The notes under the pieces are model-generated. The model saw only the letters and a list, made by a program, of their open reading frames with translations, did not search any database and had not been told where the DNA came from. The position numbers and the translations under genes are program-made. From Selaginella moellendorffii (taxonomy: Eukaryota; Plantae; Lycopodiophyta), in assembly GCF_000143415.4 (NCBI RefSeq), contig NW_003314267.1, positions 2,893,839 to 2,957,838 of the forward strand: a stretch of DNA of 64,000 nt. Direction: 5' to 3'. Below are positions 1-64,000 of the stretch, piece after piece. The first letter of the stretch is position 1; every line of letters starts with the position of its first letter.

Positions 1-1129
1 ACACATGGCCTTACGCGAGCCTTGTGGGTACTCTCCCCGCCTTCCGCCTTTGGGTGCTCTAGCCATGGGCTTAGAGCGAGGTTCCGTTGAGCCACACCTG
101 GTATCCAAGTAGGTAGTGCCACCCACACTTGGACTGGGAGCATTGGCCAATCGATCTCCCGGGGCAACTAGAGCCGGCTCTTGAACACTTCACCAAGCTA
201 CCCTGCTTGTCGGTTCGTGTTCACTCTAGTCTTGGACTTCCCAGTGGGCGGCTCATCACTCAACACTGGATATAGCTTTCCTGGGCCAAACTGGCCTTTC
301 CTAGCCAAACTAGCTCCACTGCAGTCCTCCCCCTTACTATACTTTTGGAGCTCACCAAACCCCCCAGGGTCTGGGAGACGAATGCTTTGGGCTTTCACCC
401 TCTCAGACTCGAACTCGGACTTGGACTCGGACTTGGACTCGGGCTCGGACTCGGGCTCGGACTTGGACTCGGACTCGGACTTGGGCTTGGGCTCGGTCTC
501 GGCCTTGGCCTCGGTCTCGATCTTGGTCCTGGTCTCGATCCTGATCTCGGTCTTGGTCTGGGTCCTGGTCTCGGTCTTGATCTCGGTCTCGATCTCGATC
601 TCGGTCCCAGTCTCGGTCCCAGTTCCGGTCTCGACATCAGACTCCATCTCGGATTCCATCTCAGGTCCATCTCAAACTCCATCTCGGACTCCATCTCAGG
701 TCCATCTCGGACTCCATCTCGGACTCCATCTCGGATCCATCTCGGACTCTTTCTCGGACTCCGTCTCGGTCCATCTCGGACTCCGTCTCAGTCCATCTCA
801 GACTCCATCTCGGACTCCACCTCGGACTCCAACTCGGGTCCATCTTGGACTCCATCTCGATCCATATCGGACTCCACCTCGGACTCCATCTCGGACTCCA
901 ACTCGGGTCCATCTCGAACTCCTCTTGTGTCCCTTTTTTAAAGACTCACTTATTGCTTGCTTCGTGCTTGTTATTTGAGCACTTTGTTGGGAGTTCCACT
1001 CCCGCTCTTGACCTTTCAAGTTAGAGCTTTTAGTCTAAACGTGTTATGCTTGTTTGGCTTTTGCTTCGGCCATTACCACGTGGCAGCCTTTCGGCTCCAC
1101 TTTGGGGCCTAAGGTTTTTGTGTCTCACA
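1..1129 (-). mobile_element. LTR of the array-bearing non-autonomous gypsy-derived family (truncated by window start), inserted into an older LTR of the same family
   Basis: Collinear with the LTRs at 5231 and 16685; ends ...TGTGTCTCACA at 1129; contains the tandem array ~405-920; followed directly by mid-LTR sequence of an older copy, with no PPT. Confidence 0.9.
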
Positions 1130-1502
1130 CCACCATTGGGTCCGGGCCGGAAGGCCCAGCCACTAAGTCCCATAGACATCTAAGACATCCTTATCACACG
1201 ACCGTATCCTTGATCTCTATACAAGAGGACTCCTCCTCTTCCTTTTCTCATTGGGACCTTGCGACAACATTTCAAAACATTGTGGCCCTATGCGAGCCTT
1301 ATGGGTACTCTCCCCACCTTCTGCCCTTGGGTGCCCTATCTATGTGGCTAGAGTGAAATTCTGATGAGCCACGCTAGGTATCTAAGTAGGTAGTGCTACC
1401 CACACTTGGATTGGGAACATTAACCATTAGATCTCTTGAGGGGGATAGAGCCGGCTTTTGAACACTTCATCAAGCTACCCCACTTGTCTATCCATATTCA
1501 AT

Positions 1503-2184
1503 TGTAGTGCATCTTATCTCTTTCCCTTTAAGCTAATTGAAATGTTGCCTTTAGTGGCTATTTTATCCCCATTTGTCCCCCAAAGTTCCAAGGATCCTTA
1601 TTTTTCCCCCAAGGTTTTAAAGATCCATAGTGACAGTATATTCAAATCTTATCCCATGATCATATGCACTACACTCACCCTCCCCTTTAGAGATGTCAAT
1701 GTCTTCATTGATTATTGACTAACAACCTTTACTGAGTGAAGGGAAGCCAACACCTCCATTTTCACACTGAATATACCAATCCTTCCATTGTGTAAACTAG
1801 CTAGTCAATGTGAGGCAACTAGTCATCCACCTGTACTGCAATCCCACGGTAGATACCTTCATCCGTGGATACTCTATAAGAGAAATGACGTACACATGGA
1901 TGCCCAATACATACAATTTCAAATTTTAGGGGTAGAAATATGCCTTGCTTAAGGGTATATTATCTTTTAAGTAACCACTAATCAATGGGAATCAAACCCA
2001 TGCCATTTGCTCTGATTCCACATGTAGCACACCTTATCTCTCTCCCCTTAACCCAACTGGAAAAGACACAATTGCTTAATAAGAGAGCCCTTAGTGGTTA
2101 TTTTATTCCTATTTATCCCCCAAAGTTCCAAGGATCCAAAGTGACAGTATATTTAAATTTCATCTCATAATCACATGTACTATA
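1503..2184 (-). mobile_element. TRIM (terminal-repeat retrotransposon in miniature), 682 bp
   Basis: Direct repeats 1503-1673 and 2023-2184; first repeat has a perfect 10-bp terminal inverted repeat TGTAGTGCAT...ATGCACTACA; PBS TGGAATCAGAGC (1 mismatch to tRNA-iMet) on minus at 2009-2020; PPT (rc of CTCACCCTCCCCTTT) at 1674-1688; TSD TCAAT/TCACT. Confidence 0.85.
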
Positions 2185-5100
2185 TCACTTTAGCCTTAGA
2201 CTCCTCAGTGATTATATCATCATCTAACACGTGGGTATAACCTTCCTTGGTCACACTAGCCTTTCCTGGCCAAACTAGCACCATTGGAGTCCTCCCCTAC
2301 TATTTTTTAGGAGGGGTCACTAAACGCTTTAGAGTTTGGGAGACGAACGCTTTGGGCTTTCACCCTAGGACTTAGGCTCGGACTTGGACTTGGACTCGGA
2401 CTTAGACTTGGTCTCGATCTCAGTCTCAGTCTCGGTCTTGGTCTCTTTCTCGGCCTCAACCTCAGACTCTATCTCAGATCCATCTCAAGCTTGACCTCGG
2501 CCTCCATCTCGGAACCATCTCAAACTCCATTTCGGACTCCATCTCAAGTCCTTTTTGGACTCCATCTTGGGTCCATCTCAAACTCCATCTTGGGTCCTTC
2601 TTGGACTCTATCTTAGGTCCATGTTAGACTCCATCTCAGGTCCATCTTGGACTCCATTTTGGACTCTATCTCGGGTTCATCTCGGTTCCATCTCGGGTCC
2701 ATATCAAACTCCATATTGGACTTCGTCTCGACACTTCCATATGTCATGTATTGGTCCTCTTGTGTCCCTTTTCTAAAGACTCATTTACTACTTGCTTTGT
2801 ACTTGTTTCTTGAGCACTTCGTTGGGAGTTCCACTCCCACTCTCAACTATCCAAGTCGAACCTTTTAGTCCTAACGTGTTATACTCATTTGACTTTTGCT
2901 TTGGCCACTACCATATGGCCACCTTTCAGCTCCACTTTGGGGATTAGGGATTTGTGCCTCATAACTCTACCACCCATAGACAAAGTTCGATGTCCTCATG
3001 AAATGATAAACCATTTTATAAAGTAATTGTATCATGGATTACCACTTTTCATCTTTGGCACCCAGCCAATATTCATTTATGGTTTGATATATGCCTTGCC
3101 CATCCTCTAAGGAGCATAGTCTCTCCAACTTAGAGACTCATTATACCTCTTATGGTGGTTCTCTCACTTTATTTGGTTTAGTTTTTGCTAAACTCGTAAA
3201 AAACACATTCTCTATCTCAATCACATTACTCATTCTTGAGTAGTCTCAACTTTTATTAACATAACTATTACACTTTAGAATTTTAATTTTGACTTCTCAA
3301 TTCAATTTCTTGGGTGTCTCTAACACTTTGCATTGCACCTAAAGTGCAAACTCCACTTCTCCATCCTAGGAAGCTCTTTATTTAAGAGCATCATCATCCT
3401 CTTTTCTATTTCATACCGCACTTGGCACTAAGTTCCATATATCCATAATTTTTGCTAAGGCTATCTATAGCCCTATCATTTGGCTACTTTGTTGATCCTT
3501 CCTTTGGAGTTTTCATTTTTACGAAATTGAAGCATTTAAAAATCTATCTTATTTCCTTCCAATGATTTTCATGGCCCATTTTTTGCTACAAATCTTTTGC
3601 TCCTATCCTTTAATTGTTGTACCAAACAATATACGATCACTACCTTTATCCTTGAGATATCCTTTCGGTTCCATAGCAAAGGTTTTGTTTTGCTGAGCCT
3701 AGGGGGTGTTTACCTCTAGTAAGTCTCTTTAGCATTTTTGCTTTGGGCTCTATCCACAGCCCAACTTTGTGACTCTCTTATGGGTCTTTCTTAGAGATTA
3801 CTCTCTTGGACTCACCATTTGACACAGCTCATTTCCCTTAGCTATGCTTCCCACTTGGTCACTTTGACCAATTCACACTATAATCAATAGTTCAAATTAA
3901 CATTTTGAACCAAGAACTTTATTCCTTAACCTAGCAAGGACTTTGTCCTTGTTTATCCATAAGATCACTTAGTGATCTCACCTTGAAACCTTAACAAGTT
4001 TGTTAATAGATACTAGGTTTTCCAAACCTTGAAGTTGTTGACTATGATTACAGGGGCATCCCCCACGCTTGGTGATGTGCCCAAGCTAGCCCTTCCAGCC
4101 AAGGGTCGATAACAACTAAGCCTAGGTGTCCCCATCTCATTCACCATGTCTTTAGTGCCATTTGCACCAAAGTGTTCAAGTTAGATATGCCAAGTTTTCA
4201 CGCTAAACAATTTAACCGTGCATCACGACTCCAAGGCATCCCCCACTTGGCAGTGTGCATAAGCTAGTCTCCTTACTAAAAGTCCATGACCACCGAAAAA
4301 TGAGTGTCCTCATATTCTAAACCATCACCACACCCTAGTGAGTTGGGACTCGAACCCAAGCACTAGAGAGTTGGGCCTTGAACTTAACCTCTATATATGT
4401 ATCTATGGGCAGCATCACTAAGGATGCCTAGCGTGACTCCCCACATTTGTACACCAACTTATACCAAAGTATGCTATGGATCACAACTTAAGAACCTAAT
4501 TCTTCCAAATTGCCAAATCCTCTTATTTAACAAGTCTATGATTATGCATGCACTCCTCTATGCTTGGCCCGATGGCCTACTCTTTTTGAAGTCAACACCT
4601 TCAACTAGGGTCTTTATTCACCCAACTTATTAGTCTCACTTAGCAAGTCCTTCCCTAACCTTGATAGCATTGCTTTATAGCAAGTTTCAAGACCATACTT
4701 CTACTGCACCACTTTGATTTTGTGCATTTTATGAACTATTTACACTTAGCTTTCTAAGTACTAACTTACCTAGAATTGTCTTTGGGAACTTTGAAGAGAT
4801 TTTGTCCTTTAGCTTATTAAGGTCTTTCCTTTTGCAAACCTTTTAATTGCTATATCGTCTAATATAGGCAATTCCATATTTTAGACCCTTCATGACATTA
4901 CGGTTGCTAATAGCAGCACCTTTAAGCACTCATTTGATTCTTCACTCCTAACTTGCATAACCACCCTTGATTATACCCTTCGCTTTCTATAGTTTGGTTC
5001 TATCCCTTTACTACTTACCTTTGGCATCACATGTTTCTTTCGGTTATTCTCCTCCATGTTAGAAGGATAGCTTTGCACTTTCTACTATGCGTTAGCAAAT

Positions 5101-5230
5101 ATCTTTAGGGTTGAATTTACCCAATAGTCTAAAGAATGGTTCTTCAATCTAGATATACTCATCTTGTAATCCCACACACGAGGATTAACGTTGTTACTTA
5201 TAGGCCTTTATATGCCCATCATTGGCCTTG

Positions 5231-6706
5231 TGTAAGCGACTAAATTTTCCATTCTACTTTAGTCACTTAACCACACCTCTGGCCACTTGGAGGAGTCTCA
5301 TTCACAACCTCCATAAGTCCAATCCAGGACTTGGGACTTGCTAGCCCCGAGAATGGCATCCATTCCACTCAACACTTGCACTTGGTCCAAGTGCTCCACG
5401 TGTCCGATCCCATGACCGACACTCAAAGGTACCACCGATATAGTAGCCCGTTACGCTAAGGCCATGCCCAATCACCTTTGCCACACTGGTAGTCCAACAC
5501 CACTTGCATCACCGTCTTGGCTCTCCAAGACTAGGCAAACCATCCGTGAGTGGTCATCTCAGATCCACTCCTTAGCATCCTTAGGATGCCCACCGACAAG
5601 GGAAATAGCCTTCCCCAATATCCCTCTGTCAGTCCCCACTAAGTCTCTTTCTGCCCCTGGCCGTGTTTGCCAACACTGCCACTGGATCGAGACCCACAGG
5701 CCCGACCACTAAGTCCCACGGTCCTCTGGGACTTCCTCACCACACAACTGTGTCCTTGGTCACTACCCCAGAGGACTGCTCCTCTTCCTTTCCACAGTCT
5801 GAGCCTTTGGGACAACATTTCGGAACACCGTGGCCTTATGCGAGCCACCTTGGTACTCTCCTCGCCTTCTGCCCTTGGGTGCTCTAGCCATGGGCTTAGA
5901 GCGGGTTCCGTTGAGCCACACCAGGTATCCAAGTAGGTAGTGCCACCCACACTTGGACTGGGAGCATCGGCCAGTCGATCTCCCGGGGGAACTAGAGCTG
6001 GCTCTTGAACACTTCACCAAGCTACCCCGCTTGTCGGTCTGTGTTCACTCTAGTCTTGGACTTCCCAGTGGGCAGCTCATCACCCAACACTGGGTCCGGC
6101 CTTCCTGGGCCAAACTGGCCTTTCCTGGCCAAACTGGCTCCACTGCAGTCCTCCCCCTACTATACTTTTGGAGCTCACCAAACCCCCCAGGGTCTGGGAG
6201 ACGAACGCTTTGGGCTTTCACCCTCTCAGGCTCCGGACTCGGACTCGGACTCGGACTCGGACTCGGACTCGGACTCGGACTCGGATTCGGACTCGGACTC
6301 GGCCTCGGCCTCGGTCTCGGTCTCGGTCCCGATCTCGGTCTCGGTCTCGGTCTCGGTCCCGGTCTCGGTCTCGACTTCGGACTCCATCTCGGACTCCATC
6401 TCGGGTCCATCTCGGGTCCATCTCGGACTCCATCTCGGACTCCATCTCGGGTCCATCTCAGACTCCATCTCGGACACTCCCATGTGTCATGTGTTGGTCC
6501 TTTTGGGTCCCTTTTTGGAGCCTCGCCTTTTGCTCGCTTTGTGCTCGTTCCTCGAGCACTTCATTGGGAGTTCCACTCCCGCTCTTGACTTTTCAAGTCG
6601 GAGCTTTTGGTCCAAACGTGTTACGCTCGTTTGGCTCTCGCTTCAGCCACTACCATGTGGCGCCCTTCCGGCTCCACTTTGGGGCCTAAGGATTTTGTGT
6701 CTCACA
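5231..6706 (-). mobile_element. Solo LTR (1476 bp) of the family with perfect 5-bp TSD
   Basis: TGTAAG...CTCACA termini; CCTTG at 5226-5230 and 6707-6711; the empty site (CTAGCCTTGCCAAA) is seen uninterrupted at ~21047-21060 in the other copy. Confidence 0.95.
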
Positions 6707-8622
6707 CCTTGCTAAAATCCTTTTTGGCTTCTTCTCTTATCTTTGCAACTTTAAACATTGGATAACACCTTTTATCCATTATTTATTAGGGACTTAGTCC
6801 TTTGGGCATTATCTAATGCCCTCATGATACCAAACACTACTTCCTGGTGTTTTAAAGTGTCTAGGTGTCTTAATAATGGCATTCTTTGACGTTGAGCATT
6901 TTCATTTAAAACATTGACTTACTATATTGTAATATAAATAATAAATCCCCCCAAGGGATATATCTAATTTTCTTATCCCAATAAGAAGTGTTGGGTAGTT
7001 AACTTTTACCAATCTAATAAATTATGTTGCATCTTTTACTTAGTTACTTTATAGTTGTTAAGTTCTACAACTCATTGCTAGTGCTTCCACACCTCTATGC
7101 CAAGAGGTCTATGCCAAGACCAGAGTAGTCATTTCTCATGCTAACTATCAGTTAGCATTGCATTATAGTGTTCATATGCAATTCTATGCTAAAATTGCTT
7201 TCTTTCAGAAACACTTTTTCCATGACTTTAGTATGGTTCATTCTGCCATCAATGAGATACCCATTGTTCTCATACTTGGATTTTATAATCCTCTTCGTCC
7301 TTTGTAAAGTACAACATATCTCAGTCCAAATGCTTCCACTAGTCCTTTAAAACCATTCTTTGACTTGACTCAAACCATTTAGCTTTTTGGATTTTGCTAA
7401 TTCGACGATCTGTAAGGTTTTAGCCTCTTGGCTATTTTTGAGGTGCCAATTCACTGGAATACAACTTCTTATATTCATGTCCTACTCACAAGGACCATCT
7501 TTGCAAATGTTACTCCGATACTTGATTATTTTCTGTTCCCTATAGGCTACATTTGCCCCTTAGGACTATCCATTCATATGAGAAAAATACCAACTCATCC
7601 TCTAAATACACCCCCAACTCCTTGGGTTTGTTTCAGCATTTATTAAAGGTAGCCCACCATTTCAAGAACTTGTGTCCTCCTTTGTATTTAACCTCCCATG
7701 GTCATTAATTCTGATCTCCAATTCGTGAGCACTAGCTTCAACTATATGAAAATAATTTTGTGATTCCTTTATTGTTTTGGAGTCTCTATCTTTTATGTGA
7801 TCCTAACTATAGGTTTTTACCAGAACTATATTAACTAGTTTGCTAAGTCAAATACTCATCTTGATCACATCCTCAATTTTCTAAGGAAAACTTTATACTA
7901 TTCCCAAGATCTTAAATTTGTTCCTTTATTGGCCCTTTTTCTATCCACCACATTGCCTATATGTTCACGTATAAACTAAAGTGGAGAGTCATGCCATTTT
8001 GACATGTTACTCCTCGATTATAGGCCCACTCTTGAGGTCTTCCAATGCCAATACAAGTGGTGATATACTTGACCATCAATAAAAATCAGACTAAGGAACA
8101 ATTCTAATACAAAATTGTAAGTAATTAAATTTTCCATTCTACTTTAGTCACTTAACTATACCTTCAACCATTTGAAAATGTCTTGCCTACAACCTCCATA
8201 AGTCTTATTCCTTACTTAGGGACTTATTAGCCCCATGAATAGCCTCTATGCCACTCTACCATAGCAGTTGGTCCAAGTGCTCCATATGCTTGATCCCACG
8301 ACAGACACTCAAAGGTACCATTGATACCTCTGCCTGTTACGCTAAGATCATGCCCATCCTACTTTGTCACATAGGTAGTCCAAAACCACTTACACCACAG
8401 TCCCATCTCACAAAGACTAGACCATTCATCCATGAGTGGTCATCCCATCAACACACTTTAGCATCCTTAAGAAGTCTAGAGAAATGAGGAAACACACTTT
8501 CCCAATATCCTTTCTTTAGTCCCTACCATGTCCCTCTCTGTCCCTAGTAGTGCTCGCCAACACCACCACTGAGTCTGGGCTTAAAGGCCCGACCACTAAG
8601 TCCCTTTGACATCTAGGACTTT

Positions 8623-11110
8623 TGTAAATGATTAAATTTTCTATTCTACTTTAGTCACTTAATCACACCTTTGACCATTTGGAGGAGTCTCACTTACAAC
8701 CTTCGTAAGTCCTATTTTGGACTTAGGGACTTGTTAGCCCCAAGAATGGCATCCATGCCACTCAACCATTGCACTTGGTTCGAGTGCTCCACATTTCTGA
8801 TCCCATGACCAACACCCCAAGGTACTATTGACATACCAGCCCATTACGCTAAGGCCATGTTCATTCACTTTTCCCGTCTCTCAAAGACTAGGCCATCCAT
8901 CCATGAGTGACCATCCTAGGTCCACTCCTTAGCATCCTTAAGATGTCTACAGACATGGGGAATAACTTTCCCTAATATCCCTTTTATGGTCCCCACCAAG
9001 TCCCTTTTCTGTTTATGGTCGTGTTCGCCAATACTACCACTAGGACAAGGCCCACAAGCCCAACCACTAAGTCCCACTGTCCTCTGGGACTTCCTCACCA
9101 CATGACCATATCATTGGTCACTACACTAGAGGACCATTCCTCTTGTTTTCCATAGTCTAGGACTTTGGGACAACATTTCAGAACATTGTGGCCCTACATG
9201 AGCCTCATGGGTACTCTCCTTGCTTTCCGCCTTTGGTGCTCTAGCCATGGGCTTAGAGCGAGGTTCTGTTAAGCCACACCAAGTATCCAAGTAGGTAGTG
9301 CCACCCACACTTGGACTAGAAACATTGGCCATTCGATCTCCCGGGGGAACTAGAGCAGGCTCTTGAACACTTCACCAAGCTACCCTACTTGTCGGTCCAT
9401 ATTCACTTTAGCTTTGGACTTCCCAGTGGTTATCCCATCACCCAACACCTAGGTATGGCCTTCTTGGGCCAAACTGGCCTTTCTTAGCCAAATTGGCTCC
9501 ACTGGAGTCCTCCCTCTTACTATACTTTTGGAGCTCACCAAATCCCCCAGGGTCTGGAAGACGAATGCTTTGGGCTTTCACCCTCAGACTCAAACTCAAA
9601 CTCGGACTCAAATTCAGACTCGGACTCGGACTTGGACTCAGACTCAGACTCAGTCTCGGCCTCGGCCTTGGTCTTGGTCTCGGTCCCGGTCTCGGTCTCA
9701 GTCTCGGTCCCGGCCCCAGTCTCGGTCTCAACCTTGGACTCCATCTCGGGTCCTCTCGGACTCCATCTCGGATTCCATCTCTGACTCCATCTCAGACTCC
9801 ATCTCAAGTCCATCTCGGACTCCATCTTAGGTTTATCTCAGTTCCATCTCAAGTCCATATTGGGCTCCATCTTGGACTCCATCTTGAGCTCCGTCTTGAC
9901 ACTTCCATATGTCATGTATTGGTCCTCTTGTATCCCTTTTTTAAAGACTCACTTACTACTTGCTTCATGCTTGTTCCTTGAGCACTTCATTCAGAGTTCC
10001 ACTCCTACTCTTGACTATCTAAGTCGGAGCTTTTAGCCCTAACATATTATACTTGTTTGGCTTCTGCTTCGGCTACTACCATGTGGCCACCTTTCGGCTC
10101 CACTTAAGGGCTTAGGGATTTGTGTCTTACAACTTCACCACCTATAAACAAAGTTTGATATTTTCATCAAATGATAAATTAACCCCATTATGGATTACTA
10201 ATATTCATCTATAGTTCAACACATGCCTTACCCATCCTCTAAGGAGCATAGTCTCTCCAACTTAGAGATTCATTATACCTCTTATGGTGGTTCTCTCACT
10301 TTATTTGGTTTAAATTCTTGTTAAACTTGTTAGAAACACCCTCTCTATCTCAATCCCACTATTCATTCCTGAGTAGTCTCAACTTTTCTTAATATAACTA
10401 TTGCACTTTAGAACTTTAATTTTGATTTCTCAAGTCAATTTCTTGGGTGTCTCTGACACCTTGCATTGCACCTAAAGTGCAAACTTTACTTCCCCATCCT
10501 AGAAAGTTCTTTATTTAAGGGCATCATTATCCTCTCTTCTATTTCATGTTGCACTTGGCACTAAATTCCATATATCTATAATTTTTGCTAAGGCTATCTA
10601 TAGCCCTATCATTTGGTTACCTTGCTGTTCCTTCCATTGGAGTTTTCATTTTTATGAAATTGAAGCATTTAAAAATCTATCCTTGGAAATATATTTCCTT
10701 CCAATGATTTTCATGGCCCATTTTTAGCCACTAGTCTTTTACTCTTATCCTTTAATTGTTGTACCAAACAATATACGATCACTACCTCCATCCTTGAGAT
10801 ATCCTTTTGGTTCTATAGCAAAAGTTTTGTTCTGCTGAGCTTAGGGGGTGTTTACCTCTAGTAAGTCTCTTTAGCATTTTTGCTTTGGGCTCTATCCACA
10901 GCCCAACTTTGTGACTCTCTTATGGGTCTTTCTTAGAAATTACTCTCTTGGACTCACTATTTGACACAGCTCATTTCCCTTAGCTATGCTTCCCACTTGG
11001 TCACTTTGACCAATTCACACTATAATCAATAGTTCAAATTAACATTTTGAACCAAGAACTTATTCCTTAACCTAGCAAGGACTTTGTCCTTGTTTAGCCA
11101 TAAGATCATT
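8623..11110 (-). mobile_element. Truncated family copy: 3' LTR (8623-10131), PPT and ~1 kb of internal region
   Basis: TGTAAATG start inside the previous LTR; ends TGTGTCTTACA at 10131 followed by ACTTCACCACCC (PPT); 10132-11110 matches 2964-3970. Confidence 0.85.
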
Positions 11111-11112
11111 TA

Positions 11113-11339
11113 TCCAAAATAAGACTTACAGAGGTTGTGAATGAGACTCCTTCAAGTGGTCGAAGGTGTGGTTAAGTGACTAAAGTAGAAAGGAAAATTT
11201 AGTTGCTTACAACTTAGTATTGAAGCTATTCCTTAGTCTGACTTTTATTGGTGTTTAAGTATATCACCACTTGTGTTGGCATCAGAAGGTCCTAGGAGTG
11301 GGCCTATTCTTAAGGAGTAGCAAGCCGAGAAGATATGGC
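11113..11339 (+). mobile_element. Opposite-orientation fragment: end of a 5' LTR (to 11211), degenerate PBS and start of internal region
   Basis: Reverse complement of ~22535-22760; ...GCTTACA at 11211 followed by ACTTAGTATTGAAGC (decayed TGGTATCAGAGC). Confidence 0.8.
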
Positions 11340-12710
11340 TATGAGACACAAATCCTTAAGCCCCAAAGTGGAGCCAAAAGGGTGCCACATGGTAGTGGCC
11401 AAAGTGAAAGCCAAACGAGCGTAACACATTTGGACTAAAAACTCTGACTTGAAAAGTCAAGAGCGGGAGTGGAACTCCCAACGAAGTGCTCGATGAACAA
11501 GCACGAAGTGAGCAATAAGTGAGTCTATAGAAAAGGGACACAAGAGGACCGAGATGGAGTCTGAGATGGACCAAGATGGAGTCTGAGATGGACCTGAGAA
11601 GGAGTCCAAGATGGACCCAAGATGGAGTTTGAGATGGACCGAGATGGAGTTCAAGATAGACCTAAGATGGAGTTCGAGATGGACCCGAGATGGAGTTCGA
11701 GATGGACCTGATATGGAGTTTGAGATGGATCCAAGATAGAGTCTAAAATGGACCCGTGATGGAGTCCGAGATGGACCCAAGATGGAGTTTGAGATGAACC
11801 AGAGATGGAGTCCAAGATGGACCCAAGATGGAGTCCAAGATGGACCGGAGATGGAGTCTGAGATAGACCAGAGATGGAGTTTGAGATGGACCCGAGATGG
11901 AGTTTGAGATGGAGTCCGAGATGGAATCCGAGATAGAGTCTGACAAGGACCCGAGATAGAGTCCGAGGTCGAGATCGAGACCAGGACCGGGACCGAGACC
12001 GAGACCGATACCAGGATCGAGACCGAGACCAATACCAAGATCGAGACCAAGACCGAGACCGGGACTGGGACCGGGACCGAGACCGAGACTGATACCAGGA
12101 TCGAGACCAAGACCGAGGCCGAATCCGAGTCTGAGTCTGAGTTCGAGTCCGAGGGTGAAAGCCCAAAGCGTTCGTCTCCCAGACCCTAAGGGGTTTGGTG
12201 AGCTCCAAGAGTAAGGGGGAGGACTCCAGTGGAGCCAATTTGGCTAGGAAAGGCCAGTTTGGCTCAGGAAGGCTGTACCCAGATGTTAGGTGATGGGATA
12301 ACCACTGGGAAGTCCAAGGCTAAAGTGAATATGGACCGACAAGTAGGGTAGCTTGGTGAAGTGTTCAAGAGCTGACTCTAGTTCCCCCGAGAGATCGAAT
12401 AGTCAATGCTCCCAGTCCAAGTGTGGGTGGCACTACCTACTTGGATACCTAGCGTGGCTCAACAGAACCTTGCTCTAAGCCCATGGCTAAAGCACCCAAA
12501 GGCGAAAGGCAGAGAGAGTACCCATGAGGCTCATATAGGGCCACAGTATTCTGAAATGTTGTCCTAAAGTCCATGGAAAACAAGAGGAATAGTTCTCTAG
12601 TATAGTGACCAATGATATGGTCATATGGTGAGGAAGTCCCAGAGAACAGTGGGACTTAGTGGTTGGGCCTGTGGGCATTGTCTCAATGGCAGTGTTGGCA
12701 AACACAGCCA
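11340..12710 (+). mobile_element. Truncated LTR of the family in plus orientation
   Basis: Starts TATGAGACACA (consensus TGTGAGACACA); GAGATGGAGTCC/CGAGAC arrays ~11550-12152; homology stops at ~12710. Confidence 0.88.
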
Positions 12711-15700
12711 TATGGTAGCTTTGACTGGATTCTCAATAGTGATCTATGATGTGCTAAACTTATGTTAGTACCTTATTTCCTTAAGGTTTGCCTATTGAGG
12801 TGTTAGAAAAAGTTATAGCACTCAATTGTTATATGGAGTAGATTGTTGGATAAGAAGGTGTGAAGTTAAGGCATTAACATCACTAACACTGTTCTTAGTG
12901 GAAGTGGTATTGTTGATTCAAGTGATAAAGAGTTTTTCCTTGGAGCTTGAGTTTTCATGTCATTTTTCTTGTTAGTGTTTGGGATTCACATTGGATCTTG
13001 AAGGTGATTGAAGAAGAATTTTAGTGCAATATGGATATCCGAAGATGTGGTCTTTGTGATCAAGTTTTATTTTACATTTTGCAGATATTGGTGTTGGATT
13101 GGGAAATATGGGCAAAGATGTTCGATGCTTAAGCATATTGTTGAATTATGAGAATTTGTGATGAGGTGAACCTATATGAAGTTGTAGGTAAGAGGAAGTT
13201 GGTTGAGTTTTGAAAGTTTGTATTCTTGGACTGAGAGTCATCTTTCTCTATGATGAAAAATTTTCCACGAATTTTCTTAGACTTTTCCAATGGCTAATCT
13301 GTCGGTCACTTTGCTCGAAAACCATTCCATTTTAGTAAGCTAATACAAACTAGTGAAAGGGTTGAAGTCGACTTTAATTGGCTTAGATCTTAGTAGGCAG
13401 TTTGTATGATGCGACCCGAAAGGGATGCTAACTTTTAGGGCTAAGGCAATTGAGTTGGATAGAGTGTAGAGTTGGTGTCGAAAAGTGGCCATTGCGTTTT
13501 TCTAAGAAAGGTGACCTTTGTGCCTTTCTTCTATAGTGTTGTACTTAGTGGCAGATTGCATCTTGCATTTTATTAGACTCTATAAGAGAGTGAGCTCTCA
13601 CTGATCTTGACTTGGTTTTGGTGACCCTGCGCCTTAGTTGAGGATGGTGATGTCCAACTTAGTTGTTTGAGGTTAAGATGTTAGTACCTGTACTATAGCT
13701 TTGTTTATGAGGAGGTTGTGTACCGATATGAGTTTATCTCATGGTCTACACTTTAGTTTCAACTAAGTGTTGATCATGCATAGCTAGTCTCTTCAAGGCA
13801 TACTCAAAGCTATTGGCTAGACATGTTGGTGAGCTTATTATGGTTGAGTTGGATTTGAGTAGTCATTTAGTTTGTGTTTGTCTATGAACCTTTATCTTGT
13901 GCCTGGGGTATTACATTGATATTAGACAAGTATATGACTCAATGACATGAGCTTAGTGTTTGGGTCTTGTGGAGGCAAGTTGAAGAGTGGTTGCTAGTTG
14001 CTTTGTGACTTGTGATTGCTTGTAAACTTCATCGAAGACTGTTTGACACTTGTTTCGTTCGATAATGATTTAGCAATGCTAGGTTTGCTTTACTAAATGG
14101 TGTTGTGAAGGATTGTGTTGTTAAACTTGCATGGTTTTCCATGTTGGCATGTCATCTCTACCTTTGTCGATATCATTCAGTTGTGTTTAGTCTTTGATGT
14201 TGGATTTCATTGCGTCTTGGATGTGGTGATTCACTCTTTGATGATGTGTTATTTGTAACTAAGTTTTGCTGAAGAACTAGTCTTAGATACTGACTAAGGT
14301 ATCTTCGACTTTGGCTAGCTTGGCTACTAAAGAGCTTTAAGTGGTGATTCACTTATGCTTTCTTTTAGCTTTGTTATAATGTTGATGGCATTGAAGTGAT
14401 GCCTTATCATTGACAATTTTGATTTTGAGATTTGAGTGAAATGAGATGTCTCTCTGTAGGATTGATATTGAGTTTCATTAGTCTTGATAGAGATATTGTT
14501 GATAATTTAGTTGTAGCTTTGTGTTATTAGCATTTTTGCATTTGCTAGTTAGCAACTATATTGACATTCAAACGAACTAAGAAGCAAGTTTGAGTTAGTT
14601 GTGTTCTAGATGAAATTGTTTAGTAGGGGTTGAGCTTTGAGCTTTTCCTTGAAAAGTGATTCAGTCGTGGACTATACTAACTTTACAAGTGAAAGAGTTA
14701 GTGATTGATATTGAAGTGATTGAATCTATGTTAGATTTTAGTTGGGATATATCAATCATTGATGATTTCTCTTGGGCTTGTTATGAAGTGAGTTACATCA
14801 TGCTATAGATGAATTCATGAAGGATCGTTATATGATCACTTGTTGAGCATATCTCCATTGTGCTTGGCTTTTTTATTGATGCAAATATGCTCTTCATTAG
14901 CTTAAGCATTATAAAGTTTAGCTTATGGATATGTTGAGGAAGATATTGTGGGTTATACGATGATGTCTCTTTAGCATTGAAATTAGTTTATACAAGACTC
15001 ATGATCATTGTTACGCAAGACTTGGCTATAGACTTTTTCAAGCTTTTGGTTCCTTGAGTTTTCATGTTTGTGGTCCATTTGTTAGAAGTTGTTGAGGAAG
15101 GCATTTTGGCTCATTAGCTTCGATATTGAAGTTGGATTTTACATCTAGTAATCATTGGTGATGAATGACTATCATCTAGCATAGTTGATTATCCTTATCA
15201 AAAGGTTTTGCATGATTGTTGGTATTAAATGATTTGCCATTCTTTAGAATGGTGGATTCTTTCTTCGACAATGATTATACATCTTTTCATTAATGGGATG
15301 ATTGATTTTTTTATGATAGTTAATCATTCTCTTTAATAACTTATAACTTTTCATATTACCTCATTTTCTTTGTGATTTGCTCTGAATTGGTCTGTTGGGT
15401 TTGAGACATTAATAGGATGTTGCTAACATTTGCTTAAGCAACTCTAGTTCCTTAGTATTATTGACCAGGATATATTCAGATTGATTGATGCGATAGTTGG
15501 TATGAATAAGTGTTTGTTGGTCTTACTACATTTATTCTGTTTTGTTGATTATTGCTCGAGTTAGTTCTAATAGATTAGGATATTATTTCCTTCGGGTGAT
15601 ATATTCGCGAGGATCTTGCTTGCTAGTCAATGATACTTTGTGTTTTTTGAATTGTCTTTCATAAGTTGTTTGGGATACTATCTGAAATCTTTGGTAGTTA

Positions 15701-16453
15701 AGCTTTTTCATAGAGTTTTCTCTATGATACACTTGCTATTGAATTTTGTTTAATAGTGAATCTTATGTTTTCCAATGATAGTGATCTTGGTGGTTCCTAT
15801 ACTCAAATACTGGTTTATCAGATGATAACTTACTTAGAATACTTTTATGTTCTAATCTAAGATATATTCATTGATAATTAAGTCTCTAACATATTATTGT
15901 CTATGACTTTGATATTGTCCATCTATTGATCTTTGAAGTTTGGGCTAGTATAGACAGACTGGCTTTGACATTTCGTGTACATGGTGAAATCTTTAGTCAT
16001 AGGGTAGCTACTATCAACTGGTCACATCACCCGCCACTCTGCTGATGTTCCTTATTCCGTTAAAAGGGGGTGACCGTGTAAACAACTCTAACTATCTGTT
16101 TATAGTAATCTATCTAAACCTTACCGACGAGTTTGGTTTTTTTGCTCAAAAGGGTTGGGGCCTTTACCTTCTCTGTCTATGTCCCCATGAGTAGGGGCGT
16201 ATCACACTTTTGTAAGCTGGGTGACACCCAGAGCAACAAGGGTGGCTAACTCCGTTAGTTATTTCCTTGTCGGCGATAGTTGGAAGGTGTTTGAGCTAGT
16301 AGTGCATCCGTATTAGACAAAGAGGTTGCCTTCTAACTCATTTAAGTTGGTGCATTTCTCACATAGTGTGAATATCGTGAACTTTTTCTGGAGTTGTTTC
16401 TTTGACGTTATTCTAGACTGGAGTATACATCGACGAGGATGTCGATCTTCCCT
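12711..16453. other. Unexplained, heavily decayed T/G-skewed sequence, probably the interior of an old retroelement
   Basis: No ORF of 60 aa or more across 3.7 kb; strong strand asymmetry; lies immediately 5' of a PPT and LTR-like junction. Confidence 0.4.
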
Positions 16454-16684
16454 AGGGGAGAGAGTGTTGTGAATATGACTTCAAGTATTGAAAGTTACCT
16501 GTCGGCCAGTCCTTATGGACACTCTTTCCTTACTGCCACAATGGCATGAGGTTCGTATTGCTAGACCCTTTATCAATCCCTCTTGTTCAAGTGTTAACAA
16601 ACTAGACTTTGCATCTGTACTTGGCCGGATGAGCATAAGGACGGAATTCCTAAGTATCTATTTGGCCAAGCATACTTGGCCTGG
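16454..16684 (+). mobile_element. PPT and start of an LTR of a different gypsy-like family, interrupted at 16685
   Basis: GAGGATGTCGATCTTCCCT-AGGGGAGAGAG-TGT-TGTGAA; similar layout to the GAGGACATCGAAC...PPT-TG junction of the main family. Confidence 0.5.
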
Positions 16685-18600
16685 TGTAAGCGACTAAATT
16701 TTCCATCTTACTTTAGTCACTTAACCACACCTCTGACCACTTGGAGGAGTCTCATTGACAACCTCCATAAGTCCAACTCAGGACTTGCTAGCCCCGAGAA
16801 TGGCATCCATGCCACTCAACCTTAGCACTTGGTCCAAGTGCTCTACGTGTTCGATCCCATGATCAACACCCCAAGGTATCACCGACGTACCGGCCCGTTA
16901 TGCTAAGGCCATGCCCATTTACCTTGGTCACACTAGTGGTCCAACACCACTTGCATCACCGTCTTGGCCCTCCAAGACTAGGCAAACCATCCGTGAGTGG
17001 TCATCTCAGATCCACTCCTTAGCATCCTTAGGATGCCCACCGACAAGGGGAATAGCCTTCCCCAATATCCCTATGTCAGTCCCCACTAAGTCCCTTTCTG
17101 CCCCTGGCCGTGTTTGCCAACACTGCCACTGGATCGAGACCCACAGGCCCGACCACTAAGTCCCACGGTCCTCTGGGACTTCCTCACCACACGACTGTGT
17201 CCTTGGTCACTACCCCAGAGGACTGCTCCTCTTCCTTTCCACAGTCTGGGCCTTTGGGACAACATTTCGGAACACCGTGGCCTTACGCGAGCCACCTGGG
17301 TACTCTCCTCGCCTTCTGCCCTTGGGTGCTCTAGCCATGGGCTTAGAGTGGGTTCCATTGAGCCTTACCAGGTATCCAAGTAGGTAGTGCCACCCACACT
17401 TGGACTGGGAGCATCGGCCAGTCGATCTCCCGGGGGAACTAGAGCCGGCTCTTGAACACTTCACCAAGCTACCCCGCTTGTCGGTCCGTATTCACTCTAG
17501 TCTTGGACTTCCCAGTGGTCAGTTCATCACCCAACACTGGGTCTGGCCTTCCTGGGCCAAACTGGCCTTTCCTGGCCAAACTGGCTCCACTGCAGTCCTC
17601 CCCCTACTATACTTTTGGAGCTCACCAAACCCCCCAGGGTCTGGGAGACGAACGCTTTGGGCTTTCACCCTCTCAGACTCGAACTCGGACTCGGACTCGG
17701 ACTCGGACTCGGACTCGGACTCGGACTCAGACTCAGACTCGGACTCGGACTTGGGCTCGGGCTCGGTCTCGGCCTCGGTCTCGTTCTCGTTCTCGGTCCC
17801 GATCTCGGTCTCGGTCTTGGTCTCGGTCTCGGTCCCGGTCTCGGTCTCGACTTCAGACTCCATCTCGGACTCCATCTCGGACTCCATCTTGGACTCCATC
17901 TCGGGTCCATCTCAGACTCCATCTCGGGTCCATCTCGGACTCCATTTCGGGTCCATCTCGGGTCCATCTCGGGTCCATCTCGGACTCCATCTCGGACTCC
18001 ATTTCGGGTCCATCTCGGGTCCACCTCGGACTCCATTTCGGGTCCATCTCGGACTCCATCTCGGGTCCATCTCGGGTCCATCTCGGACTCCACTTCGGAC
18101 TCCAACTCGGGTCCATCTCGGACTCCACTTCGGACTCCAACTCGGGTCCATCTCGGACTCCACTTCGGACTCCATTTCGGGTCCATCTCGGACTCCACTT
18201 CGGACTCCAACTCGAGTCCATCTCGGACTCCACTTCGGACTCCAACTCATGTCCATCTCGGACTCCACTTCGGACTCCAACTCGAGTCCATCTCGGACTC
18301 CGCTTCGGACTCCAACTCGAGTCCATCTCGGACTCCACTTCGGACTCCAACTCGAGTCCATCTCGGACACTTCCACGTGTCATGTGTTGGTCCTTTTGGG
18401 TCCCTTTTTGGAGCCTCGCTTTTTGCTTGCTTCGTGCTCGTTCCTCGAGCACTTCTTTGGGAGTTCCACTCCCGCTCTTGACATTTCAAGTCAGAGCTTT
18501 TGGTCCAAACGTGTTACGCTTGTTTGGCTCTCGCTTCAGCCACTACCACGTGGCACCCTTTCCGGCTCCACTTTGGGGCCTAGGGGTTTTGTGTCTCACA
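16685..18600 (-). repeat. 3' LTR (1916 bp)
   Basis: TGTAAGCGAC...GTGTCTCACA; preceded on the minus strand by the PPT. Confidence 0.93.
17676..18368. repeat. Compound tandem array: (GACTCG)n, (GGTCTC)n, 11/12-mers GG[G/AC]TCCATCTC, ~35-bp higher-order unit
   Basis: Read directly from the sequence; equivalent arrays of different length lie at ~405-920, 2368-2730, 6230-6475, 9585-9900, 11550-12152 and 23655-24341. Confidence 0.95.
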
Positions 18601-18614
18601 ACTCCACCACCCAT
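18601..18614 (-). other. Polypurine tract
   Basis: ATGGGTGGTGGAGT immediately upstream of the 3' LTR on the minus strand. Confidence 0.8.
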
Positions 18615-21600
18615 AGACGAAGTTCGATGTCCTCATCGAACGGTACACCCTTTTATAAAGTAACACTCGCAGGTATTACCATTTCCATCCTTGGCACCCC
18701 GCCAATATTTGTCCATAGTTTGACCCCGAAGGCTCACCATGCCTTGTCCATCCTCTAAGGAGGATAGTCTCTCCAACTTAGAGACTGATTGGGCCACTTG
18801 TGGTGGTTCTTTCCGTTTATTGGTTTAGTTCTCGCTAAACCCGTTAGAGACACCCTCTCTAACTCAATTCCGCTACTCATTCTTGAGTAGTCACCGATTC
18901 CATTGATCTACCTTTGCACTTTGGAACGTTTACTTTTGACTTCTTGAAGTCAATTTTCCTAGGTGTCTCCAACACCTTGCATTGCACAGATTGTGCGACT
19001 CCACTTCCCTATCCTAGGAAGTTCATTACTTGAGGGCACCATCATCCTCTCTTCTATTTCGTGCCACCTTGGGCACTAAGTTCCATTTATCACACTTTGT
19101 GCTAGGGTTGTCCATCGCCCTATCATTTGGCTACCTTACCGCTCCCTCCCTTGGAGCTTCCACTTTCGCCAAATCGGAGCAATTCGGAATCCATCCTTGG
19201 AAACAACTTCCTTTCCCGCAATTTGTTAGCGTCCAACACATTAGTGTTCCTCACCTAACTTTGTCACTTGGATTCCTTCCCAGGGATTCCATGGCCCTAT
19301 CTTGGCCACTCATCTTTTGCTCCTATCCGTTGATTGTTGCACCAAGCAACATCGAATCTCTACCTCCCTCCTTGAGGTATTCTTTTAATTCCATAGCAAA
19401 GGCTCTGCTTTGCCAAGACTAGGGTGTTCACCCCTAGTAAGTCTCTTTTAGCATCTTCTGCTGTGGGCTCTATCCTCGGCCCAACTTTGTGACCCTCTCA
19501 TGGGTCTCTTTAGAGACTACTTTCCTTGGACACACTATGCCATCGCAATGACATAGCTCATTTCCCTAAGGTGCTTTTCCCACTTGGTCACCTTGACCAA
19601 GCCACACCATCATCAATAGTTCAAATCAACACTTTGAACTAGGAACCTTATTCCTTAACCCAAACAAGGACCTTGTCCTTATTTAGCCACAAGATCACCT
19701 AGTGATCTCACCTCGGCACCTTAACAGGTTTGCCAATAGGTACTAGGTCTTCCAGACCTTTAACTTGTTAACTACGACCCCGGGGGCATCCCCCACACTT
19801 GGCAGTGCGCCCAAGCCAGCCCTTCCGGCCAAGGGTCCATAGCAACTGAGATTAGGTGTCCCCATCTCACTCACCACGTCCTTGGTGCCACTTGCACCAA
19901 AGCGTTCAAGTTAGATATGCCGAGCTTTCACACTAAGCAATCTAACCGTGCATCACGACTCCGAGGCATCCCTCGCTTGGCGGTGTGCCCAAACCAGTCT
20001 CCCCACTGAGAGTCCATGACCACCGAAATATGAGTGTCCTCATATTCCAAACCATCACCACGCCCTAGTGATTTGGGACTCGAACCCAAGCACTAGAGGG
20101 TCGGGACTCGAACCCAACCTCCGTATATGCATCTACAGACGGCATCATACAAGATGCCTGGCGTGACTCCCCACGCCGGTGCACCGACTTATTTTTAAAG
20201 CGCGCTACAGATCACAGCTTAGGAACCTAGTTCCTCCACACTGCCAAGTCCTCTCACTTGACAAGTCTGTGATCATGCATGGACTCCTCCATGCTTGGCC
20301 CCATGGCCCACCCCTTTTGAAGTTATCACCTTCAACTAGGGTATTTGTTCCCCCGACGTGCCAATCTCGCTTAGCAAGTCCTCCGACCACTGTAACATGG
20401 TTCCTGCATAAGCGTGAAAGTCCTTGACCATCGACTTTCGTTCAAAGCCCTCTCTTTGAACACTCGGGAACTACTTCCCTAACCTTGATAGCCTTGCCTC
20501 ATGGCAAGCTTCAAGACCACGCTTCTGCTGTGCCACTCTGATTTCGCGCGTTCCATGAACCATTTACACTTGGCCTTTCTAGGTACTAAGCTACTTAGAA
20601 TCGTCTTTGGGAACCTTGAAGGAACTCTGTCCCTCAGCTTGCTAAGGCCTCCCTTTTTGCAAGCCTTCAAAATGCCACATAGTTTAACATGGACAATTCT
20701 ATATTTTAGACTCTCCATGGCATCACGGTTGCTAGCGGCAACACCCTCGAGCCCCCACTTGATTCTCCACTCCCAGCTGGCATAACCAACCTTGGTTATG
20801 CCCTTTGATTCCTATGGTTCGGTTCTATCCCCTTACTTCTTGCTTTTTGGCTTCACACCTTTCCTTTGGTCATTCTCCTCCAGACCAGGAGGATAACTTT
20901 GCACTTTTTATCACGCTTTAGCAAGTATTCTTAGGGATGAACCTACCCAATAGCCTAGGGAGTGGTTCCTCAATCTGGGTATGCTCACCTTATAATCCCA
21001 CACACTGGGATTACATTGTTGCTTATGGGCTTTTACATGCCCATCACTAGCCTTGCCAAAATTCCATTTTTGGCTTTGTCCAACTCGGGTAGACAGTCCT
21101 CTCCTGTCTCCACAACCTTGGACATTTGGATAGCACCTTCTATCCATCATTCGCTAGGGACTTAGTCCCTTGGGCTTTATCCATTGCCCTTGCGACATCA
21201 AACACCACCTTCTGGTGTTCTAGAGTGTCCGAGTGTCTCAATGATGGCTTCCTTGACAATGAGTATTTCCTTTTATGACATTGACTTACTATATCGCAGC
21301 ACAAGCAACTTATCCCCCGTAAGGGTATATCCAACTTCCTTATGCTATTAAGAAGTCTTGGGGAGCTACCTTCTACCCGTTTAACCAGTTATTTTGCACC
21401 TCTTGCTTAGTTGCCTCATAGTTGTCAAGTCCTACAACTCATTACTTGGTGCTTTCACACCTCCATCATTATCTGGGTCACCACACTCCAACTGCATGCT
21501 CTGCAGCTTAGGCTATGCCATTCCCATTTCCATTGGGATTCCTTTGGCAAGGGGTTCTCATGAACCCACCAACATAGCCTTAAGGTATCACACCTTGGCA

Positions 21601-22648
21601 CATTTGGTGTCTCCACACCATCGGCTCCACGAGCCTACCTCTATGACATTTCCCTTTCGTGTTTAAGTCTTTGCCAAGACCAACACCGCTCTTTCTCATG
21701 CCAACCATCCGTTAGCACTTCCCCATAGAGGTCACACACAACTTTATGTCAAAGTTGTTTTCTTCTGGGAACACCTTTCCCATAACTTTAGCATGGCACA
21801 TTTTGCCATCGATGAGATACCCTCTATTCTCATCTTTAGATCCTATGATCCCCCCCAATCCTTTGTGGGGTACAACACACCTCAGTCCAAATGCTTCCAT
21901 CAGTCCTTTTAGGACCATTCCCTTGACTCTACTTGAGTCATCCAGCAGTTTTGGACTTGGTTAATCCACAGACCCGTAAGGTCCTACTTGTGAGGCACTA
22001 GCTCACTGGAATACACTTCTTGCATTCCTGTCCTACTCAAAAGGACTATTTTCACAAGTGTTACTCCGACACTTGATTTTGTTCTCTGGGGGCAACTTTT
22101 GCCCCTTAGGACTACTTGTCCATGTGATGAGAATACCACTCATCTCTAAGTACACCCCCCAACTCCTTGGGTTGTTCCAGCATTTATTAAAGGTAGCCCC
22201 GGCTACCATTTCAAGGACTTGAGTCCTCTTCCGTATTTGACCTCCCACGGTCATTACCTCTGGTCTCACATTCATGAGCACCAACCTCAACTATATGAGG
22301 ATAATCTTGTGACTCCTTTATTGTTTTGGAGTCTCTATCTTTCCCGTGATCCCAACTTTAGTTGTTTACCACAACAACCTTAGCCAATTTGCTGAGACAA
22401 ATGCTCATCCGGATCACATCCTCAATTCAATGAGGAAAACCTTGCACTGTTCCCAAGATCCCAAAGTCGTTGCATTATTGGCCCTTTTCTATCCACCACC
22501 TCGTCTACAAGTTCACACATGAACTGTAATGGAGAGCCATGTCTTCCCGACTTGCTACTCCTCAAGGATAGGCCCACTCCTTCGACCTTCCGATGCCAAC
22601 ACTAGTGGTGATATACTTGAGCACCAATAAAAGTCGGACTAAGGAACA

Positions 22649-22660
22649 GCTCTGATACCA
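22649..22660 (-). other. Primer-binding site, tRNA-iMet
   Basis: Exact TGGTATCAGAGC on minus, 3 nt from the 5' LTR end. Confidence 0.95.
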
Positions 22661-22663
22661 AGT

Positions 22664-23775
22664 TGTAAGCGACTAAATTTTCCATCTTACTTTAGTCACT
22701 TAACCACACCTCTGACCACTTGGAGGAGTCTCATTGACAACCTCCATAAGTCCAACTCAGGACTTGCTAGCCCCGAGAATGGCATCCATGCCACTCAACC
22801 TTAGCACTTGGTCCAAGTGCTCTACGTGTTCGATCCCATGATCGACACCCCAAGGTATCACCGACGTACCGGCCCGTTATGCTAAGGCCATGCCCATTTA
22901 CCTTGGTCACACTAGTGGTCCAACACCACTTGCATCACCGTCTTGGCCCTCCAAGACTAGGCAAACCATCCGTGAGTGGTCATCTCAGATCCACTCCTTA
23001 GCATCCTTAGGATGCCCACCGACAAGGGGAATAGCCTTCCCCAATATCCCTCTGTCAGTCCCCACTAAGTCCCTTTCTGCCTTTGGTCGTGTTTGCCAAC
23101 ACTGCCACTGGATCGAGACCCACAGGCTCGACCACTAAGTCCCACAGTCCTCTGGGACTTCCTCACCACACGACTGTGTCCTTGGTCATTACCCCAGAGG
23201 ACTGCTCCTCTTCCTTTCCATAGTCTGGGCCTTTGGGACAACATTTCGGAACACCGTGGCCTTACGCGAGCCACCTGGGTACTCTCCTCGCCTTCTGCCC
23301 TTGGGTGCTCTAGCCATGGGCTTAGAGCGGGTTCCGTTGAGCCACACCAGGTATCCAAGTAGGTAGTGCCACCCACACTTGGACTGGGAGCATCGGCCAG
23401 TCGATCTCCCGGGGGAACTAGAGCCGGCTCTTGAACACTTCACCAAGCTACCCCGCTTATCGGTCCGTATTCACTCTAGTCTTGGACTTCCCAGTGGTCA
23501 GTTCATCACCCAACACTGGGTCTGGCCTTCCTGGGCCAAACTGGCCTTTCCTGGCCAAACTGGCTCCACTGCAGTCCTCCCCCTACTATACTTTTGGAGC
23601 TCACCAAACCCCCCAGGGTCTGGGAGACGAACGCTTTGGGCTTTCACCCTCTCAGACTCGAACTCGGACTCGGACTCGGACTCGGACTCGGACTCGGACT
23701 CGGACTCAGACTCGGACTCGGACTTGGGCTCGGGCTCGGTCTCGGCCTCGATCTCATTCTCGTTCTCAGTCCCGA

Positions 23776-23807
<32 letters not shown>

Positions 23808-24573
23808 CCGGTCTTGGTCTCGACTTCGGACTCCATCTCGGACTCCATCTCGGGTCCATCTCGGACTCCATCTCGGGTCCATCTCGGACTCCATTTCGGG
23901 TCCATCTCAGACTCCATCTCGGGTCCATCTCGGACTCCATCTCGGACTCCATTTCGGGTCCATCTCGGGTCCACCTCGGACTCCATCTCGGACTCCATTT
24001 CGGGTCCATCTCGGGTCCACCTCGGACTCCATCTCGGACTCCATTTCGGGTCCATCTCGGGTCCACCTCGGACTCCATCTCGGGTCCATCTCGGACTCCA
24101 CTTCGGACTCCAACTCGGGTCCATCTCGGACTCCAATTCGGACTCCAACTCATGTCCATCTCGGACTCCACTTCGGACTCCAACTCGAGTTCATCTCGGA
24201 CTCCACTTCGGACTCCAACTCGAGTCCATCTCGGACTCCACTTCGGACTCCAACTCGAGTCCATCTCGGACTCCACTTCGGACTCCAACTCGAGTCCATC
24301 TCGGACTCCACTTCGGACTCCAACTTGGGTCCATCTCGGACACTTCCATGTGTCATGTGTTGGTCCTTTTGGGTCCCTTTTTGGAGCCTCGCTTTTTGCT
24401 CGCTTCGTGCTCGTTCCTCGAGCACTTCTTTGGGAGTTCCACTCCCGCTCTTGACTTTTCAAGTCGGAGCTTTTGGTCCAAACGTGTTACGCTCGTTTGG
24501 CTCTCGCTTCAGCCACTACCGCGTGGCACCCTTCCCGGCTCGACTTTGGGGCCTAGGGATTTTGTGTCTCACA
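22664..24573 (-). repeat. 5' LTR (1910 bp)
   Basis: Direct repeat of 16685-18600; adjacent PBS. Confidence 0.93.
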
Positions 24574-27500
24574 TTGCTCTTGCACGCAATGAGGATGGCC
24601 TCGACTTCGTATTCCTCTTCCCCTTGGATAACCTTAGGTAAAGGCCTTACTTGGTCTTTGTGAAGTGGATCCTCAAAGTACGGCTTGAGTAAATTCATAA
24701 AGAACACTAGGTGCATCTTCTCCATTTCTCAAGAAAATCAAAGGTGGTAAGCCACTTTACCAATTTGTGTCTCAATCTCGTAAGGCCCCATGAACTTGAT
24801 TAAGGAACTCAAGATCAGTTCATTTCCAGGAATACATGCATTTTTACATTTGGGTCAACTTCCAATTGATCCCACTTGGGAGTCTTAGGTTCTTGGTGTT
24901 CAGCCACACCTTCTCCCCAAGTTGGAACTCTACATCCCGGCGTTTCTAGTTCATGTACTTGGTTTGCCTTTGTTGAGCCAGTTCCAAGGAATCCCTCACT
25001 AAATTCCAAATGTTGAGTCTTTCCACCGTGAATGCCTCCATCATGGGTAACTCTCCATGATACTTTCAAACTCGGCTAATATATTGGCCCACTGACCTTA
25101 TTTCCCTCTTAGCTTGGGCTGTGATAAGAAGTGTTTCATTGCCACATTATCTGTGTAAACTTTGAAGTGCCTCCCAAGGTAGTGTGCCACTCCTTGAGCA
25201 CCTTGACCATCACAAATAATTCCTTCTCGTGGGCAGGCCACTTTCACTGAGCCTTATCCAACTTCTTCGAGAAGACCACTGGATGGTTGTCTGACTTCGA
25301 AATTGCACCTAACACAAAGTCCAAAGCATCTGTTTTTACCTCAAAATCCTTACCAAAGTCTGCTAATGCCAACACGTGAGTCTTCCTCAACAAATGCTAC
25401 CTTACATTCTACTTCCTTGCCCACCACATGCCTAAGAAACTTTAACTTTTGTTGAGCAAAGTCACATTTGCTCTCTTTAGCATATAGCTTATGTTCCCTT
25501 AGTTTCTCAAATACTTTCGTCAAGTGTTTGGTATGCTCCTCTAGCATCTTACTATAGATCAGGATGTCGTCAATATAGACAACCACAAAGTGATCCAAAT
25601 AGGGTGCAAAGATGTGGTTCATCAATGCTGAAAACATTGCTGATGCATTGCATAGCCTAAAGTCCATCACTAAAAACTCAAAGCTCCCATACCTTATTTG
25701 ACATGTTGTTTTCTCGACATTTTCCTCTACTACCCTGATTTGGTAATATCCTGACCTTAAGTCAATCCTCGAGAAATATTTTCCCTTTCCCAACCTATCA
25801 AATAGGTCCTCAATCCTTGGCAAAGGGTAATTGTTTTTCTTGGTATACTTGTTGAACAACCATACACATGTGTATAGATCCTTTTTTTTTTCACAAATAA
25901 TACCGGCACCCTATATGGCAATTTGCTCAACTTAACATACCCTTTGTTCACCAACTCTTCTAGTTGGCACTTAAGCTCCTAGAGTTCCTTTTCGTTCAAA
26001 TGATAAGGGGGACGAACCACCACCTTAGCACCCTCGACTAGTTCAATCTTATGTTTTATCGGTCATGCAAGGGGCAACCCCACCGTTAGCTCCTCCGACA
26101 TGGTATCTTGGAATTGGTCCAACACCCACTAGATCACTAAAGGTACTTCTTCTGTTCTTGTCTTTTTGTCATTCATCATTGAGAGTAAGCACAAAAATGT
26201 TGTCTTGGTTCCTTTAGTGAGTAGTCCTCTCATGAACACTAGGTTTAAGTAGAAGTCTTTAGCCTTACATTGCCCTACCTTTAGATCTTGGGCCTCCACC
26301 TTAAATCGTTCTCCCTGGGTATTCACCAGTACCACAAGGTTCCTACCTTGTCCATGCAGGGCTACTATGAACCAATTGAACGAATCCATCCCGAAGATTA
26401 TGTCAAACCCCACCATATCCAACACGGTGAAATCCATATCTACTTTTCATATTCCTACTTCGACTCTCACTTATCGGAATACCTCATTAGTGCTTTAGCT
26501 ACCTTGAACAAATTCTATAGTCCTTAGTTCACCTAGCCACTACACCGTTAGTCCAGTTTTCTAAACTATGTCTGCAGGCACAAAATTATCTGAACCACTC
26601 GTGTTAATAAGGATCTTAACAAAGCTACCTCCGATCTTCCCTCAAAGGGTTAGTAGATGTCGCAAACGACTCTTTACCAAAGTTGCTCATGTAATGAGTA
26701 ATTTTGAGCTAAGGATTGGATCACGTACTTAATGGCCATATTAGCTCTAGCCTTCTTTCGATTGGGACATTCCTTCGAAAAGTGTCCCACTTCACCGCAG
26801 TTGAAGGATACATTGTTTCCTATGCTACTAGCAGACTTGATCTTTTTATCCATGGGTTTGTCCTTTTTCGCTTAACTCCCCCACATATTTTGCTCGCTGG
26901 CCACCGGATTTGTCTTTTCGGAACCCCGAGGACTCATTCTTAGAGAAACTCTTCTTGAATTTCCCTTTGCAATATATCCTATTTAGTTTGGCCCCTTTGC
27001 TAAACGTGGACCCCGACCTCGTTGTGTTTCCCTTTTGTAGGTTATCATTGAAATACACCTTGATAGCTACATCTAATGCTTCCTTGTAGTTGGTTAGGTT
27101 CCAATGCATCACCTTGCCGCGAGCCTAGGTTTGCAAGCCTGATATGAAGGCATGAAACGCATCCATGTCACCTATATCCATGACAAGTATCCTTTTTGCC
27201 ATAAACCCATTCACATACTTTTAAATGGTTCCGGTCTGCTTTAGCCTACTCAGCTCATCCCTTAAGTGTAGAGTAGCATTCGGAGGAACGTAAGTCATGA
27301 ATCCTTACCTTCATCAATTCCCAAGTGGCCACCAGTCCTTCGTTGGCCATTGTCATTCTCCACCAAGACTTGGCATTATCTGCCATGTATGGTTTTGCAC
27401 ATAGGACCTTCTTTGAGCTCAGTAACTACAAGGCTCGGAAGTAATCCTTCATATTATAAAATCAATCCTTCACCACCTTATAGTCATTTTCACTCCCTTG

Positions 27501-29231
27501 AAGACCGGTAGGAGCTTTGGTTTGTATTTGGGAACTGCTTGAGTGACTAATTCCACTTCGATCTGTTCGACCTTATTTAGTTCCACCTCAGTCCCTGCCA
27601 AAGGGTCCTCACCTTCTGTGCTGTCAACATCTGCAGTCTTTCACTTTTTCTTCTTCTTCTCGTCACGCTTTAGCTTGCATACAAGAGTCTCTATCAGGGC
27701 ATTGGTCTATGCAATTTATCCTTCTAGAACATCCAAACGAGCCTTGGACGACCGAACCTCACCACCGGACTCCTGTTTGGAAGTTTCTTCACTGAAGTCC
27801 TCCTCATGCAAGGATTCCTCATCCATAGCCTCTTGTTTGACCAGAGGCTCCAGCTCTGAAGGAGGTTCCATCTCCGCCTTAGTTTGTTTATGCCCTACCT
27901 TTGCCATCTCCCAACAATCCATCTCTATCCTTTGCTAGAACTGAGAAAAAGGCTCCAATACCAAATTGTAAGCCATAAATTTTTTCCTTTCAAATTTGCT
28001 AGTTTACCTTGTCTATCCGACTGCCATGGCCTTCAATTTAGTTAAGTTTCCTCTCTAAGGCTCCTGCCTATCATACTAGTTCCTACTTGGTCCTACTTGG
28101 TTTCAGCAACTCACTGCACAAGCAACAGAGAGTTAACCATGCATCTACAAATTCCCAAATCTCTCCCAATCCCCCTTCCTGAGTTAAATTGAACTTAAGG
28201 TTCAGCTACACTCCTTGCAGGCACAAGTAGCCAAGCACACCAAGCCTCCAGGTTTCTAACATCCCTTGGTACAATAAGACTTGATCATGGGACCTCTAAA
28301 TCCTAAGCCTTGGGTGCAATACTTACTTCGGGATACCGGGGGGAAACACTGTGGCCTAACAACCTAATATTGGTACCTCTACTCCCCCACTCCCATCCCA
28401 AAGGGAAGGCCCAAGCCGCTAGGAAGGGCAAGGACCAATGAGCTGCAAGGTAGTCAAGTGGGGCACCACACCACATAAGCCGAGAGCACCACAATTGGTG
28501 TCCTTTCGAGAGTGGGAGCTGCTCTTGAGCACTTCCTGGGGTGGCCCCTCTAGCACCACCCAAGTCCATACTCACTCCCACCCAAGGCCCCTTGACCCCA
28601 ATCTCAACCTTAAGTTAGTTTGGAAGCACTATTCAAGAGTTTTTTCAAGATTGGTTCCTAGACCTTACTATCCCTACTATACTTTTGGAACCCTCTGCAG
28701 CCTTTGCAGCCCCCCTTGCCCCCCCCCCCCCCCCCCTGGGAGACACACACTTTGGGCTTTCACCCCTCGACTTGTATTAGTACTCGGACTCGATCTCAGA
28801 CTTGATTTCAGACTCGATCTCGCACTTGACCTCAGACTTGATCTCGGACTCAATCTCGCACCCGACCTCAGACTTGATCTCGGACTCAATCTCGAACTTG
28901 ACCTCGGACCCGATCTCGGACTCAATCTCGGCCTCGACCTCGAACCCAACCTCAGACTCGGTCTTGGATCCGATCTCAGATCTTGAACTCAGTCTCGAAC
29001 TCAATCTCGAACTCAGTTTAGGAGTTGCTTGTATTTTACTTTCTTGTTCTGTCTCATGGTGGCCTCAGACTCAATCCTGGACTCAATCTCGGACTCTATC
29101 TCGAACTTGGTCTCAAAGTCGGTTTTGGACTTGATTTCAGACTCAGTCTTGTCGGAGGAACTCTTTATCATTTCAGTCGTGTTTTCAAGGATCCTTTAGC
29201 CTACGACACCTCGGGGAGTTGGTTCCTTACA
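24574..29231 (-). mobile_element. Decayed Ty3/gypsy chromovirus: 5' LTR, PBS, gag, protease, RT, RNase H, integrase C-terminus and start of chromodomain; integrase core and 3' end missing
   Basis: Gag ELSRLKQTG and zinc knuckle (S)FNCGEVGHFSKECP ~26765-26810; RT YPLPRIEDL, SRIDLRSGYYQI, VYIDDILIY (25350-25950); RNase H VKTDA...EKEL; GPY motif FMGPYEI ~24790; chromodomain EEEYEVEAIL ~24590-24625; many stops and frameshifts. Confidence 0.9.
27967..29231 (-). repeat. Chromovirus 5' LTR (1265 bp) with its own degenerate tandem array (~28783-29020)
   Basis: Terminal inverted repeat TGTAAG...CTTACA; PBS TGGTATTGGAGC (decayed iMet) at 27952-27963. Confidence 0.8.
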
Positions 29232-30285
29232 TTTATGACCACTCCTTAGCATCTTTAGAATGCCCTAACATATGGGAGAACATTATTCTCCAATATCCCT
29301 TCCTCAATCGCCACCAAGTCCCTCTCATTCACAATAGTGTTTGCTAATAGGTTAGAGCTTGAATGCCTATACACTAAGTCTTAGTAACCTTTAAGACTTC
29401 TTCACTATGTAATTATACCTTTAGTTAATAAGAAAAAGGATCATTCTTTTTACTTTCCACAATCAAGAACTTTAGGATGACATTTCAAACAACTACAACT
29501 TAATTCAAGCTTTATAGGAACTCCACCAACTTTGACCACCAAAATGCCCCAACCACATGGCTAGAGTAAGGTTCTAATGAGCACACAAGATATCTTAATA
29601 GGTAGTGCCACTGATACTTGGATTAGAAACATAAACTATCCAATCTTACAAAGGAGCTAGAGTTGACATTTGAACATTTTACCAAGGCACCCCACTTATC
29701 TATCCATGTTCACTTTATACTTAGACTTCTCAGTGTTTATATCATCCCCACCACATGCATATAATTTTTCTTAGTCATATTAGTTCTCTTGAAGTCCTCT
29801 CCCTTGCTATCCCATAGGGACTTATTAAACCCCTTAAGGTCTGGGAGACAATCATTTTGGGTTTTCACCCCACCCTTAAATATATCTGGCTTTAGATATA
29901 TTTGGCCTTCAATATATCTAGCCCCAAATATATCTAGCCTCAGATATTTTTGACACTTTGAACACTTGATTTTTCAGTGGTGATAGTTTTGACATCATTC
30001 CATTTTAAATCCTTAGGTTCTAGGACTTCAATTTTGACACTTCCATGTGTTATAACACTTGTCACATGTTAGTCATTCTTTTATCAATTCTTTCTAGAAA
30101 TTTACATTTACTTATTAATCACTTCATGACCACTCCTCAAGCACTTCTTTAGGAATTCCACTTCACTCTTGACTTTTTGAGTTAGACCTTTTAGTTCAAA
30201 TGTGTATGCTCATTAAAATTTTACATCAGCGACTGCTATATGCCACACCTTCAGCTTAACTTTGGGATTTAAGGATTTATGTCTT
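29232..30285 (-). mobile_element. Very old, degenerate LTR of the main family (host of the chromovirus insertion)
   Basis: Collinear with the family LTR from CCACTCCTTAGCATC to the GATTT.TGTCT terminus; array replaced by a 16-bp repeat at 29878-29951. Confidence 0.75.
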
Positions 30286-30289
30286 AAAT

Positions 30290-30942
30290 ATAATAAATGT
30301 CTCTCCAACTCACTATGGAAATCGATCCATATAGTGTCTTGATCTTGCCAAGGTTTCAAGAAAATTTGCTAAAAAGATACCTAAGTCCATATTAACTAGA
30401 CAAAGAGGATCCTCTAGATGCTCAACATCACAAATCTTTTGCTCCAGATATAATACTTCCTTATCACAATGCAAGGATAATGTTTTTGCATAGGTGGATT
30501 ATTTACTGTTGATGGCAAAGCAACAGAGTGTCATGGTTCTAGATACTTTGATTTTAGAGTTCTTAGAGCCAATATTTACACAGAACTACATGATGGTAAA
30601 GTTGGAGGTCTATAAAATATAAGTTATAAAGTCCATCCATGAGTATAACAGCCATTTCAAAGAGTATCTATACAAGTGCAAGCAATCAAATATACTAGTT
30701 CTTAAATCATCCAAGACTTATGTCAATTCTCTCAACCTAACACTTAGAAAGAAAGTTTAAGGGAAAGGTCCAAGTACTATAGAATAAGCTATGGTGCAAA
30801 TTGTGCAAATAGAGCACAAAATGGGGTTTGAGGTATTTCGACAAGTGAGAGTCGAAGTAGGAATATGAAAAGTAGATATGGATTTCACCGTGTTGGATAT
30901 GGTGGGGTTTGACATAATCTTCGGGATGGATTCGTTCAATTG
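30290..30942 (+). pseudogene. Gypsy pol remnants (integrase Zn-finger-like ELHDGKVGG ~30583-30610; protease fragment 30829-30942)
   Basis: Short translated motifs; 114-bp inverted copy of 26373-26486. Confidence 0.55.
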
Positions 30943-32102
30943 ATTGCTAGAGTAAGGAATAATAGGAGAATAAGGGTGATTTAGACAAGCTAAATGCAAA
31001 TAAAATGTACAAATATAAACATTTTTTAAGGATAATTACTCAACTCTACTAACGTGAATGCATGAAATATAGAAATATGCATATCCAATTAACCCTAGCT
31101 TATATAAGAGCGAGGTGTCTAGATTGAAACCAATCAAATGGGCTCATATATACATATGTATAATGTTTAATATAAGTGTTTAAAAGGTGGATTTATTTTT
31201 TTAAGTCAAAGTGTTGTGTATACTATTATCCTTATTTGCATGTATTATATAAATATAAGGAATAATATAAAAAAATTTAAAAAGAATGAAATAACCATAT
31301 GATATGCATCTGTAGGTAAAAGGTAAGAGAAAGACCATATATATTCTTATATGAAATGCTTAAAGTAATTTTCTGTGTATTGCATGCAACAGCACTAATA
31401 GTAGTGCTTATTATTTATTAATCCAACTGATTAGAAGTTTATTTTTATAAACATGTTTAAAATTTAAAAACAAAAGATTAGTTTTACTACTTATCAATCA
31501 TTAGATGGTAGAATAAACTAGAATATACTAGGAAATGTTTATGAAAATTTATAAATTATAATCATGTTTATAATTTGTAAATACAAGATTAATCTAAATG
31601 AATAACAATTGTTACATGGTAGAATATCTGAGAATATTCTAAAATACTATCGTTTGTATAATGGTTTTTGGTTTGCTTAAGCAAAAAATTATACATGATC
31701 CAAGAACAGTTATACGTGGATCTATGCTAAAGTGCCAAGCTGGTAGGATCTGATTTCAGGAATCCTTTATTGGTGCAATGCACCTTATTACAGAATGTCA
31801 AGTATAGCAAAAGCAATATAAAACTCCACATGAATTTTCTATCTTTGTCCATAAATGCTAGTGAATTGGCCAATAAAAATATAAGCTGAATTGGTTTTGA
31901 AATTTCCAACTACACACCTATCCCATGGCAACCGCATGGAAGACTTAATGATAACAGAGAACGATCGGGTGAGCTGCCTGTGGCTGAAACCTATCCACTT
32001 GCTCACAAGGATCTCCTGGCACTTTAGTCATATAAATGACGGCACGGCTCCTCACTCTTTTCATCAGGGGATGATGTATGGATAAGTACGTGAATTGATT
32101 GA

Positions 32103-33296
<1,194 letters not shown>

Positions 33297-33394
33297 TGTG
33301 TGACACTGGAATATGAAGTGAATAAAATGCTCCAAATAAAAGCCCTATATAGCCTTTAATAAAGAGAGGAAAGTGGGGGGGCGGGGGAGGTTTC

Positions 33395-35825
33395 ATGGAA
33401 CAAGACGCTGCCGCTGTGCTCTTGCTCCTCCTGTGTCAGCTGCTGCACCTGCACCCCGCCGTTGAGGCGGCCCTCAACCAGAATGGATTCAACATCGAAG
33501 GTAAACGCGCTCTCTTTTGCTTGCTTGGGGCACAACCCTCGCTCGTGTCTGTGTCCCCAGTCTCCGCTCTCTTTGCCTTCAAGCAGAGCCTGGTGGATCC
33601 GCAGAACGCAATGTCGGGATGGGATAAGAACGCCGTTGATCCTTGCTCCTGGATTCACGTCTCTTGCTCCGAGCAAAACGTCTCCAGGGTGTATGTGTGC
33701 TTGCCTTGTCTGGTCTCCAACCCTTTGTTCCTTGCCTGCAGTGAACTCCCGGGGTTGCAGCTATCGGGGCAGCTCTCGCCTCGCCTCGCCGACCTCGCTA
33801 ACTTGCAGTATCTGTAAGCTTGTGCAAGCACCAAACTTTCCATCTTACCCAGTGTTATGATCGCAGGATGCTTCAGAACAATAACCTGTCCGGGCCTATT
33901 CCCCCCGAGTTTGGAAACTGGAGCAGGATCATCAGTGTCGACCTCTCCAACAACAACCTTAGCAACCCCATTCCTTCCACCTTGGGCAAGCTACAGACGC
34001 TGCAGTACCTGTGAGTCAGAGTCACTTGATGCCTCGTGTTTAGCGGCTAACTTTGTTGGTGTCAAGTCGGCTCAACAACAACAGCCTGAGCGGAGCCTTC
34101 CCCGATTCGGTGGCCACCATCAGGGCCCTCGACTTCCTGTACGTTTTAGCTATGACTGAAACCAGGCCCAGGCCTCCTTTTGACTTTGACAGCCGTTTGT
34201 GAGTGTGGTGCGCACAGGGACGTGTCCTTCAACAACCTCAGTGGGAATGTGCCCAATGCGACAACAGCCAACCTCAAGTAAGTCTTGACTGTAGCACTAA
34301 GCAACCTTCTATGCATTCGCTCGCTGCAGTGTCAAAGGCAACCCTCTGCTGTGTGGCTCCAAGACGAGCAGGATATGTCCAGGAGACCCTCCTCGGCACC
34401 TGGAGCCATTGAGCCAAAGAGGTAGGCCACTCAAATGATCGCTTCATTTCAGCTTTTAGCTTGCAGTTGGATCGGGTGGGAGTGCAAGCCGGGGAGCTCT
34501 GGCGTCGGGACTGGCGGTTGCTGCATTTCTGCTCGCGTCGCTCTTGGCATTTGGAGCGGTGTGGTGGAAACGCCACCACAACCGGCAGGTCTTTTTCGAC
34601 GTGAATGGTGAGCTCTGCCTTCATGTGACGGCCCTCACACGTGTGTATGCATACTTGGCTTGCTCAGAACAACAGGATCCGGAGGTTGCCTTGGGGCAGC
34701 TCAAAAAGTTTTCCTTCCGGGAGCTCCAGACGGCCACCGATAATTTCGACATGAAAAATATCCTTGGTCGGGGCGGGTTTGGCATTGTGTACAAGGGGAC
34801 ACTGCCGGACGGGACCCCTATCGCCGTCAAGCGCCTCAAGGAGGGGTCCAGCAACGGTGGTGAGTATCAGTTCCAAATGGAGGTGGAGATGATAAGCCTG
34901 GCTGTGCACCGGAACCTTCTCCGCCTCAAAGGCTTCTGCATGACGCCAACCGAGAGGCTGCTCGTGTACCCGTACATGCCCAATGGCAGCGTGGCGTCAC
35001 GTCTCCGCGGTACGTAGCCTTTGAAATGTTTGCGGTGCTCAAGGGTGGGGGGCTGGCAGACTTAATATGCGGCAAGCCAGCATTGGACTGGCCAACTCGG
35101 AAGCGCATCGCCCTGGGGTCGGCACGGGGTCTGTTGTACCTTCACGAGCACTGCGATCCTAAGATTATCCACCGGGACGTCAAGGCTGCCAACATTCTAC
35201 TGGACGAAGATTTTGAGGCTGTGGTGGGGGACTTTGGCCTGGCAAAGCTACTAGACCACCGAGAATCTCACGTCACAACAGCTGTGCGCGGCACGGTGGG
35301 TCACATTGCGCCAGAATATCTGTCGACGGGCCAGTCATCGGAGAAGACCGATGTGTTTGGTTTCGGCATTCTTCTGCTGGAGCTAATCACCGGGCAGGGA
35401 GCGTTCGACTTCAACCGCCTCCTCACCAACAAGGACGTGATGCTTCTCGACTGGGTGAGCCTGTCACCGAGTGCTATTGTCCTTGGTCTTCTAAGTGGCT
35501 GCAACAGGTGAAGCAGCTGCAACACGCCAACAACCTGGATCGATTGGTGGATGCGGAGCTCAAGGGGAACTACAACGCAGTGGAGCTGGAGGAGATGGTG
35601 CAGGTGGCACTGCTGTGCACGCAGATGTTTCCAGCGGACCGGCCCAAGATGTCGGAGGTGGTGAGGATGCTCGAAGGCGACGGCCTGGCCGAGAGATGGG
35701 AGGAATGGCAAAAGGTGGAGACTCGACGAAGCCGCGAGGCTCAGCTCATACCACGCAGGTACTACGAGCTCGTGGAAGATTCCAACTCCGACCTGGAAGC
35801 TGTGGACCTGTCGGGGCCAAGATAG
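33395..35825 (+). CDS. LRR-II receptor-like kinase (NIK/SERK group, NIK-like)
   Basis: Signal peptide, DPCSW cap, LRR exons, [36 protein letters not shown]-terminal LSGPR. Confidence 0.93.
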
Positions 35826-36031
35826 ATATATTTACATGCTTCAGATCCATGTAAAGAATACGATTTGAGATTTCAGGTGTTCCGCACCCAGGCCTAGGTC
35901 AGGTATACGAGGGAGGATTGGTGGCGATGGAGCACGTGGGAGGCTACGTGGAATTGCGCCAGGCACCCTGGCCCTAGCTTGGTGGGGCAGGCGAGGCGAA
36001 AGATTGATTGACTCAGAGTAGCAGTAGCGGC

Positions 36032-37525
<1,494 letters not shown>

Positions 37526-37577
37526 GTGATTCTGATTTTGTAAAGGTAATCGTCTCCGCGAAAATAATGTTAGTAAG

Positions 37578-40500
37578 CTACACGCTTTTGTTGGGAGTGC
37601 TGAGGTTGGGAAGCGCCGAGTACGTTTGCATGTCTGGGTTGAAGCCTTTGGCAATCATCTCCTTGAAGAGTGTGTACGCGTCTTCCACTTGCCCGGCCAT
37701 GCTCAAGCTCCGGATGAGCACGTTATAGGTGGCAAGGGCAGGTGTGTGCCCCTCCCTCACCATCTCCTGGAGCAGCTCCATGGCCATGCTCGTGTGGCCC
37801 CGCCGGCTGAAACCAAGCACCAAGATGGTATAGGTGATGGAGTCGGGGAAGCAGCTGCATTCAATCATGTCCTGAAACAGTTCGTACCCCTTGTCCACTT
37901 GACCGCTCCTACAGAAGCCGGAGATGAGGGCATTGTATATGTAAGAGTTTGGAACGTGGCCCATCTTCACGAGTCGAGCGCTTTGCTCAAGGGCGTCCTC
38001 CATTCTTCCAGCCTTGGCAAGAGTATCGATGAGCGTTCCGAAGGTCGTCAAGTCTGGCATGCACTTGTTGGCCTGCATCTCGTCGAACAGATCGCAAGCT
38101 TCGTCCGTCCTGCGCAGCTTTTTAAGGCCGTTGAGGAGAGTGTTGTAGGTGACCACGTCCGGAGAATGCTTCCTTCTCTTCATCATGCCGAAGAAGCTGT
38201 ACGCCTTCTCATACCTCCCGCAGCTGCTCAGAACATCGATGACGATGTTGTAGGTGCGGCAATCTGGCATGATCCCTTTCCTGTTCATGTCCTCGAGCAG
38301 CTCTAGCGCTTCGTCAACTTTGCCCTGCTTACCGAGGCAGCTGATCAACACGTTGTAAACAACGGTGTCGGGCATGCAACCCGCCTTTTGCATGTTAGAA
38401 AACACCTCCAAAGCCTTGGCCGCTCTCCCTGCCTTTCCAAGAGCATCCATGAGGTAGCTGTACGTGAAAACATCCAGAACGACTCCTGCTTGCTCCGCCT
38501 CTTGAAAAAGGGTCAAGGCTTCCTCGAGCTGCTTTGACTTGCACAGAGCTGTGAGCAAGGAACCGTGCCCAGCTGATGAGAGGCAGAGCCCCTTCCCTTG
38601 CATCAGCCGCAAGTACCTGCGGGCATCCTCAAGCCCCCCGGCTTTCTTGCACAGAACCCTGATGAGGGAGCTGTACATCACGTCCTCTGACGCAAGGCCC
38701 ACGCTTCTGGCCTCGCTGATCACCCTCTCTATGTCATCGCTCCTTCCTGCGTCAACAAGGCCGCTGAGCAGCAAGTCGCACGTGGCCACACTGAGCTCCT
38801 TCATCTCCAGAAACACGTTGCACGCCTCGTCGAATTTGCCAGCCCTGGCCAAGGCAGCAATCAGAGTGTTGTAGCCGGACACCTCGATAGCACCGCCAGG
38901 GAATTCCCTCAGGAAATCCAAGGCCTCCTCCATCTTGCCGGCGTGAGCAAGGCAAGTGACGAGAACGTTGGCCATGTGCACCGTGGGGAGTACAGCGTGC
39001 TTGGCCATCTCAGCCGACAGCCTGTGGAAGTCGTCAATCCTGGCCGCCCTCCGCATGCCGTGCAGGATGCTGTTGAACGTGCAGTGGTCCGGTTGGCAGC
39101 CTGCTCGTTGCATTGTCGACAGTAGCTCCCACACTTTGTCCATGTTGCCAGCCTTGCCTTGAGCACCTATGAGCAGATTGTACGTGAAGACATCCGGGAC
39201 GCTCTCCTTGGTCATAGTGCTCTCGAAAAGCTGGGTGGCCTCAGCTAGCCTGCCACACCGGATGAAGCCTTGGATGATGAAATTGTAGTTGACCGCCGAG
39301 AGAGCACAGCCGTCGTGTCGGGCGAGTTCCATGAACGAGGCAACCTCATGCATCTGTCCGGCTCTGCAGTGCGCGTTGACAAGGATGCCATAGGTGAAGG
39401 CATCGCGGGCACAGGCATGCGCTGTCATGTGGTGGAGAAGGCGGCGGGCTTGCCGCAGCATGCCCAGCCGACAGGTACAGTGGATGAGGGTGTTGCACAC
39501 GTTGACGTCGGCTTGAAGACCTGCGCCGAGCATCTCCTGGAAGACGGCGAGCGCGTCAGTTGCTCTGCTCATCTTGCACAAGAAGATGACGAGTGTGTCG
39601 AAGGAAACGGCGTTTGGCTTGCAGCTGCCCTCCTGCTTGAGCCGCCGAAACATGTCGAGCGCCCGGTCCCCGTCACCGGCCTTGCAGTAGCCAGCAATCA
39701 GGGTGTTGTAGGCGACAACGTCGGGGGCGCAGTCGCACGTCTCCCTCATGTCGGCGAACAGTGTCATGGCCTGCTCCACCCTTCGCACCTCGCACAGCCA
39801 GTGCATGGCGGCGGTGAAGGCCACCGTGTCCGGCTGGCAGAAGTTTCCCCGCCTCATGTCATCCAGCATGCCCATGGCTGCGTCCAAGTCGCCCGCCCTG
39901 CCAAACGCCTGGATGCATTCCGTGCACGTCACCTCCGACAGGCCAACACCCTTCTGCCTCAGCTCCGCCAGCAGCTCCGCCAGCAGCTCCGTCCTGCCCA
40001 GCTTGCAAACCTCCTTGACCATGGCGGTGGCCGTGTGCGCGTCAACCGGCACGCCCGCCTTGAGCAGGTGGTTGTAGGTGGCCAAGGCCATGTCGAGGCG
40101 CTGCTCCTCGAGAATCACTTTGACCAGGCAGTCGTGGGCAAATGCGTTGAACTTGAAGCCCAAGGCTCCCAGCCTGATGAAAGCTTCCACGCCACCTTGC
40201 ACGCCACCGCGGCCGAGCATCATCTGGCCCAAGCTGCCAAACGTGTCCTTGGTGAGGGGGACGTGCTGAGCTTGCATCTGGTTGACGAGGCGGAGCGAGA
40301 GCGTGAGCTGCTTGTCCCGGCACAGCAGCTGCAGCATGAGGTTGTAGACGGTGCTCGTGTGCCTGAAGGTGGCGCGCGTGCCCGCCCACTGGAAGAAGGC
40401 GTAAGCGGCCTGGACGTGGGCGCTGAGCTGCTGGAGCACCCGGGCAACCAGCTTTGTGCTGATATCGTACCTGGCGCCCAGGGACTCCATGTCGCCTCGC

Positions 40501-40703
40501 ACCTCATGCTGCTCCTTGACGAATCGGCTTATTTCCTCGGCGCTACACGCCAGGGCCTTGGCGCTGTTGCCCTCCTCCGCCACCACCACCAGCGACGCGG
40601 CTCTCACCGTGCTCTTGCTGCTCCTGCAGCTGCTGGACGCCCCCCACTGCCTGCTGACCACTGGCAGGCAATGCCAATGCCATGCCACCACCGACATTGG
40701 CAT
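37578..40703 (-). CDS. P-class pentatricopeptide repeat protein, 1041 aa, intronless, probable organellar transit peptide
   Basis: More than 20 tandem 35-aa repeats (PDVVAYNTLIAGYCKAG...); no E/DYW tail. Confidence 0.95.
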   Translation of the reverse strand: MPMSVVAWHWHCLPVVSRQWGASSSCRSSKSTVRAASLVVVAEEGNSAKALACSAEEISRFVKEQHEVRGDMESLGARYDISTKLVARVLQQLSAHVQAAYAFFQWAGTRATFRHTSTVYNLMLQLLCRDKQLTLSLRLVNQMQAQHVPLTKDTFGSLGQMMLGRGGVQGGVEAFIRLGALGFKFNAFAHDCLVKVILEEQRLDMALATYNHLLKAGVPVDAHTATAMVKEVCKLGRTELLAELLAELRQKGVGLSEVTCTECIQAFGRAGDLDAAMGMLDDMRRGNFCQPDTVAFTAAMHWLCEVRRVEQAMTLFADMRETCDCAPDVVAYNTLIAGYCKAGDGDRALDMFRRLKQEGSCKPNAVSFDTLVIFLCKMSRATDALAVFQEMLGAGLQADVNVCNTLIHCTCRLGMLRQARRLLHHMTAHACARDAFTYGILVNAHCRAGQMHEVASFMELARHDGCALSAVNYNFIIQGFIRCGRLAEATQLFESTMTKESVPDVFTYNLLIGAQGKAGNMDKVWELLSTMQRAGCQPDHCTFNSILHGMRRAARIDDFHRLSAEMAKHAVLPTVHMANVLVTCLAHAGKMEEALDFLREFPGGAIEVSGYNTLIAALARAGKFDEACNVFLEMKELSVATCDLLLSGLVDAGRSDDIERVISEARSVGLASEDVMYSSLIRVLCKKAGGLEDARRYLRLMQGKGLCLSSAGHGSLLTALCKSKQLEEALTLFQEAEQAGVVLDVFTYSYLMDALGKAGRAAKALEVFSNMQKAGCMPDTVVYNVLISCLGKQGKVDEALELLEDMNRKGIMPDCRTYNIVIDVLSSCGRYEKAYSFFGMMKRRKHSPDVVTYNTLLNGLKKLRRTDEACDLFDEMQANKCMPDLTTFGTLIDTLAKAGRMEDALEQSARLVKMGHVPNSYIYNALISGFCRSGQVDKGYELFQDMIECSCFPDSITYTILVLGFSRRGHTSMAMELLQEMVREGHTPALATYNVLIRSLSMAGQVEDAYTLFKEMIAKGFNPDMQTYSALPNLSTPNKSV

Positions 40704-40745
40704 GCCCTAGTCCTTGTGCTGCTAGTGTCACTAGGTGCCCAGGGT

Positions 40746-42050
40746 ATGGCGGGAAGCAGCAAGCCGACGCTGGTGCGCATCAAACGCAAGCGCTGCCATG
40801 AGCCCGTGGACCTCCTATGTAAGTCTCAGCTAGCTACGCATTGCTCTGCCGCTCCCAACCAAAGGCATCGCAGGGCTGGAGCACAGTGCTACAAAGCGTC
40901 GCGGGCTTGATGCCGATGCCGCCAACTTGACACTGCTGGACGCTCCCCACTCCTCAGGTAGCCAAGCTACTTGCTACGTGCACATGTCGCCTCTTTCTTC
41001 CCTTCCCCCCAGGTGGCCAAGGAGGAGGAAAGCTTCTCTTTTGCCGGCTTCAAACTGTCGAGGCTTCACAAGTCAAGGATGCGTCCCTGTCAGAGTCTCT
41101 CATGGTGAGTGTGCTGCGCACCATCTGACCCGAACTGATGGCTGTGGATGGATGCTTGCAGTCCGAACTTTCTGCAACCAGGCAAGAGGCAAGGAAGAGC
41201 GGTTTCAAAAGAGCCAAGACGCCATCTGCATCTGCGGCTGCCAGGCAGCAGCACGAGGTACTTCCGCCGGCCCAAAGCTGCTGCCTGAGCTACAGCTTGT
41301 TTGCAGAGAGACGCCAAAGCCGCGCGCTACAAGCAGGTGTGGAAGAATCGACTGGGTCTAGAGAGCGAGGACGTTATGCCCCAGTTTTTTCACCTCTACG
41401 ATGTAGTTCGAACAACAGGTGGTGAGGAAACGAGAGAGAGGTAAGCTGGCGCTAATGCCAACCAGGATTACCCAGCACGAAAAGACAGGGATCGCGAGGA
41501 TAACGAGCTGCTGATGAAGTACATGCCACTCCTTGAGGAATTTTGCCCTGAAAACTTTCCTCCCGCCGATGCCTCCACCGGTTAGCGTCCATGCATACGA
41601 GGCCTCACATGTGCCAAGCTTGTCTTGCAGAGGATTTCGTGTACGACGTGTATGTACAGCAGGCGGGGCACGAACAACTAGATGTGAACGAAGAAGATGA
41701 CTTACTAACGTGAGCCATTTCCTTACCCTCGGTTTGAAGATTTCCACGGGGACAAATTGCAGGTTGCAAGTGAGCGATTCGTTTGCCTTTGGATTAGAGG
41801 ACCAAGTCGATTCCGACTATGACAGCGAGGACTCAAACCGTAATGTTTCGTGTGGCCATGCCTTACGGAGCGCCTGACCTCTAGATACGTTACAGGTGAG
41901 GATCGCCCCGAGTGCGACTATCCTGACGAAGAAGACGGAGATTGTTCCGAGGACGAGCTAGAAGACTCGGACCCTGACGACGAGAAGATCAGCGGCAGCA
42001 GCGATGATGAAGAGGACACAAACAAGTATATTTGGAAAAGTCGCAGGTGA
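40746..42050 (+). CDS. IWR1: IWR1-family RNA polymerase-associated factor (RDM4/DMS4-like)
   Basis: N-terminal KPTLVRIKRKR; DFVYDVY; DYDSEDSN...DYPDEE acidic C-terminus; multi-exon. Confidence 0.8.
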
Positions 42051-42098
42051 TGGAATCTACTGGTTTTTCTTTCTTGTTGAAAGTGTTTCCAAGGTGAT

Positions 42099-43724
42099 TT
42101 AAGCAACGGGTAGCACAACGGGCTCTTTGATCCGGGTGTCCACCCCAGATGGAGGGAGGTCCAGATGTTTGGGCAGGATGGGATAATTTCCAGAGAAGCA
42201 AGCGTCACAGAAAGTTGGTGCGCTGTGGCCCAGCATTCCCCTCAGCCTCTCAAGTGGCAGGAAGGCGAGTGAGTCGGCCCCAATGAAGGCGCACGTCTCG
42301 TCAATGCTCAGCTTGTGCGATATGAGCTCTTCCCTGGAGGGCGTGTCGACGCCGTAGTAACAGGAGCCCGTGATGGGGGGGCTAGCAATCCGCAGGTGTA
42401 CCTCCTTGGCGCCCGCCTCCTTGATGAGCCTCACAATCTTGGACGACGTTGTACCCCGGACAATGGAATCGTCCACCACCACCACCCTCTTGCCCTCGAG
42501 GACTTCCTTGACGGGAGAGAGCTTCAACTTGACCCCGAAGTCCCGGATCTTCTGGTGCGGCTCGATGAAGGTCCGTCCCACGTAGTGCGAGCGGATGAGC
42601 CCCTGCTGGAACGGGACGCCCGACTTGTAGGCGTAGCCCAGCGCCGCCACCATCCCCGAGTCTGGGACTGCGATGACTACGTCGCAATCCACGGGTGCCT
42701 CCTCGGCCAGCACCTCGCCAATCCTGTACCTGGTCTGGTACACAGACAGTCCGAAGACGACCGAGTTGGGTAGCGCAAAGTAGATGTGCTCGAAGATGCA
42801 GGCCTTGCGCTCCTTGTGTGGCATGAGGCAGAGGGAGCTGACGCCGTCCCTGTCAACCACGATCACCTCCCCTGGGTTCACCTCCCTCTGGAATTCCGCC
42901 TCGATGAGGCCCAGGGCGCACGTCTCGGACGCGAAGACGACGGCGCCGTTGCTCCGGCGGCCCATGACGAGCGGGCGGAAGCCGTAGGGGTCCCTGGCGG
43001 CCACCAGCTTGTCCTCGGTGAGAAAGACGAGCGAGTAGGCACCCTCGAGCTGCTCACAGGCGTGGACGAGGCGAGAGATGAAGGGGCGCGCCTTGGAGGT
43101 GGCGATGAGGTGCAGCACAACCTCGGTGTCGGAGGAGGTGTTGAAGATGGAGCCGCTGTCCTCGAGCATGATGCGGAGCTCGTTGTAGTTGACAAGGTTG
43201 CCGTTGTGAGCCACGCCCACAGAGCCGAAGCGGTAGCCGGCGACAAAGGGCTGGACGTTTTTGAGTACCGAATCACCGGCGGTACCATACCTCACGTGCC
43301 CGATCGCCGATGAGCCGGGGAGCTTGCTCAGCTTGGAGTGATTGAACACCTCCGACACCAGCCCCAGCCCGGTGATCCCCTTGAGCTGCCCACCGTCACA
43401 CGACACAATTCCCGCGCCCTCCTGCCCCCTGTGCTGCAGCGCGTGCAGCGCCAGATAGCACAGCCTGCTCGCATCGCTGTCGCCGTAGATGCCCACCACG
43501 CCGCATTCCTCCCCCCACGCCCGCTCCGCCGCCGCCAGCATGGGCTGTTCCTCTTGGTGCTCGCATGACCATCGGGCAGAGCATCTGAGACTGATACCTC
43601 CTCTCGCCTGAGCTGCTGCAATCCTTGGTTTGCTCCAGCCGCCGCTCTGCCAGGGGAGAAACAAGGAGGTGTTGCTGCTACCCGCTGCCATCCCGACGGC
43701 GGCGGTGGCTGCTGCTAGAACCAT
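42099..43724 (-). CDS. purF: Amidophosphoribosyltransferase (glutamine-PRPP amidotransferase), plastid-targeted, intronless
   Basis: EECGVVG propeptide/Cys1, LQHRGQE, VVDDSIVRGTTS; first ATG in frame at 43724. Confidence 0.96.
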   Translation of the reverse strand: MVLAAATAAVGMAAGSSNTSLFLPWQSGGWSKPRIAAAQARGGISLRCSARWSCEHQEEQPMLAAAERAWGEECGVVGIYGDSDASRLCYLALHALQHRGQEGAGIVSCDGGQLKGITGLGLVSEVFNHSKLSKLPGSSAIGHVRYGTAGDSVLKNVQPFVAGYRFGSVGVAHNGNLVNYNELRIMLEDSGSIFNTSSDTEVVLHLIATSKARPFISRLVHACEQLEGAYSLVFLTEDKLVAARDPYGFRPLVMGRRSNGAVVFASETCALGLIEAEFQREVNPGEVIVVDRDGVSSLCLMPHKERKACIFEHIYFALPNSVVFGLSVYQTRYRIGEVLAEEAPVDCDVVIAVPDSGMVAALGYAYKSGVPFQQGLIRSHYVGRTFIEPHQKIRDFGVKLKLSPVKEVLEGKRVVVVDDSIVRGTTSSKIVRLIKEAGAKEVHLRIASPPITGSCYYGVDTPSREELISHKLSIDETCAFIGADSLAFLPLERLRGMLGHSAPTFCDACFSGNYPILPKHLDLPPSGVDTRIKEPVVLPVA

Positions 43725-43973
43725 GGCTTTTTTAGGGCTGGCGGTGTGGACAAGAGAGATATTCTGTGATGGCGACGGGATCCCCTCAAGAAACGCACTG
43801 AGATATTCCCTGCGCACAAACGGAAGAAAGATAACCCCCAAGAAGGCCTACTTGCTCCTGGGTGCCTGGGATCTTGAGCCGTATCTAGTAGCAGTGCAAA
43901 GAAAAGGAAAGCCACGCTCTCTCACACAACATTAAGTTGTAATAGCAACAGCAGCAGCAGCAGCAAAGGAGCA

Positions 43974-45269
43974 ATGACGGTGGCCGCCGTGGCTTCGTCC
44001 AGTTTGCTCCTGTGTGAAGAATCCATGTCCCACAGCGACGATGGCGCCGCCATCTTGGGATTGGATCGGCTGGCAATGTCGGGGGAGCGTGGTGAAGACT
44101 TTCACCAGCCGTGTCAGCTAGATTGCGCGCTCCAATTCGGGGAATGCATGGCACTCCTCGTCAGCCAGGAGAGTGTGGGACGCTATCTGCCTTGCAAGCT
44201 CTTTGTGCGACAGCTGCTCCTGGAGCGATCGCCCCTCGCGGAGCTCCGCCGTGAAACTGTTGTGTGGATACTTGAGGTGAGACTGTGTGCAGCATTGTGA
44301 AGCGCGGAATTGAGATAACCAGGTGCTTGTTTCAGCTCCGAAGTCTCCTGCGCTTGGATGTCTCTGTGGCTGCCAGCGCGGTATCAATGCTGGATCGGTT
44401 TGTTTCTTCGAGCTCTTGTCAAGTGCAATCGAGTCACTCTCCGCTGCACCTGAATCTGGCGGGCCTGGCTTGCATGTGGCTGGCTGCCAAGTACAGTGGC
44501 AGCCGGGTGCTCGACTTCTGGCACCTACAGGTACCCCCTCCCTCCCAATGCGTCCCCCTGCTCTAAGATTGCTGGATGTGGTTGGAGCGCAGGGTGCTGC
44601 TGCCAAGGTTGGGTTCGATGCTGCCAGCATCCGGCGCATGGAGCTGATTGTGCTCAGGTCGCTGGGATGGTCGGCAGTCACGCTCACCCCCCACGACTTC
44701 ATCTTCAACGCCATCCGGCACCTCGCCAGTAGCGCCGCATTTCCCACACACACGCTCCACTACTTCTTCTCCAGGGCCGATGAGCTCGTGGCTGGGCTCC
44801 TTCCAGGCATGGCTGCGTGCAATGTCCGAACATATATGCTAATCTCGACCGTCTTGTCTTGTCTTGCGCAGAGGCAGCCTTCTTACAGTACCAGCCATCT
44901 GTGATCGGCAGCTGCATTCTTCAGTGTGTGCTGGATGAGAGCATCCCCGTGCAATCAGCCGACTTCATGGATCGTCTTCGGACAACGCTGGCGGTTGACA
45001 TGGTTGGTACCGTTTATAACAACAAAACCGGACAAAATAAAATCAAAGAATTAAAAGGACCTACCTTGCCACCAAACGCCTCTTTCACCTCTCTTGGCTC
45101 TTGTTTCACTGTCCTCTTGAAACAGATATCGTCTTGGGATTGCTACCAGTTGCTCATGGACTGCGTCGTCGATCCAGCAGACTGTTGTTGCGCCGCCCCG
45201 TCGCCAGATCATGTTGCCGGTGCACACCTCTCGCATTTGGACCAAATTAACAAGGTTGTCACGAGATGA
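43974..45269 (+). CDS. CYCD: D-type cyclin
   Basis: N-terminal LxCxE (LLCEE) Rb-binding motif; cyclin box RRETVVWI, MLDRF, LACMWLAAK, IRRMELIVL, TPHDFI. Confidence 0.85.
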
Positions 45270-45402
45270 TTAAGAAAGAAAAAGATTTGACCTTTAGATC
45301 CCAGCGGTCCGAATGGGCGGTCCTTAAACTTTTGCCCCTTCGCAACTGCCGTGCGTTCAGCTGGCACAGATTTAGGGCTCTCAACTAGCGCAGCACATCA
45401 GG

Positions 45403-46975
45403 ATGGTGCGGCGCGACAAATATGTCAAGGCCATGCCTGGCTACGGCGGCCATGTGCCCTGCATGCGCAACCACATTGTGGGGAGGAGTTTCTCGGATTC
45501 CACAGTCCGTGCGTCGCAGTGCGAGAAGGCGTTTCGGCGGGATGATTATGCGAGTGTGGCGCCTCTGGTATGTGTCGGCCGCTCATCACGCACAATTTAG
45601 CACGGAGACGATCGAAACCTTGCGGTGCTGTGGCAGACTGTCGAGTCCCGGCCGCAAGGGAGGGACTTTCTCTACGCCCAGACCGCAAAGACGGGATACG
45701 AGCTCCTGGACAAGAGGGCGCTGGAGCCTCGCATCAGCAAGAAGCGGCCATCCGGTGCGCTCTTCCATGCCACGGGGCGCCTGGATGTGCGCGGCATGGA
45801 GTGAGTAACGAGCACACCGGAAGTCATGTTTATAATGGACATGTTTCGTGCACAGGAAAGTGGCAGGAACCACTGAAGAGTGTGTCACCAAGACGGTCAA
45901 ATCTGCATCACTTCCCGTTGCACCATACAGAGATCCCACCCTGCAGCTGCGCAAGTCCTTCCACAAAATGAGCTTGGAACAGCCCGAGATCCCCACCGTC
46001 CCGGGCTACACAGGTCACCAGGTTCTCTCTCTCTCTCTCTGCATCAACACAACATGGATTCCACCTCTTTGTGATGCAGCATGGGTCCCAACACATATTC
46101 GGCAAATCTTATGGCTCAAGCAGACGAGAAATCATCACGGACCACTGTGTCCCAGACAAGCCCACTGTCAAGGAGCTCCTCTACTATTGGGACACGCGGC
46201 CTCAAGGCAAGCAGACCACCGACAAGCACAGGATACCCGGTTACCAGGTCTGATATGTATGTTACGTAGTGCAATCATCAAGAAACTTTGGCTTCTACGG
46301 CAGGGGTATATTCCCAGCAAGAGCAACCACGTCTTTGCTAAGACGGCCGGAGCGGCCTCAAACTTGGCTGCCTTGGCTGAAAATACGTTGAGAGAACGCA
46401 AGAATGCCGGCGGCCTGTACGAGCTTGTCGATAATCCACCACAGGTGAGCCATGCGAGGCATGCATGGGGCAAGCGTCTAACTCTGCTTGTTCCTTCCTC
46501 CAGGGCAAAGTCGACCTCTATGCACAAAGTCAGGAGCGCTTCTTCGAAGTGGAGCCTAGGCCCAACTACATAAGAGTGGACAAGAAAACGACCAGGGTAA
46601 GCAAGATTATATAGCGTGCTCCTTTATTTCTCTTGTGGGATCCATGCAGCCGTCCATGTTTGAGCTGAGGCCCGACTACAGGGTGAGGTTGAAAATCTTT
46701 GATGACACTCGACAAGTGATGGAAGGCAAGCACCATGTCACGGGATACACCGGGCACGTCCATGCATCACAGGTTCGCGTCTTCATCCTCGCTTTGTGTG
46801 CGTGCCGCTCAGACTCTACCCCTTTCCGTTGCAGCACTTGTACGCCAAGTCGTACGGCAAGATCTCCCGAACGCTGCATGAGAAGCCAGCTATCCCGGAA
46901 ACGTCGGAGCAGTACTTGAACTTCGCTGATTCTCGCGCGCTCGTAGATCAAGTCGACGACGTTACCATTTCATAG
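45403..46975 (+). CDS. PGYxGH-repeat protein (FAM166/PYG-repeat-like ciliary microtubule inner protein candidate)
   Basis: Four repeats after splicing: PGYGGHVP..IVGRSF, PGYTGHQ..IFGKSYG, PGYQGYIP..VFAKT, TGYTGHVH..LYAKSYG. Confidence 0.65.
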
Positions 46976-47019
46976 CACAGGACACGCTTTTGTACAAATC
47001 CAGAAAGACGAGTTTTGGT

Positions 47020-48455
47020 TCAAACCTGTTGCTTTCGGAGCATCCAGCCTTTGGCACGCTCTAGCATGGAATGCCCTGCTCAACAAATGGTCAGAGGTAA
47101 ACAGCTCAACACCGGCCTACGTACCTGGGTTGTTGTGTTTGGCTCCAAGGGATCCGTTGCCCGCGGACCAACTCCGCCTCAAACTGGTGTTGCTAGTAAG
47201 GAGGTTTTCCTTCTCCGAGTGCTTACGCCGCTTGGGTGAAGTCGACTTCGCTCTACTCGCGTTCTTGGACAGTTTAGAGTAGTGTTGACCACGCCCAACA
47301 CCTTGCCTCTTCTCCTGAGTCGCATCCTTGCACGTCTTCTTGCTTGCCTCTAACACCTTCAAAGGCCGCGGATTACTATGCTTCCAGCTATGGCCTGTGG
47401 CAGCGATCTCGGAGTGCTTGTCTCCACGAGAAAAGTGCGCTGGAGGAACCGGTAGCCGAGAACCAAGGGAATAAGTGGCTGTCTCCGTCGCGAGCCGTGG
47501 ACGAGTAACTGGTCTGTTCTTTGAGGGCAAGCGGTCAATCAGTGCCGGAAGCGACTTGACAGGAGATGTCTGTCCCTTCTTACCACGAAGCAATGGCACT
47601 TTCTGCGCTTTGTCCACTCCAGTCTTCTTAGCAGCTGGATGCTTGAACGGAGCTAATACCCTGAAATGCTTCGAGCTTGGCGGGCTTGTCGTCTCGTATG
47701 CAGGGTTTGGAAACATAACTGCATTCGACTGTGTGGACTTGATCTGCGATAACTTCCAACTCTTCTGAGCTTTTTTCACCTTTGTAACCTTCATGGATGG
47801 TGCCGCCGCTGGTGCTGGTGCCTGTACCGGTGCCGGTGACGCTACTGGCAGGGCGTTGAAGGTCTGAAGCTGTTCAATCTTGTCGAACTCCTGGATGCCC
47901 ACTCCGCTATGCAAAGTAGCCGAGGCATCCCCTTTGGTTTGGCTATCTGCATGACGCCTGTCACGCTGTTTACTTGCAGAACCCCGCCTTGCTTCAAACA
48001 GTTGCGATACCCCACCAGAGAGTTCCTTTGCGTTCTTGGCAGCCGCGAGAAGATCCGAGAGTACCCGATGCACAGACTCAGCCGATTCTGACCAGTGCGT
48101 CCACTCAGCTACATACATCACGAAGGAGAGAAGTGTAAACCAATGGATGCCAGACAAACATTTTGGCGACAAACCTGCATTGGATAGCTTCGCCATCGCA
48201 TCGTCATCGAGTCCAACTCTGCAGCAGAGAACACTGGGAAATCCTATACAGCACAGAAAAGCCGATACCTTTGGTCGCTTTTGGGGCTTTTGCAAGAAAC
48301 AGCCATCCTGGTGACCTCGATCGCGGTCTGCAGCTGCTGCAGCCGAGCTACAATCTCATCCACCTGCGCGACCTGAAGATTAGAGCCTTGCGAGCGAAGG
48401 AGGCGCTCACCTTGTCAAGGGCCCTCTGGATTGGCGGAGGCTGATGCGCTTCCAT
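47020..48455 (-). CDS. TANGLED1-like microtubule-binding division-site protein (divergent)
   Basis: Spliced N-terminus RALDK|VDEIVARLQQLQ...SPKS, then EWTHWS..VLSDLLAA, MFPNP, and a basic Ser/Pro-rich tail with LRRSWS; these resemble TAN1 motifs as I recall them. Confidence 0.6.
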
Positions 48456-48560
48456 GGACGCCGATCAAACTAGCCCTTCCGCCCTAAGCCTGGCTCGAGG
48501 TTTAAAATGGGGGCCTGCCCATTTGCCCTAGCCCAACGGCTCTATTTTGCTTTCGAGAGG

Positions 48561-49920
48561 ATGGATGCTGGATCGACGCTTGGTATGGTGAGAGAGGAGG
48601 ATTTCCTTGCGCGCAAGCTCGACATTCAGCTGGATTACTGGGCGGCGGAGAAATGGCAGCTGGAGAATCGACTTCTGGTGGTATGTTTTGTCGATTCATT
48701 CGAATGCTAGGGCTTAGGGGCTTCTCTTGCAGGGAGAGAGAGCTCACAGGCATACGGAGGCTTTTCAAAGCTATGAAAATGCGCAGCTTGCCCTCACACT
48801 GGGCCTTCAGCAGCACGAACTTTTTCTGAGCAAGCTCAAGCTGGGTATGTCAACGACGTACATCCTTCGCGCATGCTCAAAACCTTGCAATGACAGATAG
48901 CGTTGTGGACGATCTTACGCATTTCCAGACCCGAGTGACACTACTGGAGAGCCAAGTTCGACTAGAAAAGGTGCTTGCCTGGTTACTCCTTCGCTGTAAG
49001 ATTAATTGGCATACGTTACGCAGGAAAAGGTTGAGCGGCTCAAGCAGCAGCAGTCCCTCGGTGGACAATCCGTTTTAGCAACGAAGGAAGCGGAGTTTGT
49101 GGATAAGTTGCATGATGCATCACAGCAGATTCAGGATCTTCGGCAGGAAATCCACGGGTTGAAACTCGGCCATGCCACAGAAATGACCAAAGTTTCGAAG
49201 GAGTTGCAAGCTCTTCTCAGGGAAAGGGACTTCGTGTGGAATCAGCTGAAATGCTTGGAGGCCGATTTTTGCTGCCGCCTGAAAGAAAAAGAAGCGGTAG
49301 TGCTCGCTAGTCAAGAGGACATCGCGAAGCTTCGAGAGTGTAACGAGTTGGCGCAGAGAGTTGGTGATGAAAGAGCAGTGGAGCTGACGATAACGAAGAT
49401 GGAATTGAAGAAAGCAGAAGATGAGTCCCTGGAGATGAAAAATATGGTTGCCGAACTCATGTCAGAGAAGGTGCAAACAAGCGCAAGCGATGAGCTACAA
49501 AATGCGTACAGAAGGCTTGAGGAGGTAAGGCTGGAAAATAGGAACCTGAAGGAGTTGTATGCTGAACTGGAGGCCAAGCATGACGAAAAAATGGTTCGCA
49601 GATTTAATTTGTCTGCTTGCTTTTCTTACTGTTCTGTTTCTTCCAGAGGCTGGACAAACCCGTGAAAACTGGAAAGAAGGACGTCACTACGCGCAACTTA
49701 TCGTCAGAAATGGAGGCCGCCGCAGGAGAGTCTGGGCAATGCAAGCGCTTGCGCTCGCGCTCTCGAAAAGCCAGAGGAGAAGGGGTACACCTCCCTTCAA
49801 GCAAAGTTATACTTTTTCTAACACAAAATGCAGGAGAAGACTGCAAAGCGCACCAATCGTGGTGAGAACACTGGAAAGCGACGCCAGGTAGTGAGAAGTG
49901 CGCATGAAACACTCATCTGA
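48561..49920 (+). CDS. Uncharacterised coiled-coil protein (ends approximate)
   Basis: 219-aa heptad-rich exon (49006-49665) with LLRERDFVWNQ; GT-AG flanked small exons. Confidence 0.6.
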
Positions 49921-50076
49921 CTATTTAATTTATAGAACAAGACTTCAAGCTCCAGTGGCGGAAGGGTTCTAAGAGCAAGAGACTCGAGTGGCAGTGCCAC
50001 AAACACTAGCTTTTTCTCAGCCTCGTTTAGTATTCCAAAGGTAAAGAATACACTCGCAGCGGTGAGATAACAACGA

Positions 50077-52308
50077 TCATGACAAAGAAATCTTCCTCTT
50101 GGGCAGTCGTCTTCGTAAAATAGATGAGCCGGTGCCTTCAACTACTTGACTTGTGCTCAGATAGGGGCACATGTATCCTTCCACCTGGTTTGTTAATTAT
50201 ATAACAACATTCTCTCTGTTGAAGCTACAACGAACCTGTAGTAGAGTAGCAGGAACGTCCACGCGACCTTGCAGTATAGTGTCCACTCCCTCGAGGACGT
50301 TTGGCGAGCATGGCGTAAGTATGTACAAGATGCGCCGGTCAGCATCGATAGCCCGGACAATACCTGAAAAAGGGGCAGGGGGACAGCTCACTCGAATGCT
50401 AGCTGAAGAAACGCCGCTCACCGAAACCAACGCATGGGGGTTGCTCTTCTCCTCTGTGAGAGCTGGTAGCCAAACCAACAAGTTGAGCATTCAAGCCGAA
50501 CAACTTCTGAGATACTGGGACCTGTCCAAATCGTATACAAGAGTTGAGTTTACATGGAAGACCAGTCTGGAAGTCTCAACCTGGACATGAAGATGCACGA
50601 TGTTGAGATCATCCGCTGAAACTTGATAAGGAACCTGGCAGGCTAGTGTTCTTGCAACTTCCTCAAATCGAAGGCCAAGCGAAGAATCGATTCTATCGTA
50701 ATCATGGAAGTAATGCACCACTCTGAGAGCTCTAAGCTGAGCAGCCGTCCTGACAGCACTAGGCAAAAATTAGTTCCACATGATGACGAATGCGAAAGGC
50801 GCTGAGTGGGCATACCGGTCAGGCTCAGTCGAGCAGGAGAAAGCGCGTTCTAGATGAAGGACGGAGGCAATGTCATCAGGCAGCGGCGGAACACTCTCAT
50901 CGTCTGCGGAGTGGATCTCTACCACATGCGTGGGCGTCGAATAACGCAGTATATCAACCAAGAGGTCGTATCCGACACCTTTGGAACGCAAAGTTAGAAT
51001 ACATGACAAGCGAGAAAAATCCTGGACCTGCCCGCCATCCAAGCGAGTTGATGACCAGCGGAATCTCAAGCGCGGCCCGTCGAAAAGAGTCGTAAAGATC
51101 CTTGAAGTATTTGACATATGCCTTTGGATCCGATTGTGGAGTTATGTCACCGTAGAAGAAGCACCTGAAAGATGCGGGTATGCGGGTCGGAAACGCAACA
51201 TGAAAGTCGGAAAATATCATAAAACCTTTGCGGGACACGTAGATGTGAGACGGGAGAGCCTGCAATGAAAAGCATGAGAAAAGGAACGATTCCAGAAGCG
51301 CTGATCCTTGCCAGTGATCGGTTCTTCAAGAACGTGAAGTGATAAGCATCCTGGGATTGTAAACTCTGGCTGGCCAACGTCGGCGTCGAGATATGCAACA
51401 GCTTTGTACCTGCATGAGCATGAGCGAGCCAGGTCTAAGACAAATCAAGAATCCACCTGGTCAGCAATCTGTTGACGAGGAAACGGGCAAAAGTCGACTT
51501 TCCCACGCCTTTCCCTCCGCAGACTGGAACAACAGGTGGAAGCCTGTCACATACGGACATTATCAAGTCGGCAGTGGACGACCACTCGCAAGGTATAATG
51601 GTCGGCCGCATGCGCTTCTGAGCTCCTTCCACAACATCACTGCTTATTTGTTTCCTTTTCCTGGATTCAGCATTTTGGTCAGAAGATGAGCGGGAGTCAT
51701 CGACAATTTCCTGCAAACAGAAGACTTAAGGAGTGCCGGTCTATGTAACACAACTTACGAGAGTAAAAGACAGCGAGTCGTCATCCGGCTGCTCGAGGCT
51801 GCAGGAGCTGAAACGGAGGACGCACCCGCCTTGGCTCGTCTGGAATGTTAAAGCCGAGCATAGCGTCGAGCAAGATTTCACAAGAACTTCCGTGGCCCGA
51901 ATAAGGGAGTAACCATGCATGGAAGCACTTCCTTCGGTCAGGCACACCATGGCACACCCATCAAACGCAAGAGTCTGCCAGATGCACAAGCGATCATGGG
52001 AGCGTCTCTCGTTGCTTGCGTACCTGGTTGGCCGCAAGCCGGACTATGGCTTTGTTGTCGTCCACAAGTTGAACGCTGCAGTAGAGTTAGGAGGTGGAGA
52101 ACAACCAGAGCACCAGTACCAACCTGACGGCCTCTTCACTGATGGGGTGAGCGTTGCTCGCGGCCGGGAAAACCGTGCGCCTTCTCGTCCGGTCTTGTTT
52201 GCTGGTAGCGTGGTCCGCTCGCTTGCGTTTGCATGGCAGGCCCTTGACAAAGCACCGAGCGGCGAGGTTGAGGAAAATGCTCCTGCTGTCGGGCAGGAGG
52301 CCTTTCAT
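50077..52308 (-). CDS. NOL9: NOL9/Grc3-type polynucleotide 5'-kinase (Clp1 family)
   Basis: Walker A CGGKGVGKSTF, YLDADVGQPEF, PLVINSLGW, GIVRAID; multi-exon; start inferred from Kozak-like CCACCGCCATG and a splice path into the conserved N-terminal domain. Confidence 0.85.
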
Positions 52309-52350
52309 GGCGGTGGTGGGAAAGAGGGGGGGAGGGGGTTACAAAAGCCC

Positions 52351-52628
52351 TTAGGCCTGGAGTGGTTTCTCGTACGTGTTCTGGTCCCTAAACTCCTGAA
52401 GCCGCTTCTGGATCATGTCCACCACATTGGGCTGCACGAAGATGTTAGTGTCATCCAGCACGTAGATGATAAACTGCTGGGCCGCGGGGAGCTGGTCGTT
52501 CATGTGAATGACAAACTGCGCCATGGGTATGTCGCTGCACGCACCACGGCCACGGCCATCAAGCGCAAAAAGCAGCGGGCAAGTGTGACGCACCAGCTCA
52601 CCAGGACGCCCTTGATCGCCTGCACCAT
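52351..52628 (-). CDS. TFB5: TFIIH subunit TFB5/TTDA, 2 exons
   Basis: MVQAIKGVLVSC|DIPMAQFVIHMN...FIIYVLDDTNIFV...FRDQNTYEKP. Confidence 0.92.
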
Positions 52629-52720
52629 GGCGCCGCCCACCCCGCGCACGCCTACCTATAAGCCCTAGCTCCTCCTAAAATCTCTGTACAAGAATAAGCC
52701 TAGCTAGTCCCCCCACTTTA

Positions 52721-53861
52721 TCACGGCTGCGACTTTGTGGGAAGGATGGTGTCCGCCAGCTCCCTGTTGATTGCAATCTGGAGCGGGGGCATGTGGCTCA
52801 TGATCCCCGATACATTAGACATCCTGCCAGGGAAAGAAAAGCTGGATTAAGTTCTTGCAAGCCAGAGCATGTATGTATGAATGTACCCGTCGAGGAGCGC
52901 TTCCAGGTTGTCCCGGAACTTGGCCAGGAGATCCGTGTTCTCCTGGGCCTGCATCGCACCGCCCTTGTCAAGAAGCAGGACGTCAAAAACAACAGCGACA
53001 TACCTTGCCAGCAGCCAGGTTGGCTCGTATCTGCACAACCACTTGGAGGTTTTGGTCAAACAGCTCCCCGGCGGTGCCACCGATTGCTGCGGGAAACAAG
53101 CACAACGTCAGGCATCGAGAGTGAAGCAAAGTGGACCAACCTTCGTTTGAAATACCATCGTCGGCATCAATAGGAAGGGGCGCGGTAGAGTACATGGGCA
53201 TGGAGCCGGTGTTGGTGCTCGTGTTGTTGTTGTTGTTGTTGCTGTTGCCGTTGCCGCCGGTCTTGGCCAGAGCTGCTGTTGATGGCTTCACGTCTACAGT
53301 CTTATCCTGCCCAACGACCAACCAACGATCCAACGAGGGCCAAAGAAAAGAGACAAGTGCTCACCTTCTTGTCCTTGGATTTCTTGGAAGCGTTGTGTTG
53401 TTCTTCGGCCTTCCTCCGCTTGCCGACCTCCTTCTTCTGCAAAGCCCCCACAAGTCAGTGTGAGCTCCCTGGACAAAGGAAGAAAACAACTCACGGCCAT
53501 CCATCGGCATCGCAGAGCAACGTCCCTCACGCTCTTGTCCGACAGAAGGGCTGCGATCTTGATGTACTTCCACACGCCTGCCTCACTCCCAAAGCTGCAA
53601 GGAGAGCACACAGACAGAGGTTACGAGGAGGAAATACATGGAGAAAGGGACTGACGTGTGGAGGCTCTCGTCCAGAATGGATTGCTCCTCGGCGCTCCAC
53701 TCAACAGCCAGGCCTGGATTGTGAAGAAGTTGGTGCTTGGAATCTGCGGGCGTTGGTGCTGCGCATGGTGGAGGAGGAGGAGGGGGATGAGTGCGAGCTC
53801 CATTGGCCATGGCCGTAGCAGCAGACTCCGATTTTACGACAAGGCCAACAGCAGTAGCCAT
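52721..53861 (-). CDS. DUF3755 / SANT-Myb-like protein
   Basis: HNPGLAVEWSAEEQSIL, YIKIAALLSDKSVRDVALRCRWM, C-terminal MSHMPPLQIAINRELA. Confidence 0.85.
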
Positions 53862-53884
53862 TGTCCTATACTATTCCCGCCATA

Positions 53885-53900
53885 GCCCTAGCTCTAGGGC
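53885..53900. promoter_or_regulatory. Inverted pair of GCCCTAG (telo-box-like) motifs in a 67-bp divergent promoter
   Basis: GCCCTAG-CT-CTAGGGC between the ATGs at 53861 (-) and 53929 (+). Confidence 0.55.
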
Positions 53901-53928
53901 AGAGTAAAGGGGAAGGATATACTTTACG

Positions 53929-54876
53929 ATGGCCTCCTCCTCCTCTTCCACTGACACATCGCCCCTGGTAACTTCTCGCAGCGCCCAGAGCTCCGAGCAG
54001 GTGCTGTGCCGGATCTGCTTAGACTCGACAGGTGAGTGAGCGCGAGCGAGTCGCGATCTAGGTTATACAAATTATTCATTTCGTTCAAATTTTGATCAGG
54101 CCATGACTTAATCGCACCTTGCCGCTGCAGAGGGACTCAGAAGTTTGTCCACAGGTCTTGCCTCGATAGCTGGAGAGCCGCCAAGGTGAAGCCTCGCTCA
54201 CCATTTTCATTCGTGAATCGTCACTCAAACGGAGCGTGCAGTGCAGGAAGGATCCGCATTCTCACGCTGCACGGAATGCCGAGCGACGTTCCACCTGCGA
54301 GCCAATGTGCCACACGACAGATGGTGGCGAAGGCTCAAGTTCCAGCTGCTGGTGATGAGAGATCACGCCGCCATCGTCCTGGCTGCTCAGCTGGTAAGCC
54401 TTTGGACAATGCATGCCCCGAGGCTTGATAGCCTACACTCCTTGCAACAGGTTGTGGCATTTCTGGGCCTGGTGGTGTACCTGCTGTATGGGAGGGAGCT
54501 TAAGGAGATGTTTGGATACTCGCGGCATCCTTACGGCTTCTATTCACTTGCAGGTTCGTTCGTGCTTGCCACTCCAAGGGAAACAAAATCTAGCTTTTCT
54601 TCCCTCAGTTGTCGTGGCCCTCCTCTCGGGACTATCGTACGGATTCTTCGTTTCCATCATCTGCGGCCAACGAATCAGCAACCGGCACTACCACGTCCTT
54701 GCAAAGCGCGAGCTGTCTCAAGTAAGTAACTTGTCATCTATAACAAGGTTATAGCACTTGGCTGAATTCACTTCAAGCAGGAATACGTGGTGCAAACAAT
54801 CAACGATGGAGAAGAGGCACCGCCTAGCTTAGATCCCGTGCACGTCAATGAGCTCAAACGCCTTGGCCTCTACTGA
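53929..54876 (+). CDS. RING-CH (RINGv/MARCH-type) membrane E3 ligase
   Basis: CRICL...LIAPCRCRGTQKFVHRSCLDSW...CTEC followed by TM helices and HYHVLAKREL. Confidence 0.9.
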
Positions 54877-54942
54877 AAGTTGGGAAGTCTATTTTTTGAT
54901 GATACAATGTATATCTGCAGAACGGAGAATGGAATGTTGGTG

Positions 54943-57900
54943 TCACATTCTGTCTTCCTGGAGCGCCTTTTGAACAAGCTCCTTCTGCTCACGGCTATGC
55001 ACACTGCCGAACCCCGTCGCAGTTGCTGCAGAGGGAGGCCTTCCCACGTACTTGAGGTCCTCGAAGCTGCCATGCTCCACGGAAACCATGGCAGTTGCCA
55101 AGCGAGGAGCCATGTAGGGAAATGCACCCATATTCATCGGCTCCTCTTGGCACCAAACAACGTCCGCATCTACGCACACACCCGAGTTTGAAAAAGAAGA
55201 TAAACTGGCTGGCTTACTTGGATATCGCCTGAGTTCTCGTTGGAGGAGGTCGTAAGGAACCGGGCAAAGCTGCTCCACGCGGCAAATGGCTACGTCTTTG
55301 GCACCAACACGCTGCTTTTCCTCGTCCAGCTCATAGTACACCTAGACAAGCACACGCTATAGGCTCACCGTCTGGCCTCGCAAAATTTACCTTTCCAGAG
55401 CAGAGAACGAGGCGACGAACCCCCGACTCCACTTCAGCATGGTTGTTTTGGTCCTTGATCAGTCGCTTGAATCGGGTGCCTTGCTTATCAAACCCAGGAT
55501 GTCCCTCAACATCGTTAAATTCGGACAGACTTGACCGACACGCCTGGTGGCGCAGTAAATTTTTTGGCGCCATGACGACAAGAGGTTTCCTAAAGTCCCG
55601 ATGAATCTAAGCGGCGAACAAAAGAGCGAGTGATATAGCTCACGATCATAACACCTAGTGCTTACCTGCCGGCGGAGTACATGGAAGTAATTGGCAGGAG
55701 TTGTCACGTTCATCACCTGCCAGTTGCATTCTTGAATCTGTTTGCGAAGGGACACCTCCATCTCAGGAATGACGAATGGATTGTCATCGCTCATCTGCAG
55801 TCATGTTTAGCAATCCCAAGATGCATCGAAAGCTTGTATTACGAAACCTGTAGAAATCTTTCCAGCCTCGCACTCGAGTGCTCTGGTCCCTGCCCGTCAT
55901 AACCGTGTGGCAGCAGGACGACCAGGCCCGTCTGACGCAACCATTTTGCTTCCCCGCTGCTCAGAAACTGATCGAAGATCACCTGGCAACCGTTGGAAAA
56001 ATCTCCAAACTGGGCCTCCCAACAAACCAACGAGTTTGGGTTCTCCATCGAATACCCAAGCTCAAACCCAAGCACTCCAAACTCCGACAGTGAGCTGCAT
56101 GCACCACATGTTATCAGTACCTACGGAAGGTAGAAGTACGAGCCCACCTGTTACTGACTGTAAACATTTCGTCCTCCTGATTCTTCACCACATGGTTCAG
56201 AGGGCAATACTTTTCGCCAGACTTCTGGTCGTGTACGACAGCATGTCTGTGGCTGAATGTGCCTCTCTCAACGTCCTGACCGCTCAGGCGGACATGGTTG
56301 CCCTCGGCAAGCAGCGTCGCAAAGGCCAAGGCTTCTGCAGTCGCCCAGTCAACACCTTCTCCCGTCTCAATCATCTGCGCACGTTGCTCGTATACTTTCT
56401 TGATCGCTCTGTGTGCCGTGAAAGTTGGAGGTAGCGTGGTGATCGCCTTGCCAAGGTTCTTCAGAATCTCCGGCTTCACACTGGAGTGGTCATCACATGC
56501 GGGTGTGATCACAAATCCACCCTTACCCCGTGTTTCGTAGCCTGGACAGCTGCTCCGGGCCTTTGAATCCTGTCCAATATGCTGCAAGCCAGTCTTGTGT
56601 CTTTGGGATATAGTCTTTGCTGCTCTGAAACTCTTCGTTCAAGATCGCCATCACCTTGTCGTGCACCCTTGCAATGTCCTCCTTTTTCAGCTGCCCGACT
56701 TGGGCCAGCTTCTTCTCGTAGATGTCGAGAGAAGTGGGGTGGCCCTTGATGACCTGCCAGAGTACGCACACACGTCAAGGGACATGTGCATGCAAGATAC
56801 CGCAGACGTACCTGATACATCTTAGGCTGAGTGAAGTTCGGCTCGTCGATCTCGTTGTGACCAAACCGGCGGTAGCAAACGATGTCAACGACGACATCCG
56901 CCTTGAAGTGGCATCTCCACTCCGCCGCCATCGCACAGGCGTGGACAACGGCCTCCACATCGTCGCCATTGACGTGGAAAATGGGAGCGTTCAAGGCCTT
57001 GGCAACGTCGGTGCAGTAAGGAGAGGAGCGACTGCTCTTGGGGTCGGTGGTGAAGGCCACCTGATTGTTGACGACGATATGAATGGTACCGCCAGTTGTG
57101 TAGTTGGGAAGGTCGCTCAAGTGCAGCGTCTCGTACACCACACCTTGCCCCGAGAAGCTGCCGTCGCCGTGGAGCAAGACGGCCATGTTTCTCTTGCGCT
57201 CGACGTCTTGCGAGTAGTACTGCTTGGCCCTCGTCTTTCCGATGACAACCGGGTCCACGGCTTCCAGGTGGCTTGGGTTTGCAACGAGCGAGAGGTGAAT
57301 CCTCTTACCGCTGCGCGTTGGCCTGTCGTAGGAAGTGCCCAGATGGTACTTGACGTCACCACTCCCGGTGTAGCCACCTTTCTCGACGTCGGCGGGCCTT
57401 ATCCCGGCACTAAACTCGCTGAAGATGTGCCTCAGCGGTTTCCTCACCACATTACCCAGCACGTTGAGCCGACCCCTGTGAGGCATGCCAATGACAATGC
57501 TGTCCACGCCCAGGTCGGCGGCCCGGTCGATGAGCTCTTTCATTCCCGGGATGAGCGTCTCGCAACCCTCGAGGCCAAAGCGCTTGGCAGCAGTCCACTT
57601 TTGCGCCAGGAAGTTCTCAAAGCGCGTCCCCCAGATGAGGCGATCCAGGATGATGGCCTGCTTCTCCCGCGAGTAGTTGCTGGGGACGTGCTGCTCGATC
57701 CTCTCCCGCAGCCAGTTACACTTGTCCCTGTCCGGGATGTGCATGTACTCGTAGCCAATGCTCCCGCAGTATGCCTGCTCTAAACGCCTGAGAATGGCCC
57801 TCAGCGTCTGGACAGGGCGATTCTCGGACAAGAAGCCCGACATCCTCCACACCCCGATGAAAAACTCCCGGTCCAGGTCGGCATCCGTGAATCCATATAG

Positions 57901-58353
57901 AGCCGGGTTGAGGTCCTGCGGGGGCACGCGCTGCTCCAGCCCCAGGGGATCCAGCTGCGCTTTGATGTGACCATTCACCTGGTAAGCTCTCAGCAGCAGC
58001 AGCAAGCGCATGCTCTCTTGGATCGTCTGTCCCGACAGGCCGGGACTGGATGCCGCCTTGCCCGTGAAATTCCGGAAGAAGTTGTCCCACGACTCGTCCA
58101 CGCTCCTGGGATCCGCCTCCCACGCGCGCTGGAGCTCTTCCAAGTAGACGCTGCTGGTGCCGTCGAGGAAGTTGTCAGTGAGGCGGGAGAGAGGGATGGA
58201 GCGGGGCGCGGGCGGCTTTTGCATCCACCGCGGGCTCCCACGGAAATGCACCGCGTCTCTTTTGGCTCGAGGCGGTCTAACAATCGTATGGAAGGATCCA
58301 GTCTCGACGCGCAGCCACGGCAACACAAGCCTGGACGAGACCCTCGCCGCCAT
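54943..58353 (-). CDS. OGDH: Mitochondrial 2-oxoglutarate dehydrogenase E1
   Basis: [58 protein letters not shown]. Confidence 0.97.
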
Positions 58354-58371
58354 CGCAAGCCCTAAATTATT

Positions 58372-59507
58372 TCATTTGTCATTCTCCCGCGCAACAAGCC
58401 TTTCACCAAAGGCCCGCGCAAGCATGTCCTTGGGCTCAATCCCCCACCCCACGCTCGCCTCGTACGCCGCCACCACCGAGTCTGGAGACACGACGAGCCC
58501 CTGCGAGGCCAGCGCTCTCACAGCGTTGCCCACCCGGCAAATCCTCTCCCTGGTTGCCAGCGGAATCGGGATCGCCGGCCCATCCTCCTGCTGCTGCTGC
58601 TGCTGCTGCTGTTCACGCTGTGCAACGCTTGATATCCACACGTAGCCGTTGCACCCAAAGATAACTTCCACCTGGTACTGCCCAAAGCTGTGAAAGTGCT
58701 GGCTCAAGCGCTTGATGAGGTAAGGCTCAACCTTGACAAGCTGGCCCATTTGCAGCTGCCAATCCGGATAGAACGTCAGCCCCAGATTCGTGCTGCTTGT
58801 TTTCTTGCTTACCTTGCCATACTTCAAGCTCCGGGTGTGGAGGTGGATGGAGTCCTGGCTCGCAGATTGCACCTCAGCCTGCATGCATCGATAAGTCTCC
58901 ACAAAACAAAACTAGCACATACACTGATGAGGTCACCTTCTACAAACACAGAACGCATATTGAGCTCGTCGGTGGCCGTCCGCCGCCTCTGCAGGAGATG
59001 CGCAATGTAGTATATAGCAGTGCGGAATGCGGATGATTTACCTGGATTCCACCTGGTAAATTCACCGCGGACAGCATGAGATGTGCGTCCTGCTTGGAGT
59101 TGACATCCACCTTCCATCGCTTTTGGGCAAGCTGGAAACAAGTACGAGTCAGCCGATCACCTCTCCAACGGTTCAACCAACCTCGGTGACTCGGCCGATG
59201 ACAACATCTCCAACCCGTGCTTCGTACCTTGTGTCGCCAAGGTTGACAAAGACTACATCGGCTCTCTACAATACAAGAGTGCCCTACCTGGAACGAAGCG
59301 GCTTGACAAACACGAGCTTGTTCACCCGCTCGACAGTGCCGCAAACAGTGGCTACCAGCTCCCCGTCTACAAGCTGCGTTCCGTGCCCTCTAAAAGAACA
59401 AGCATGGCTTCAAGGGTTGCCTGGAAAGAGGCCGCCTCCTTTTACCTCAGGATTCCGTCCTGGTGATCCACCTGGATCACATCTCCAATCGCGACCAGCG
59501 CCCGCAT
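58372..59507 (-). CDS. RRP4: Exosome component RRP4 (S1/KH)
   Basis: LRGHGT, CGTVERVNKLV, YEARVGDVVIGRV, LSAVNLPGG, IFGCNGYVWI. Confidence 0.92.
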
Positions 59508-59515
59508 CCTTGTCG

Positions 59516-59524
59516 AAACCCTAG
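59516..59524 (+). promoter_or_regulatory. Telo-box AAACCCTA in the 41-bp RRP4/RTE1 divergent gap
   Basis: Canonical plant telo-box sequence (AAACCCTAG). Confidence 0.6.
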
Positions 59525-59548
59525 CCCCGCTTTAGGTCGCGCGCAGGC

Positions 59549-60285
59549 ATGGCCATGGATGCGGTGGCGCTCACCGTGGGCGGCAATGCGGCGGCGGCGG
59601 CGCCGGTGGATGCCGAGCGAGCGCGCTTCCCGCACTGCGTGGTGTGGACGCCATTGCCCATCGTCTCGTGGCTGTCGCCGCTCATCGGCCACGTAGGGAT
59701 CTGTCGCGCCGACGGTGTCATCCTCGACTTCGCCGGCCCCTTCTTCGTCAACGTGGACGGCTTCGCCTTCGGCTCGCCCGCAAAGTTCCTCCGCCTCGAC
59801 CCCGACCAGGTGCGTAGTGACATGTTGCAGCTAACCGCATGACACTGGTTGCTGCGCAGTGCTGCTTCCCCGCATTCGCCTTGTCGGGGCACCGCTGCCG
59901 GGAGGCGTTCCGGCACTCGCAGCTGGGTACCGCCAGCGACTGGGACGACGCCCTGCGCAGCTGCATGCACAAGTTCCAGCACAAGACGTACAACTTCTTC
60001 ACCTGCAACTGCCACTCGTTCGTCTCCACCTGCCTCAACCGCGCCGCGTACCAGGGCCGCACCGACTGGAACATGATCCACATCGTCGCCCTGGTGCACT
60101 GCCGCGGCCACTGGATCGGCCCCGCCGCGCTCCTCAGGTCGCTCGCGCCTTTCGTCCTCGTCCTCTGCATCGGCCTCCTCACCGCCGGCTGGCCCTTCCT
60201 CGTCGGCTGGGCGCTCATCTCCTCGCTCCTGGCGGCATGGTTCGTGTTCGCCACCTGTTGCGCCCGCGGCGTCGCCGACTGCTAG
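59549..60285 (+). CDS. RTE1: RTE1/RTH (TMEM222-family) ethylene-signalling membrane protein, 2 exons
   Basis: [36 protein letters not shown]. Confidence 0.92.
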
Positions 60286-60350
60286 CCCGAGGCCCGGGCT
60301 TTTTTAGGGCTCCCTCCCGGCTTCTCGTGCCTAGGGCGCACCCACACACC

Positions 60351-60924
60351 ATGTTCTATGGCGCAGCGGTGTGGGATCCGTGGCTCATTGTGTCGCAGAT
60401 CGTCTGCATCCAGTGCCTGAGCTATGTCAGCCTTGGCGCGCTGCTGTGGGCATTCGTGGGAGTCCAGGTACCGAGGTTTACGCTCCACTTCTTCTTCGAC
60501 CACACGCTGCTCTCCTTCTCCTCCGCCACCGGCTGGTGCCTCATCTCGGCCTTCATCCTCAACTCGCTCCTAGTGTAAGTGCCTGCCCCTCCCCTCCAGA
60601 TCCACACAAACAAATCTCTCATTCTCCCTTTTAGAGCTGCCTACCTGTTCGTGCTGGTGGAGAGGGCCAAAAAGTGCCTGGATTTCTCGGCCACTGTCTA
60701 CATTATTCACTTGGTCTTGAGCTCCATCTACGGGGGATTCCCGCTAACTGTGACGTGGTGGTTGCTCATGGGGACGTGCTTGGCCGTCACTGCCCTCCTT
60801 GGCGAGTGGCTCTGCCTCAGGCGCGAATTGAGGGACATCCCCATTAGAACGGCGCGTGCAAGTAAGACGGCGCCTCTTGTTGCTTCTCGTTCCCTAAGCT
60901 TTTCTTTTGTCGGCAGCTGTTTAG
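60351..60924 (+). CDS. SYS1: SYS1 Golgi membrane protein, 3 exons
   Basis: MFYGAAVWDPWLIVSQI, VERAKKCLDF, GEWLCLRRELRDIP. Confidence 0.92.
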
Positions 60925-61017
60925 CAACGAGACGGAAGACCTCCATTCTTTTCCCACCACAACGACAGGCGCGTGTAAACTACTACCTAGGTAGCCAGAG
61001 ACACTTCGATTCAGTAG

Positions 61018-62196
61018 ATGGCGGCGGCGATTTGCTCCAGCGGCAGCACAGGCGCCGGGAGTGGCACTTCTCGTGCAGTGGTGTGCGGTGCGGGCGTTAT
61101 CGGTACCTGTACCGCTTACTTCCTGGGGAAGAGGGGCGTCAAGGTGACGGTCGTGGACAGCTGTGGCGTGGCTACGGCAGCATCGGGTAAGGCTGGTGGC
61201 TTCCTTGCTCTCGACTGGTGCGATGGTTCTCCGGTCGGGAACCTGGCGCGAGCAAGCTTTGCCCTGCACCGGCAGCTTGCAGACGAGCTTGGCGGCGAAA
61301 CAAATTACGGGTACAGAAGGCTGGATGCGCTGAGTGTCACTGTCAAAGAGCCTACAGGGACAACAGGTGCAGGAGCTTCCGCCTCTCTTCCATCGTGGAT
61401 CGATGGTGCAATCAGGAAATCCAGTTCCATCGGGAGCCAGGCAACTACAGCTCAGGTCCATCCTCAGCTCTTCACTCGGACCGTCATGTCCCGTGCCGAG
61501 TCTGACTTTGGAGCCGAGTTCCTCAAGGGTACTGTGCGAGAGATCAGAGTCGACCCCGAGACGGCCCAGGTTTCAGGGGTGGTGGTTGATGACAAGTTTG
61601 TGGAAGCGGAGACGGTGGTGATTGCTCTCGGCCCCTGGTGTGGAAAGCTAAAGCTTGTGACCGACTTAACAAGCATTTCGGGGCTGAAAGCACACAGTAT
61701 TATCCTGCAGCCTCGTGAGGGACGGGACATCTCCCCGCACGCTTTGTTCCTCAGTTTCACCTCTAGGGAGGGTGAAACCATGGATCCAGAAGTGTATCCA
61801 CGTCCCACCGGGGAAGTCTACGTGTGCGGTATGTCGGAGCATGTGGAACTTCCTCCAGATGCGGACCACGTCGAGCCCAAGGCCGAAGCGATGGACATGT
61901 TGAAGCGAGTTGCTGGGGCCGTGTCGAGTCAGCTGGATGGCTGCCCAGTCAAGGCTCAGCAGGCGTGTTTCCTGCCGCTCTCGGTTGACGGTGTTCCTCT
62001 CATTGGAAAGCTTCCTCACGCAGCCGGTGTCTACTTGGCAACCGGCCACAGCTGCTGGGGAATCCTGAATGCACCGGCGACCGGTGCAAGTCTAGCGGAG
62101 CTCATTGTCGAAAGCCATTCTACGACAGTGGATCTCAAGCCCTTCGACCCGGCTAGATTTCTCACCGCAGAGAAAGGGAGAAGAAAGTTTCTTTGA
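61018..62196 (+). CDS. FAD-dependent oxidoreductase (DAO family, TDA3-like), intronless
   Basis: VVCGAGVIG, AASGKAGGFLA, ATGHSCWGI. Confidence 0.9.
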   Translation: MAAAICSSGSTGAGSGTSRAVVCGAGVIGTCTAYFLGKRGVKVTVVDSCGVATAASGKAGGFLALDWCDGSPVGNLARASFALHRQLADELGGETNYGYRRLDALSVTVKEPTGTTGAGASASLPSWIDGAIRKSSSIGSQATTAQVHPQLFTRTVMSRAESDFGAEFLKGTVREIRVDPETAQVSGVVVDDKFVEAETVVIALGPWCGKLKLVTDLTSISGLKAHSIILQPREGRDISPHALFLSFTSREGETMDPEVYPRPTGEVYVCGMSEHVELPPDADHVEPKAEAMDMLKRVAGAVSSQLDGCPVKAQQACFLPLSVDGVPLIGKLPHAAGVYLATGHSCWGILNAPATGASLAELIVESHSTTVDLKPFDPARFLTAEKGRRKFL

Positions 62197-62302
62197 TCAG
62201 ATTACCAGTCTTCCCCACTCCAGCAAGGCCCTCCAGAGTGATGAAGAGCGCCTGCTCTCTGCTAATCCCACTAGATGCGAAAGTGGTGGGGATGGTATGT
62301 AT

Positions 62303-63551
62303 CTAGGCCCACTCACCATGAAACAGTGGTTTTCTAATAACATCCGATTCTATATCCACCATCTTAGCGATGTCTGCGCACAGCTTGGTGTCGTAATCCT
62401 CGGGCTGTAGCTCCACTCCCAGCTCCTTGTCAATGTCATCTGATGCGGGTACGAGGATGAACTCACAGCCTTCGTAATTAAGAAGATCTGGAGGATGGAC
62501 CGGCACAAACCTGTAGGACCCCATGAGCGCTTGCAGCTTGGCGGGGTACATTGCTTTTCTCTTGTTACCCAAGCCTGCATTCGGCGGTGCTCCAGCACTA
62601 GGATTCTTTGCCTGAAAGAAACTCAACCTTAGCATCCATCTATCTACCTACGAACTTCGAGTCGAATCTCACTGAGATAATAAAGGAGGCCTCCTTTTCG
62701 AGATTCAATTCCTCCTGCAGAGCAGTGTGTTCCTCCTTGGGTTTGTCCAGCTTGTATATGAGGTGTGTGTGATTCTTGTGCTTTAGAATGCAGTAAACGC
62801 CTTCCCCTGCCGGACGGGCTCCTGGCTGGACCCGGTGCCCGCGAGTCTTCGTGTCATATTCATCTGGCATCTGGTTTCAGAAGAGAACGCAATAATGGAA
62901 ATGTAGCTTACGAGCCGAAAGGCTGTCTTTCATCGCTTGGATGGAAGTCGTGACCAAGTCCACGTAGCTCCACGCCGGACGACCTTTTGCAGCGGGATCA
63001 GGCAAGACCTTCCGTCCTACTATTATCAGTCTCATCAGCAAGCGTGTTGTCAAATCCACCTCCTGCACGAAGTGATCGATCAGGAACCATGGATAACATA
63101 AAAGATGGTCAGGTCAACACACCTGCATGCCCTGCTCCCCTGGTTTATCATCCTTGATCTCCTCCCGTAGCTCCCCGGCAGACTTCTCATCTCCGTTGCC
63201 ATCCCTGTCACCTTCTTTAGGTGTCCCCTTCACATTAACCGTGCGCTGGATGTCGTCAGCTTCTTTCTTTCCTTCGACAGCGTCCTTGGACTCTTCCAGC
63301 GTCTCCTTCACATTCTCCGAATGTGGATCTTGCTTCACTTCCAGGCTGTTATCGGCTGCGACTGGGCGGAGAACCATGTAAAGACGCTGTACCTCTCCGG
63401 CTGAGTGTGGATGCTCCACGTCAATCTTCGGGCGGTAAAAGAAGAAAATCTCCCCTATTTCCTGCCAATGTTTCGACGCATGTGTCAACATAAACAAATC
63501 GTGGTAACATACCGACACTTCCAAATCACTTCGGTTCTGCAACTTCTCCAT
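62303..63551 (-). CDS. Conserved uncharacterised protein, multi-exon
   Basis: Spliced globular blocks GEIFFFYRPK, QRLYMVLRP, RLIIVGRKVLP, ARPAGEGVY, HTHLIYKL, LLNYEGCEFILV. Confidence 0.75.
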
Positions 63552-63773
63552 GTTGTTTCTTGTCAGGAACAGAAAGAAGAATACTTGCCCCGGCCCTCGG
63601 GACCCTTCACTTGCTAGTATAAGATAGAGACAAGTGTCTTGCGTACGTGTCATGCAACCAGAATTTCAAGAAACAACCTTCATTGGAGGCGGCCCATTTA
63701 TTTCAGCTGCAGCTTGACACACACCATCAAAACTTTTAGAAATCTCGAAATCTAAAACAACAAGAACCTCTCC

Positions 63774-63969
63774 TCAATCGCTATCGCTGTCTTGACTTCC
63801 ATTCAGGTAGTCCAACAAAACTTGACTCGCCAGTTTGTGCACGCTAAGACCCTTCTCATCCGCCTGCTTCTCCAATGCAGCATGGACATCAGAGTCCAGA
63901 AGAATGCGTGACCTTCCAGTACGAGGTCCTTTGTAAGTTTCGATGTGACTTTTTAGTACATCAAATCCC
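63774..63969 (-). CDS. Last exon of a gene extending beyond the window; ribbon-helix-helix-like C-terminus
   Basis: Acceptor ...TGCAG then GFDVLKSHIE...RSRILLDSDVHAALEKQADEKGLSVHKLASQVLLDYL...stop. Confidence 0.55.
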
Positions 63970-64000
63970 TGCATCGAAGACATTATTCAGCAACAATACC

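What the first reader, a model, noticed from the sequence alone, without database searches (positions are those of the whole stretch)
58340..58385. RRP4 stop codon only 18 bp upstream of the OGDH E1 start: candidate dicistronic unit in a land plant
Seen: on the minus strand RRP4 ends ...RENDK-TGA (58374-58372) and OGDH begins ATG at 58353; the spacer is AATAATTTAGGGCTTGCG. Both termini look native: the RRP4 KH domain is complete and OGDH has a transit-peptide-like N-terminus. Known: polycistronic nuclear mRNAs occur in green algae and only rarely in angiosperms (e.g. CDC26-TTM3). Inference: 18 bp cannot hold a 3'UTR, promoter and 5'UTR. Either one mRNA encodes both proteins, or OGDH initiates inside RRP4's last exon while RRP4's 3'UTR runs through OGDH coding sequence.
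Basis: partly seen in the sequence, partly recalled or inferred. Interest (0 to 1): 0.8.

Follow-up and report, generated by a model that had tools for sequence, protein, structure and literature searches.

The report
RRP4 and OGDH genes 18 bp apart
In the spikemoss Selaginella moellendorffii, an RNA-exosome gene (RRP4) stops 18 bases before a mitochondrial enzyme gene (OGDH E1) starts, but this sits in a run of extremely tightly packed genes and most likely means overlapping separate messages, not one message making two proteins.

Summary
On the minus strand RRP4 ends ...RENDK-TGA at 58374-58372, the spacer is AATAATTTAGGGCTTGCG, and OGDH E1 starts with ATG at 58353. Both ends are native by homology. 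The junction is identical on both haplotype scaffolds of Selaginella moellendorffii, where public annotation already lists the two genes 18 bp apart. RNA-derived contigs from four runs cross the spacer without a splice.

Those contigs cannot show a single molecule, because the same contigs also fuse RRP4 with the opposite-strand neighbour.

Three results argue against a working dicistron:
- RRP4 is a 271-codon ORF with 12 internal AUGs, which is the chance level, and an A at -3. The leaky-scanning signature of algal bicistrons is therefore absent.
- There is no structured or known RNA element at the junction.
- All 15 consecutive CDS-CDS junctions here are 120 bp or less, including divergent and convergent ones that cannot be polycistronic.

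Best reading (about 0.6): separate overlapping transcription units. OGDH would start inside RRP4's last exon or the spacer, and the RRP4 3'UTR would lie in OGDH exon 1. A functional dicistron stays possible (about 0.1).

The scan has flagged similar tight pairs elsewhere in this genome. Long-read RNA, CAGE and 3'-end data would decide.

The parts
58372..59507 (-). RRP4 (EXOSC2 homologue) gene, from ATG 59507 to stop 58374-58372. Seven coding exons: 59507-59446, 59389-59285, 59224-59182, 59131-59042, 58988-58922, 58877-58813 and 58755-58372. Product is 271 aa.
   Evidence: Splice joints with CT..AC ends (GT..AG on the minus strand) in RNA contigs of three runs. Exon lengths sum to 816 nt, giving one ORF with a single terminal stop. 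Pfam KH_6. Match to human and yeast RRP4. Public 271-aa model carrying S1_RRP4 and KH_6.
58372..58755 (-). RRP4 last exon (KH domain and C-terminal helices). It contains a polymorphic (CAG)n run at 58576-58620. It is the inferred site of the OGDH promoter or 5'UTR.
   Evidence: Exon boundary from the joint 58755/58813. A 3-nt CAG indel separates the haplotypes. The promoter role is inferred, not shown.
58354..58371 (-). 18-nt spacer AATAATTTAGGGCTTGCG between the RRP4 stop and the OGDH start. It is A/T-rich at its 5' end (AAATAATTTA when the last A of the stop codon is counted). It contains no stop in the RRP4/OGDH frame.
   Evidence: The spacer is identical in both haplotypes. The OGDH ATG is in frame 0 of RRP4. 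No contig shows a splice ending at the AG at 58363-58362.
56810..58353 (-). OGDH E1 exon 1. It encodes the presequence (about 54 residues before the conserved LSRLTD), the 2-oxogl_dehyd_N domain and most of the E1_dh domain.
   Evidence: The first intron joint is 56751/56810. Haplotype indels of +12 nt (after 58347) and -6 nt (about 58268-58273) both preserve the frame.
54943..58353 (-). Whole OGDH E1 coding span (1014 aa, spliced).
   Evidence: Public model at L005 10001-13411, mapped to the window. P0002 carries four Pfam domains. Introns are seen as joints.
58105..58353 (-). Inferred RRP4 3'UTR lying inside the OGDH presequence and N-terminal coding sequence.
   Evidence: This is weak evidence. 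The contigs that cover the spacer (X1 58105-58575, depth 61.8; X4 58197-58575, depth 23.6) are 6-10 times deeper than the next OGDH contigs (5.8-10 and 3.7-4.5). Contig depth is a single figure per contig, and the X4 contig end at 58197 coincides with a heterozygous site, so this is only a hint. No poly(A) end was seen.
59549..60285 (+). Divergent neighbour, an RTE1-family gene. Its ATG lies 41 bp from the RRP4 ATG. It has one intron at 59807-59856.
   Evidence: PF05608 RTE1 on the haplotype-2 model. A GT..AG joint at 59806/59857 sits in the same contigs that carry spliced RRP4.

Best explanation
These are two separate but overlapping transcription units in an ultra-compact gene island of Selaginella moellendorffii. 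RRP4 and OGDH E1 are independent, intact genes.

OGDH transcription starts inside the RRP4 gene, most likely in its last exon or at the spacer, so the OGDH core promoter is embedded in RRP4 coding sequence. RRP4 mRNAs are cleaved and polyadenylated downstream of the OGDH ATG, so their 3'UTR is made of OGDH presequence coding sequence. Some read-through RRP4-OGDH molecules probably exist as by-products, but OGDH protein is made from its own capped mRNA.

Shown here: the anatomy, the native ends of both proteins, RNA coverage across the spacer, the lack of leaky-scanning features, and the regional compaction.

Inferred, not shown: the position of the OGDH start site and of the RRP4 poly(A) site.
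For: 1. Regional rule. In the public gene calls around the pair, all 15 consecutive CDS-CDS junctions are 120 bp or less.
- Tandem junctions: 120, 93, 18, 92 and 42 bp, plus one annotated overlap.
- Divergent junctions: 41, 67 and 51 bp, plus one annotated overlap.
- Convergent junctions: 96, 106, 66, 6 and 102 bp.
- Divergent and convergent pairs cannot be polycistronic, so overlapping UTRs and promoters inside neighbouring genes are needed there anyway.

2. Direct sign of overlap. Single RNA contigs in three runs contain spliced RRP4 (minus strand) and the spliced RTE1-like gene (plus strand) across the 41-bp head-to-head gap.

3. Translation logic.
- RRP4 is 271 codons with 12 AUGs between its start and the OGDH AUG. 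Shuffles expect 12.3 +/- 3.2.
- Its start has A at -3, while the OGDH AUG has G at -3 and G at +4.
- Algal bicistrons depend on a weak ORF1 context and AUG depletion (PMC11291117).
- In Arabidopsis read-through bicistrons, ORF2 is rarely translated and the RNAs are NMD targets (PMC9768141).

4. No RNA element at the junction. There is no Rfam match, and the fold z-score of -0.74 is ordinary.

5. Contig depth drops 6-10 fold about 170-270 nt past the RRP4 stop in two runs. This fits a normal-length RRP4 3'UTR, but it is weak evidence.

6. OGDH is a conserved housekeeping enzyme with an intact presequence maintained in frame in both haplotypes.
Against: - No read-level evidence was available. 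All four runs are stored as contigs, so no start site, poly(A) site, strand or single-molecule span could be seen.
- A start site more than 28 nt upstream of the OGDH AUG would put small upstream AUGs in the leader (positions 806 and 813 of the spliced RNA).
- No TATA-like element sits at a suitable distance upstream of the ATG.
- The scan reports other tight tandem pairs in this genome whose follow-ups leaned towards shared mRNAs. Polycistrony may therefore be more common in this species than in angiosperms.
- A second OGDH paralogue with a normal 538-bp upstream region exists. This copy would therefore not need efficient translation.
Confidence: 0.6

Rival explanations
1. This is a true functional dicistronic mRNA. 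One capped, polyadenylated RNA carries RRP4 and OGDH. OGDH is translated from it by termination-reinitiation across the 18-nt spacer, or by internal entry.
For: - The 18-nt spacer is identical in both haplotypes.
- RNA contigs join spliced RRP4 exons to OGDH codons without a break. X3 record 9 does so directly, and X1, X4 and X17 contigs cross the spacer.
- The OGDH AUG has a strong context and follows closely on a stop codon.
- Other tight tandem pairs were flagged in this genome.
Against: - The contigs also fuse opposite-strand genes, so they do not prove one molecule.
- ORF1 is long, at 271 codons, with 12 internal AUGs and no depletion. That rules out leaky scanning (criteria from PMC11291117).
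- Reinitiation after long ORFs is inefficient, and ORF2 is rarely translated in plant read-through RNAs (PMC9768141).
- There is no structured element or known RNA family at the junction.
- RRP4 is not followed by OGDH in three other plant contigs, and the paralogue lacks the arrangement.
Confidence: 0.12
2. The two genes share a promoter and differ by alternative splicing. Both would be transcribed from the RRP4 start site, and OGDH mRNA would arise by splicing from an upstream RRP4 donor to the AG inside the spacer (58363-58362), removing most of RRP4.
For: The spacer contains an A/T-rich tract followed by AG just before GGCTTGCGATG. This kind of arrangement is known for some tight gene pairs (background knowledge).
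Against: - No joint ending in or near the spacer appears in any of four runs, while all RRP4 and OGDH introns do appear.
- Splicing from the exon-1 donor would leave the RRP4 AUG as an out-of-frame overlapping upstream ORF (sequence reasoning).
- Contigs drop rare isoforms, so absence is not proof.
Confidence: 0.05
3. OGDH transcription starts downstream of ATG 58353, for example about 30 nt after the A/T-rich spacer acting as a TATA-like box. The protein would then start at Met44 (58224) without a presequence, and the real intergenic distance would be about 150 nt.
For: AAATAATTTA is the only A/T-rich element in a G+C-rich stretch. No other AUG lies between 58335 and 58224.
Against: - The first seven residues match the conserved land-plant OGDH N-terminus.
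- Haplotype indels of +12 and -6 nt in the first 90 nt keep the frame.
- A Met44 start would leave only 11 residues before the conserved LSRLTD and no mitochondrial presequence.
- The public model uses ATG 58353.
Confidence: 0.05

Closest known systems
Overlapping transcription units of compacted eukaryotic genomes (microsporidia, nucleomorphs, prasinophyte algae)
   Same: Coding sequences are separated by tens of bases whatever their orientation. UTRs and promoters must therefore lie inside neighbouring genes, and RNA assemblies bridge adjacent genes. Overlapping transcription in such genomes is discussed in PMC2387174 and PMC3629993, found but not read in full.
   Different: This is a free-living vascular plant with a genome of about 100 Mb and large repeat blocks. 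Compaction is local, in gene islands next to repeat-rich DNA. Published averages for Selaginella gene-rich regions are about 1.1 kb of intergenic sequence (S. lepidophylla, PMC5750206), far more than the 120 bp or less seen here.
Green-algal nuclear bicistronic mRNAs translated by leaky scanning (Chlamydomonas, Auxenochlorella; PMC11291117)
   Same: Two unrelated ORFs lie on one strand with a very short inter-ORF. The algal inter-ORFs are often under 100 nt, and one used experimentally is 14 bp.
   Different: Algal ORF1s have weak start contexts and few or no AUGs before ORF2. Here ORF1 is 271 codons with 12 internal AUGs, the chance level, and A at -3. A single-molecule transcript is not shown.
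Arabidopsis CDC26-TTM3 bicistron and the 271 Arabidopsis read-through loci (PMC9768141)
   Same: These are land-plant tandem genes whose RNAs can span both ORFs. Read-through past the first gene's poly(A) site is a plausible minor product here.
   Different: CDC26 is a very small ORF1 (from memory). The Arabidopsis read-through RNAs are NMD targets, their ORF2 is rarely translated, and most second genes have their own start sites. That pattern supports overlap rather than functional dicistrony for RRP4-OGDH.
Other tight tandem pairs flagged by this scan in S. moellendorffii (COX16/PIG-P 0 bp, APC15/Pol iota 26 nt, ASDURF/DUF177 11 nt, LpxC/PPR 17 nt, GCP1/GSH2 20 bp, TFB5/NOL9 42 bp)
   Same: Same genome and same kind of stop-to-start proximity, with RNA contigs crossing the joint. 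These are unverified AI notes.
   Different: Several of those have a micro-ORF upstream, which suits leaky scanning better. RRP4 is a full-size ORF1. I tested only TFB5/NOL9, and it also shows no AUG depletion (5 internal AUGs against 2.9 expected).

Membership tests
Nuclear bicistronic mRNA of the green-algal / CDC26-TTM3 type | Two complete ORFs on the same strand with a short inter-ORF | tested here: met
   The spacer is 18 nt and both ORFs are complete and native.
Nuclear bicistronic mRNA of the green-algal / CDC26-TTM3 type | Single capped and polyadenylated RNA molecules spanning both ORFs | tested here: inconclusive
   Contigs cross the spacer in four runs. The same contigs also merge opposite-strand genes, and no raw or long reads were available.
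Nuclear bicistronic mRNA of the green-algal / CDC26-TTM3 type | No independent transcription start for ORF2 | not testable with these tools
   This needs CAGE, 5'RACE or direct RNA reads.
Nuclear bicistronic mRNA of the green-algal / CDC26-TTM3 type | Depletion of AUG codons between the ORF1 start and the ORF2 start | tested here: not met
   There are 12 internal AUGs against 12.3 +/- 3.2 in shuffles, and seven of them are out of the RRP4 frame.
Nuclear bicistronic mRNA of the green-algal / CDC26-TTM3 type | Weak Kozak-like context at ORF1 and a stronger one at ORF2 | tested here: inconclusive
   RRP4 has ACAAGGAUGC (A at -3, C at +4). OGDH has CUUGCGAUGG (G at -3, G at +4). ORF2 is somewhat stronger, but ORF1 is not obviously weak. 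No species-specific consensus was built.
Nuclear bicistronic mRNA of the green-algal / CDC26-TTM3 type | Pairing conserved across species | tested here: inconclusive
   RRP4 is not followed by OGDH in three other plant contigs of unknown species (L003, L006, L007). The paralogue has a different neighbour. No other Selaginella genome could be searched.
Overlapping transcription units in a compacted gene island | Spacers too short for UTRs and promoter at junctions of every orientation | tested here: met
   All 15 consecutive junctions are 120 bp or less, including three divergent spacers of 41-67 bp and five convergent spacers of 6-106 bp.
Overlapping transcription units in a compacted gene island | RNA of one gene contains sequence of its neighbour | tested here: met
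   Contigs carrying RRP4 splice junctions continue into OGDH coding sequence and into the spliced opposite-strand RTE1-like gene. This is contig-level evidence only.
Overlapping transcription units in a compacted gene island | Separate start site of the downstream gene and poly(A) site of the upstream gene, mapped inside each other | not testable with these tools
   The only hint is a step in contig depth at about 58100-58200.
RRP4 / EXOSC2 exosome cap subunit | S1 domain followed by a KH (KH_6) domain, with a full-length match to solved RRP4 chains | tested here: met
   KH_6 E 4.9e-14. Match to human RRP4 at E 2e-15, up to its C-terminal region. The public 271-aa model carries S1_RRP4 and KH_6. 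It lacks the longer N-terminal domain (ECR1_N) seen in some hits.
2-oxoglutarate dehydrogenase E1 (OGDH) | 2-oxogl_dehyd_N, E1_dh, Transket_pyr and OxoGdeHyase_C domains, with an N-terminal presequence | tested here: met
   (E 2.5e-139 to human OGDH).

The most novel reading that the evidence does not exclude
OGDH E1, a core TCA-cycle enzyme, is translated in a vascular plant from an RRP4-OGDH dicistronic mRNA. Translation would occur by termination-coupled reinitiation across an 18-nt spacer after a 271-codon ORF. That mechanism differs from the leaky scanning of algal bicistrons. It would be one instance of a wider, undescribed set of stop-start coupled gene pairs in Selaginella.
Probability: 0.1. 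Interest if true: 0.8.

Novelty: new member of a known kind. Interest (0 to 1): 0.35.

Why it matters
If the overlap reading is right, this locus is a clean example of a plant core promoter and 5'UTR embedded in another gene's coding exon, with a 3'UTR made of a neighbour's presequence codons. It lies in a 23-kb stretch where 16 genes are separated by 120 bp or less. That degree of compaction is usually associated with microsporidia, nucleomorphs or picoalgae, not vascular plants. It raises questions about how termination, initiation and dual coding/regulatory constraints coexist. It also warns annotators and expression analysts that short-read counts for OGDH exon 1 and the RRP4 last exon are mixtures of both genes' RNA. 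If the dicistronic reading were right, it would extend functional polycistrony with a long ORF1 to vascular plants.

Tried and rejected
1. A 5'UTR intron ending at the AG in the spacer. No such joint appears in four runs, although every RRP4 and OGDH intron was recovered.

2. A downstream true OGDH start at Met44. Rejected on N-terminal homology and frame-preserving haplotype indels.

3. An earlier or later RRP4 stop. Rejected by alignment to human RRP4 and the 816-nt in-frame spliced model.

4. Mis-assembly. Rejected because both haplotype scaffolds and the RNA contigs agree.

5. An IRES-like or known RNA element. There is no Rfam hit at E <= 0.1 over 53500-61500, and the fold of 58290-58450 has z -0.74.

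6. A conserved island around the junction as a sign of a dual-use promoter. The 197 nt before the stop have no haplotype differences. The regional rate is about 2.7 events per 200 nt, and other 400-600-nt stretches without differences exist, so this is not significant.

7. Synteny in other plants. RRP4-bearing contigs L003/L004, L006 and L007 lack OGDH downstream. OGDH transcript contigs L001 and L009-L013 have ordinary 210-485-nt leaders with no RRP4 called upstream; only L001 was also checked with an RRP4 query, which found nothing. The species are unknown, so this says little about lycophytes.

8. Contig depth as a proxy for transcript ends. It gives only a hint, because depth is one figure per contig and the X4 contig end at 58197 coincides with a heterozygous site.

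9. Literature on Selaginella polycistrony, overlap or Iso-Seq. Nothing relevant was found.

10. One search failed because the search term was too long.

11. Exact-sequence look-up of the joined 271-aa RRP4 model was left out, because the joined model has no reference. Exons were joined only inside scripts, to check the frame and count AUGs.

Full report
**1. What is in the sequence**

Reading the minus strand, the RRP4 last exon ends ...GCG CGG GAG AAT GAC AAA TGA, with the stop at 58374-58372. Then come 18 nt, AATAATTTAGGGCTTGCG (58371-58354). Then ATG at 58353 opens a 614-codon ORF.

Pfam places KH_6 in the upstream ORF. It places 2-oxogl_dehyd_N (residues 60-97) and E1_dh (residues 243-514) in the downstream one.

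**2. Are the two ends native?**

RRP4:
- The last-exon ORF aligns with human RRP4 through the KH domain and the C-terminal helices, to within about 12 residues of the end of the human chain.
- Splice joints in RNA contigs define seven coding exons. Their lengths (62, 105, 43, 90, 67, 65 and 384 nt) sum to 816 nt and translate to 271 residues with one terminal stop.
- The public annotation has the same 271-aa product.

OGDH:
- The annotated S. moellendorffii protein P0002 (1014 aa, four OGDH domains) is 100% identical over residues 1-510.
- The first residues (MAARVSS...) align with the conserved M-G-W-x-R-V-x-S start of ten other land-plant OGDH proteins.
- The presequence is the shortest in that set, about 54 residues before LSRLTD.
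- The RRP4 TGA lies in the OGDH frame, so the ORF cannot extend upstream in this exon.
- Between the two haplotype scaffolds the spacer is identical. The two indels in the first 90 nt of OGDH are +12 and -6 nt, both frame-preserving. One of them also appears in RNA contigs of run X1.

An earlier RRP4 stop or a later OGDH start would have removed the anomaly. Both are rejected.

**3. Organism and prior annotation**

The window is Selaginella moellendorffii scaffold GL377571.1. On this scaffold, and on the other haplotype scaffold GL377582.1, the deposited gene calls already place RRP4 and OGDH 18 bp apart. They are L005 8847-9982 and 10001-13411, and L002 6001-7131 and 7150-10567.

The adjacency is therefore public as coordinates. 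I found no paper discussing it.

**4. RNA evidence**

All are stored as contigs. They derive from RNA, because every RRP4 intron and six OGDH introns are skipped with GT..AG ends on the minus strand.

Contigs cross the spacer unbroken:
- X1: 58105-58575.
- X4: 58197-58575.
- X17: 57822-58676.
- X3: a 2600-nt contig running from OGDH codon ~170 (57839), through the spacer and all spliced RRP4 exons.

No joint ends at the AG in the spacer, so a 5'UTR intron there is not supported.

The X3 contig, and the corresponding X1 and X4 contigs, also continue across the 41-bp head-to-head gap into the spliced plus-strand RTE1-like gene. That cannot be one mRNA. It shows that these assemblies fuse any transcripts that overlap by a k-mer. 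The contigs therefore prove that RNA covers the spacer and that neighbouring transcripts overlap. They do not prove a dicistronic molecule.

A weak hint comes from contig depth:
- The contigs covering the spacer have depth 61.8 (X1) and 23.6 (X4).
- The next OGDH contigs have 5.8-10 and 3.7-4.5.
- This would fit RRP4 3'UTRs ending about 170-270 nt past the stop.
- However, depth is one number per contig, and the X4 contig end at 58197 coincides with a heterozygous site.

No poly(A) tails or start sites can be seen in contigs.

**5. Could OGDH be translated from a dicistronic RNA?**

The best-studied eukaryotic bicistrons, in green algae, rely on leaky scanning. They show short leaders, a weak ORF1 start context and a depletion of AUGs before ORF2 (PMC11291117).

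Here the spliced RNA has 834 nt between the RRP4 AUG and the OGDH AUG. It contains 12 internal AUGs in all three frames, against 12.3 +/- 3.2 in shuffles. RRP4 has A at -3. Leaky scanning is therefore excluded in practice.

Reinitiation after a 271-codon ORF is expected to be inefficient. In Arabidopsis, read-through bicistronic RNAs are NMD targets and their second ORFs are rarely translated (PMC9768141).

There is no Rfam match over 53500-61500. The 161 nt around the junction fold no better than shuffles (z -0.74).

One curiosity: the OGDH AUG is in the RRP4 frame and the spacer has no stop, so read-through of the UGA would give a fusion protein. The chance of that arrangement is about one in four, and I attach no meaning to it.

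**6. The neighbourhood gives the most economical explanation**

In the 23.4 kb around the pair, 16 genes are called, and all 15 CDS-CDS junctions are 120 bp or less.
- Tandem: 120, 93, 18, 92 and 42 bp, plus one annotated 49-bp overlap.
- Divergent: 41, 67 and 51 bp, plus one annotated overlap.
- Convergent: 96, 106, 66, 6 and 102 bp.

Convergent and divergent pairs cannot share an mRNA. In this island, 3'UTRs and promoters or 5'UTRs must therefore routinely lie inside neighbouring genes. The 18-bp tandem junction needs nothing more than the same rule.

Published figures for Selaginella gene-rich regions are about 1.1 kb of intergenic sequence (S. lepidophylla, PMC5750206). This island is far tighter than the described average.

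The second OGDH paralogue (P0003, 88% identity) has an ordinary 538-bp upstream region next to a metacaspase gene. RRP4 is not followed by OGDH in three other plant contigs. The junction therefore looks like a local product of compaction, not an old conserved unit. No other Selaginella genome could be searched, so this is tentative.

**7. Verdict**

The headline reading, a dicistronic unit, is neither shown nor excluded, and it fails the testable criteria of known bicistrons.

My estimates:
- Separate overlapping transcription units, with OGDH starting in the RRP4 last exon or spacer and the RRP4 3'UTR inside OGDH exon 1: 0.6.
- Functional dicistron: about 0.12.
- Shared promoter with alternative splicing: about 0.05.
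- A start site downstream of ATG 58353: about 0.05.
- The rest is undetermined.

The scan has already flagged similar tight pairs elsewhere in this genome (COX16/PIG-P, APC15/Pol iota, ASDURF/DUF177, LpxC/PPR, GCP1/GSH2, TFB5/NOL9). Those are unverified notes. They suggest that the real question is genome-wide: are short tandem spacers over-represented relative to short convergent and divergent ones? I could not compute that here.

**8. Limits**

- No raw reads, strand information, start sites or poly(A) sites were available.
- Species labels of the comparison contigs are unknown.
- The joined RRP4 model was used only inside scripts, for frame and AUG counts, and was not sent to any search tool.

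Noticed in passing
window 44943-64000 (L005 4354-23411; the island continues beyond the window end): An ultra-compact gene island: 16 called genes in 23.4 kb, and all 15 CDS-CDS junctions are 120 bp or less whatever the orientation. This is far tighter than the about 1.1 kb average reported for Selaginella gene-rich regions.
   Followed up: partly
window 59508-59548: The RRP4 (minus) and RTE1-like (plus) start codons are only 41 bp apart. Single RNA contigs in three runs carry both genes spliced, so their 5' ends overlap head to head.
   Followed up: partly
window 50070-50077 (L005 18277/18284): NOL9 and a 418-aa gene on the other strand are annotated as convergent, with only 6 bp between their coding ends.
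   Followed up: no
window 52308-52628: TFB5 (72 aa, one 59-nt intron) ends 42 bp before NOL9. The spliced TFB5 RNA has 5 internal AUGs against 2.9 expected, so it shows no leaky-scanning signature either. From memory, the Chlamydomonas TFB5 homologue REX1-S is the first ORF of a known bicistron.
   Followed up: partly
window 60237-60285 (L005 8069-8117): The public models of the SYS1 gene and the RTE1-like gene overlap by 49 bp of coding sequence on the same strand. This is either a real overlap or a mis-called start.
   Followed up: no
window 57871-57993: The run X3 contig ('organism B') differs from the window at about 30 positions, mostly spaced by three, in this 120-nt stretch only. It is nearly identical from 57994 to 58755. 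This looks like a chimeric join with the OGDH paralogue or a gene-conversion tract.
   Followed up: no
window 58576-58620: A (CAG)n run encoding poly-Q inside the RRP4 KH-domain insert differs by one repeat unit between haplotypes. RNA contigs break there.
   Followed up: partly
window 58351-58374: The RRP4 UGA and the OGDH AUG are in the same frame with no stop between them, so stop-codon read-through would give an RRP4-OGDH fusion. This is probably coincidence.
   Followed up: partly
window 1-32000: The first half of the window has lower G+C (0.38-0.51) and a strong negative GC skew (about -0.2). The gene island at 32-64 kb has G+C of 0.50-0.59 and skew near 0. The first half is likely a repeat or transposon block flanking the island.
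   Followed up: no
L003 925-1836: An intronless 303-aa RRP4 gene, 65% identical to the Selaginella protein, sits next to DUF632 genes in Logan contigs from two runs of an unidentified plant.
   Followed up: no
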